Assembly: GCA_038087875.1 (NCBI GenBank)
Contig: CM075993.1
Span: 9,116,001-9,180,000 of the forward strand
Reading direction: 5' to 3'
DNA length: 64,000 nt
Origin: Malacoraja senta
Lineage: Eukaryota
Both the position numbers and the translations under genes were made by a program. The notes below the pieces were generated by a model. The model saw only the letters and a program-made list of their open reading frames with translations, had not been told where the DNA came from and ran no database searches. Position 1 is the stretch's first letter; the number at the start of each line of letters is the position of its first letter. Positions 1 to 64,000 of this stretch are shown piece after piece.

Positions 1-737
1 AGCAGACAAGGAGTTTAAGACTAACAGGATTCCAACTCTTACCAGAACTTGTGTAAAACACTACACATAAACATGGACCTGGAGCACAAAGTAAAACAAA
101 ATATTAGCAACAGCTACAAATGAATGAATACAAAAGGAACACATTTATAAATATATTAGAAGAAGAAGCAAAGTGGACTCCTTAAATGTAAAGAGGAACC
201 GAGGAATACATTGAATGATTACTTTGAATCAATGATTGTGTTATATTGTTACATTCTTTATCGTGAAGATAGACCTCAAAGCAGCACAAAACATAACAGA
301 TTGCAGTCGAGCCTGCAAAAGAAACTAAAGTTTAATCTGGACAGAACCTGACCAACATTAATATAAACAAGATAATTATAATGACAAAATCATTCGGACT
401 AAAGGGTGAACATTTATGAACAATTAATGATGAGAGAAATGAAGACTGGCATTTTTTATAAACTGTGTAGATGGAAGTATTAAATTAAAAACAGAAATGA
501 CTATATTAAATGAATAGGCAAAAGATCAGCAAATGTTTATTAATCTAACCAAATGTGAAATCAATCACTACGACAGAGAATAATTATTTCAAAAAGATTG
601 AAAGCTGAAAACACTAATTTTGGAGTCCATGTAGTTCGGTCTTTAAACTGTCACAAACAGGAACTAAATATAATCAAACCTGCTAATGGAAACCAGTTGA
701 CAACGAGCTGGAGAATAGACCATGCTGTAGTAGACAA

Positions 738-918
738 AATGTAGAAACAATGAACTGCAGATGCTAGTTAATACACAAAAGAACACAAATTGTTGGAGTA
801 ACTCAGCAGGTCAGGCAGCATCACTGGAGAACATGGATAGGTGATGTTTTGGGTTGGAACCTTTCTTCAGACGAAGTGTCTCAACCCCAAAAGTCATATA
901 TCCATGTTCTCCAGATAG
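738..918. mobile_element. Penelope-like terminal (pLTR) remnant, inverted/palindromic arrangement
   Basis: gaactgcagatgct...ggagtaactcagcaggtcaggcagcat...cttcttcagacgaag...tatccatgttctccagat; same motif family as the GIY-YIG-bearing copies elsewhere in the window. Confidence 0.7.
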
Positions 919-1091
919 TTAGGCAGACAAAACTCATTTTGATGTAACAATGAAGGTTTGTGGGGAGGCTCAGATAACTTGTGCACATAGGATCTTCCCC
1001 TCCTGTCCGCTCTGCTGCATCAGTTTGCTACCTGATGCCGCTGCTCAGTGGAACCTGAGATGACCATGGCCAAGCACTTCCTCTCACCTAG

Positions 1092-1109
1092 AGAATCCGA
1101 TCAGAAAGA
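1092..1109 (+). CDS. Candidate 18-nt microexon of an unidentified host gene
   Basis: cttcctctcacctag|AGAATCCGATCAGAAAGA|gtaagg; splice signals only. Confidence 0.3.
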
Positions 1110-1235
1110 GTAAGGAATCACTTGCTCGTTTTAGGTAAATTTCTCAGAGAATTCCCACAATGTGCTTCTGAAAATTTCTTAATTTCTTTTGAAAGTCTTA
1201 CTTCTCAAATGAACAGGAAACATATTTACATATAT

Positions 1236-1447
1236 TAAGAATAAGGGGTAGGCCATTTAGAACGGAGATGAGGAAAAACTTTTTCACCCAGAGAGTTGTG
1301 AATGTGGAATTCTCTGCCTCAGAAGGCAGTGGAGGCCAATTCTCTGGATGCTTTCAAGAGAGAGTTAGATAGAGCTCTTAAAGATAGTGGAGTCAGGGGA
1401 TACGGTGAGAAGGCAGGAACGGGGTACTGATTGTGGATGATCAGCAA
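1236..1447 (+). mobile_element. CR1 LINE 3' fragment
   Basis: Encodes RIRGRPFRTEMRKNFFTQRVV; close match to the CR1 3' end at 33985-34200. Confidence 0.85.
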
Positions 1448-1469
1448 TTATCATGTGGATGATCAGCAA

Positions 1470-2830
1470 TGGATAACTTATGGATACAGGAGAGGTGCCA
1501 GAGGATTGGAGGGTGGCAAATGTTGTGCCTCTTTTCAAGATGGGCTGCAGGGAAAATGCTGGGAACTATAGGCTGGTGAGTAAGTTGCTGGAGAGTATTC
1601 TGAGGGATAGGATATGCAGGCATTTGGCTGATTAGGGACATTCAGCATAGTTTTGTACATGGGAGGTCGTGTCTCACAAATCTGATTGATTTTTTTGAAG
1701 ACGTGAGCAAAAAGTTTGTTGAAGGCAGAGCTGTAGATGTTATGTACATGGACTTTAGTAAGGCGTTCGACAAGGTGCCGCATGGTAGGCTGCTCTGGAA
1801 CGTTAGATCTCATGGTATCCAAGGAGAGATAGCTGAATGGATAGAAAAATTGGCTCCATGGAAGGAAGCAGAGAGTGATGGTGGAAGGTTGCTTCTCAGA
1901 ATGGAGGCCTGTGACTAGTGGTGTGCCACATGGTTCGGTGCTGGGCCTGTTACTGTTTGTCATCTACATCAATGATTTGGATGAGAACATACAAGGCAAG
2001 ATTAGTAAGTTTGCTGATGATACAAAAGTTAGTGGTTTTGCAGACAGTGAAGATGGTTGCAGCAGGATCTGGATCGATTGGCCAGGTGGGCAGAGGAATG
2101 GTTGATGGAATTTAATACAGAGAAGTGTGAGTTGTTGCAATTTGGGATGTCGAACGAGGGCAGGACCTACACAGTAAATGGTAGGCCTCTGTGTAGAGTT
2201 GTAGAGCCAAGGTATCTAGGAGTACAAGTGCATGATTCCATGAAGGCCGAGTCACGGGTAGATAAGGTGGTCAAAAAGGCTTTTGGCACTTTGGCCTTCA
2301 TCAGTCAGAGTATTTAGTATAGAAGTTGGGAGGTCATGTTGCAGTTGTATAAGATGTTGGTGAGACCGCATTTAAAATATTGTGTTCAATTCTGGGAACC
2401 ATGTTATAGGAAAGATATTGTCTCTATTCCATGGAGCGCAGGAGGATGAGGGGAGATCTTATAGAGGTGTACAAAATCATGAGAGGAATAGATCAGGTAG
2501 ATGCACAGAGTCTTTTACCCAGACTAGGGGAATCAAGGGGTAACTTTTTCACACAGAGGGTGGTGGGTGCATGGAACAAGCTGCCAGAGGAGGTAGTTGA
2601 GGCTGGGACTATTCATTCGTTTAAGAAACAGCTGGACTGGTACATGGATAGGATAGGTTTGGAGGGATATGGACCAAGCGCAGGCAAGTGGTACTAGGGT
2701 AGCTGGGACATTGTTGGCCGGTGTGGGCGAGTTGAGCCGAAAGGCATGTTTCCACACTATTATTCCACTCTAGTGTGAATGGGTGATCAAGAGTTGGTGT
2801 GGACTCTGGGCTGAAAGGCCTGTAACCATT
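1470..2830 (+). mobile_element. Degenerate CR1 LINE, RT and C-terminal region
   Basis: Frameshifted ORF pieces [52 protein letters not shown]. Confidence 0.92.
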
Positions 2831-3488
2831 ATTTCAATTCAGTGATTAATTTGCTCCCACTTAGTTGGGAGAGCAGATTTGGTCAAGTCCATTTCACCAA
2901 AAGACAAAAAGGTGCTTATTACTGAGCACTCACAGACAGTAAAAGACCAGCAGCAACTAAATGGTTGTTCCTGGTGCAAACTTCAACAGTTTTACCAAGA
3001 GGCATCTCGTGCCAAACTGGTAAATCTGTCTCACTATATATGATGGCAAGCAAGGAATTTCCCAAGTGAATCATCAATATTTTTCAAACAACGAGAATAT
3101 TATTTGGCCATTGTGACCTTATCATGCAATGATTGGCTGTAACATTTCGTGACTACATTTCAGACTGACTTCTTTGCCTGCAAGGATTGCGATGATATGA
3201 GACCAGGGACGTGGTTTCAGCAATGCAAGTCTTTGCCTCTTTCTTTTACATACCAACACCAATCCAAAGTGTTGCTGCCAAGAGCAGTTCAGATCAAACC
3301 ATTCTTCATTGTTCTGGAAGCACATTGTTTCAATTATTGAGCCTATTTCCTCTGCAGAGATTGGCATGGAACAAATACTGCATTGCTCTCCACAATGTAC
3401 AATAGCTGGTTGAAACCATATCAAAATGCTGTTTGGTAGCTAAACAAATAAAATACATGTTTTTTTCTCTTTTTTTTCCTCACTGCAG

Positions 3489-3503
3489 ATGAAACAAATA
3501 CCA
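3489..3503 (+). CDS. Candidate 15-nt microexon
   Basis: Long polypyrimidine tract tttttttctcttttttttcctcactgcag|ATGAAACAAATACCA|gtaaga. Confidence 0.4.
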
Positions 3504-4023
3504 GTAAGAATAAAATCAAAAATAAAGTATTGCATTTTAAAGTAAATCAGCATCTAGTCAGAGAATGGATAATAGAGGTCACAGTAGCCTTAATCAGTCA
3601 CACTGAGTTTGTGATCTACTGAATGATTTCTGTTGCAGCCCACGTTAACCAGTGCATAATCTTACTGCAACCAGCAAGCCAAGTCTGCTGCTCCGTTTGT
3701 GCAGCAGGGCAACACATTGAAAGCCCGACTCTAACCCGTGCTCCGATTTCTCCTTCTGTAACCATTCCTCACCTTTGGGTTCTGTAATGCCGAAGGTTTG
3801 TCCCTCCTGCCAGCTTTGAGCATTGAATTCCGGCAGAAAAAACAAAAATAAAGTGTGAAATTAGACAAAATCAGCAACGATTACGAACATGGGTAGCCAA
3901 GGAAAACACACTCATTAACAATACAGCTAAAAGCAATTTTAAAGGAAAGTGCATTTCAAATATGACTAAAATCAGTTTTCAAATATCAAAAATACATTAA
4001 ACCTTTACCTTTTTTTACTGCAG

Positions 4024-4035
4024 CACCTGAAAAGA
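4024..4035 (+). CDS. Candidate 12-nt microexon
   Basis: ctttacctttttttactgcag|CACCTGAAAAGA|gtaaca. Confidence 0.3.
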
Positions 4036-4839
4036 GTAACATGTTTAATAATTCATGAATTATTTATTCTTAAATGAAGACATAATAAAAGATTCTTCAC
4101 TCTTCTCCAAACAATGAAAACTTGCTTTTATAAAAGGCCTTTAGAACCCAGACATTTCAGAGCTGATCACAACCAGTAAGTACTTCCAGAGAAGATTCAC
4201 CTGGCACCCTAGCCAAGTACAGATGATGTGAATGACCAAATAATCTGTGTTTTGTGATGTTGACTGGGGCATAAAATATTGACAAAGATCACAAGGAGCA
4301 TATCCCTGCTCCTCTTCAAAGTGCTTTGAGTTTAAATCTACCTGAGACAGTAGATGGCCTCTGTTTCATGTTTCAATTCGCTTACAGCAACTCCAATAGT
4401 CTGACACTCCCTTAGTTGGAACCATGCTCAAGTGTTTGCCAAGGCTTTGTTTAAGTCCATGGGATGGGTCTGTGTTCTAAATTGGAAGCACATCCTGAAT
4501 GTGTTGGTCTGTAACCGTAGCCATAACTGACAGAAATACATAATTTTTTGTTATACAAGTCAATTGTAATCCTTGCTATGATCCTCACAGTTTTTTATCC
4601 AGACAGGCAGTAGAGCTTCCAGCAGTGCAGTGAACAGCGCTGAGATTTTCCCTTGGGTCCTGTTTACTTAATTCTTCCTTTGTTGATAATGAGCACAGTT
4701 CTGGTTTTTTTGAAGTATTTATCCCAGTGCTTGGCTTGTCCCGCACATGTTCACAAGCCATTAAAGTATGTGAAAACTGTAACAAGGCTACACTGAATTG
4801 CTTTTATCAACTTTGAAAGAATTTGATTTCTTTTTCCAG

Positions 4840-4901
4840 ATGGTGGTTCGAAACCATCAGCCGATGTTTTAAATTTTCATAGGGAACTGGCAAACACCTA
4901 A
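4840..4901 (+). CDS. Candidate terminal coding exon
   Basis: gatttctttttccag|AT GGT GGT TCG AAA... reads GGSKPSADVLNFHRELANT* in phase 1. Confidence 0.25.
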
Positions 4902-5345
4902 CAGCCAGACACTTCCCCAAGGTTTTTCTTACATCACTTTCAGAAGTCGATCATAGCTTGTCCCAGATTCAAACATGAGTTGCGATAAACACCAACGAGC
5001 TGAAGTTCTGTAACTGCAAAGGGGAAAATTAAGATCACCCAGGTTTTCATTTTGTTTTAAATCCACGCCAAATTACACTCCTCCGCATGATCCCAGGCAG
5101 GCGTAGGGATTCTCTGAGCTACCCTAAGAATCCCTATTTCTTTCCATTGGGTCCAACTCAATATTTGCCAACTAATAGCCACTGGGTTGCACTAAATATG
5201 TTGCAAAGCCCCCTGAACTACATATTTGATAGTTCACATGCTTTCCTTCATTTTGGCAATGGAATATTTTCTGAAGAATCTATTCAGAGCCTGAAGGACT
5301 TTTATCATGATCTCTCAGCTCAAGACACCTGGAACCTCTTGTTTA

Positions 5346-5381
5346 AGGTCTGAAGAAGGGTTTCGGCCCGAAACGTTGCCT
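5346..5381 (+). ncRNA. Minimal type I hammerhead ribozyme motif in a PLE terminus
   Basis: aggt-CTGAAGA-a-gggtt tc ggccc-GAAAC-GTT-gcct: CUGANGA core, stem II, GAAA, palindromic ACGU stem III, stem I AGGU/GCCU. Confidence 0.7.
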
Positions 5382-5844
5382 ATTTCCTTCGCTCCATAGA
5401 TGCTGCTGCACCCGCTGAGTTTCTCCAGCATTTTTGTGTACCTTCAATTTTCCAGCATCTGCAGTTCCTTCTTTAACTCTTGTTGTGTACAGTGCGGGCA
5501 CCTAAATGCTCAATTCTCTCAAAAACAAGTACTACAGATGATGTAAATCTGATCAGCAATTGCTGTACCTGCCTTCAGGGCTGCCTTTTGTTAGTCACTA
5601 ATTTATTTCTCCCCTCTTTCCTCCTGCTCACCCATGCCTTTAGTCATTTAATGTCTTCTCCCACATCACAGATGCTTCCACTGACCTGCTTCCTTTCATT
5701 TATTTTTTCCATTGGTTTAATTTCATATGGCAGCTTGATCCATACACCCACCTCCCTCTGCGTGAAAAGGTTTCCCCTCAGTTTACCGTCAAATCTTTCT
5801 TCTCTCATCTTAATGGTCTCTGCAGATAGCGGAAAGGGGTGGAT

Positions 5845-6625
5845 AGACCGTTCCCCCTGCAAAGAACACAGAGACCATTCCCTCCGTAACCTCCTGGTTA
5901 ACTCGTCCCTTCCTACCCAAACCAGACCCTCCCCAGGTACTTTTCCCTGCAACCGCAGGAGATGCAACACCTGTTCCTATACTTCCGTCCAAGGACCCCA
6001 ACAGTCTTTTCAGGTGAGGCAGAGGTTCACTTGCACCTTCTCCAATCTCATCTACTGTATCCACTGTTCCAGGTGTGGATTCCTATATATCGGTGAGACC
6101 AAGCTCAGGTTCGACGATCGTTTCGCTGAACACCTCCAATCAGTCCGCCTACACCTACCTGATTTCCCAGTTGCTGAATACTTTAATTTCCCCTCCCATT
6201 CCCACACTGACCTTTCTGTCCTGGGCCTCCTCCATTGTCAGAGGCCCAGTGCAATTTGGAGGAACAACACCTCATATTTTGCTTGGGCAGATTACACCCC
6301 AGCGGTATGAATATTGATTTCTCTAACTTCAAGTAACCGTTGCTTTCCCTCTGCATCCCTCCCCTTCCCAGTTTTCCAACCAGTCTGAGGGTCCCTGATT
6401 AGTTTGTCTCTGTTTGCATTGTTGTTACCTTCTAGCTAACAATGATCTATTCTACATCTTCCTTGATCTCTACCCCATTTGATGTCTCGTTCTCACACCT
6501 TACACTTCCTTATCTCTGTATCTTCCCCTCCCCTGACTCTCAGTCTGAAAAGGGGTTTCAACCCGAAACGTCTCTCCAGAGATGCTGCCTGTCCCGCTCA
6601 GTTACTCCAGTATTTTGTGTCTATC
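5845..6625 (+). mobile_element. Penelope-like element 3' part (GIY-YIG endonuclease plus pLTR)
   Basis: GTFPCNRRRCNTC...FTCTFSNLIYCIHCSRCGFLYIGETKLRFDDRFAEH. Confidence 0.92.
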
Positions 6626-6661
6626 TTCTGAGTATCCCTAATCAGTCCTTCCCCTTCCAAA

Positions 6662-6885
6662 TGTGTAGGAAGGAACTGCAGATGCTGGTTTACACCACAT
6701 TTTGGGTTGAGACCCATCTTCAGACTGAGTCTGATGTTTTTGGTCGAGATCCTTCTTCAGGCTGAGAGACTTCTTCCGACAGACTCTCAGTCTAAAGAAG
6801 GTTCTCGACTCGAAATGTCACCCATTCTTTCTCTCCATAGATGCTGCCTGTCCCACTGAGTTACTCCAGCATTTTGTGTCTATCT
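6662..6885. mobile_element. Palindromic PLE terminal element with degenerate hammerhead cores on both strands
   Basis: Two minus-strand ...cttcag cores followed by plus-strand ctaaagaaggttctcgactcgaaatgtc. Confidence 0.7.
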
Positions 6886-7894
6886 TTCCTTTCCAAACGC
6901 AGGTAGATCCTGTCTTTCAGAGTCTCCTCCAGTAACTTTATCCGTCACTGATGTTAGGTTCACCAGTCAGTAAATCCTCGCCTTGGCCTTATAGCCCTTG
7001 TAGCCCTTGTCAAATAAAAGAATAACATTAGCCAACTTCTAGTTCTTCCAGTACCTCTCCTGCGGCTAAGGAAGCTACAAAAATCAGCCAGGCCCCAGTA
7101 ATTTCTACCCTTGCTTCAGACAATGTCCTAGATACACTGGGACAGGCATTGGTGATCTATGCACTTTGTGAGCTCCAGGACCACCATCACCTCTTTTATA
7201 ATATTAATTGGTTCAGGACATCATTATTCATTCCTTGAATTCCTTTGCATCCATGACCTTCTCCGCAGTAAATGCACTCTACCATATTTCTGCCAATGGA
7301 ATAGGTCATCAGAATTTGAAGCCGGACTTACAGTGTTCACGTGTTCACCTACACCCACAACAATGAACAGAGAGGGTGATTTCAGGTGATTTCACAACTG
7401 TCTATAGGATGTGAGCCACAGTTGGGAAAGAGGAAAATGCAAATCAAATAATCATATTAATCACGAACGTTAAACTACCGAGGAGCAGCTGCAATTTCCC
7501 TCCCTTCTACTGCCAACCAAACTCACTCAGCATCCCAGCAGTTTAGGTTTAAAGAATACCAGATTGTAAATCGGAATTTACATTTATATTAAAGCTCAGA
7601 CCACCTCAGGCACTTCAAAGCTGACAATTAACATTGGAAGTGTAGTCACTGTTCACAGAATCACAGGAACTCGTGTCAGTTCATGAGTTTGAAAAAGAGT
7701 CTCGACCCAACACAATATCTGTCTATTCCCTTCCCAGATGCTGTCTGCCCCACTGAGTTCCTTCACTTTGTGTTTTACTCACGTCAGTTTGTTGGTCCAG
7801 GCCAGTCAAAGAAAGTGCTGTTTGGACTAATTTGGCCACCAGCACATCTGCACTGACTATCCCATTGGGTAGGACAAGTCCTGAGCATTTATTT

Positions 7895-8490
7895 TGAGAG
7901 GGCTTTGATACAAAAACAGGGATGTAATGCTGAGGCTCTATAAGGTGCTGGTCAGGCTGCATTTGAAATATTGTGAGCAATTTTGGGCACCATATCTGAG
8001 GAAGGATGTGCTGGCTCTGGAGAGAGTCCAGAAGAGGTTTACAAGAATAATCCCAGGAATGAGTAGGATAACATATAATAGGTGTTTGACGGCACTGGCC
8101 CTGTACTCGCTGGAGTTTAGAAGAATGCAGGGGGACCTGAATGAAACGTACAGAATAATGAAAGGCTTGGATAGAGTGGATTTGGCGAGGATGTTTCCAC
8201 TAGTAGGAGAGTTTAGGACTAGAGGTAATATTCTCAGAATTAATGGACATTCCTTTAAGGAGACAAGGAGGAATTTCTTTAGTCAGAATCTGTGGAATTC
8301 TTTGCCACAGAAGGCTGTGGAGGCCAAGTCAATGGATATATTTAAGGCAGAGATAGATTCTTGTTTAGTACATGTGTCAGAGGTTATGGGGAGAAGGCAG
8401 GGGAATGGGGTTGGGAGGGAGAGATAGATCAGCCATGATTGAATGGTGGAGTAGTCTTGATGGGCTGAATGGCCTAATTCTGCTCCTATC
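7895..8490 (+). mobile_element. CR1 LINE 3' portion
   Basis: ORF MLRLYKVLVRLHLKYCEQFWAPYLRKDVLALERVQKRFTR plus 3' tail. Confidence 0.92.
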
Positions 8491-9935
8491 ACATGATCCC
8501 TCCACTTCCTGCCTGTTCATGTGACCGTCTAAATGTCTCTTAAACTTTGCTATCATATCTGCTTCCACCGCCTCCTCAGCCAGTGCTTTGCCGGCACCTA
8601 CTGCCCTCTGTGTAAAAAAACCTGTCTCACACACCTCTTTAAACTTTTCCTCTCACCTTTAACCAATGCCATCTAGTATTTCACATTTCCACCCTGGGAA
8701 AAAAATGTGGTTATCTACCCTCTCTTTGCCCCTTCTAATTTTATTTACTTTCATCAGGTTGCCTCTCAGCCTCCCCAACATTCCAGAGAAAAGTTTGTCT
8801 ATTCTCTCCTTACAGTGAATACCCTCAATCCAGGTGACATCATGGTGAACTTCTTCTGCACCCTCGCCAAAGCCAATACATCTTCCTGTAATGTGGCAAC
8901 TAAAACTAGATAAAATACTCCAAACACAGCCTAACTGAAGTTTTGTCCAGCTGCAACATGACTTGCCATCTTTTATATTTGATGAAGGCAAGCATGTTGT
9001 ATAGCACCTTTATCACTGTATCCACTTATGTTGCCACTTTCAGGGCACTATAAACTTGCACCCAACGATTCCTTTGTACATAAATCCTCCTAATGATTCT
9101 GCTATATACTGTCTACTTTCCACTTGCCCTTGACCTCTAAAAATGCTGTACCTTACACGTTCAGATTAAACTCCATCTGCAATTTCCCTGCCCAAATTTC
9201 CAACTGGTTAGAATGATAAATCTGTATCCTTTATCAGCCTTCATTGCTCCCCATAACTTCACTAATATTTGTCATATGCAAATTTACCAATCAAGCGACT
9301 TTATTTTCATCCAAATCATGTTTATATATTGCAACAAGTTACAGAGCTCCAATCAGAAAAAAAACACCCCTCCACCAGTACCCTCTGGCTTCCAAACCAG
9401 TTTTAGATCAATTTTACCAACTCACCGTAGAACCCATGTGATTTCATCTTCTAGATTGGCCTACCATGGGGACAAATGTTTTTACTAAACTCCATGTAGA
9501 TAACATCCACAGCGCTACCCTCGGTCATCTTCATCACCTCCTGAAAAAATGCAATCCAATTTATGAGACAGGACCTCCACTGCACAAAGGCTTATTAACT
9601 AGCGAAACAAGTCCATGCTTTTACGGATGCAAGTAAATCTTATCCCCTAGAACATTCACCAATAATTTCCCTACCACTTATGAAAGGCCTATAATCAGAA
9701 GGATTATCCTGATTGCCAAATGGGAACAAAGGGTAATATTGTCCATTCCCCAGTCTATTGGGACATTGCCTGTGCTAAAGAACATACAAAGATTTCTGTT
9801 AAAGCCCCAATAATCTCTACCCTTGACTCCCTCCCACGGCATCCTGGAATATATTCCCTCAGACCCTGGAGACATCAACGTTAATGTTTTCAAGACACCC
9901 AACATCCCCTCCTTCCTCATATTAACTTGTCCTAA
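8491..9935 (-). mobile_element. Old degenerate CR1 LINE (resumes about 10415-10560)
   Basis: Minus-strand ORFs FFTQRAVGA, LRGNLMKVNKI, SPGSEGIYSR. Confidence 0.75.
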
Positions 9936-9939
9936 AATA

Positions 9940-10415
9940 TTAGTTTAGTTTAATTTATTGTCACATGTACAAAGGTACAGTGAAAAGCTTTTTGTTGTGT
10001 GCTAACCAGTCAGCGGAAAGACTGCATGATTATAATCAAGTCATCCACAGTGTACAGATATGTGATAAAGGAAAAATGTTTAGTGCAAGTTAAAATCCAG
10101 TAAGGTCCGATTAAATATAGCCTGAGGGTCTTCAATGAGGTAGATAGTAGCTCAGGGTCACTCCCTAGTTGTTGGGAGGATGGTTCTGTTGCCTGATAAC
10201 AGCTGGGAAGAAATTGTCTCTGTAACTGGAGGTATGTGTTTTCACACTTCTGTACCTCTTGCCTGATGGGAGAGGGGAGAAGAGGGAGTGACCGGGGAGA
10301 GAGTCGTTCTTGATTATGCTGGTGACCTTGTTGAGGCAGCGTGAAGTGTAGATGGAGTCAAGGGAAGGGAGGTTGGTTTGTGTGATGGTCTGGGCTGCGT
10401 CCACAATTTTCGGCA
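9940..10415 (-). mobile_element. Rex1/Babar-type LINE 3' fragment inserted in CR1
   Basis: LPSLDSIYTSRCLNKVTSIIKNDSLPGHSLFSPLPSGKRYRSVKTHTSSYRDNFFPAVIR; (taaac)n tail. Confidence 0.85.
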
Positions 10416-10715
10416 TGCATTAACTTTTCCCTCGCTGATCTCATATCATCCATGTCCTCCCCCATGAGTAAATACTTATGTGGAGTACTCATTAACGACC
10501 TCACCCATTTCCTCCTTTGCCCTTGAGTGGACGCATGCTTTGCCAAGTTAACCTCTTGCTTTCAATATAAATATTAAGTTCTGACTCATTTTCCCCAGAC
10601 TCAGTAGCAACGACAGGCAGTTAAGTTAGCCAGCCAGAACATGAATCAGAACGATCGTATTTTTAAATCCTTGTGGGTGGAAGATCCTAACAATTTTGTT
10701 TGGAGAACTTAAGAG

Positions 10716-10987
10716 CGGCACGGTGGTGCAGCGGTAGCAGCCAGAGACTCGGGTTCAATTCTGATCATAAGTGCTGTCTGTACGGTGTTTGTACGTTCTC
10801 CCCGTGACCTGCGTGGGTTTTCTCCAGGAAGTCGATCTCTTCCCCCGCTCTAAAGACATACTAGTTTGTAAGTTAATTGGCTTGGTATAATTGTAAATTA
10901 TCCCTAGTGTACGGAGTTCGCTGGTCGAGGTGGTCTTAGTGGGCCGAAGGACCTGTTTCCACGCTGTATCTCTAAACTAAACTAAAC
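10716..10987 (+). mobile_element. HE1/V-SINE-like tRNA-derived SINE
   Basis: ggcacggtggtgcagcggta head, B-box-like gggttcaattc, V-domain gtttgtacgttctccccgtgacc, CR1-like tail gggccgaagg.cctgtttcc, (taaac)n. Confidence 0.85.
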
Positions 10988-11335
10988 ATCCCCCATTTCA
11001 AAATTCTTTGGGGGTTTTGATTGGTGGCATGGCACTGATTAAGTGAACTACTCTTAGTATCAAAGTTGGTCCCTCTATTCTGGTGTTCTTTTCCTCAGGT
11101 TGAACTGCCATGCGCCACATTTTCCAAATCTGCTCCCAGCTGCAAATCAGAGACCAAGAACTGGCAAAATTGTGAACCTTCCAAATAAATGCAACTTTGG
11201 AAGAGGCATTTTGGGAGCAGCGCTCTGTAAAGTGCAGTCATTTTGAGCATACTCATACCTCTACATATAATTATCAGCCAACCTCCTGCCATAAATGGCA
11301 TTTGTACAAGGAAGCTTTCCCCTAGACATACAATA

Positions 11336-11498
11336 GGGTGGTACGGTGGCGCAACGGTAGGGTTGCTTAGGTAAACATTGTAAATTGTCCCTAGTGTGTA
11401 GGTGAGTACTAGTGTATGGGGGGGTTGCTGGTTGGCATGGGCTTGGTAGGTTGAAGGGCCTGTTTCCACGCAGTATTACCAAACTAAACTAATCTAAA
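11336..11498 (+). mobile_element. Internally deleted HE1-like SINE
   Basis: Head ggtacggtggcgcaacggtag joined directly to aaattgtccctagtg and tail. Confidence 0.75.
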
Positions 11499-13343
11499 CA
11501 TACTGTTCTCTAGAACTCTGGAGGAACTCTGCTGCCAATTGCTCACCCACCCCGCAAACTATTGGAGCACTTAACACCTCTGGCAATGCTCCCCTGTCAC
11601 TACAATGGTGCTTCTGGTTTGTGATGTGACCCTTTAAGTTCAACTTCCTGAGTTCAGTGCAGTGTGGGAACTCCCTCCTAACACTCTTCCATAACGTCTG
11701 ATGTTCCAAGAACAGGATACCATTACAGCGACCCAGGAGAGCTGTTCTCCAACCGCAGCTACCAGATTTCAGTTTTTTTTTACAACTTTTCATCAAACTT
11801 TAGAGAGTTAACTACTTAACACTAGGAAATTGGAGGATATATATTTCTAAGTCCATATCTGCAGCCAAAGAAGGTTGGAAAATGATGGAGCATCTTACTA
11901 TTTCCTGACTCACTTCTGGCCCATAGTGGTGTCAGGGATGTTATGTGCACAGCAAAATCCCACAGCTTACATATATTACATATATGTAATATAAACTCCT
12001 TCACTCAGTTGCTTTTGTTTGAGATTGTGCAACTATTTTCAAGGAACATGCGGTAATTTCAAGTCAATATTTATCCTTCTATCAATGTTGCTGAAGAGAG
12101 ATTATCTGGTCACCTTATCCACCTATGGATGACCAAGGGGTCCTATGTTGAGCATCTCATTGAAAAACCAGCATCCCAGCAGTGCAGTGTTTCTCAGCAA
12201 TGCTACATTGAGTAAGATCAATTTTTTTTACTCATGGTTCGGGAGATGCAGCGACATTAAAACATTCTGTTTGACCAGAGTGAAGGGTGAGGGCTGGGAT
12301 TACACTTTTGCATTTGAGAAATCGGAAATAGATTTTCATTCATGTCCAGCAGAACTTAAAAGAACATTCTTTTTGTCTCCTTCCCCATCACAATATTTGG
12401 GTGATTGGGAATGTTCAAAACCTATTAATTAATGTTTCAATATAATACTTTGATTTTAAACTACAATCTTATTCCACTTTGCATTTGTATTTATGATGGT
12501 ATTTTTAATTACTGTATGTATACTGTTTATTCTGTGAGAATCACATGAACAAGACATTTCATTGCTCCCTGGTGTACATGAGTCAAGAGTCAAGTCAATA
12601 ATGTTTAAAGGCATGTGCATTGGGAATGAAACAATGAAATTCCTATTTGCTACAGCTTTCCAGGCACATTAACACATCAGCAATAAACTCATGTAATCTG
12701 ACCTATGGACCTTAACAATTTTAAGGAGTTTTAGAAAGCCCCAAACTGTTCAGGAACATATTAACAGCAAGCAGAAATTAATCAAGCTGGTAGTAAATAG
12801 GTAGAAATACTCCAGCACTTTGTGTCTATCATTATAGTAAATAGGGTTCTTCGTGCTTCTGAAAATGCCCTGTGTGAGCTCCAAAGTGCTTCTGCTGGCA
12901 CAAAGTAATTGTTGCACAACAGTTGACGACACAACTCACCTGATTCTCACATACTATGGCAGGCTTAAGCTCTGCTTATGCTCCTGTGACCATCAGAACA
13001 GCTAAAAAACACATCAAACACAAAATGGCGTTCTATGGGACTGCAGTTCCTTCTCAAAAATGTGTTCCTGAAAAAAGTTTTGCACCTGGAGTATTAGGCT
13101 GAAATGACAACATGCAAGGTCGGCTTCAAACTTTGTTCTTTATTATTCACGTTGAAATGGTAACCTGTGCACAAGACAAGGACAAATTTCCAAATATACT
13201 GACTGGTGTGAAACTATCTTCTGTTAGCCACTTTGGCAATTTACTGACCCTTTTCTGATCATCATTTTCTTTCAATGCAAATAACACGAGGTTACTGATG
13301 TGTACACATTCAGATAAATTAGTCCTTTCTAATCTTAGATAAT

Positions 13344-14181
13344 GTCAAGTCAAGTCAAGAGTTTATTGTCATGTGTCCCAGATAGGACAATGAAATTCTT
13401 TGCTTCAGCACAACAGAATATAGTAGGCATGAATACAGAACATATCAGTGTGTCCATATACCATTATATAAATATATACACACATCAATAAATAAGTAGA
13501 TAAAATGCAAATAAACAGATAATGGTCTATTAATGTTCAGAGATTTGTTTCAGTAGAGTTTAATAGCCTGATGGCTGTGGGGAAGTAGCTATTTCTGAAC
13601 CTGGACATTGCAGTCTTTAGGCTCCTGCACCTTCTACCTGAAGGTAGCGGGGAGATGAGTGTGTGGACAGGATGGTGTGGGTCCTTGATGATGCTGCCAG
13701 CCTTTTTGAGGCAGCGACAACGATAGATCCCCTCGATGGTAGGTAGGTCAGAGCCAATGATGGACTGTGCAGTTACTACTTTTTGTAGTCTTTTCCGCTC
13801 CTGGGCACTCAAGTTGCTGAACCAAGCCATGATGCAACCGGTCAGCATGCTCTTTACTGTACACCTGTAGTAGCTAGAGAGTCCTCCTTGACATACTGAC
13901 TCTCCATAATCTTCTCTGGAAGTAGAGGCGCTGATGTGCTTTCTTAATAATTGCATCAGTGTTCTCGGACCAGGAGAGATCTTCAGAAATATGCACGCCC
14001 AGGAATTTGAAGCTCTTGACCCTCTCCACCATCGACCCGTTGATATAAACGGGACTGTGGGTCCCCATCCTACCCCTTCCAAAGTCCACAATCAATTCCT
14101 TGGTTTTGCTGGTGTTGAGGGCCAGCTTATTGTGCTGGCACCATTTTGTCAGTCGGTCGATCTCACTTCTATACTCTGACT
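13344..14181 (-). mobile_element. Rex1/Babar-type LINE, 5'-truncated
   Basis: IVDFGR...VERVKSFKFLGVHISEDLSW...KKAHQRLYF; SIIKDPHHPVHTLISPLPSGRR...FRNSYFPTAIRLLN; (ttgac)n tail. Confidence 0.92.
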
Positions 14182-15460
14182 AATGTAGTTCTGTAGTTCT
14201 GGAAGACATACAAATTCTAGGATTAATTGCAAAATGTTGCATTTAAAACAGTTTCTGTAATAACATTAAATAAACTAATAAAATTAAATAGTTGACAATA
14301 AGCCCAGATTTTTATTGGAAATCCACCCACTTTGCTCGATTCTATAGTTAATCAAGGGTGGGTGCATTCTTCTGGTTCTCCATGAGTCACCCTCATTTCC
14401 TGGGAAATAAATCAGCGATATTTAAAAAGTTTTCTGTTGACTTAAGGAGACAGAATTTATTTCACGGGTTCTCTGGGCTCTGCAAGAGAAGACAGAAGTG
14501 GATCATTAAGTTACGAGTTTAAACATCATATAAGATACAAATATCCATGCTTCAAATATTTAGGATGTTTAGTTTAAAAACATATAAACCTTTAGTAAAA
14601 CCATTCTAATAGACAATCTGGGACGAAGGCCAAAATTCATTTAAAGTGAGCACATGAGTATAAAAGAGATGTAAAAATAGAAAATGCTGGAAACACTCAG
14701 CATGTCAGGCAGCATCTGTGGACAAAGAAACAGTTAACATTTCCAGGACAGAATGGGTCATCGACCTGAAACTATAACTCGGTTTCTGTTTATCGTGCTG
14801 AGCGTTTCCAGCACTTTTTCCCCAGATTTCCAGCAATTGCACTATTTTGCTTTTCAACAAAAAGGATGTTGGGCTGCAGGCCAGGCGGCCCAGAAAAAAT
14901 GGTTTCTGCATGAAAATAAAGGGATAGAAAGAGGATATGATTGAAGTTTTAATTTAATCACATAATCACATAAAATTAAGTAATTTATGACAATCGCTAA
15001 GAAGTCCAGAGATGACTGCCAATTCAAAAGAATGTTCATATAACAAAAGGCCCAGGTGAAATACGAAGAGAAATTGGAGTTGTCATTAATTTCATCCAGA
15101 CCATCAGAAACATGGAAAAGAATTGAAAGTAGTTTATGTTCCAATTTTGTGGGAAAGGTTAGTCTGGAAATTGATGCCCTGTCAGTTTGATATCTGCAAT
15201 GGAAAATATATTGGAGTCTATTTTAAAGGAAGCAATTCAAGAGCTTTTATTGAGTAGTACTCCAATCCAATGTGGCCGCAACAAAATCTAGTCATGCCTC
15301 GGTAATCATTGGGAGAACATAACCAATTTGGTGGGCAATGGTGATTAGATGGGCTGTGGTTCTAGGGTTTCTGAAGATATTTCACAATTACTGTTTGAGG
15401 GATATTTGAAAGTATTCTTGGTAAAAAAAATATTGTAGCTTGAATAATAAATTAGCTAAA

Positions 15461-15727
15461 GGCATGGTGGCACAGCGGTACAGTTGCTGTCTTACAGCGC
15501 CAGGGACCCATGTTCTGACTACAGATCTGTACAGAGTTTGTACATTCGCCCTGTGACCTGCATGAGTTTTCTCCGGGTGCTCCGGTTTTCTCCCATACTC
15601 CAAAGACATACAGGTTTGTGGGTTAATTGGCTTAGTAAAATTGTAAATTGTCCCTATTGTGTGTAGGATAGTGTCCGCTGATCGGAGCGGACTCATTGGG
15701 CTAAAGGGCCTGTTTCCGCTCTATCTC
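15461..15727 (+). mobile_element. HE1/V-SINE-like SINE
   Basis: Full head, V-domain ctccgggtgctccggttttctccca, tail gggcctgtttcc. Confidence 0.88.
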
Positions 15728-15971
15728 AAGTTCAAGTTCACATTTATTGCCAAATGCACCAATTAAGGTACAGTGGAATTTGACTTACCATGCAGCCATG
15801 CAATCAAAAGGAGCACTGTGGTGGAAGGCAATAACGTTCAGTCAGTCCTCCTCCTTTGTTCATCTGTGGTAGGGGCCATGAACCTCGCCGCTACGGACGG
15901 CCCGATGTACAGGCCCTCTCGTCGGGATGCTCGAAATTCCGACGTCAGGACGGACGGACACTCCGCGGCTT
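15728..15971 (-). mobile_element. GC-rich non-autonomous retroelement fragment inserted in SINE tail
   Basis: Minus-strand aataaa and (ttgaac) tail; SINE taaactaaac tail resumes at about 15972. Confidence 0.55.
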
Positions 15972-16173
15972 TAAACTAAACAAAGTGCTTAGAAACAAAC
16001 AATAGGGGCCCAGTCTAGGCAACCATGATCTGTTTGCTATTATTGTGGACCTTATTCAAATTCCTGTTGGGTTAATTGATTGAACCACAAAGTGCTGGAC
16101 AAACTTAGACAATATCTGTGGAGGGAATGGACAGACAACATTTTTGGATTGGGACTTTTCTTCAGAAGTCTAA

Positions 16174-16580
16174 AGGGCCTGTCCCACGAGCATGCGGCAA
16201 GCGCGACCAAACCGGAAGCGGGGGCCGCGCGGAGGTCGAGTGAGTGACGTGAAGTTCGAGCGAAGTCCGCGGGAAGTTCGCGCGTGAAGTACGGTGTCAA
16301 GACGCTGTGTATGGCGTCAAGACGCTGTGTACGGCGTGGAGACGCTGCGCACGCCCGTCGAGACGGTGCATACAGCGTCGAGGTGGCTGCAGGCCGTTGC
16401 CGCGCGGAATATTTGAACACTCAGTTTTACGGAGCCCCGCGCGATGTCGGGACCAGCTCCGCACAACTCCATACGGCTCCGGCGATCGAAGTGGGACTGG
16501 CCCCGCAAGGCCGTACGGCTCAAGCGACCACGTTAGGTCGTGCTTGCCGCATGCAGTTGCATGCTCATGGGACAGGCCCT
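16174..16580. mobile_element. PIF/Harbinger-like MITE
   Basis: TIRs agggcctgtcccacgagcatgc / gcatgctcatgggacaggccct; TAA at 16171-16173 and 16581-16583; internal gtcaagacgctgtgta repeats. Confidence 0.88.
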
Positions 16581-18296
16581 TAAGGAATGCTTCCAACCCA
16601 AAACGTCATCTATCCATTTCCTCCACAGATATTTCCTGACTCGTTGAGTTTGTCCAACACTTTGTGTTTTGCTCAACATTCCATCATCTGCAGTTCCTTG
16701 TGTCTCCTCTCAGGATTAATTGATGGTCTATTTAATGTAGCTTTGGATGCAATTCCATGTTCTGAAAATTATTGTTAATTAATACTGCTGGAGAGGCAAA
16801 CTTAACAGCTGTGGCAGGAAATAAAGGAGTCCAAATGTTACCAGAGAAGTAGGGAAGGTATGGGGGAGAGCAGTAATGGGTGGGGAAAGAAACAGGACTC
16901 CTGAAAGATATTTCACTCTTCTATGCAACCGCAGGCGATGTTGTGTGGACCTGGCGGAGAGAAGACGGTGGTGTGAGGGGGGATACCACCACAATTGGTC
17001 ACAGTTGTGTATTGAATGGGTGGAAAGGCCACCAGGTTGGGAAATTGGACCAGTGGTTGGATGGAGTGGGCAGTGAGCTTTTGGGGATGGGTGGAGAAGG
17101 CTGATGGCATCCATTGTTTCTTTGAATCCCCTCTTGTTTCTCCCAGCCCATGGGAGAGTCTGATTGATGGAGTGGGCAGCTTCCAACTCTCACTGATCCT
17201 TGGGAAAGCCATGGGGTTGGTGTCTCAGGCATAAATAAAATATCAAACCCACCTGCCAAATGAACCAGATTGAATTATTTCTACAATTAATCTCTGATGC
17301 ACAGGTTAGGCAGCTACAATTTTGCATGTGGCCTTCTGAGCAAAAACGATGGACTCTGAAATATTACCATTGCACTATATGGCCAATTGTACTATAATGT
17401 GTCAATGCAGAAAATACTTCATGCTGTAAAATTAAGCAGATGTGTAGCTCAATGACACAGAATAATTAACATTAATTTTCTGTCGCAAATTGACTTGGTG
17501 TAGCTCAGGAATGTGGTTCCTATGGTACTTGGTCATAATGGGACTATGTATTGATCTGCCTTATTATGGAGCAATCGCCACTTGTGTGTATTGGGTGAAC
17601 AGAATAGAGTTGACATTGTTACGAATTTGTCCTGAAAGAATTCCTGTCATTGAAAAAGATTCAGTGGTTATGTCTTCTGGCTCAAACTTAATATTCGTTT
17701 CTACCACTAGCTCATCTCAACCCACTATATTCCAATCTTGAGCATTTGGTCACTCTAGTCTGCTCAGTCAAGTATCTAAACTTCTGTTTCATATTCTGGT
17801 GATATCTTTGACCACATGGCAACACTGTGGCTATCTCAATAGAACTCAGAAGATAACCAGAATCCAATTTTCCCACGAGCAAAAATCAGAGGCATGATAG
17901 GAGACTGCTGGAGTCTTCTCGAAGATCTTTATATTCACTCTAGTCTCGGGCACGGTCCCAGTGGACTGGACAGCCACCAATATTGTTTGCGGCATTTATT
18001 TGAAAAGAGAAGTTTGAATAATCCCGGAAATTATTAGCCAATGAGTCTCACATCAATGGGAGGGAAGCTATTGGAAAGGATTCCTAGGAAGGATAAGGTT
18101 CACTCACATTTGGAACAGAATGAGTTAATTAGGGACAATAATATGGCTTTGTGCGGGGCAAGTCCTGGCTTACAACGACAGAGATGTTTAAGTAGGTGAT
18201 GAAGGTGATGAATGACAGTAGTGCAGTGAATTTTGACCACATTGACTTTAAAAGCACTTAGGTCCCTCATGGTAGGTTGATTTAGAACATCAGGAT

Positions 18297-18768
18297 CACA
18301 TGTGACAATGGTCGCCTTCAGGATGTGCCGCTGAGAAGCCAAGGCCGGACCCTCGAGAGTCGGAGCCTCGCGAGTCGACGAAGCCCACGGCCAACGGTGC
18401 CTGGATTGGCACCATGGAAGCGTCTGGAGAGGACCCGGCGGCGATAGTAGAGAGGTCGGTGCAGCGGTCGATGATGGCGCTGACCGATGGACGAGGAGGG
18501 ACACATGGAACTGAGGACGCCGCTGCCGAGGGAAGGAACAAAGGAGGACCCGGTGTAGGGGACCGCCGTGAGGGAAGGGGATGGACAATGGAGGACCCGG
18601 CATGGGCGGACCACCATGAGGAATGGGAGGGGGGGAGAACAAATGGGGACCTGTAACTTTGTAAGCACCCGTTATGGGTGACCATTTACATATCGTGGAT
18701 ATGCAAGCAAAGAATTTCACTGTGACTTGCCACATGTGACAACAAAGTATTCAATTCAATTAAATTCA
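18297..18768 (+). mobile_element. GC-rich non-autonomous retroelement with LINE-like 3' tail
   Basis: CpG-rich body, aagaatttcactgtgac...cacatgtgacaa tail, (ttcaa)n terminal repeat. Confidence 0.6.
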
Positions 18769-18904
18769 AGATATATGGGATGCAGAGTGGCGACAATTTG
18801 GATTCAGAACTGACTATCAGATGACATAACAATTGATGGAGTTGCAGACAGTGAAGGAGGCTATCAAATGATACAGTAGGATATATATCATTTACAGATA
18901 TGTG

Positions 18905-19175
18905 TTTAGTTTAGTTCAGAGATACAGCGTGGAGACAAGCCCTTCGGCCCACTGAGTTCACGCTAGACAGCGATCCCACAATCTAGGGACAATTTACAGA
19001 AGCCTACAAACCTGCACGTCTTTGGCATGTGGGAGGAAAGCGGAGCAGCCAGAGAAAACCTGCCCGGGTACAAGGAGAACGTACAAACTCCGTACAGACA
19101 GCACCCATATTCAGTTTTGAACCCGGGACTCTAATGCTGTAAGGCAGCAACTCTACCGCTGCGCCACCGTGCTGC
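18905..19175 (-). mobile_element. HE1/V-SINE-like SINE
   Basis: Reverse complement of full SINE consensus (ctaccgctgcgccaccgtgc; gtttagtttag tail). Confidence 0.88.
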
Positions 19176-19272
19176 CCCTCTGGGTGGAGAAATGGCAGAT
19201 GGAATTTAATTGGGCAAGCGTGAGGTGTTGCACTTTGGGAGGACAAATATTAGGGGAAATCATACTGTTAAT

Positions 19273-19914
19273 AGCATAATGAATTCTGAAATGTATAGAC
19301 ACATCCTATCTGCTCAAGTTCAAACAAATGCCTCAAAACTAATTGGCTGGCAGTTCATTCTTTGGCAAGACAATGATCCCAAACATACTGCTAAAGCAAC
19401 AAAGTTTTTTCAAAGCTAAAAAATGGTCAATTCCTGAGCGGCCAAGTCAATTACTCGATCTGAAACCAATTGAGCATGCCTTTTATATGCTGAAGAGAAA
19501 ACTGAAAGGGACTAGCCCCCAAAACAAGCATAAGCTAAAGATGGCTGCAATACAGGCCTGGCAGAGCATCACCAGAGAAGACACCCAGCAATTGGTGATG
19601 TCCATGAATCGCAGACTTCAAGCAGTCATTGCATGCAAAGGATATGCAACAAAATACTAAACATGACTACTTTCATTTACATGACATTGCTGTGTCCCAA
19701 ATATTTTTGTACCCTGAAATGGGGGGACTATGTATAAACACTGCCGTCATTTCAACATGATGAAATCAAAATGTGTAAAAATGGCCTTTATTAAAATCTG
19801 ACAATGTGCACTTGAACCACATGTGATTTTTTCTATTACAAATCTCAAATTGTGGAGTACAGAGGCAAATAAATAAATGATGGGTCTTTGTCCCAAACAT
19901 TATGGAGGGCACTG
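19273..19914 (+). mobile_element. Tc1/mariner 3' half with right TIR
   Basis: QDNDPKHTAKAT, LKPIEHAF, RRLQAVIACKGYATKY*; ends gcactg|ta; same family as 45760-48831. Confidence 0.93.
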
Positions 19915-20228
19915 TACAAAGGGATCTTGGGGTCCAATTGTACAGCTCTCTAAAAGTGCCCACACAACCAGATAGTGATAAAGAAGGCATATTGTGTTCT
20001 TGCCTTCATTGGTCAGAACATTAAAAATAGGATTCAGGATGTGGGTGGCTCAGTGGCGCAGTAGTTGAGTTGCGGCCTTACAGCACCAGAGACCCAGGTT
20101 CGATCCTGTCTATGGATGGTGTCTGTACGGAGTTTGTACGTTCTCCCTGTGACCGTGTAGCTTTCGTGTGGCAAAGCTGAGATTGTGCAACGGTTTAATT
20201 TTATATTCTTGAACATTTTTCAGAGGAC

Positions 20229-20466
20229 TGCACAGTGTCACAGCTGGTAGGACTACTGCCTCAGAGCGCTAGAGATACGGGTTTGATCCTCACCTTGGGT
20301 GCTGTCTGTACGGAATTTTGTATGTTCTCCCTGTGACCATGTGGCCTTCCTGCAGGTGCTCCAGTTTCCTCCCACACCCCCAAAATGTGCAGCTTTGTAG
20401 GTTAATCAGCCTCTATAAATTGCTCCTAGTGTATAGAATGCAAAACAGGAATAACATAGAATTAGT
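20229..20466 (+). mobile_element. HE1-like SINE 5' part (3' part resumes at 22307-22388)
   Basis: SINE consensus is continuous across the L2 insertion. Confidence 0.8.
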
Positions 20467-22309
20467 TCCTCCATAGAATTAATCACCTCCATCATTTGTC
20501 CTGCCACCAGCACCAGCTTAACTGGGTCCCCTGCTAAGTACGAGGCATTTACTACATTTTTCACCAGCAAGGTAAAAAACATAAGAACAAATATTTCCCC
20601 TCCCACCCGTGACCTGGCTGTCTCATTGGTCTGCTCTTCAAAACTAGATTGTTTCCAACCCGTTACTTTACCCTCCCTTGTAAAACTGACCACCATGAAA
20701 CCTACTACCTTCCCCCTCGACACTGTCCCCTTTGCTCTCCTAAAGGACATCATTACAACAGCTGGTCCCAGCATCCTCGCCATCTTCAACAGCTCTCTGG
20801 CCACTGGCACTGTACCTACCTGCTTCAAGCATGCGGTGGTCCAGCCACTCCCGAAAAAAACTAACCTCGACCCCACCTTGCCAAGCAACTACAGATCCAT
20901 TTCTAAACTGCCTTTCCTCTCAAAAGCCCTTGAAAAGGTAATTTTAAGTCAACTTATGCCTTACCTTCACCAAAACACTATCTTGGAAACTTTCCAATCA
21001 GGTTTCAGGGCTCACCACAGCACAGAGTCTGCCTTGTTGAAGGTACACAATGACCTACTGCTCACCGTTGACTCCGGCGACTGTGCAATCCTGCTCCTTC
21101 TTGACCTCAGCGCAGCATTTGATACTGTCGACCACACCATCCTAATTGACCGTCTCCGGTATGGGGTTGGTATTGATGGCAATGCCCTGAGCTGGTTCAT
21201 CTCCTACCTCAAAGGTAGGAGTTTCTCGACTAACATAGGCAACTCTTTCTCCTCCCCAGCTAATCTCTGCTGTGGGGTTCCACAAAGTTCCATCCTTGGC
21301 CCCATTCTTTTCTCCCTGTATATGCTTCCCTTAGGCCAAGTCATTGAAAGGCACGGCATTTCCTTCCATTGCTACGCAGACGATACACAACTCTATCTCC
21401 CCCTGAAACCCAAAAAACAATCAAATCTGCTTAACCTTACCCGCTGCCTCGAGGATATAAAGTGTTGGATGGCCCAGAACTTCCTCCAACTAAACGAGAG
21501 TAAGTCTGAGGTCATCCTTCTCGGCCCCTCGGACTCAATCAAAATGATAGCAGGCAGCCTTGGAAGCCTTATCCCACTACTCAAACCTCACGTCAAAAAC
21601 CTTGCCATGATATTTGACTCAGCACTGAAATTTGACAAACAAGTCAATGCCGTGGTAAAAGCTAGCTTCTTTCAGCTTCGGACGATAGCTAAAATAAAAG
21701 CTATCGTCCACACATTTATCTCCTCCCGCCTAGATTACTGCAACTACACCGGCATCAGCCAATCTTCCCTGTCCCGCCTGCAACTGGTCCAAAACGCCGC
21801 AGCGAGACTCCTGACGGGCACCCGAAAAAGGGACATCACCCCAATCCTGGCCTCTCGCCACTGGCTCCCTGTGCGGTTCCGTATACATTTCAAGATCCTC
21901 CTCTATGTCTACAAAGCCCTCAATGGGCTTGCTCTCACCTACATTAAAAGTCTTCTCACCCACCACTCCACCTCCAGGTCCCTCAGATCGGCCGACTTGG
22001 GGTTGCTGAATATCCTGCGGTCTAGGCATAAGCTCAGGGGCGACTGCGCCTTTGCGGTTGCAGCTCCTAGACTGTGGAACAGCATCCCCCTTCCCATCAG
22101 AACTGCCCCCTCCATCGACTCCTTTAAGTCAAGACTAAAAACGTATCTATACTCCCAAGCCTTTCTTGACGTCCTCTGTGCGAGGGCTATATGTATATAT
22201 GTATGTAGTTTGTTTGTTTATATTATTCTTATAACAAATGTAAAGCACTTTGGCCAACGAGAGTTGTTTTTTAAATGTGCTATATAAATAAATGTGATTT
22301 GACTTGACT
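20467..22309 (+). mobile_element. L2-clade LINE, 5'-truncated, with long open RT frame (ORF 20626-22287)
   Basis: NYRSISKLPFLSK, QSGFRAHHSTESAL, LDLSAAFDTVDH, YADDTQLY, LQLVQNAAARLLT; aataaa plus (ttgac)n tail. Confidence 0.95.
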
Positions 22310-23179
22310 AGTGTACAGGTGAATGTTGGTTGGCGTGGACTCGGTGCGCCGAAGGGCCTGTTTCCATGCTGTTTCTCTCAACTAAACTCAAGTCATGTTG
22401 CAACTTTATAGGAAGTTGGTTAGGCTGTGTTTTTTAAGTATCGTGTGAAGTTCTGGCCATCCTGTTACGGGAACGATGTGGAGGATTTGGAGAGGATGCA
22501 GAAGAGGTTTAGCAGAATGTTGCCTGGAATAGAAGGTATTAGTTACAAGAAGAGATTGGACAAATTTGGATTGTTTTTCTCTGGAGAGTCGGGCTGATGG
22601 GACGTTTGATAGATGTCGACAGTCAGAACCTTTTCCCAGTTAGAAATACCAAAGACTAGAATGCATAGCCTCTAAGGTGAGAGAAGAAAGTTTAAAGGAG
22701 ATATACAGGTCAAGTTTTTTACACTGAGAGTGGTGGGTGCCTGGAACGTTCTGCCAAGCATGGTGGTGGAGGTAGATATGATAGTGGCATTTAGGAATCT
22801 TTTATCACATGGATATGAAGGGATATGGATCATGTACAGGCAGATGAGATTAGTTTAATTTGACATGATGTTCAGCGCATACATTGTGGGCCAAAGTCTG
22901 AGGTTTGAAGGGCCTTTACCAGTGCTGTAATGTTCTGTGTTCAATGTTAACCATAGCCAGCAGTGAAATGAAGGCGACATTACTCTTTCCAGAGTATTGG
23001 AGATTCACATGAATGTCACATCCATGGGTCAATTGAGCTCATCACCTCACTGCTGCAGCTTAACCATAAACCTCACTCTACAAGCACAGTCTCTCATAAC
23101 TTAAAAAAATCATACACCTGATATGAATTATTTTAAACCTTATTATTGCTTAAAATAAGAAAAAAACATTTGTTTAACT

Positions 23180-23530
23180 TTGATTGTTTTCTCTAGAATG
23201 TCGGTGGCTGAGGCATGGATAGGGTAGAAAGTCAGAACCATTTCCCAGCGTGGAAATATCAAAGACAAGAAGGCTTTGATATTTGACAAGAGGGGAAAAG
23301 TTTAAAGGAGATGTGTGGGGCAAGTCTTTTTACACAGAGAATTGTGGATGCTTGGACCTGGAACGCGCTGTCAGTAATGGTGGTGGAGGCAGATACATTA
23401 GTGGCATTTAAGAGGCTTTTAGATAGGCACATGGATATGCAGGGAATGGAGGAATATGGAGATTGGAATTATGTTCAGAACAGATATTGTGGGCTGAAGG
23501 CCTGTTCCAGTGGTGCACTTTTCTATGTTC
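23180..23530 (+). mobile_element. CR1 3' fragment
   Basis: LFTQRIVDAW..WNAL...AFKRLLDRHMD. Confidence 0.8.
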
Positions 23531-23619
23531 TTTGTTTAGCTGGTCTGTAACTCCATCCGTCACATGCACAGAACTGAGGGGCTGATAAGAAGTGCATCCT
23601 GCTCTTAGCGCAGATCCTG

Positions 23620-23855
23620 TGATCACCCCGTACACTAGCACGATCCTACACACTAGGGACAATTTACAATTTGTACCAAAGCCAATTAACCTACAAACCT
23701 ATACATCTTTGGAGTGTGGGAGGAAACCAGAACACCCGGGGAAAACCCACGTGAATACGGGGAGAACGTACAAACTGTACAGAGAGCACCTGTAGTCAGA
23801 ATTGAACCCAGGTCTCTGGCGCAGTAAGGCAGCAACTCTACCACCATGCCGCCCA
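23620..23855 (-). mobile_element. HE1-like SINE
   Basis: Reverse-complement V-domain and head. Confidence 0.82.
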
Positions 23856-24798
23856 ACTTAACTGGTGCACCAACTTAAATGAAGAAACCCCAGGTTCTTC
23901 TCTTCAACCTGTAAGGGAAGTATGTTTCCTTGTATTGTGTCTGGTCACAGAACAGCTGCACTCTAGTGGCCTTGAGCTCCTCTCTACTAGTGAACACTAT
24001 GGGCAGAAACCCTGTGGCCACACCATCAATGGTGTGGGTGTTTGAGAAACCAACCATGTAGGATCAATGGCTACCTCTTCAATCCAATGAACCTTCCATG
24101 AGCAGGTGGTGGAGAGTTGCCTTGGCATAAAGATGTCTTGTCTTCTGCTTTGCTGCTTCTGAAATTGGCAGTGATGTTCCTCAGCCACACAGAGGTATGG
24201 TCTCCAGGAACATCTCAGAACATGGCAAGTTTCTACAGCTTCACCATGGAGCGATGTAGTTAATAAATGCATATGTCCGCAGAGCTTAGGCACAAAGTGA
24301 TGGAGTAACTCAGTGGGTCAGGCTGCATTCCCAGATAACATGGATAGGTGATGTTTCGGGTTGGGAACCTTTCTCAGACTGATTGTGGGGGGAGGGGGAG
24401 TGGGAGGAGGAGAGAATGCTAGGAGGAGCAGGACAAAGCGTGGCAGGGCAAAGGTGAACACAGATGACAGGTGTTTTTGATATGCATGTGGTTGGACATA
24501 AGACCAGAGATGAAATGAAAGGTCTGAGACAAAAGGATTGATGAGTTGCAAATTGTGAAGCCGGAGGAAGGAGGTGGGGAGAAATTAGTGTGAGTCTAGG
24601 TGGGGCACAGGGAAGTGGGGGAGAAAGGGAGCATCTGCAGTTCCTTGTTTCATCACAGAGCTTGCCAGGTTGTGCTCCTTGCCCTGTGTGTAAGGGTAGC
24701 CAAGTGGGAATGTATGGAGGTAATAACAAGGTCGCTCACAGGAATAGACATATCAACACCATTGCGATCGCTTTCTGCATTCTGTCTGCAAAATTTCT

Positions 24799-25722
24799 CC
24801 ACCGGGAGATCAAGTTGGTTAATGCGAACTGAGCAGAGGTGTTGGGCAAAGCGATCGCCAAGCCTGCACTTGGTCTCACTGATGTAGAGAAGTTGACACC
24901 CAGAACAGCGGATGCAATAGATGAGGTTGGGGTATGTGCAGGTGAACCTCTGCCTCACCTGGAAAGACTGCTTGGGTCCTTGAATGGAATCGAGGGGGGA
25001 GGTAAAGCGACAAGTGTAGATTTCCTACAGTTGCAAGGGAAAGTACCAGGGGAGGGGGTGGTTTGGGTGGGAAGGTACGAATTAACCAGGGAGTTACAGA
25101 GGGAGCGGTCTCTGCGGAAAGCCGAAAGGGGAGGAGATGGGAAGATGTGGCCAGTATTGGGATCCCGTTGGAGGTGGCGAAAATGTCGCAGGATTATCTG
25201 CTGGTAGGGTGGAAGGTGACGGCTGGTAGGGTGGAAGGTGAGGACAAGGAGGACTCTGTCCTTGTTACGAGTGGGAGGATGGGGAGTGAGAGCGGAGCTA
25301 CGCAACATCGCTTCGCCCAACACCTCCGCTCAGTTCACATTAACCAACCTGATCTCCCGGTGGCTCAGCACTTCAACTCCCCCTCCCATTCCGAATCCGA
25401 CCTCTCTGTCCTGGTCCTCCTTCATGGCCAGAGTGAGTCCCACTGCAAATTGGAGGAGCAGCACCTCATATTTCGCTTGGGTAGTTTACACCCCAGCGGT
25501 CTGAACATTGACTTCTCCCATTTCAGGTAGTCCTTGCTTTCTCCCTCCTTCCCCTCCCCTTCCCAGCTCTCCCACATCCTACTGTCTCCACCTCTTTCTT
25601 TCTTCTTCCCGCCCCCACCCCCACATCAGTCTGAAGAAGGGTCTCGACACGAAACGTCACCTATTCCTTTGCTCCATAGATGCTGCCTCACCCGCTGAGT
25701 TTCTCCAGCATTTTTGTCTACC
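24799..25722. mobile_element. Penelope-like element with internal inversion (minus 24799-25300, plus 25301-25722)
   Basis: Minus: FTCTYPNLIYCIRCSGCQLLYISETK; plus: [10 protein letters not shown]...[21 protein letters not shown] then pLTR; 22-bp tandem duplication at about 25200-25240. Confidence 0.92.
25627..25662 (+). ncRNA. Minimal hammerhead ribozyme motif in PLE pLTR
   Basis: CTGAAGA-agggtctcgacac-GAAAC-GTC. Confidence 0.65.
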
Positions 25723-26756
25723 TTCCCTATGTATCAAAATAAGCAAATACCAAAACTTCCACCTCTCATTGAAAAGTTGCAGATGATGTCCTAAATCCAA
25801 GGACAGTATAATTAATATAGTTTGTTGACCCTTCAACATCCCTTTCCCATTCTGCCCCCATCCCTTCATACTGGGAGTCTGGGGCAAAGGCAAGGACTAA
25901 TGCCTTCACAAATACTGCCTCAAGTGTGCTTCTGCATCTTGAATGTGTGAAGGGGGTCTGATGATCTTTTACATCCTGTTTTCCCTGGTGCTTTTCTTTC
26001 TATTCCAACTATAGATTATATCATACAGAATTTTGGGGGGGAAAGGTATCAAAAAAAGTCCTCAGTGAAGATGGGAACACTGTTAATCAATTGATTAAGG
26101 AAGTTGGGGAAAACCGAGATGAAAAGCCAAGAACCTTGTGCAATATCTCATGTATGGTATTCGGGTTTTTTAAGGAATGATCTATAATTAACCTAAAACA
26201 GTAGTTTTCCCGTAAGATTTTATCCAAGACTGCCTCCCAAATGTGTTTCCATTTATCACACAGTGACGGCCCTCTTGGTTCGACCTTTAACCTGTTTCTT
26301 AAACAGACTGTCAATACATATTTCTCCAGTCTGCTGAGCCAATAGTTTCTCAGTGCAAAGTACACATCCTGGGCCTAAAATGGTACCCCATAAATCTCAT
26401 GTAGATTGCTCCTAAATTAATTCAGATTCTCTATGTGTCCCTTCGTGAAGCTTGAATTCAATGGGAATTATGAATGGGCTGGGAAATAAACCCTCTAAAT
26501 CAAATCGTTGCATTAACTACTTGACAGACATACAAATCAGGATCCAAGCTTTATATGTGGCCCCTGGGGTTCCAGAGTTTGTACTTAACCTACAGAAGAC
26601 TTGAACAAATGATTTAGTAGGCCAGTGAGGGCTGTGTAGACAGAGCCCGACAGCTGATGACAAATACGGGGCGGCCGGAACGTGAAGTGTAACCAGGGAT
26701 TGCCATCTCCAGTGTGTCAGTATCTCTAAATCCAGAGTAGATCCAGCTAAATATTT

Positions 26757-27930
26757 GTGGAAGTAGTAATTGCAGATGCTGGTTTAAACCGAAGATAGAC
26801 ACAAAAAGCTGGAGTAATTGAGCAGGACAGGCAGCATCTCTGCAGAGAAGGAATGGGTGACGTTTCGGGTTGAGACCTTTCTTCAGACTGGTTAGGGATA
26901 AGGGAAACGAGAGATATAGACGGTGATGTGGAGAGGTAAAGGACAATGTATGACAGATATGCAAAAAAGTAACGATGATAAAGGAAACAGGCCGTTGTAA
27001 GCTGTTGTAGGGTGAAAATGAGAAGCTAGTGTGACTTGGTTAGAGGAGGGATAGAGAGAGAGGGAATGCCGGGGCTACCTGAAGTGAGAGAAGTCAATGT
27101 TCATACCACTGGGCTGCAAGCTGCCCAAGCAAAATATGAGATGCTGTTCCTCCAATTTGCGTTTAGCCTCACTCTGACAATGGAGGAGACCGAGGACAGA
27201 AAGGTCTGTGTAGGAATGGGAAGGAGAATTAAAGTGTCCAGCAATCGGGAGATCAGGTTGGCTCAGGTGGGCTGAGCGAAGGTGTTCCGCGAAACGATCA
27301 TCCAGTCTGCGTTTGGTCTCGCCGATGTATATGTGTCCACATCTTGAACAACGGATACAGTAGATGAGGTTGGAGGAGGTGCAAGTGAACCTCTGCCTAA
27401 CCTGAAAGGACTGTCGGGGTCCCTGGACAGAGTCGAGGGAGGAGCTATAGCTACAGGTGTTGCATCTTCTGCAGTTTTAGGGGAAGGTACCTGGGGAGGG
27501 GGTCATTTGGGTGGGAAGGGATGAGTTAACCATGGAGTTGCGGAGGGAGTGGTCTCTGCGGAAGGCAGAAAGGGGTGGAGATGGGAAAATGTGGCTAGTG
27601 GTGGGATCCCGTTGGAGGTGGCGGAAATATCGGAGGATTATGTGTTGTACGCGATGGCTGATGGGTGGAAGGTAAGGATTAGGGGGACTCTGTCTCTGTT
27701 GCGACTGGGGGTGGGGGGAGCAAGGGTGGAGCGGCGGGGTACCGACGAGACACGAGTGAGGGCCTCATCTGTGATGGGAGAGGGGAACCTCCCTTCCCTA
27801 AAGAATGAGGGCCACTCGGATGTTCTAGTATGGAACACCTCATCTTGGGCACAGATGTGGCGTAGACGGAGGAATTGGGAATAGGGGATAGAGTCTGCCG
27901 GAAGCAGGGTGGGAGGAAATGTAGTCAAAA
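26757..27930 (-). mobile_element. Penelope-like element 3' part
   Basis: DSIPYSQFLRLRHICAQDEVF...RVPLILTFHP; hammerhead core at 26859-26886. Confidence 0.9.
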
Positions 27931-29447
27931 TGTAGTCAAAAGTACAAATTAGCCAGTATGTCGATGTAAAAACAGATACTGAAAGTCGGAAACCAAAAAA
28001 TGCTGGAAACACTCAGCAGGTTGGGCAGCATCTGTGGAAAGAGAAACAGAGTTATCAGTTCAGGTGGATGGATGTATTTTTGATCTATCATCGTGAGGTG
28101 TGTGTGGGTGCAGACATACTTCAGAAATTGAGTCTGGTGCTCAAATGCAGTGGTGAGGGGGAGCCTCTCGAGTAACAGTGTCATCAATGGGCTGAGATGA
28201 TGAACTGCTCAGATAAGTGTAAAATATCCCGTGCACCACTTTGCACGGTATGGGGATTCTCTGAATGTTGTCTCACATTCGCTATGTTTATGTCATGTTC
28301 CCTACATCACAACAGTTTTGAACAACAAGAAACATTTTTGAAGCACTGTGGTGCTGGAAGTTGCTACATAAATCTATTTAACCAGTGGCCATTGCTGCTC
28401 AGAATGGATGGATGGACATTGGGTAAGAACTCCATTGTTGCCCGCCTCCCGTGAACCCCTTGTAATTCTAAAGCCAGGAGAAATGAAATTTCAGGTTCAT
28501 GTGCCAGAAGAATGACTGGTTGGATGAATTATACTGTTCGTGAAAACAGCGACTCAGTAAATGAGAACATTTTGAGGTTGACAGTCAAAAAATAGTGATT
28601 GGAAAACAAACTCGCAGGAAATTGGTCGTCAATCTCAGCAGGATTCATGGCCTGTGATTTGTCAATACTGATAACTGCACCCTAAAATACTAGGCACCAA
28701 TCAACTTGCTTATTAGTAGATACTTATTAAGAAGTATCAGCTACTCTACTTAGTTGATAGTAGATATCAATTATCTTCTTGATACTATTGCAGGTCCACC
28801 ACCAATTTCCAGGCAACTGGTGGTCCGGCACCTCTTTCAATCCAGACAAAATAACGAGAGCACTCTTGAAATCCCCCCCGAAAATGTGGCACCTCGGCCA
28901 ATCTCAACCTCATCGGGACTTCTGTGCTGATAGGCGGGTTAAATTTGCCCCTCGGCAGCCGGGGCTCTGAAACGCTGATCCGGCCGGAGCTAGCAGATCT
29001 GTTTGCATAGCGAGGCAGACTTTGCTGGCCAGGATCTTGGCTCCTCGGCGGCCTAGGCAGACCATTCCAATACCGTTTGATTCCTCTTGGAAGCAATGAC
29101 CTCTGTTGGTCCGGCAAAACGGCTATTCCAGAAAGGCTCTGGACCCAAGTGTGCTGGAAAATCGGTAGTGGATCTGTACCTCGTATCTTGATACTACCCA
29201 GTAGTATCAACTAGAAGGTATCCAGTTTCTGATAGTAATTGATACAAGACATGAACAACTTGCTCAGTCCCGCCGACTATTTGAGGGAATGCGTCAAATT
29301 CTCTCAGATATGTTTACATTGACATTGCCTGGATCACCGTACTTTTGAAAGGTGTTGGGTTTCCAAACACTGTGCTGCAACCAATAAATTTGAATCTCAC
29401 AAGTACCCTCATTAAAAACCACAATGAAGAACTGGGCCTGGGATATA

Positions 29448-31164
29448 CAGTGGCTTGCAAAAGTATACATACCCCTTGAACTTTTCCACATTTTGTCACG
29501 TTACAACCACAAACGTAAATGTATTTTATTGGGATTTTATGTGATAGACCAACACAAAGTGGCGCATAATTGTGAAGTGGAAGGAAAATGATACATGGTT
29601 TTCAAATTTTGCCAGGTTGTGCTCCTTGCCCTGTGTGTAAGGGTAGCCAAGTGGGAATGTATGGAGGTAATAACAAGGTCGCTCACAGGAATAGACATAT
29701 CAACACCATTGCGATCGCTTTCTGCATTCTGTCTGCAAAATTTCTCCACCGGGAGATCAAGTTGGTTAATGCGAACTGAGCAGAGGTGTTGGGCAAAGCG
29801 ATCGCCAAGCCTGCACTTGGTCTCACCGATGTAGAGAAGTTGACACCCAGAACAGCGGATGCAATAGATGAGGTTGGGGTATGTGCAGGTGAACCTCTGC
29901 CTCACCTGGAAAGACTGCTTGGGTCCTTGAATGGAATCGAGGGGGGAGGTAAAGCGACAAGTGTAGATTTCCTACAGTTGCAAGGGAAAGTACCAGGGGA
30001 GGGGGTGGTTTGGGTGGGAAGGTACGAATTAACCAGGGAGTTACAGAGGGAGCGGTCTCTGCGGAAAGCCGAAAGGGGAGGAGATGGGAAGATGTGGCCA
30101 GTATTGGGATCCCGTTGGAGGTGGCGAAAATGTCGCAGGATTATCTGCTGGTAGGGTGGAAGGTGACGGCTGGTAGGGTGGAAGGTGAGGACAAGGAGGA
30201 CTCTGTCCTTGTTACGAGTGGGAGGATGGGGAGTGAGAGCGGAGCTACGCAACATCGCTTCGCCCAACACCTCCGCTCAGTTCACATTAACCAACCTGAT
30301 CTCCCGGTGGCTCAGCACTTCAACTCCCCCTCCCATTCCGAATCCGACCTCTCTGTCCTGGTCCTCCTTCATGGCCAGAGTGAGTCCCACTGCAAATTGG
30401 AGGAGCAGCACCTCATATTTCGCTTGGGTATTGAAAACTAACACTGCACATCACCCTGAACACACTATCCCCACTGTGAAACATGGTGGTGGCAGCATCA
30501 TGCTGTGGGGATGCTTTTCTTCATCAGGGACAGGGAAGCTGGTCAGAGTTGATGGGAAGATGGATGGAGCCAAATACAGGGCAATCTTGGAAGAAAACCT
30601 GTTAGAGTCTGCAAAAGACTTGAGACTGGGGCGGAGGTTCACCTTCCAGCAGGGCAACGACCCTAAACATACAGCCAGAGCTACAATGGAATGGTTTAGA
30701 TCAAAGCATATTCATGTGTTAGAATGGCCCAGTCAAAGTCCAGACCTAAATCCAATTGAGAATCTCTGGCAAGACTTGAAAATTGCTGTTCATAGATGCT
30801 CTCCATCCAATCTGACTGAGCTTGAGTTATTTTGCAAAGAAGAATGGGCAGAAATTTCAGTCTCTAGATGTGCAAAGCTGGTAGAGACATACCCCAAAAG
30901 ACTTGCAGCTGTAATTGCAGCGAAAGGAGGTTCTACAAAGTATTGACTCAGGGGGGCTGAATACTTTTGCACGCCACACTTTTCAGTTTTTTATTTGTAA
31001 AAAAATTTGAAAACCATGTATCATTTTCCTTCCACTTCACAATTATGCACCACTTTGTGTTGGTCTATCACATAAAATCCCAATCAAATACATTTACGTT
31101 TGTGGTTGTAACGTGACAAAATGTGGAAAAGTTCAAGGGGTATGAAAACTTTTGCAAGCCACTG
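29448..31164 (+). mobile_element. Tc1/mariner (IR/DR type) element carrying captured 820-bp genomic segment
   Basis: TA|cagtggcttgcaaaag ... cttttgcaagccactg|TA; about 163-bp TIR match; transposase C-terminal part 30433-30946 ([32 protein letters not shown]). Confidence 0.95.
29611..30430 (+). repeat. Near-identical direct copy of 24664-25483
   Basis: Same length (820 bp); one difference seen (24880 T vs 29827 C). Confidence 0.95.
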
Positions 31165-32329
31165 TATATACTGGTTCTTACCGTTTCTGCCAAGGCTCAA
31201 CATCCCAGGAAATACTGCATCCTCTCCATAGCAGGGAAAGTAAAGTCTGTCACGTTTCCAAACTGCTCTAATTGGATGTGACAGTCTCCAGACAAAAATG
31301 CAGAAAAATAATCAGATCCAAATTAGGAGAATGCTGGCAAAGGAGGCTTTCCTTGTCAGGGATTGTGTGCAGGAAAGATTTGTGACAACTCCAGAATTCC
31401 TCCTTTCTTTGCAAAAGAAACATGTAGATTCTGTCCAGTTTCAGTTCCTGGAAACTTAATTTCCTCCTTTAATTTTTGAATTGTCCAGTCGGCTGTGACA
31501 GTTCACAGAGCTTTCATGTGACGTTTACTTTGAGGTTTACTTTATCTTAGCTGCTTACATAGTTTCTCGCTTCTCGATTGCAAGTAATGGGAAAGCCTCT
31601 GGCACGCTCATATGCTCCTTGTTCAACCATAGTTGGTCACCTGACTTAATGGTACTAAGATACATCCAGTTACAAATTGTATTGGTCCACTACTGATGGC
31701 CCACGGTTCATCATGCACGCCAAAGTTCTCTGCCGCTAGATCTGTCCTCAATCTGTCATATTTAGAACAATGCTGGTGTGACACAAACATCATCTTCACA
31801 AGGACTGTTGTAGTCCTTCCTACCATTACTGTTGCTCTTCCAATAGGCAGAGGGATGAGGACAGGATCCGGCAGGTTTATCCCTTATGGTGTTGAAACCA
31901 GGAACTGCAGATGGTGGTTTATAGAAAAAGACACAAACAGCTGGAGTAACTCAGCGGATCAGGCAGCATCTCAGGAGAATATGGAATATGGAAAGGTGAT
32001 TTCTTTAGACTGAAGAAGGGACCCGACCCCAAAAGTCACCTATCCATGTTCTCCAGAGATGCTGACCGACCTACTGAGATACTCCAGCACTTTGTGTCCT
32101 TTTTTTAATCCCTCATGGTGATTTGATTGCGACCTGCTGTACATCCATTCTATGTCAGAAGCATGTGTAAGAAAGAACTGCTTTCTTACACACTTTCTTA
32201 CAAGGTTTAAATTGAAGGTGGACACAAAATGCTGGAGTAACTCAGCGGGTGGGGCAGCATCTCTGGAGAGAAGGAATGGATGACATTTCGGGTCGAGACC
32301 CTTCTTCAGACTGATGTCAGGGGAGGGGA

Positions 32330-34267
32330 GTAATGGATTAAAAGTATTATATATGAATGCACGAAGTATAAGAAATATAGTGGATGAGCTTGAGGCTCAA
32401 TAAAGGGAGTTTGTGGAGTGCCTCCATGATGCATTCTTAGAGCAGCTTTTACTGGTGCCCGCCAGGGAGAAGGTTATTCTGGATTTAGTGTTGTGTAATG
32501 AACAGGATTTGATAAGGGAACGAGGTAAAGAAGCCTTAGGAAGCAGTGACCATAATATGATAAATTTTAATCTACAATTTGAGAGGGAGAAGGGAAAATC
32601 GGAAGTGTCAGTATTACAGTTGAACAACGGGGACTATGGAACCATGAGGGAGGAGCTGGCCAAAGTTGACTGGAAAGATACCCAAGCAGGGATGACAGTG
32701 GAACAACAATGGCAGGTATTTTTGGGAATAATACAGAAGGTGCAGGATCAGTTCATTTAAAAAGGAAGAAAGATTCCAAGGGGAGTAAGGGGTGACCGTG
32801 GCTGACAAAGGAAGTCAAGGACAGTATAAAAATAAAAGAGAAGAAGTATAACATAGCAAAGATGAGGGTGATGCCAGAGGATTGGGAAACTTTTAAAGAA
32901 CAACAGAAGATAACTAAAAAAGGCAATAGGGGGAGAAAAGATGAGGTACAAAGGTAAGCTAGCCAAGAATATAAAGGAGGATAGTAAAAGCTTCTTTAGA
33001 TAAGTGAAGAGGGAAAAATTAGTTAAGAGCGAAGTTGGACCCTTGAAGATTGAAACAGGTGAATTTATTATGGGGAACAAGGAAATGGCAGACGAGTTGA
33101 ACAGGAACTTTGGATCCGTCTTCACTAAGGAAGACACAAACAATTTCCCTGATGTACTCCCCTTCTCAGCTCTCCCTCCGCCCTCTGGCTCCACCTCTTC
33201 CTTTCTTCCTCCCACCCCCCCTCACCCTCACATCATTCTGAAGGGTTTCGACCCAAAATGTTGCCTATTTCCTTCGCTCCATAGATGCTGCCTCATCCGC
33301 TGAGTTTCTCCAGCATTTATGTTTATCCCTGATGTACTAGTGGCCAGAGGATCTAGGGTGATTGAGGAACTGAAGGAAACTCACATTAGGCAGGAAATGG
33401 TGCTGGGTAGACTGATGGGACTGAAGGCTGATAAATCCCTAGGGCCTGATGGTCTGCATCCCAGGGTACTTAAGGTAGTGGCTCTAGAAATCATGGACGC
33501 ATTGGTGATCATTTTCCAATGTTCTATAGATTCAGGATCAATTCCTGTGGATTGGAGGGTAGCTAATGTTATCCCACTTTTCAAGAAAGGCGGGAGAGAG
33601 AAAACATGGAATTATAGACCAGTTGGCCTGACATGTTGGCCTTCATAACAAGAGGAGTAGAGTATCGGGGCAAAGAGGTCCTTCTGCAGTTGTACGGGGC
33701 CCTAGTGAGCACACCTGGAGTATTCTGTGCAGTTTTGGTCTCCAAATTTGAGGAAGGACATTCTTGCTATTGAGGGAGTGCAGCGTAGGTTCACGAGGTT
33801 AATTCCCGGGATGGCGGGACTGTCATATGTTGATAGATCAGAGCAGCTGGGCTTGTATACTCTGGAGTTGATAAGGATGAGAGGGAATCTTATTGAAACA
33901 TAAAAGATTATTAAGGGATTGGACACGCTAGAGGCAGGAAACATGTTCCCGATGTTGGGCGATTTCAGAACCAGGGGCCACAGTTTAAGAATAAGGGGTA
34001 GGCCATTTAGAACGGAGATGAGGAAACACTTTTTTACCCAGAGAGTTGTGAATCTGTGGAATTCTCTGCCTCAGAAGGCAGTGGAGGCCAATTCTCTGGA
34101 TGCTTACAAGAGATAGTCAGATAGAGCTCTTAAAGATAGCGGAGTCAGGGGGTATGGTGAGAAGGCAGTAACGGGGTACTGAATGTGAATGATCAGCCAC
34201 GATCACAGTGAATGGCGATGCTGGCTCCAAGGGCCGAATGGCCTACTGCTGCACCTATTGTCTATTG
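32330..34267 (+). mobile_element. CR1 LINE with internal deletions, inserted in a PLE palindrome
   Basis: ILDLVLCNE...LGSSDHNMI (APE end), KSLGPDGLHPRVLK, NYRPVGLT, RIRGRPFRTEMRK; (ctattg) tail. Confidence 0.92.
33159..33325 (+). mobile_element. PLE terminal fragment inserted in CR1
   Basis: 13-bp TSD tccctgatgtact at 33146-33158 and 33326-33338. Confidence 0.88.
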
Positions 34268-34307
34268 ACATAGGTCTTACTGTCTCCGCCTACATTCTAT
34301 CTTTGTT

Positions 34308-35767
34308 TTGTTTATTTTATTAGAAGTTAATACAATACAAAACAATACAGTGGCACATAATTTTAGGTGCCAACTATGTCATAACGTAATGCATTCTATG
34401 TACAATCTCTAGTTTTATGTTTTTGAAAAGGAGGTAAAAAATAAAAAATAAAAGAAAGAGAAAAAAAAAAAAAAATAGAGAAAAGAAAGAGGAAAAATAA
34501 ATAGTAGAAAATAGAAAAACATGAAGTGTGTATATAAGAAAAGAAAAAATAGAAAGTAGAAATAGAAAAAGACCCTTAAAAAAGAAATTTTCAAATCTTT
34601 GTTTGGAGATGTAAATCTATCCACGACCTGACCTGAAATCAGTAATCTTTACTGTACTGCTGCATCACATGATTCCAAAAAGTCGATGAAAGGGGACCAA
34701 CTCCTTAAGAATTGGTCATATTTATCTATTAGGCGGAGTCTCATTTCTTCAAGGTGTGCTATGTCTGTCATATTCCTAATCCACATTTTAATAGTTGGTA
34801 TAGCTGTATTTTTCCAAAATTTAAGTATCAATTTCTTTCCAATTATTAACCCATAATTAAAGAATACTTTTTGGTCTTTGTTTAAATTGCTATCTTCTAA
34901 TATTATTCCAAATATAATCCATTCCATATTAGGTTCTATTCTTGAGATTAGAGATTAGAGATTCCTTTATTTGTCATTCAGACCTTGCGGTCTGAACGAA
35001 ATTTCGTTGCCTGCAGTCATACATATAATAATAAATGACAAAACACACAATAAACACAAATTAACATCCATCACAGTGAGTTCACCAGGTACCTCCTCAC
35101 TGTGATGGAGGCAAAAGTCTTAAAGTCTCTGTCTCTTCCCGCTTTCTTCTCCCTCTGCGCTGAGGCGATCCAGGCTTCTGATGCTGTGACCCCGCCGGGC
35201 GACGGTAAGCCAGTCCAGCGGCCGAATCCGTGCTCCGCGACGGGCCGGCTCAAACTCCGCGGCTCGGGGTGGTCGAAGCTGCCGAAGCTGCCGCCCTCCA
35301 GTCCAGCGGACGCAGCTGTAGTTGCGGGAGCCCCAGAAAAACAGGTCACCGACCTGTGACCTGCGCGCTCCCGACGATGTCGTCCACTGGGCCCGCGGCC
35401 GAGCCTCCGGATTCAGGTCGCCACCAGTGTCCTCGGTCGCCACCGCCGGAACGCCACCGCAGCTCCGAAGCCGGCCAGCCTCGCGCTCCCGAAGATGTCG
35501 TCCACTGGGCCAGCTGCGGCCGAGCCTCCGGATTCAGGTCGCCACCAGTGTCCTCGGTCGCGGGACTTGAAGAGCTTTGTAAATATATCAAATATATCGC
35601 TCCAAAATGTATTCAACTTTGTACATCCCACAAATAAATGTGTTATATTGGCATTTTGAAACAAACATTTATCGCATCTGGGAGAGACATTTGGGTAAAT
35701 TTTATTCAACCTTGTTTTTGAATAATATAGTCTATGTAATAATTTAAATTGAATTAAATTATGTCTT
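34308..35767 (-). mobile_element. L1-clade LINE 3' fragment (CCHC region), interrupted
   Basis: RCDKCLFQNANITHLFVGC...FW; LILKFWK..IPTIKMW; A-rich 3' UTR; 20-bp TSD gcctacattctatctttgtt at 34288-34307 and 35768-35787. Confidence 0.9.
34946..35565 (-). mobile_element. GC-rich non-autonomous retroelement inserted in L1 ORF2
   Basis: Splits KLFKS|RIEPNMEW; shares 3' region with 61966-62600; (tctaatc)n tail. Confidence 0.8.
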
Positions 35768-36679
35768 GCCTACATTCTATCTTTGTTCCGCCCGTTCCCC
35801 TGACATCAGTCTAAAGAAGGGTCTCGACCCGAAACGTCGCCCATTCCTTCTCTCCATAGATGCTGCCTCACCCGCTGAGTTACTCCAGCATTTTGTGTCT
35901 ACCTATGTCAGAAGCCACTCATAGTGATCAACATCAAATTTCCCACCCAGAGGACACTCTGTCTTTGCTACTTTCAGAACCTGGTCCAGTTGTCATTGGG
36001 CATGGGGTTTCACTGACTCATCAGCTGTGAGCTAATGCTTGAGATCATGAAGCCACGAGACACTGCTCCTTGTTTGTTGACCAGTCCGTGAGATAGTTCA
36101 GATTTTTTTTTGCGGATTGACGGGTTGATTTGCAAACGTGCAATGGTTGTCTAGTTCTGTTTTTATTCTGTGTTAACGGAGAAGTTTGGTCAGACTCAGT
36201 GGCTTGCGGGTCATTCCAGAGGACAGATAAGTGTCAACCACCATACTGTGGGTCTGGAGTCTCATGACGGTCAAACCAGCAAAAGCTGGCAAACGGCCTT
36301 CGCTGAAATCATTTTGTGGTCAACATTACTTGTACGATGGCTTAAAAAAAAATCTGATTATTTATTTAATCAGCTGCTATGATGAGACTTGAACTCGTGT
36401 TTCCGGATTATTAGCCAGGGTTGTAATTTAAACATTGTGCTACCATTTTCATTCAAAGATTATCGTTCATATTACCATGACTGGAAATTTTAATCAGTCC
36501 CAGACTCAGAGTCATACAGCACGGAGCAGGCCCTTTGGCCCAGTATGTTCATGAAGCCGTCCTGTACCCTACTACACCAATCCCATGTAACAGCTCTTGC
36601 TTCAAGGTCAAGATCCACGGGTGGGGCAGTGGTCGAGTCGCTGTTTTACAGCACCAGAGACTCGGGTTCGATATTGACT

Positions 36680-37110
36680 ACGGGTGCTGTAGTGGAACTG
36701 AAACATCCCACTCTACTGCACTCTCGCCTGTACAATCACACCCTTCCTGTGGTGTGGAGAACAGAACTGCATATGATACTATAATTTTGGCATTGTTTAC
36801 CATAACCTAAACCTTGTTTACCATAACATTGTTTACCATAACCTGTCTAAAGAGGGCAAGTATTCTATATGCCTTCTTCACCATATTGTCTAGCTGTAAT
36901 GCCACCTTCAGGGATCTTTGTTCTTGTACACCAAGAGCCTGGTGTTCTTCAATACTCCCTAGGACCCTAACATTTAAAGTCTATATCCTACTCATATTTG
37001 TCCTCCCAAAGTGCATCACCTCACACTTATCAGGATTAAGTTCCATCTGCCACAGTTCTACCCATTTTATCAAACACATCAATGTCATTCTGTTACCTAA
37101 GACCACTCTC
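36680..37110 (-). mobile_element. Old CR1 fragment
   Basis: cccaaagtgcatcacctcacactt (KCEVMHFG on the minus strand). Confidence 0.7.
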
Positions 37111-37129
37111 TCTACTACCAACACCAATA

Positions 37130-38205
37130 GGTTAGATTGCATTGGATCCAAGGAGTGCTAGCTGACTAGATAACATTTGGCTTCATGGAAGGTAGCAAGG
37201 GTGATGGTGGAAAGGTATTTTTTGGACTGGAGGCCAGTGACCAGTGGTGTGCCCCTGGGTTCAGTACTGGGCACATTGCAGTTTGTCATCCGTATCAATG
37301 ATTTGGATGAAAATGTACAAAACATGATTAGTAAGTTTGCAGATGACACTAAAGAGGGTGGTATTGTAGATAGCGAAGATGGTTGTCAAAAATTGCAGCA
37401 GGATCATGATCGGTTGGGCAGGTGGTCTGAGGAAAGGAGTTTAATACAGGGAAGTGTGAGGTGTTGCATCTTGGGAAGTTAAACCAGATCTACACAGTGA
37501 ATGACAGGGCACTGGGGAATGTTGTAGAGAAGAGGGATCTAGGAGTGCAGGTAGTTCCTTGAAAGTGACATCACGAGTAGATAAGGTAGTCAAGAATACC
37601 TTTGGCACATTGGCCTTCATCAGTCAAAGTATTAAGTATGGAAATTGGGAGGTCATGTTACAGTTGTGCAATACATTGGTGAGGCCACATTTAGAGTACT
37701 GTTTTCAGTTTTGGTCACCCTGTTATAGGAAAAAAAATGTTAAGCTGGAAAGGGTGCAGAAAAGATTTATGAGGATGTTGTCAGAACTCGAGGGCCTGAG
37801 CTAAAGGGAGAGGTTGAGCAGGCTAGGACTTTATTCCCTCGAGCGCAGGATAATGAGGGGTGATCTTATAGATGTGTATAAGATCATGAGAGGAATAGAT
37901 AGAGGGCACAGAGTATTTTACCTAGAGTAGGGGAATTGAGAACCAGAGGACATAGGTTTAAGGTGAGGGGGGAAGGATTTAATAGGAACTTGATGGGCAA
38001 CATTTTTACACACAAACGGTGGCAGGTGTATGGAATGAGGAGGTAACTGAGGCAGGCACTATCACAACTTTTAAGAAACATTTAGACAGGTACATGGATA
38101 GGAGAAGGTTTAGAGGGATATGAGCCAAACACAGGCAAGTCAGACTAGTGTAGATGGGACATGTTGGCGGACATGGGCAAGTTGGGCCTGTTTCCATGCT
38201 GTATG
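37130..38205 (+). mobile_element. CR1 LINE RT/3' portion
   Basis: SGVPLGSVLG, KFADDTK, VRPHLEYCFQFWSP, 3' tail. Confidence 0.92.
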
Positions 38206-38999
38206 ACTTTATGACCTCACCCATATCTTGTGGCTCCATGCACAGATCGCCTTTCTTGTACTTGCTGTTCCTCCCCACCCTGTTTAACCTCTTGCCCTGA
38301 ATAAACGCATTATGATTTTCCTTAATTGTGTCTGCCAGTAATATTTCATGCCCCTCTTTGCCCTACAACTTCCTCCTCTAAGTATTCCCTAAACTTCCTT
38401 TATACCCAACAGGTCTCCCCCATTTCCCGTTCTTTTTGGTTGCCAATGCTTCCTATTTACTTTATCTAACTTTTGATATCCCTTGACATCTATGGTTCCT
38501 TGGACTAGTTTTTCCTTACCTTTTTACTTCATGAGAACACATTGGCCATTGGCTCTGCTATTTCTCTTTTGTATGACTCAGATGAAGCTGCTCCCTGTCC
38601 ACATTTGCCAGATCTTGAATAATGATACTGAAAGTGGACATCCCCAGTGCACAGCCTTCATTTCTGGATCATCAGATACCTGGAAACACACAGAGGCACA
38701 GTGATAAATGCTTCAAAATATTCTCCCATTATCACATCAACCAAATCTACCCTTCTCTGGTCTATCTGCACTTTGGGTTGAAAAGTTCTGAATGGATTTT
38801 TAAAATTCCCTCTCCGCTAAGACTTTCACACTAGGCAATGCAAATAATCTGGGCACGGTGAAATCCCCAACTATTATCCATTCCTCTTACACTGCTCCTG
38901 AAGAAAAGTTGAATTCCTTTGGTCTGATAACATCCCATCCTCAGTCACAGTGGGTTCAGCCGTGAATGTCTAAGACAAGGTTAAATCTTTTGCGATCAT

Positions 39000-40270
39000 C
39001 TTCAGCCAGTGATATGAAGGGTTCATCTCCGCCTGGGGTCGCCGTACTCCAGCCAGTCTTCAGCAGTCGGGAATAATGGATATAGTAAGGCTTTGGGACC
39101 AGACAACACCCTGAGAGTTCTGCTGGAGACTTGTGCTGCACGATTAACCATGCCACCATAAGCTTTTGGGTGTAGTTCCAACACTGGCATCTGTTGACAA
39201 TGTAGAAAACTATCCAGCAAACTGCCGTCAACAAAAAGCAGGACAAGTTAAATCTGGCTAATTACCACCTTCTCAGTCCACTCGATCGTCAACAGTGCCA
39301 GCAAGCAGCATTGTTAGGGTTTTGTCTCGGGCCTCACGGCTCCTGGCCTCATTGCTCCAACTATGTGTGAGTGTGACTGTTCTTGACGTCAAGGCAACAT
39401 TTGATCGAGCCTTAGTAACTGAAGTTAATGACACTCAAGAGGACCGGAATAATAACAAAGGAAGATGATTGTGGTTTTCATACCAGTCCCAAAACATCAC
39501 TGCAGGAGTTCCTCAAATTCAGCTATTTCTTTGTATTTCATCATTAGGTCAGACATGAGAATGTTTGCTGATGATTGGACCATCTGCTGTCAATGACTCT
39601 ATGAGTCCAGGCTGTTCAGACATATCTGATAGTGGCATGGACCGCACAATACCATCTACAAAATCATCTCCAACAAGCAAGTCCAGCCACCTCTCCTTGA
39701 CGTTCAATGACATTAGCATTGTTGAGTCACTGACCATTAGCAGACTGGGGATGTTACCATTGACCAGAAATGCAACTGGACCATGCAGATAAATACTATG
39801 AAATTAATACTGTAATACCCTGGACTACAAGAGCAGGTTGGGGTCTGGGAGTTCCTCTCTTCCCAACTTTCCACCATCTACAATGCTTGATAGGAGTGTG
39901 GTGGAATATTCTCCATTTCTCTGGAATAGTGCAGCACCATCAGCACTGGAAGACCTCAACATTATTCAGGACAAAGGAGCTCACCTGACTGGCACCCATT
40001 CACCACCAGAAATGTCCGCTCTCTCCACGATCAGCACCAGACCAATGCAGTGTGAATGAGACATAAAATACACTGCAATTACTTGTCCAAACCCACCTCC
40101 CCAAACCTACCACACACAGCTTCCTCTCAAAGGTCAACTTGAGATCCTTCATTGTCACTGGAACTACGCTATGAGAATCCTCTTACCAGAAAAACATTTA
40201 CCTTCAATATACTGGGGCATATTGGAGTCTTCGGGGCAATAAATATAATCCTTGCCGGTACTGGCAAACC
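39000..40270 (+). mobile_element. Highly degenerate ancient LINE (CR1/L2 group)
   Basis: Traces of KALGPD, ANY.P.S, LDVKATFDR, GVPQ, MFADD motifs. Confidence 0.55.
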
Positions 40271-40387
40271 TCGGAACTTGCTGTATATGCATCGTATAAA
40301 CTTAAATTTACATTTTTTACCAAAGCCAATTAACCTACAAACCTGTACATCTTTCGGTAGTACATAGTTCGGGATGAATTAGCTTAA

Positions 40388-40923
40388 AGGGGCTGTCCCA
40401 CTGCGACGACCTAATTGGCGAGTTTAGGAGAGTTTGAAAAAGTGTCACGTTGAAGACCTCCTTCGACTATGTTGAAGACCTCCTTCGACTATGTTGAAGA
40501 CTAGCTTCGACTAGCTTCGGGAAAATTGGACACCGAATAGTGGAGAGTGAAGACGACCTCCTTCAATCTCCCTTTGACTATGTTGAAGACTATGTACGAC
40601 TACCTTCGACTACCCTCGATTACCTACGAATAACATGCCGACCTACTTTGGAATACCTAATACCTACTTTGACCAAACCTACGAGTTAAAAAAATATCGA
40701 TTTTTTTTTTCCATGGCGACCTTTATTTACTCGCGGGCATTTGTCAGCGTGTTGAAAAATACGCCGCGACCTAGCTGATGCCTCGAGTACGCGGGGACTA
40801 CTCTCGAGCATGAAGGAGAGTTACAAAGACCTCCTAGGACCTTGTGTTGGCCATGCTGCGAGTATGAGTCGAGGGCAAACTCTTCTAAACTCGCCAATTA
40901 GGTCGCCGCAGTGGTACAGCCCC
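40388..40923. mobile_element. PIF/Harbinger-like MITE
   Basis: taa|aggggctgtcccactgcgacgacctaattggcgagtttag ... ctaaactcgccaattaggtcgccgcagtggtacagcccc; internal (gacctccttcgactatgttgaa) repeats; right TSD absent. Confidence 0.85.
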
Positions 40924-43888
40924 AAACGTGGAACAGAATTAGAGACAGTTACTGTGGAGCAGACTCACTTGGCTCCATTGTCAACTTGCTTCTGGTTGGT
41001 AAAGAGAAATAAGGAACTGCAGATGCTTGTTTTGGAAAAAATGCTGGAGTAACTGTATACCGAAAGATGTACAGGTTTGTAGGTTAATTGGCTTTGGTTA
41101 AAAATGTAAATTTAAGTTTATACGATGCATACACAAAAAGAGGAACTTGCTGTATATGCATAATATTAACTTACATTTACATTTTGTACCAAAGCCAATT
41201 AACCTACAAACCTGTACATCCTTCGGTAGTACATAGTTCGGGATGAATTAGCTTCAGTGTGCATAATGCACACCAGAAACAAAAGCCTACCATAGGCAAA
41301 ACATAAAGATTACATTTTGCCTATATATGTAGAAGGAATTTTACTCCTAAAGCTGCAGAGGGGCCATAGCTTAGGGATACAAGCAGTAAAAACGATTTGT
41401 TATTTTTACGATTAGACGGAAGTGAATGAGTCAAGAGAGGTAAAACTGGTGTTCAAAATTATCAATGATTTTCCAGTGTACATAAGGAGAAACTGTTTCC
41501 ACTGACATGTAGATTAGACAGAGAGAATATAGACTAAGAAAACTTTTCAATAAAATTTGCCATCAACCACACACTCCTCCCACTGGGACTGTCTCTCCAC
41601 TGTCCCCATCCATCCACCCACCCACCTCCTTTATTTGGTTCCATGGATCACCTTCTATCCCTCAGACTGAAGAAGGGTCTCGACCCGAAACATCGGCAAT
41701 TCCTTCTCACCAAAGATACTGCCTCACCCGCTGAGTTTCTCCAGCATTTTTTGTTTACCTTCGATTTTTCCAGCATCTGCAGTTCTTTCTTGAACAAAGC
41801 TTCCCTTCCTATCAGATTCCATCACCTGCAGCCCTTTGTTGCCTCCACTTATCACATCCCAACCCCTCTCTCTTTTGCCACCCTCCCTCCCTCCCCCACC
41901 TGACTCCAACTACCAATCAACCCCCCCCCCTCAACTGGATCCACCTCTCTCCTGCCAGCTCTTGCCCCAACAACCCTCCCCCCCCCCCGCACTTACCCCT
42001 TTATCCTGGCTGTCACCCCTCTACTCTTCCAGTTTCAGATGAAGCTTCCCAACCTGTAACATCGACTGTCCATTTTCCTCTGCAGAAGCTGGCTGAACCG
42101 CTGAGCAGCTCCAGCAGTTTGTTTGTGCTCCCTGCTCCAGCATCTCCAATACTGGTAGAAGCGGATTTAATTGCATCATTCAAAAAGGTATTGGGTAAAA
42201 ATTGAAAAGGAAAGGTATTCACGGATGCAGAGAAAGAGGAAGTGGGATGGTCTGGAATGGTTTTTCCAGGTCCCAGCGCTGGTGAGGGAGGAGGAGGAGG
42301 AATTCCAAGTTTATTTTTATTGCTTAATGGTTTCCGCATGAGTCATCAGGTAATAGGTTATGGCAGAGGACTGTCTGAATAAACCCTATCTGCCACAGTT
42401 ACTGCATTCACCGCAGTCATCTCTGGTTTACTGTTCCTAGAGGTAGGGAGGCTTGGTGACTTTCAGTGAACGCAGAGATGAGAGTGAACAGTAAACCAGA
42501 GATTACACGCCTGTGTCCATCACTGTGTCTGCAAGCTCATTTAGTTAACCTATTATTCCAATGTCGCTTATGTTTCTTAGAACATTACAATCTCGAAGAA
42601 CAAAGTGTATGGCATGTGAGACTATGATCATGTTTTTGGTCTTGTGCGTAAGCCAAGAGCTACAAATAATAAATACTTTTAAATTCAAAGCACTGCCGAA
42701 GATATGTTGCAAAATATTAAACCAGACCCACGCTAACTTCCTTTCCATCACACTTCCAGACATGTTCCAAATAACATTCATTCCAACCAGTCCATGGAAT
42801 TAGATCGCATCGCAACAATACAGACCATCTGCTGTAGCATGTCAGAAAGAAATTGTGCGGTTACCAGCCTGTGGTTTGTTGTATAAAGAGATAAGTTGAC
42901 CGTAAAGTATATAAATATGAAAGGTGTATTAGTAAATGTGACATACTTGTCTCATCAGTGTAAACTGTCTGAACTAGGTTAATCTAGACGGACCACTTTA
43001 CCAACTACAATATAAAAAAGAAATGAAAGAATATTTGTATAATTTGGCTTCCTTCATACTTGTGGTTAGACTGACTTACCAAACTGGGCATGCAGCACTC
43101 AAATTCAATTGCCCCATAACACTGAGAACAGTTCAGTGATGAATGTTCCCTTCTCAGCTGGGAAGATATATCCAAAGCCTGATATTTATTATTTCAACAT
43201 CAGTTCCCACTTAAGTTGTTTGCACATATGAGTCATCAATTTCCTATTTTTCCAAGGGGGTTCAAAATGAATTAAAGTTCAGTCACAGACCTACATTCTC
43301 ATGTCAGTACACAGACTACCCATATATAGTTTGGTTAATTCTGTCCATGTGTTCCTTGTTAATGGATTTTAGTACAAATTTGATATTGTGCAAAAGAAAA
43401 GTTCAATAATCTGCAAACCGTAGGATATTTGCCATTGGAATGTGACATAATCGAGAGTTCCTTTCTTCCCGCTCCTAGCTGCAAGGTTTTATCCACTTAC
43501 CAATTATCAGTTTGTCAGCGCAAATGAAGTCTCACTGATGATGTTTTATTGGATCAGTTGCTGCTTCATTTGGGGTAATTTGTTCATAGCGTGACAAGTG
43601 TAGCAGATCCAGCTGCAGTGTGTCTAGAAACTGAGATCAGATTCTTTCTGTTGTACATCCAGGTCAGTGCACTGGTCTCATCTCTGCTGTGCTTCACCAT
43701 CAGCCCAACACATCCATCCCACACACCAGCTGCTCAGTATCCTCTTTACTCTCCATGTTTATGACCAAGTCTTCCAAAGACCAGCAATTAGCTTATTTCT
43801 CTTCCTCGCCCTGCAACTGCTTCACAAGTTGTTGTACCAAAATGGACAGGGACGTAATGATGGACAAAATGGATGAGGCTGTAATAGA

Positions 43889-44408
43889 TACATAGAAAAT
43901 AGGTGCAGGAGTAGGCCATTCGGCCCTTCGAGCCTGCACCGCCATTCAATATGATCATGGCTGATCATCCAACTCAGTATCCCGTACCTGCCTTCTCTCC
44001 ATACCCCATGATCCCTTTAGCCACAAGGGCCACATCTAACTCCCTCTTAAATATAGCCAATGAACTGGCCTCAACTACCCTCTGTGGCAGAGTTCCAGAG
44101 ATTCACCACTCTCTGTGTGAAAAAGATTTTCCTCATCTCGGTCTTAAAGGATTTCCCCCTTATCCTTAAGCTGTGACCCCTTGTCCTGGACTTCCCCAAC
44201 ATCGGGAACAATCTTCCTGCATCTAGCCTGTCCAACCCCATAAGAATTTTGTACGTTTCTATAAGATCCCCTCTCAATCTCCTAAATTCTAGCGAGTATC
44301 AAGTCTATCCAGTCTTTCTTCATATGAAAGTCCTGACATCCCAGGAATCAGTCTGGTGAACCTTCTTTGCACTCCCTCTATGGCTATAATGTCCTTCCTG
44401 TCCTTCCT
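43889..44408 (-). mobile_element. Young CR1 3' fragment
   Basis: RGDLIETYKILMGLDRLDAGRLFPMLGKSRTRGHSL; near-identical to 60390-60902. Confidence 0.93.
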
Positions 44409-44969
44409 AATGGACAGAGATGTGGTGGAGCGATGTAGTGGACAGATGTAAGGGATGGTCAAAATGAATGGGGACGTAAAGGATGGATGTAATGGACGGA
44501 CAACATGGATGGGGACTGGGAAGGAATTTCTCTCACTCCTCCTGTATCTGCTTACCTAGTTTATTTACTAACATGGATGGGGATATAACAGCACAGTAGA
44601 ACTGTGAACAAACTTTTGAAGATTAGTGGGTGAATAATACTGGACCCGAGGCTTTTGGTTAAGGAGGAGTTAAACCAGAATTGAAAATCAAAAGACTGCT
44701 GAAATAAAACAGAACATTTTGAAAATATTCAGTAGGTTAGGCAGCGTTTGTTGAAAGACAAAGTTGATGTTTCAGCTTTGAAGACCCTTCCTCAGAAGGT
44801 GCTTGACCTGAAATATTAGCTCTTTTCTGACCTGTTGAATGTTTCTAACATTTTCTGTTATAATTTTACACCAGTTCCATATCGATTGCACAATTAATTA
44901 ATGCATGGTGGGAAAATCAAATTCGCAACTGTGAGTAATGTCTCAACTACAGTAAAAACTGTCACAACA

Positions 44970-45255
44970 GGGGCGGCACAGTGGTAGATCTGCTGCTTTA
45001 CAGAGCCTGGTTCGATTCTGACCACGGGTGTTGTCTGTACGGAGTTTGTATGTTCTCCCTGTGACCTTGTGGGTTTTCTCCAGGTTCTCCAGTCTCCTCC
45101 CACACTCCAAAGATATACAGGTTTGTAGGTTAATTGGCTTTGGTAAAAATTGTAAATTGTCCCTAGCGTGCAGGAGAGTGCTAGTGTACGGGGTGATCGC
45201 TGGTCGGTGGGCTGAAGGACGAGTTTCCACTCTGTATCTCTAAAGTCTAAAAAGT
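44970..45255 (+). mobile_element. HE1-like SINE
   Basis: Head, V-domain and tail. Confidence 0.85.
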
Positions 45256-45759
45256 CAAACAACTAACTTGAGCAAGATTAGAGCACATGCAAAGAATGAG
45301 TGTGTGACTGGCCCAGCACAGCTCCACTCCTCAACAGCTTCTGGCTCACTGCTTTCAAACCACACTGGAATTTCTGACTCTCCAGAATTAGATCGGAGGC
45401 TTCAGGAATTGTAGACTAATCTTCAGAGCACCACTGCGTGCAAGACCCAGAGGAAAAATCATGGATGCAATAAAATAATATTTTTCTTTGTTCAAAAGTT
45501 GTAAAAATATTGGACATGAGAAAAGCTGCTTGATTGACGGTCGGGCATGCAGCACATATGTTTGCTTCCCAGTTATTGTGGAGGAAGGGTGTGTTGGCAG
45601 CGCAGTGGCAGCAATGTGCCAGCAGAACCATCACCGCCACGGGCACCTGAACGTTTGGCCAATCATCAAAATAAACCTCCTGAAATGGAGCAAAGCTGAA
45701 AATGTGAATAAAATGCGTTGTTATATATCAGGCACCATATAAAGCATTACCAAAGCATA

Positions 45760-48700
45760 AGTGCTCTCCATAATATTTGGGACAAAGACCCATCATTTAT
45801 TTATTTGCCTCTGTACTCCACAATTTGAGATTTGTAATAGAAAAAAATCACATGTGGTTCAAGTGCACATTGTCAGATTTTAATAAAGGCCATTTTAATA
45901 CATTTTGATTTCACAATGTAGAAATTACAGCAGTGTTTATACATAGTTCCCCCATTTCAGGGCACTATAATATTGGGACACAGCAATGTCATGTAAATTA
46001 ATGTAGTCATGTTTAGTATTTTGTTGCATATCCTTTGCATGCAATGACTGCTTGAAGTCTGCGATTTATGGACATCACAAGTTGCTGGGGTGTCTTCTCT
46101 GGTGATCCTCTGCCAGGCCTGTATTGCAGCCATATTTAGCTAATGCTTGTTTTGGGGGCTAGTCTCCTTCAGTTTTCCCTTCACCATATAAAAGGCATGC
46201 TCAATTGGGTTCAGATCGAGTGATTGACTTGGCCACTCAAGAATCGACCATTTTTTAGCTTTGAAAAACTCCTTTGTTGCTTTAGCAGTATGTTTGGAAT
46301 CATTGTCTTGCTGTAGAATGAACCACCGGCCAATGAGTTTTGAGGCATTTGTTTGCACTTGAGCAGATAGGATGTGTCTATACACTTCAGAATTCATTAT
46401 GCTACTACCATCAGCAGATGTATCATCAATGAAGATAAGTCAGTACCTTCAGCAGTCATACATGCTCAGGCCATAACACCCCCACCACCGTGTTTCACAG
46501 AAGAGGTGGTATGCTTTGGATCTTGGGCAGTTCCTTCTCTCCTCCATACTTTGCTCTTGCCATCACTCTGATATGTTAATCTTCAACTCATCTGTGCACA
46601 AGATCTTTTTTCCAGAACTGTGATTGCTCTTTTAAGTACTTCTTGGCAAACTGTAACCCGGCCATCATATTTTTGGGCCTAACCAGTGGTTTGCATCTTG
46701 CAGTGTAGCCTCTGTATTTCTGTTCATGAAGTCTTCTGCGGACAGTGGCCATTGGCAAATCCACACCTGACTCCTGAAGAGAGTTTCTGATATGTCGGAC
46801 AGGTGTTTTTATTTATTTATTTATTATAGAGAGAATTCTTCTGTCATTAGCTGTGGAAGTCTTCCTTGGATTGCCAGTCCCTTTGCGATTAGTAAGCTCA
46901 CCAGTGCTCTCTTTCTTCTTAATGATGTTCCAAACAGTTGAAGGTAGACAAAAATGCTGGAGAAACTCAAATTGGTGAGGCAGCATCTATGGAGAGAAGG
47001 AATAGGTGAAATTTCGGGTCAAGACCCTTCTTCAGACTGATGTCGGGGGGGGGGGGTGGGTGGGAAAGGAAGAGACGGAGACAGTAGGCTTGGGGGAGCG
47101 CTGGGAAGGGGAGGGGAAGGAGGGAGAAAGCAAGGACTACCTGAAATTGGAGTAGGCGATGTTCATTCCGCTGGCGTGTAAACTACCCAAGCGAAATATG
47201 AGGTGCTGTTCCTCCAATTTGCGCTGGGCCTCACTCTGGCAATGGCGGAGTCCCAGGACAGAAAGGATGCGGAATGGGAGGGGGAGTTGAAGTGCTGAGC
47301 CACCGGGAGATCAGGTTGGTTATTTCGAACTGAGCGGAAGTGTTGGGCGAAGCGATCGCCAAGCCTTTGCTTGGTCTCTCCGATGTAGAGAAGTTGACAC
47401 CTGGAACAGCGGATGGAGTAGATGAGGTTGGACGAGGTGCAGGTGAACCTATGCCTCACCTGGAAAGACTGCTTGGGTCCTTGGATGTAGTCGAGGGTAA
47501 AGCGACAAGTGTAGCATTTCCTGCGGTACCAGGGGAGGGGGTGGTTTGGGTGGGAAGGGACACATTGACCAGGGAGTTACAGAGGGAACGGTCTCTGCGG
47601 AAAGCAGAAAGAGGAGGAGATGGGAAGATGAGGCCAGTGGTGGGATCCCGTTGGAGGGTGCGAAAATGTCGGAGGATTATATGTTGTATGCGACGATTGG
47701 TAGGGTGGAAGGTGAGGACAAGGGCGACTCTGTCCTTGTTACGAGTAGGGGGATGGGGAGTGAGAGCGGAGCTGCGGGATATAGAGGAGACCCTGGTGAG
47801 AGTCTCATCTATAATAGAAGAGGGGAACCCCTATTCCCTAGAGAATGAGGACATCTCCGATGCCCTGGTCTGGAACACCTCATTCTGGGTGCAGATGCGG
47901 TGTAGACGGAGGAATTGGGAGTAGGGGATGGAGTCCTTACAGGAAGCAGGGTGGGAAGAAGTGTAGTCCAGATAGCTATGGGAGACAGTGGGTTTGTAGT
48001 AGATGTCGGTCAGTAGTCTGTTACCTGCGATGGAGATGGTGAGGTCTAGAAACGGTAGGGATATGTGAGAAATGATCCAGGTGAATTTGAGTGTCGGATG
48101 GAAGTTAGTGGTGAAATGGATGAAGTCAGTGAGTTCTGCATGGGTGCAGGAGGTAGCGCCAATGTAGCAGAGGTAGAGTTCGGGGATAAGGCCACGGTAC
48201 GCCTCGACAAGGATTGTTCGACGTACCCTACAAAGAGGTAGGCATAGCTGGGGCCCAGGCGCTTGCCCATAGCTACGCCTTGGATTTGAAGGAAATGGGA
48301 GGAGTCAAAGGAAAAGTTGTTGAGGGTAAGAACCAGCTCCGCTTGGCGGAGGAGAGTATTAGTAGACCGGGACTGGCTGCAGTTGATTTTGGTAAACCTA
48401 AGGTTTGGCTGATCTACCTAACAGTTTTATTCGTGTTTCTCGGTCTCATAATGGCTTCTTTGACTTTCATTGGCACAACTTTAGTCCTTCAACAGCAATA
48501 AAAGTTTCCAACGGTGATGGAAAGACTGGGGGAAAGACTAGGTGCTGAGACCTCTCTTAGACCTACATTAAGGAGGCAATTGAACACACCTGAGCAATTA
48601 CAAATGCCTGTGAAGACGTGTCCCAAACATTATGGTGCGCTGAAATGGGGGGACAATGTTTAAACACGGCTGTAATTTCTACATGGTGAAACCAAAATGT

Positions 48701-48831
48701 ATAAAAATGGCCTTTAATAAAATCTGACAATGTGCACTTTAACCACATGTGATTTTTTTCTATTACAAATCTCAAATTGTGGCAAATAAATAAATGATTG
48801 GTCTTTGTTCCAAACATTATGGAGAGCACTG
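45760..48831 (-). mobile_element. Near full-length degenerate Tc1 (IR/DR) element with PLE insertion
   Basis: About 220-bp TIRs (agtgctctccataat / attatggagagcactg|ta); QQDNDSKHTAKAT, WPSQSLDLNPIEH on minus strand. Confidence 0.93.
46942..48379 (-). mobile_element. Penelope-like element (partial RT, GIY-YIG, pLTR)
   Basis: MGKRLGPSYAYLFVGYVEQSL; LIYSIRCSRCQLLYIGETKQRLGDRFAQH; 7-bp TSD cagttga at 46935-46941 and 48380-48386. Confidence 0.93.
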
Positions 48832-50994
48832 TACATTTATAGCTTTGTATAAATACTGCAAAACTAATACCATTTTAGAAAGAACAATCTGAGACTGCAT
48901 CACAAAATGTCCTCTCCGATGTACAGACCAGGGGCTGCTACAAGCATCTGACGCCACCTTGTGGAATAGTCATGGTTCTAATATCCCAGGAGTACACTCT
49001 GCAATGAAGTTCACTCCTTATCGACCACACTGACTGCACTGACTTACACCCATCCACGGGGTTCAAACACCACAGCGAACACCTGAGGCCATTTACCTGC
49101 TGATGTCACATCAAATGTGCTTATCAGAAAGCGAAATATGCTTTGTATCATCATCCCAAAGCACTTTACAACCAATGATGTGGTTTTGCAAATGTATCAG
49201 CTGCTGCAATGTAGTGAACATCGCATTAAAGTTACACACAGCAAGATCCCAGATGTCACAACAATCCAACATTTTGTGATATTGATAGGGGAATATGTGG
49301 GAACAACTCCACTGGGATTCAGAATTGTGTCATGGGATCATTTATGTTTAACTTAAAACTAACAGCACTTAGATTTTAACATCTTGGGCAGAAGATGGCT
49401 CCTCAGGCACTGCAGCACACGAACAAAACAAATTGCAGCATCTGTGGGTGGGAGTGGACAGACGATGTTTCAGGTTGGGACCCTTCAGATCGACGAGGGG
49501 TTCCATCATGAAACGCCATCTGTCGATTTCCCTCCACAGATGCTGCCTGGCCCACTGAATTCCTCCAGCACTGTTGCTTAAGGTTCCAACATCTGCAGTC
49601 TCTTGTTTCTTCATTTTATTGTAGCACTACAGTGAGTGGGTTATCCCTGATCACCAACCCTGGTGTCAGACTGGAACCCATAATCTTCAGATCAGCAGAG
49701 AAAGTCACCATCTGACTCACAACCAATATTTGACTCTTGACACGCATGAACATCACAAAGGAAAAAGTGCAATGTTCATGTTGTAACAGTTGTGTGGAAC
49801 AGCCGAGATCAGATGTAAAAGGAGAACAACTAATCCTGGATATGTTTTTGTTGTTCATGGACTACTAATGTTATGCTCTTTAAACTGTAACTAACAAGTA
49901 TTTAATATGTCAACTGAACTTACAGAGAACAAGTATAAATCATTCCTTTACAAGTCCTACTTATTGTTATATGGTGATTGGTCAGGCGACAAGGAGAGGA
50001 ACAACTATATATCTGTTGGTTTTTGAAGGAAGACAAAAACATGCTTCTCCCCATCTCAATATTATTTAATAATCCTAATTTACAAATAATAGTTTGTATA
50101 GATACTGCTGACATGACTATCGGTTCCACAACGGGTGATTATTAGCACTTATCTTTTGCACCAAGATATAATATTAGAGTCTCCAAGCTCCATTGTGTAA
50201 GGTGAGAGGAGAAAGATTTAAAGGGGACCTGAGGGGCATCTTTTTCACAAGGGAAGGTGGGTATAAGGAATGAGCTGCCGGTGGAAGTCGTAGAAGCAGG
50301 TACAATTACAACATTTAAAAAACATTTGGACAGGTTGTTGGATAGGAAAGGTTTAGAGGGATATGGGCCAAGACGAGCTTAGGTAGATACCTTGGTGGAC
50401 ATGACTTATGTGCTGCATAAGGCCACAAATGAAGGTAGATGAGTAAAACCAGACTTTATCAGTGAAGGCATTGAGTATAAGAATTGCATGTTGCAGCTTT
50501 ATAAAACTGGTGAGCCCATGTTTGGAATACAGGAAGGATATGGAGGCTTTGGAGAGGGTGCGGAAGAGGTTTACCAGAATGCTGTCTGTATTAGAGAATA
50601 ATAGCTATCAGGAGAGATTGGACAAACTTGGGTTGTTTTCTTGGGGAAGGCTGAAGGGGGAGAGGGAGGGGGAAGGGGCGTTGTTCTGGGATGCCAGAAC
50701 TAACTGTTGAGCCTTCTTGAGGTGTTGTGGACCTAACTCAACGAAACACCAGTGAAGGGAGGTGCCCACTTGATAACCCCAAAGATATACTGGCATCTAC
50801 ACAATCAGTTTTTTAAAAAGAGATTGTTAACATGTGGGTAGCTGTTTATTGCATATGTAGTTAGTTATTGTCCTTAGCATAAGTTGATATATTCACTTTA
50901 GACAGTGCTTTGGGCTTGGTTTTCTTGGTTGAGCACTTATCCTGGTGTTATAGCACAAATACTTTGTGTTTTAATTGTAGTCTATACTGTTCCA

Positions 50995-51282
50995 TGTTTA
51001 TTTTAGTTTAGAGATACAACGTGGAAGTGACCCTTTGGCCCACGGAGTCCACACCAACCATCGATCACCCACACACTAGTTGTATGCCAGATAGCGCTAT
51101 CCGATGCACTAGGGGGAATTCACAGAAGCCAATTAACCTACAAACCTGATCATCTTTGGAATGTTTGGGGAAACCGAAGCACCCAGAGAAAACCCACGTG
51201 ATCACAGGGACAATGTACAAACTTCGCACAGACAGCACCTGTTGTCAGGAACAAACCTGGTTACCTGAAACTGTGCCACCCT
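50995..51282 (-). mobile_element. HE1-like SINE
   Basis: Reverse-complement tail and V-domain. Confidence 0.8.
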
Positions 51283-52511
51283 TAGACACTGTGGTATGGT
51301 CTAATTTCTGAAGATAGGAACAGAATTTTTTTTCTTTATTCACTAAGGAAAATTCTATTCAATGTATTGTTAATGGTTGCTCTTAACTTGTTTGAAAGAA
51401 TGCCAGGGAAGGCTCATAAAAACACCATTAACTATTAATCGGAAGGTTAAGCTGAAAGTCTGATGTCATAGATCAAATTGCCACAATCCCTGGCACTGGT
51501 CAAGCATTGCACACCTCGAGCATGCTGTGCCTCTCCAGCCCTGGAGCCTCAACAGTTCCTGGCACAAACCAACCTGCAGCTGGGTCCAATACCAGAAAAC
51601 AAGGCACAGCTACAAGCCTGAAGGCCTCTTGAGATTGAACCGTGAAGGGGGGGGGGGCGAAACAGCTGGAGGCCAACATATGATTCAAAGAGAAAGAGCT
51701 GCTCTTCCTCCACCCAGAGGAAGATGACTAAACACCCTTAACACAACTGGTACCACCCTAACCCAGAGCTCAGAGGGAAATCTCACTGGAGTGCCAGTCC
51801 AGGCTGGAAGTCCAGTGTGATACTGAGGGAGAAGTGTACTGTGAAAAATCTTATTCTGGATCAGACACTCTTGCTGTTTCTTACATAGAAGTTAAAGATC
51901 CTGTTTGAAGACTCGGAAAGCTATTCTCGCTATGTCCATTCTAATATTTATACCTTATTATCTCGTCGTTCTCTCAATACTCTTTGAACATTTGCATCTT
52001 AGAGCCAGAGCCCTTGAATCTGCTTCGTTTTTGAATGAGATCAGAACTGATCTGATCTTTGCATCAATTTTTTTTCCTGCCTAACCTCATGACTCCGATT
52101 GTGGCATAGCTCAAAAATCTATTGCAACTTTGAATAAATAAATTACTCCACCTACATAGCTTTCTAGGGCAAATTCTTCCAACTTTCACAACTCCAGAGA
52201 GGAAATTCCTCATCTCTATTGTAAATGTGGAACATCTTATTCTGAAACAATAGTTTTAGATTCCTCCAGAAGGGTTGACATTCTCTCAAGCACCCCTCAG
52301 AATGTTACATACTTTAACTAAATCTCCTCAATCTTCTAAATTCCCAGTGCATGGGCCTATTCTATTCCATCTTTCTCATAACCCAGCTCCACTTATATTT
52401 TACAAATCAATCCAGTGAAACAGATTGGACATATGTATTCTTATAATGAGAGCAAAGCTGAACTCAGATTTCTAGATATGCTCTGTATAGACATCTCTAT
52501 AACCGTACACA

Positions 52512-53251
52512 TTATGGCGCCATTTGGCTGTGCAGCCGGTCACGGGCGACGCCGGTAAAGGGAAGTGGTACTACTTTCATCAGCGCTGGGGTTCTGCGGC
52601 CCATCAGTGCTGCCCACCCTGCTCGTATCTGAAAGACACTGGGGTCGGCTGCCAGTAGTCGCTGCGGCAGCCGGCCAGAAACACCGCCTCTACTCTTGGG
52701 ACGGACATTCAGGACGAAGGTTCCTCGTTGACGCGGGTGCAGAGGTTAGCGTGTTGCCCCCATCGGGGGTCGCCATTCGTTCCGGCAAGTGGGGGCCCTC
52801 TCTAACCGCAATAAATGGCAGCTCCATCCGGACGTATGGGGTTCGCACAGTCCCGCTCATCTTTGGCCACTGACATTTTACCTAGACTTTTACAGTTGCC
52901 GACGTCTCCCAGCCGTTGCTGGGCGCCGATTTCCTCCAGGCTCAATCCCTGTTGGTGGATGTGAGAGGGCAGCACCTCGTTCGTCTGCCATTTTGATTTC
53001 GTGCCTCCGGTTCTGCGGGGGGGTCCTGTGGTGCCACCTGGTGGTTAGGCCACTTACTGAATGAACCCTTGGCACGAGGACTGGCAGGGTCATGTGACTG
53101 TTTGGCGGGAAGAAGACGTCACAGGGTTGAGGGGTGTGCCCTGGTAGTTAGTCAGAACTCTGGGAGAACCTTCACCAGACGCGGGTGTGCGGTTCACTGT
53201 ATTGTTTAATAAAGATCACTTTAGATTCACAACGCATGGCTCGCTATAACA
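52512..53251 (+). mobile_element. Gypsy-type LTR retrotransposon remnant: gag end, protease, PPT and 3' LTR (53027-53251)
   Basis: YYFHQRWGSAAHQCCPPC knuckle remnant; FLVDAGAEVSVLP protease motif; G-run before TG; aataaa; ends in CA. Confidence 0.85.
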
Positions 53252-55301
53252 TGTTATTTTTTTACTCCCTTCTGCATTTCCATTACTCGCCTGAATTCCA
53301 ACATTATGTTTCTTGTTTAACTATACACAACTTTCTCTAAAAAACAATGTTTAATCATTTTGGACTTTTAAAAATTTTTTATTACATTATTTTATTGAAC
53401 ATGTTAAAAAAATACAAACACAAATAAACTTATAAGGAATGAAAAAGAAAATAAAACACAAAGGAAAACAAGCAAATAAGTACCTCAAATAATACAAATA
53501 ATATCGTTCATGTTCAAAAGGGGTAAGAAGAAGTTTGAGAACTTTTCTGGTCCTACCCCCTCTTATTTTCTATACATTTTCATGGAAAAACAAAATAATG
53601 GGAACAAATGGACCCAAAATCTGTTGAACAGTCCACAAACAAGAAATAACCAAACAGAAAAGAAAATCACTGGTCCGGCTCATAACCATTCAATCTTTTG
53701 TTTCTGAAGAGTGTTTTTAGTTTGAATAGTCTTACATTTTTTCAGCTCATCATGGCAGTTATTCCAGAGACTAACACCCTTTGCTGCAACACAATGGAGT
53801 TTTGCATTTAATTAATAGGCTGCTTTACTATTCTTCCTGTAGCAGGAACCTTATATCACTCCCTCTTCCATCTTTTGCCCCACCAGATTATAGCTTAATC
53901 TGTCTATAGTTATTTGCGAATACTCTATCTCACAACTTATTTTTTCTGTTATTTGTCTATCTTCCATCTGACTTGAAGCCAATACAGAGTCACGACTTCT
54001 AAGGTCTTTAATGTATACTGTAAATATTTGAAGCTGCAGCGCTCATTACACTAGTTACAGTTTGCCAACTTAAAAATTATTCATTTATCGCTGGTCATCC
54101 TTCTCTGTCAATTTACCAGCCTTCTGCTCATGGCAATGTATTATCTTCAATCCCATGAGTTCATCACCTGTGCAGTAACCTTTCACATGGCACCTTACAA
54201 TTGCCTTTCAAAAATCCAAACATACTATCTTCATTGGCTCCCCTTACCTTTCTTACCACTGACCCCACAAGAGACCTCTAGTAAATTTACTACTCAAGAT
54301 TATCCCTATCATAAAATCATGTTGACTCTGGCTAATCATTTTATGTTCGTCTTAGTTCTCTGTTATCACTTCTTTAAAAAGACCTCCGGCCTTTTCCAGA
54401 CAAATGACATTAGGTTAACTGGCCTGTGGTTTCTCTCACTCCTTTCTTGAAGACGGGTGATAAATTTGTTCTTGATCCACTGGAACATTTCCAGAATCTA
54501 ATGAATTTGTTGTCTACAAATTGGTGGCTGTGTTTCATACAACAATAAATAAACTTTCAAATAACATTCGCTATAAAAATGCTTTAATGTTTTGCAAGAT
54601 CATCAAAAAGCTTATAAGAGAGTTCTTTAAAAGATTTGGCCCATACCCCTCTAAATCATTCCAATCCAAATATATCTGCCTAAAAAATAACACAAAGTGC
54701 TGGAATAACTCAGCAGGTCAGGCAGCATTTCTGGAGGATATGCATAGGTGACATTTCGGGTCAGGACCCATCTATCCATTCCAAATGGCTTTTAAAAGCC
54801 ATTGTTATATCTGCTTCTATAGCTCTGACGCTTCAAATGCTTTATCCTGGAACAAGATTGAGAGTTGCATTTAACAGGACTGAGCTACTGCTACATCTGC
54901 CTCCACCCTGACCTCAGGATTTTGAAGTTGGTATTGGAGATCCAGTATAGAGGACATGGTCAATAGAGGAAAGAGACATTCTAAGGACCTAGTATAGTGT
55001 TGACCTCAGCTGCATGCACTTTGTTTCAATAATTCATTTACTCCACACGGAAATAAAAACAAGCCAATTTCAAGCCATAGCCATGTTGCTGCTTTGTTTC
55101 GATTGTCAATCACACCAAACGCAACTTGATAGACCCATCTATCTACGTGGTCACCTGAGATTAATTCAGCAGACGAGAATCTAATTTTTCTGTCTTTTCA
55201 CTTATTTTGTGAGTGAATTTCAAAGGAAATCCAAGCTTTCAAATAAACTGCTACTGACTTGGTTTCCATGAACTCTGATCCTGTGACATTACTTATCCAA
55301 C

Positions 55302-57570
55302 CTACTGGACCTAGGGTTGAGATTTTTGTTTGGAGAAAGGCTAACTTTGAGGAGATGCGAAAGGATTTAAAAGGAGTGAATTGGGACATGTTGTTTTATG
55401 GGAAGGATGTAGAAGAAAAATGGAGGACATTTAAGGGTGAAATTTTAAGAGTACAGAATCTTTATGTCCCTGTTCGGTTGAAAGGAAATAGTAAAAAATG
55501 GAAAGAGCCATGGTTTTCAAGGGAAATTGGACACTTGGTTCGGAAAAAGAGAGAGATCTACAATAATTATAGGCAGCATGGAGTAAATGAGGTGCTTGAG
55601 GAGTATAAAGAATGTAAAAAGAATATTAAGAAAGAAATTAGAAAAGCTAAAAGAAGATATGAGGTTGCTTTGGCAAGTAAGGTGAAAGTAAATCCAAAGG
55701 GTTTCTACAGCTATATTAATAGCAAAAGGATAACAAGGAATAAAATCGGTCCATTAGAGAGTCAGAGTGGACAGCTATCTGCAGAGCCAAAAGAGATGGG
55801 GGAGATATTGAACAATTTATTTTCTTCGGTATTCACGAAGGAGAAGGATATGGAATTATGTGAGGTAAGGGAAACGAGCAGAGTAGCAATGGAAACTGTG
55901 AGATTCAAAGAAGAGGAGGTGCGGACACTTTTGAAAAATATGAAAACGGATAAGTCTCCAGGTCCTGACAGGATATTCCCTAGGACATTGAGGGAAGTTA
56001 GTGTAGAAATAGCAGGGGCTATGACAGAAATATTTCAAATGTCATTAGAAACGGGAATAGTGCCGGAGGATTGGCGTACTGCGCATGTTGTTCCGTTGTT
56101 TAAAAAGGGTTCGAAGAGTAAACCTAGCAATTATAGACCTGTTAGTTTGACGTCAGTGGTGGGCAAATTAATGGAAAGGATACTTAAAGATAATATATAT
56201 AAGCAACTGGATAAGCAGGGTCTGATTAGGAACAGTCAACATGGATTTGTGCCTGGAAGGTCATGCTTGACTAATCTTCTTGAATTTTTCGAAGAGGTTA
56301 CTAGGGAAATTGATGAGGGTAAAGCAGTGGATGTTGTCTATATGGACTTCAGTAAGGCCTTTGACAAGGTTCCTCATGGAAGGTTGGTTAAGAAGATTCA
56401 ATTGTTGGGTATTAATGGTGGAGTAGCAAGATGGATTCAACAGTGGCTGAATGGGAGATGCCAGAGAGTAATGGTGGATGGCTGTTTGTCAGGTTGGAGG
56501 CCGGTGACTAGTGGGGTGCCTCAGGGGTCTGTGTTGGGTCCACTGTTGTTTGTCATGTACATCAATGATCTGGATGAAGGTGTGGAAAATTGGATTAGTA
56601 AGTATGCAGATGATACTAAGATAATGTTGTGGATAATGAAGTAGATTTTCAAAGTCTACAGAGAGATTTAGGCCATTTGGAAAAGTGGGCTGAAAGATGG
56701 CAGATGGAGTTTAATGCTGACAAATGTGAGGTGCTACATCTCGGCAGGACAAATCAAAATAGGACGTACACGGTAAATGGTAGCGAATTGAGGAATGCAG
56801 TTGAACAGAGGGATCTAGGAATAACTGTGCATAGTTCCCTGAAGGTGGAATCTCATGTAGATAGGGTGGTAAAGAAAGCTTTTGGTGTGCTGGCCTTTAT
56901 AAATCAGAGCATTGAATATAGAAGTTGGGATGTAATGTTAAAATTGTACAAGGCATTGGTGAGGCCAATTCTGGAGTATGGAGTACAATTTTGGTCGCCT
57001 AATTATAGGAAGGATGTCAACAAAATAGAGAGAGTACAGAGGAGATTTACTAGAATGTTGCCTGGGTTTCAGCAACTAAGTTACAGAGAAAGGTTGAACA
57101 AGTTAGGTCTTTATTCTTTGGAGCGCAGAAGGTTAAGAGGGGACTTGATAGAGGTCTTTAAAATTATGAGCGGGTTAGACAGAGTGGACGTGGATAAGCT
57201 TTTCCCATTGAGAGTAGGGAAGATTCAAACAAGGGGACATGGCTTGAGAATTAAGGGACAGAAGTTTAGGGGGAACATTAGGGGGAAGTTCTTTACTCAG
57301 AGAGTGGTAGCTGTGTGGAATGAGCTTCCAGTAGAAGTGGTGGAGGCAGGTTCGATGTTATCCTTTAAAAATAGATTGGATGGGTATATGGACGGGAAAG
57401 GAATGGAGGGTTATGGTCTGAGTGCAGGTAGATGGGACTAGGGGGAAGTATTTTATTTTTAATTTTTTTTTTTTAAATAAAAAAAATTTAAATGTTCGGC
57501 ACGGACTTGAAGGGCCGAGATGGCCTGTTTCCGTGCTGTTATGGTTATATGGTTATATGGTTATATGGTT
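55302..57570 (+). mobile_element. Young 5'-truncated CR1 LINE, ORF2 split by one frameshift just after YADD
   Basis: 461-aa and 270-aa ORFs with complete RT motifs; (ttatatgg)n tail. Confidence 0.97.
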
Positions 57571-58094
57571 ACTAATCTTCAGAGAACCTACTTCCATTCA
57601 GTTGAGAAAATGTTGCTGAATCAACTGCTTTAAAAACATCTTCTCGATCCTCCAGAAAATATTTTGTGGTGGCAGAATCTGGAGGTGTGCCAGCTTCAAG
57701 AGCCTGAAGTTGAGGATTGAAAATGGCTGCATGCAGTTACTCAGTGCTGGGAAAGGGGATTCACTCATCCTGACAGTAAACCTGTATTTAGCAGAAGACA
57801 ACGAACTAATCTAATTTTGAAACATTAACTCTATTTCTCTCTCTCTGCAGATGCTAATTTATCTGATGAACATCTCAGCAGTTCCTGCTCTTCCTTTAGA
57901 TGGTGGAATTTGGAGGATTTTTTTAGACATCATTTGTGAATTTGTGGTACCTTTTATTAGTAGCACATATCTCCAAAGGATATAGGGAGGCCGGGAACAC
58001 TGCTGCTCAGTAGACCACGTATTTTGTGCTGGATTTGAGGTCTTGATCTTCAAACCCTTCTGTTCCTCAAAGACTATTGATGATAGGGAAGGTG

Positions 58095-61000
58095 ATGCAA
58101 GCAAGTTCATTAGACAGGTTAGGCAGGAGCATGGCAGGTAGCAAGAGAGTACAGTTGGATGAAATTGCTTTTATTTCAATGCAAGAGGCCTGACAGGTAA
58201 GGCGGATGAACTCAGGGCATGGGTTGGCACGTGCAACTGGGATGTTATCGCCTTTCCAGAAACCTGGTTAAAGGAGGACAGGACAGGTGGTCCAGGCGAG
58301 TAGGAGGTGGGGGTAAAAGTGATGGGAATGTTGCTTTACTGTCCAAAGAGAACGGCATTGCAGTAGTGTAGATGACATTACTGATGTTTCATCCAGTGAA
58401 GCTACAAGGGAGCTGAGAAATAAAAAGTGGATAATCACGTTGGGAGTGTAGTACAGGCCCACACACAGCCAACAAGAATTAGAACAGATATGCTAGGAGG
58501 AAAAAAAGACACAAAGTGCTGGAGTATCAACAGGTCAGGCAGCATCTCTGGAGAGATACTCCAAAGATTTTTCCTAATATACTGCCTGGCACACTGAGTT
58601 ATTCCAGCAGTTTGTGTCTTTTTTGCAAACCAGCATCTGCAGTTCCTTGTTTCTAAATATGTCAGGAGATTGCAGGCAGCTGCAAGACTAATAGGATTAT
58701 CATAGTAGGAGATATTAACGTTCCCAATATAGACTGGGACAGCCATGGTGCCAAGAGCTTAGACGAGGTGGAATTTGTCAAATGTGTTCAGGAAAGTTTT
58801 CTTAGGCAATATGTGGAGGAACCCTACAAGGGAAAGGCAAATCCTGACCTCCTCTTAGGTAATTGGTGTAGATTAACCCTTATTAATCCATGCCAGCTAA
58901 ACAATTGGGAAGGGCAAGTGATGAAGCATAGTGGGTGAACCTTTTGGGACCAGTGACCACAGTTCTATAGCTTTACAATAGTTATGTATAAGGACAGGGC
59001 GGGCCCACAAGTTAAAATTCTGAATTTGGGCAAGGGGAACTTTGATGGTATTGTACAGGAACTTGCTAAAGTAGATTGGAGTATATAGTTTGCGGGCAAA
59101 GGGACAACTGGAAAGTGGGATGCTTTTAAGTGTGATGTTGAGAGTTCAAAGCGTGCTTCTGCCTGTTAGAGTGAAAAGCAAGGCAGCTATACGGAGGTTT
59201 AGATGACAAGAGAAATTAAGGCTCTGAAAAAGGAGGCATGAGCCAGGTAAAGGCAGCTGGGATCAAGTGCATAACTAGAGGAGTTTAGGTGACTGAAAAG
59301 CATACTGAAGAAATAAATTATGAGAACAAAAAAGGGGCAGGAGATAACTCTGGTTAAATGAAAATCCAAAGATATTTGTACTGATCCCTTAAGTACATTA
59401 AGGAAAAGAGGGTAGAGAGAGAAACTGAAACTAAAACTGTCATCGACGTGTAGTCACAGTGGATGTGGAAGGTCTTCAATGAGTATCTCTCTTATGTTTT
59501 AGCTGCGGAAAAAGACATGAACTTGAGGGAACTTAGGACTGATAATGGCGATGTCTTGAGGACAGTCCACATTACTGTCGAAGAGGTGCTGGATGTCCAA
59601 AGGCGTATTAAGATACATAAATCTCCCGGGCCTGATCAGATATATAGGATTTAAGAAGGAACTGCAGATGCATCTATGGAGCGAAGTCTGAAGAAGGGTT
59701 TCGGCCCGAAACGTTGCCTATTTCCTTCGCTCCATAGATGCTGCTGCACCCACTGAGTTTCTCCAGCATTTTTGTCTACCTCAGATATATAGGATGCTAT
59801 GGGAAGCTTGTGAATAAATTGCAGGTGCCTGGCTGAGATCTATGGATCATTGTTAGACACAGGCGAGGGGCTGGAAGACTGGGGGGTGGATGATGTTGTG
59901 CCTATATTTTAAAAGGGCGGCCTGTAAATTATAGATCCGTGAGCCTAATATCTGTGGTAGGTAAATGGAAATGATTCTGGGGGATAATATATATATGCAG
60001 TTGGATAGACAGGCTCAGTGTTAGCTGTGAGGCGGATGCTAGGAGACTGCAAGGTGACTTGGATAGGCTGGGTGAGTGGGCAAATGCAGTATAATGTGGA
60101 TAAATGTGAGGTTATCCACTTTGGTGGCAAAAACAGGAAAGCAGACTATTATCTAAATGGTGGCCGATTAGGAAAAGGGGAGATGCAGCGAGACCTGGGT
60201 ATCATGGTACACCAGTCATTGAAAGTAGGCATGCAGGTGCAGCAGGCAGTGAAGAAAGTGAATGGTATGTTAGCTTTCATAGCAAAAGGATTTGAGTGTA
60301 GGAGCAGGGAGGTTCTACTGCAGTTGTACAGGGTCTTGGTGAGACCACACCTGGAGTATTGCGTACAGTTTTGGTCTCCAAATCTGAGGAAGGACATTAT
60401 TGCCATGGAGGGAGTGCAGAGAAGGTTCACCAGACTGATTCCTGGGATGTCAGGACTTTCCAATGAAGAAAGACTGGATAGACTCGGCTTATACTCGCTA
60501 GAATTTAGGAGATTGAGAGGGGATCTTATAGAAACTTACAAAATTCTTATGGGGTTGGACAGGCTAGATGCAGGAAGATTGTTCCCGATGTTGGGGAAGT
60601 CCAGGACAAGGGGTCACAGCTTAAGGATAAGGGGGAAATCCTTTAAGACCGAGATGAGAAAAACATTTTCCACACAGAGTGGTGAATCTCTGGAACTCTC
60701 TGCCAGAGGGTAGTTGAGGCCAGTTCATTGGCTATATTTAAGAGGGAGTTAGATGTGGCCCTTGTGGCTAAAGGGATCAGAGGGTATGGAGAGAAGGCAG
60801 GTACGGGATACTGAGTTGGATGATCAGCCATGATCATATTGAATGGCGGTGCAGGCTCGAAGGGCCGAATGGCCTACTCCTGCACCTAATTTCTATGTTT
60901 CTATATTGAATGGCGGTGCAGGCTCGAAGGGCCGAATGGCCTACTCCTGCACCTATTTTCTCTGTATCTATGTATAAGGGATAAGCATGGTAATGTACAT

Positions 61001-61575
61001 AGATCATGTCTTATGAAGTTGAGTGAGTTTTTTGAAGAAGTAATGAGTTGATGAAGACGTAAACATCCACATGGGTTTCCGTGAGGCCTTTGATAAGATT
61101 CCATATTGTTGGCTGCTCTGGAAGGTTAGCTTGCATGGTATCGAAGGAGAGCTAGCTAATTGAATACAGAATTGGCTTCATGGAAGGAAGCAGTGATGGA
61201 AGGTTGTTTTCAGACTGGGGGCCTTTGACTAGTGGTGTGCCCCAGGGATTGGTGCTGGGTCCATTGCTGTTTGTGATTTAGATGAAAATGTACAAGGCAT
61301 GATTAGTAAGTTTGCGGATGACACTAAGTTAGGTTGTAACATAGACAGCGAAGATGGTTATCTAAAATTACAGCTGGATCTTGATCAGCTGGCCAAGTGA
61401 ACTGATGGAGTTTAACGTAGATCAGTGTGCGATATTGCAATTTGGGAAGTCAAACCAGGCAGGACCTTCATGGTAGAGCCCTGGGGTGTGTTGTAGAACA
61501 GGGCGATCTAGTACAGGTACATTGTTTCCTGAAAGTGGCATCAGAGATAAATAGGGCTGAAGGGTCTTTCTATAC
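58095..61575 (+). mobile_element. Old CR1 LINE (APE to RT) with nested PLE fragments and a young CR1 at about 60016-60962
   Basis: YFNARGL, IIIVGDINVPNIDW, KSPGPDQIY, FADDTK; PLE insert 59651-59780 with 15-bp TSD tcagatatataggat. Confidence 0.85.
59684..59719 (+). ncRNA. Minimal hammerhead ribozyme motif
   Basis: CTGAAGAagggtttcggcccGAAACGTTgcct, identical core to 5350. Confidence 0.65.
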
Positions 61576-61965
61576 TGTATGACTATAATGCATGGCAGTG
61601 GTAAATTTCATTAGCAATGTCTGCCATTCCTGAGGTGGCTCCATAGGTATACTCTTCCTGAGACTTTGTGTGAATCTTTATAAGCATAGCATTATGCACA
61701 GATGCACAGCACTAATAGCATTGTGCAGAGTTCAAGTTGGTTTGGACCATCATCCAACAGGTGTTTATTGTAGGGCCGGTCTGTTGTATGCTTCAGTGAA
61801 CGGATTGACTACAACAAAGTTTGATCTCCAAGTGTCCACGTAAGCAAGAATCATCTAACCAACTCCATGAATGCTCTCCACCACTTGGAATGTCATGACC
61901 ACCTCTATGGGACTGTACACTAGCAGGTCAAATAAAGTTAGTCAATAAAATGTGATTATTGCATG

Positions 61966-62600
61966 TTCAAGATGGCGGTGCCTCACGGCTGTCTTTTTTA
62001 AATTTTTGTCCTGTTGAGTGTAGTTTGGTTGTAGTTTATATATTATTTTTAGCTGTGTATATGTGGGGGGCGCGGGAAACTTTTGAATCTCTTCCCCTGT
62101 CGGGTCTCCGTTGTTGTTGGGGCTAGCACCATGGAGCGGCCTCCAACCGGAACGACCTGGGGGCTCCGGTCGCGGACTCACCATTGTGGAGCTGGCTGGC
62201 TTCGGAGCGTGGAGAGCTGTGGTGGTGCGTGGCCGCGACCTGACATCGGGAGCTCGCGGGTCCCTGGTGGGAGACCGCTTTTCAGAGCTCTCGCAACGGC
62301 AACTTCTCCCTCCCGAATTACGGGGTTGAGAATGACCTGGAGCGGGGCCTTACATCGCCCGGCGCGGCTTTAACGGCCGCGGGACTTGCTATCGCCCGCC
62401 GGTGGCTTTAACATTGGGAGAAGAATGGAAAACAAGGGAAATACAATGACTTTGCCTTCCATCACAGTGAGGAGATTCACTGTGATGGATGTTTGCATAA
62501 ATTGTGTGTCTTGGTTTTTTTGTTGTATGACTGCAGAAACCAAATTTCGTTTGAACATCATTTGAGGTTCAAATGACAATAAACGGTATTGTATTGTATG
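61966..62600 (+). mobile_element. Apparently full-length non-coding GC-rich retroelement
   Basis: Starts caagatggcgg, ends aataaa...(gtatt)n; possible TSD tattg(c/t)atg at 61957-61965 and 62592-62600. Confidence 0.7.
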
Positions 62601-62974
62601 ACAAAAGGTGGAGTAGATGGACCTGGGTCTTTGTTTTCCAATAAGTACAGCTGCTAGTTATCAGTGATCCAGAAATTAACTGGTGCAAAAAGAATAATTT
62701 TATTAAGGTTGTATTTGGTGGCAAACAATTTAAACAAAACTAAATTAATATTCAATTTCTTGGCTGCTTTTCCAAAGATTTCTTAACACTAAGTTGCTCA
62801 GGAGACTTTAGGGTACCAGTAATCTGGAACATCAGAATTAATTGGGTAATGGATCATGTTATGATAATTTTATTTTACAGGAAGAATCACACAGCTGTAA
62901 TTCTAGTCAGGATATCACAGAAAGATAAGTGCACTCACCAAGTAGTACTTACATTTATATTTACCTGGACTATT

Positions 62975-63490
62975 CAGGAAGCATCATTTTGGGTCAAGAC
63001 CCTTCTTCAGAATGATGGGAGAAAGCTGGTGGAGGAATGTGAGGGAAGGGGTGGGCAAGTACTAGCAAGAGATAGATGGATTCAGGTGATTAGCAGACGT
63101 GTATGGTGAGATGGTTACAGATAGTAACCAAGGCTGTAGCTGATGTGGAATAAACAAAGTTGCGGATGTGAAATTTGAAGATGAACGAAGATGGGAGTGA
63201 AATATAGAACCAGAGAGAGGGATAGCAAATGGAAGGCAGAATATGACGTACTTTGCTTCCATTTTGTGTGTGGACTCACTCTAGCAGTGGGGAAGGCTGG
63301 TACAAAAAGGTCTGTATGGGAATGGAAATTCAAATGGTTAATAACCAAGACCTGAGCCAGGCCTTGGCAAACAGAGCACAAGTATTCAGTGAAACTATCG
63401 CTTGGTCTTGCTGATGTCGAGGCCACAATGAGACCTGAATGAAATAGGCAAGGTTGAAGCAGGTGCCAGTAAATTACTCTCACCTGGAAA
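62975..63490 (-). mobile_element. Old degenerate Penelope-like 3' part
   Basis: DSFTEYLCSV...HSHTDLFV; degenerate hammerhead core at about 62985-63010. Confidence 0.75.
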
Positions 63491-64000
63491 ATGAAGCCTC
63501 AATGTGGCACTACTTCATTACTTAGCCAGACTTGGTTTCCTGTGTCTCTAATCATTTTGCCCTCATTTACCCAAACAGCCTTCGCAAAGCTGCGTGTGTG
63601 TATATATTAGAAAATATTAGAAATCTGTGTAATAGCAACCAATATATTTATCACCACAGGGAACTACCTAAAAGCATCTGTAACCTTTTAATCAAATCTT
63701 GCACTCCCAGTATATAACTGCATACACTACAATCCCAACCTCAAGCATCTGGGAACCTGCCCACATAAGGTAGGTGAAGCTAACCAAGGATGTGCTAATA
63801 AAGCTTCACTCAATTAATGCCCAGTTGGGAAATACACAGAGGTCTCTCTGCTGTGGCCACAATAAACATGACCAAGTTTCATAAGGTGGAGGAAATTCCA
63901 TTTGATTTTAAGGTGTCTTTCCTATCCATGATTTTTTGCTCAAGTATTCAGAGCCTCATTCCCAAGATTATAAAGAACAGCTGTAAAGACACAAAGTGGG

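Follow-up and report, generated by a model that had tools for sequence, protein, structure and literature searches.

The window analysed here is a stretch of 64,000 nucleotides. At positions 29448-31164 it holds a Tc1 element of the Passport-like type that is bounded by TA sites, with its ends reading TA/CAGTG at 29448 and CACTG/TA at 31164. The left copy of the TA target-site duplication (29446-29447) lies within a TA run and its register is therefore ambiguous; the right copy (31165-31166) is placed by the terminus sequence and by empty sites in relatives. Both outer termini and both TA flanks are present, as a sequence-only reading of this DNA had reported. The right terminal inverted repeat (TIR; 30948-31164, minus strand) is complete at 217 nt and contains two direct repeats of 30 nt each, an inner one at 30948-30977 and an outer one at 31133-31162. 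The left TIR (29448-29610, plus strand) is a remnant of 163 of about 217 nt. It keeps the outer direct repeat (29450-29479) and stops at 29610 in a T run, ahead of the inner direct repeat, which is lost. The two arms are alike at 159 of 163 nt, with mismatches at 29465, 29467, 29527 and 29563, and they diverge past 29610, exactly where the TIR had been said to break. Both outer direct repeats carry a private change, at 29467 in the left arm (TIR position 20) and at 31147 in the right arm (TIR position 18); of 10 TIRs from relatives, almost none has the base seen there.

The 3' half of the transposase gene (30433-30946, plus strand) is kept as an open frame that encodes residues 170-339. The gene resumes at codon 169/170 of 339, position 30433 being the third base of codon 169. 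The remnant carries a DDE_3 domain (Pfam, E = 1e-10). Of the catalytic Asp residues, the first has been deleted, and Gly replaces the second (codon at 30653), a position that is Asp in all 14 relatives compared. Four of the 170 residues kept are shared with none or almost none of these relatives, the Asp to Gly change among them. The remnant is 86% identical (147/170) to the plaice transposase CAB51372.1 and 89-94% identical to other relatives of 339-344 amino acids, reaching 94% with one 339-aa transposase. By its sequence the element belongs to the Passport group of IR/DR Tc1 elements, where the likeness to CAB51372.1 places it. In the part of Clark et al. 2009 (PMC2651795) used here, Passport, Eagle-Glan as well as Barb-SSTN-RTTN make up one group of IR/DR Tc1 elements. 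The element resembles the Passport group as described there in its long TIR of about 220 bp with two direct repeats, its TA target and an intact length of about 1.63 kb, and differs in that this copy is non-autonomous, with a left TIR truncated by the capture and only the C-terminal half of the transposase.

The size of the loss was estimated from three relatives, found among 80 fetched loci and about 80-85% alike. They give an intact length of 1,626-1,630 bp, one of them being whole at 1,626 bp, and by comparison the element would lack about 732 bp of its interior (732-735 bp across the three), or 45% of its length. The deletion took the left inner repeat and the leader, and from the transposase both the DNA-binding domain and the first catalytic Asp; replacement of the 5' half of the transposase had been proposed from the letters alone. 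The further description of the element as being of roughly normal length needs a small correction, since its 1,717 bp exceed the intact relatives by about 90 bp (5%).

In place of the missing interior stands a cargo of 822 bp (29609-30430, plus strand). It is a direct copy of 24662-25483 (plus strand), a donor that ends 3,964 bp before the Tc1 element, and 821 of 822 positions are identical at an offset of 4,947. The single difference is a T at 24880 in the donor against a C at 29827 in the cargo. The cargo and its donor form the only repeat of such quality in a self-BLAST of the window, and other Penelope-like element (PLE) copies within the window are 76-89% alike. A copy of upstream DNA (24664-25483) had already been noticed in the sequence-only reading. 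At the left junction the dinucleotide TT (29609-29610) fits both the donor and the TIR, the shared tt that had been noticed; homology of at least 2 nt would occur there by chance with P = 0.16, and is thus not beyond chance alone. At the right junction two extra bases (30431-30432) match neither the next bases of the donor nor intact Tc1, in line with the estimate of about two added nucleotides. The return to Tc1, earlier placed at about 30433, is fixed at exactly that position by intact copies of the family whose loose ends appear in the read sets X1 and X21 (agreement 0.96).

The cargo is 83% Penelope-like (685 bp), and the remaining 137 of its 822 bp are non-PLE flank of the donor (29609-29745, plus strand), close to the 135 bp first suggested. 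This flank has no coding match and within the window occurs solely at the donor and in the cargo. When it was scored against the continuation of the PLE, its scores were equalled by 77, 158 and 261 of 300 shuffles, so it has no likeness to PLE beyond that of shuffled sequence. In tblastn the PLE protein ran on into 24743-24798, which was discounted as an over-extended alignment. An inverted PLE piece follows (29746-30249, minus strand), which covers the C-terminal part of the reverse transcriptase up to GIY-YIG and contains a private repeat at 30147-30190. A plus-strand piece (30254-30430) then holds the end of GIY-YIG and is cut ahead of the PLE stop codon and 3' tail. The private repeat had been described as a 22-bp duplication. 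It is indeed private to the donor and the cargo, but its net gain is only 9 nt against two other PLE copies of the window; it is a short copy of a downstream motif in place of about 6 nt.

The donor PLE spans 24799-25725 and has a 5' inversion, with 24799-25302 on the minus strand and 25307-25725 on the plus strand, and a 57-nt overlap that is 93% alike. This is the shape expected from twin priming. The element extends beyond the copied part (25484 to 25725) and reaches its own 3' end. Its pieces match residues 233-451 of protein P0172 at 53-58%, and the donor is itself a fragment; P0172 has RVT_1 (below cut-off) and then GIY-YIG (above cut-off) in one frame. The named best protein matches of the PLE are from the sharks Rhincodon typus and Chiloscyllium punctatum (7 matches in all), which makes a cartilaginous fish the likely host. 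A Pfam scan that took in part of 185 unmasked reading frames found no host exon in the cargo or nearby among 30 and 149 frames, a search that short exons would escape. Its matches were transposable element (TE) domains plus p47_phox_C below cut-off at 18299-18685 (minus strand); with 24.3 bits against a cut-off of 27, and in a GC-rich frame, this match was judged to be chance.

The right junction creates a Met-started frame of 191 amino acids (30371-30946), which joins 21 PLE residues read in an alternative frame to the transposase half. The fusion frame was absent from the protein collection searched. For its first 45 residues, none of 39 matches covers more than 76%, and the best cover the Tc1 half only. 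A functional fusion protein was rejected, with two catalytic Asp missing and the PLE part out of frame.

The window contains other repeats. An older Tc1-like element of another family lies at 45760-48835, with inverted ends (45760-45981 and 48618-48830) that are 88% alike and with 27-38% identity to P0005 and P0158 over longer pieces. It is interrupted from 46940 to about 48380 by a Penelope-like element that keeps its 3' end, an ordinary nested retro-insertion in contrast with the cargo capture at 29448-31164. A 3' fragment of the same family (92.6%) is found at 19266-19913. Two fairly well kept LINE copies are present, one with a 610-aa open frame containing a reverse transcriptase domain (20455-22287) and the other with a 465-aa reverse transcriptase frame followed by a 273-aa frame (55247-57441). 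A cluster of inverted and direct repeats at 40273-41254 is possibly a rearranged non-autonomous element: 41054-41233 is 85% self-complementary, 40273-40385 recurs at 41142-41254 (95%), and a 22-bp tandem repeat occupies 40449-40513. At 60836-60971, a 67-bp tandem duplication (95%) ends a repeat that is 95% like 43884-44399.

Reads from 4 of 24 public runs (X1, X19, X20 and X21) were compared with 28400-31880. In X1 (organism A) and X21 (organism G), one contig each joins 29445 to 31165, and these empty sites carry one TA fewer. Empty TA sites, which the sequence-only reading had proposed to look for in related species, are thus seen in two of two related organisms, and the Tc1 element therefore came in through ordinary transposition once its lineage had separated from A and G. 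In the four runs, neither an allele nor a relative was found to have an intact Tc1 at the 29448 site. The donor is older. Its flank and PLE start are covered by a single contig in X1, at a depth of 17.5 against about 34 for single copy, and by a single one in X21, at 52.5 against 87.5. The left junction of the donor PLE is common to organisms A and G. With a single donor contig at or below single-copy depth in each relative, the donor pre-dates the Tc1 element and is not a repeated unit in these genomes. Many genomic copies of the same fusion of flank and PLE would have undone the argument for a local origin; each relative has a single orthologue.

That argument is otherwise carried by the cargo itself, where the unique flank of the donor, its inversion joint and its private repeat are all found, and the claim that the cargo came from this locus is supported. 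Copying in the reverse direction, from cargo to donor, was rejected: in the relatives the donor is present although Tc1 is not, and the PLE at the donor continues to its 3' end.

The age of the capture can be set against that of the Tc1 copy. The flanks of the element differ from organism A at 39 of 1,027 sites (3.8%) and from organism G at 36 of 1,025 (3.5%). Between the two TIR arms there are 4 differences in 163 positions, and between cargo and donor there is 1 in 822 (Fisher p = 0.003). At the one cargo/donor difference, three other PLE copies have the C of the cargo, and the T of the donor represents CpG decay, so that the cargo has kept the ancestral base. Judged from these differences, the decay of the copy is likely to be about 20 times as old as the capture, a ratio with a wide margin of error, as the counts behind it are 1 and 4. 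The difference between 4/163 and 1/822 would therefore place the capture long after the Tc1 insertion, in place. Some of the TIR mismatches could instead come from a parent copy, which would weaken the age gap.

The cargo is best explained by template switching in the course of repair. The donor PLE inserted first, its flank junction being seen in organisms A and G, and the Tc1 element entered a TA after the split from these organisms, whose empty sites are seen. The Tc1 copy then decayed by about 1%; the private changes in its TIRs and open reading frame are visible, and their timing is our inference. Much later, a break or a stalled fork may have arisen in the resident, ageing copy. Synthesis would have left the TIR within the T run, primed on TT at 24662, and copied 822 nt in the same orientation from a template 4.9 kb back. 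The end would finally have been joined to Tc1 at codon 169 with two added bases. That the capture took place in the resident element, whatever the origin of the break, is held with good confidence. That the break was in addition not made by the transposase is put at slightly better than even, and this form of the reading is favoured because the outer repeats are mutated, because of the age gap and because of the published balance between the two routes. What resulted is probably a relic that is present once, cannot move and has no function.

This class of event is already published with hundreds of examples. In the part of the survey by Tan et al. 2021 (PMC8277862) used here, 370 Pack-TIRs are reported from 100 animal genomes, 115 of them TcMariner and nearly all single copy. 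There, 56.9% of Pack-TIRs lie at most 15 kb from the parent, the median microhomology is 2 bp, the median gap is 4.6% of the element and breaks are skewed inwards. A direct precedent is their case 363, a zebrafish TC1DR3 element of 1,672 bp whose parent, 431 bp long, lies at a distance of 2.6 kb. In that account single-copy Pack-TIRs arise by gap filling that is independent of transposition. Like them, the present element keeps both termini around a recent copy of same-chromosome DNA from less than 5 kb away, and one of its joints has 2 bp of microhomology, the other a short insertion; unlike their median, its gap is 45%. P-element gap repair, cited in the same source, likewise captures filler DNA when induced by supplied transposase, and the likeness lies in a change of template, to DNA close by, when a break at a TIR element is being repaired.

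Measured against the Pack-TIR definition, as far as that part of the survey gives it, the element falls partly inside. At least 10 bp of one element are asked for on each side, and 163 and 732 bp are present. The internal sequence should be 100-5,000 bp, with one best parent of at least 90% identity and 80-120% of the length; here it is 822 bp, and its best parent within the window is identical at 821/822. The cargo should be non-TE, but it is 83% transposon DNA. A TE within 100 bp of the parent is also filtered against, and the donor PLE continues at 25484-25725, directly beside it; that filter is aimed at segmental duplication, an aim that is served here, as no TIR element lies beside the parent. 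The name Pack-type, given to the element earlier, therefore suits its way of working and not the definition by non-TE cargo, nor probably the filter on flanking TEs (PMC8277862).

The break may also have come from the transposase, if it excised Tc1 from one chromatid and abortive gap repair then filled the middle from the nearby donor. We regard this as possible, though clearly less likely than a break of other origin. In such abortive repair, copying would run for 163 nt at the left end and for 732 nt at the right one. A gap of 45% with one break inside the TIR is expected of this route by Tan et al., as far as the part used here goes (PMC8277862), and counts against a transposase-free break. 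The Tc1 family is also very abundant in all four runs, where its summed depth, which is not a copy number, exceeds that of the flanks by 4 to 5 orders. Excision fits less well with a copy whose decay looks about 20 times as old as the capture and with private changes in both outer binding repeats, and in the same part of the survey it is held to be the minor route (PMC8277862).

An assembly error, with an intact Tc1 at the site into which the assembler or a chimeric read inserted donor sequence, is unlikely. The 99.9% identity to nearby sequence in a repeat-rich region would favour such an error, and the cargo junctions are absent from the read contigs listed. X19 (organism F) is the best-matching run (share 0.75) and may be the assembly's own source, hence not independent. 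Its record 8 spans the left junction of Tc1 with its flank (28400-29472) and its record 15 the right one (31145-31880), each with 0 differences, and its letters agree with the private TIR changes at 29465, 29467 and 31147. The X19 contigs break within the TIRs. Those listed, from about 88% of the run read, give no cover at 29643-29707, where a contig would be expected whether the cargo is real or not. X20, with a depth of about 2.5, likewise gives no cover there. None of the contigs listed from X19 lies over either cargo junction, and X20 is too shallow for this. Assemblers join sequences on long shared anchors, unlike the short joints seen here, which consist of 2 nt of homology and 2 added nt. 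The CpG difference between donor and cargo also has the expected polarity, and the 1.7-kb element sits between unique flanks that match X19 without difference, in a window without N.

The chimera could have formed elsewhere or in transit, as in events of the FoSTeST type, or have spread onward as a small mobile family, but we think this marginally less probable still than an error of assembly. Its outer termini and TA sites are whole. Like multicopy Pack-TIRs and FoSTeST cases (Ssk-FB4, Pack-hAT-N8_XT) in the part of the survey used here, and like plant Pack-MULEs, it holds cargo between the ends of a TIR element and would owe it to a template switch at 2-bp microhomology (PMC8277862). The published multicopy cases in that part lie far from their parents, but here the donor is 4 kb off (PMC8277862). 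Also unlike them, the element has its parent adjacent, has no gene in its cargo and has no second copy or target site within the window, where one copy of the chimera is found. The absence of the fusion frame from the protein collection is weak evidence in the same direction. In the part of the Sleeping Beauty study used here (PMC5224488), the IR/DR structure is a strict requirement and pairing begins at the inner repeats. With its left inner repeat lost, the chimeric copy is therefore likely immobile. Mobilisation in trans, which the sequence-only reading had allowed for, is unlikely, given this loss and the private changes in both outer repeats.

Further still from probable is that the chimera founds or joins a young mobile family, an active Passport-like transposase of a cartilaginous fish having excised and moved the cargo copy despite the missing left inner repeat. 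If true, the IR/DR rule would have an exception in nature, and the transport of a Penelope piece by a DNA transposon would have a case that can be dated. The left junction motif had 0 matches in metagenome contigs, where host DNA is not expected, and relatives numbered 0 of 13 candidates in viral contigs, 0 of 112 in prokaryote genomes and none in plasmids.

Least probable of all is an RNA-templated origin, in which a minus-strand transcript of the inverted PLE ran into the 137-bp flank and was reverse-transcribed into Tc1 with a target deletion; read on the minus strand the cargo does give PLE and then downstream flank, like a 3' transduction, but there is neither target duplication nor tail, 732 bp are lost, the start would lie inside the antisense PLE piece, and the donor is just 4 kb away in the same orientation.

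The locus thus has the look of a real, very young and local templated insertion, accompanied by a deletion, in a Tc1 that is dead, and it shows no sign of function. As it stands, it is one more small structural variant in a dead transposon, with junk cargo, and it would matter more only given further copies or an active transposase. In the literature outside subscription journals, no paper was found that combines Penelope, Tc1 and skate or cartilaginous fish. The elephant shark, the one cartilaginous fish looked up in the table of Tan et al., has 0 cases in the part used here (PMC8277862), and the present element is probably in a cartilaginous fish. Its value is modest and lies in being very young and well ordered in time, with the donor, the empty site and both transposon ends visible. 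Because so much of the element is lost, it is also a candidate for the route triggered by excision, which is the rarer of the two.
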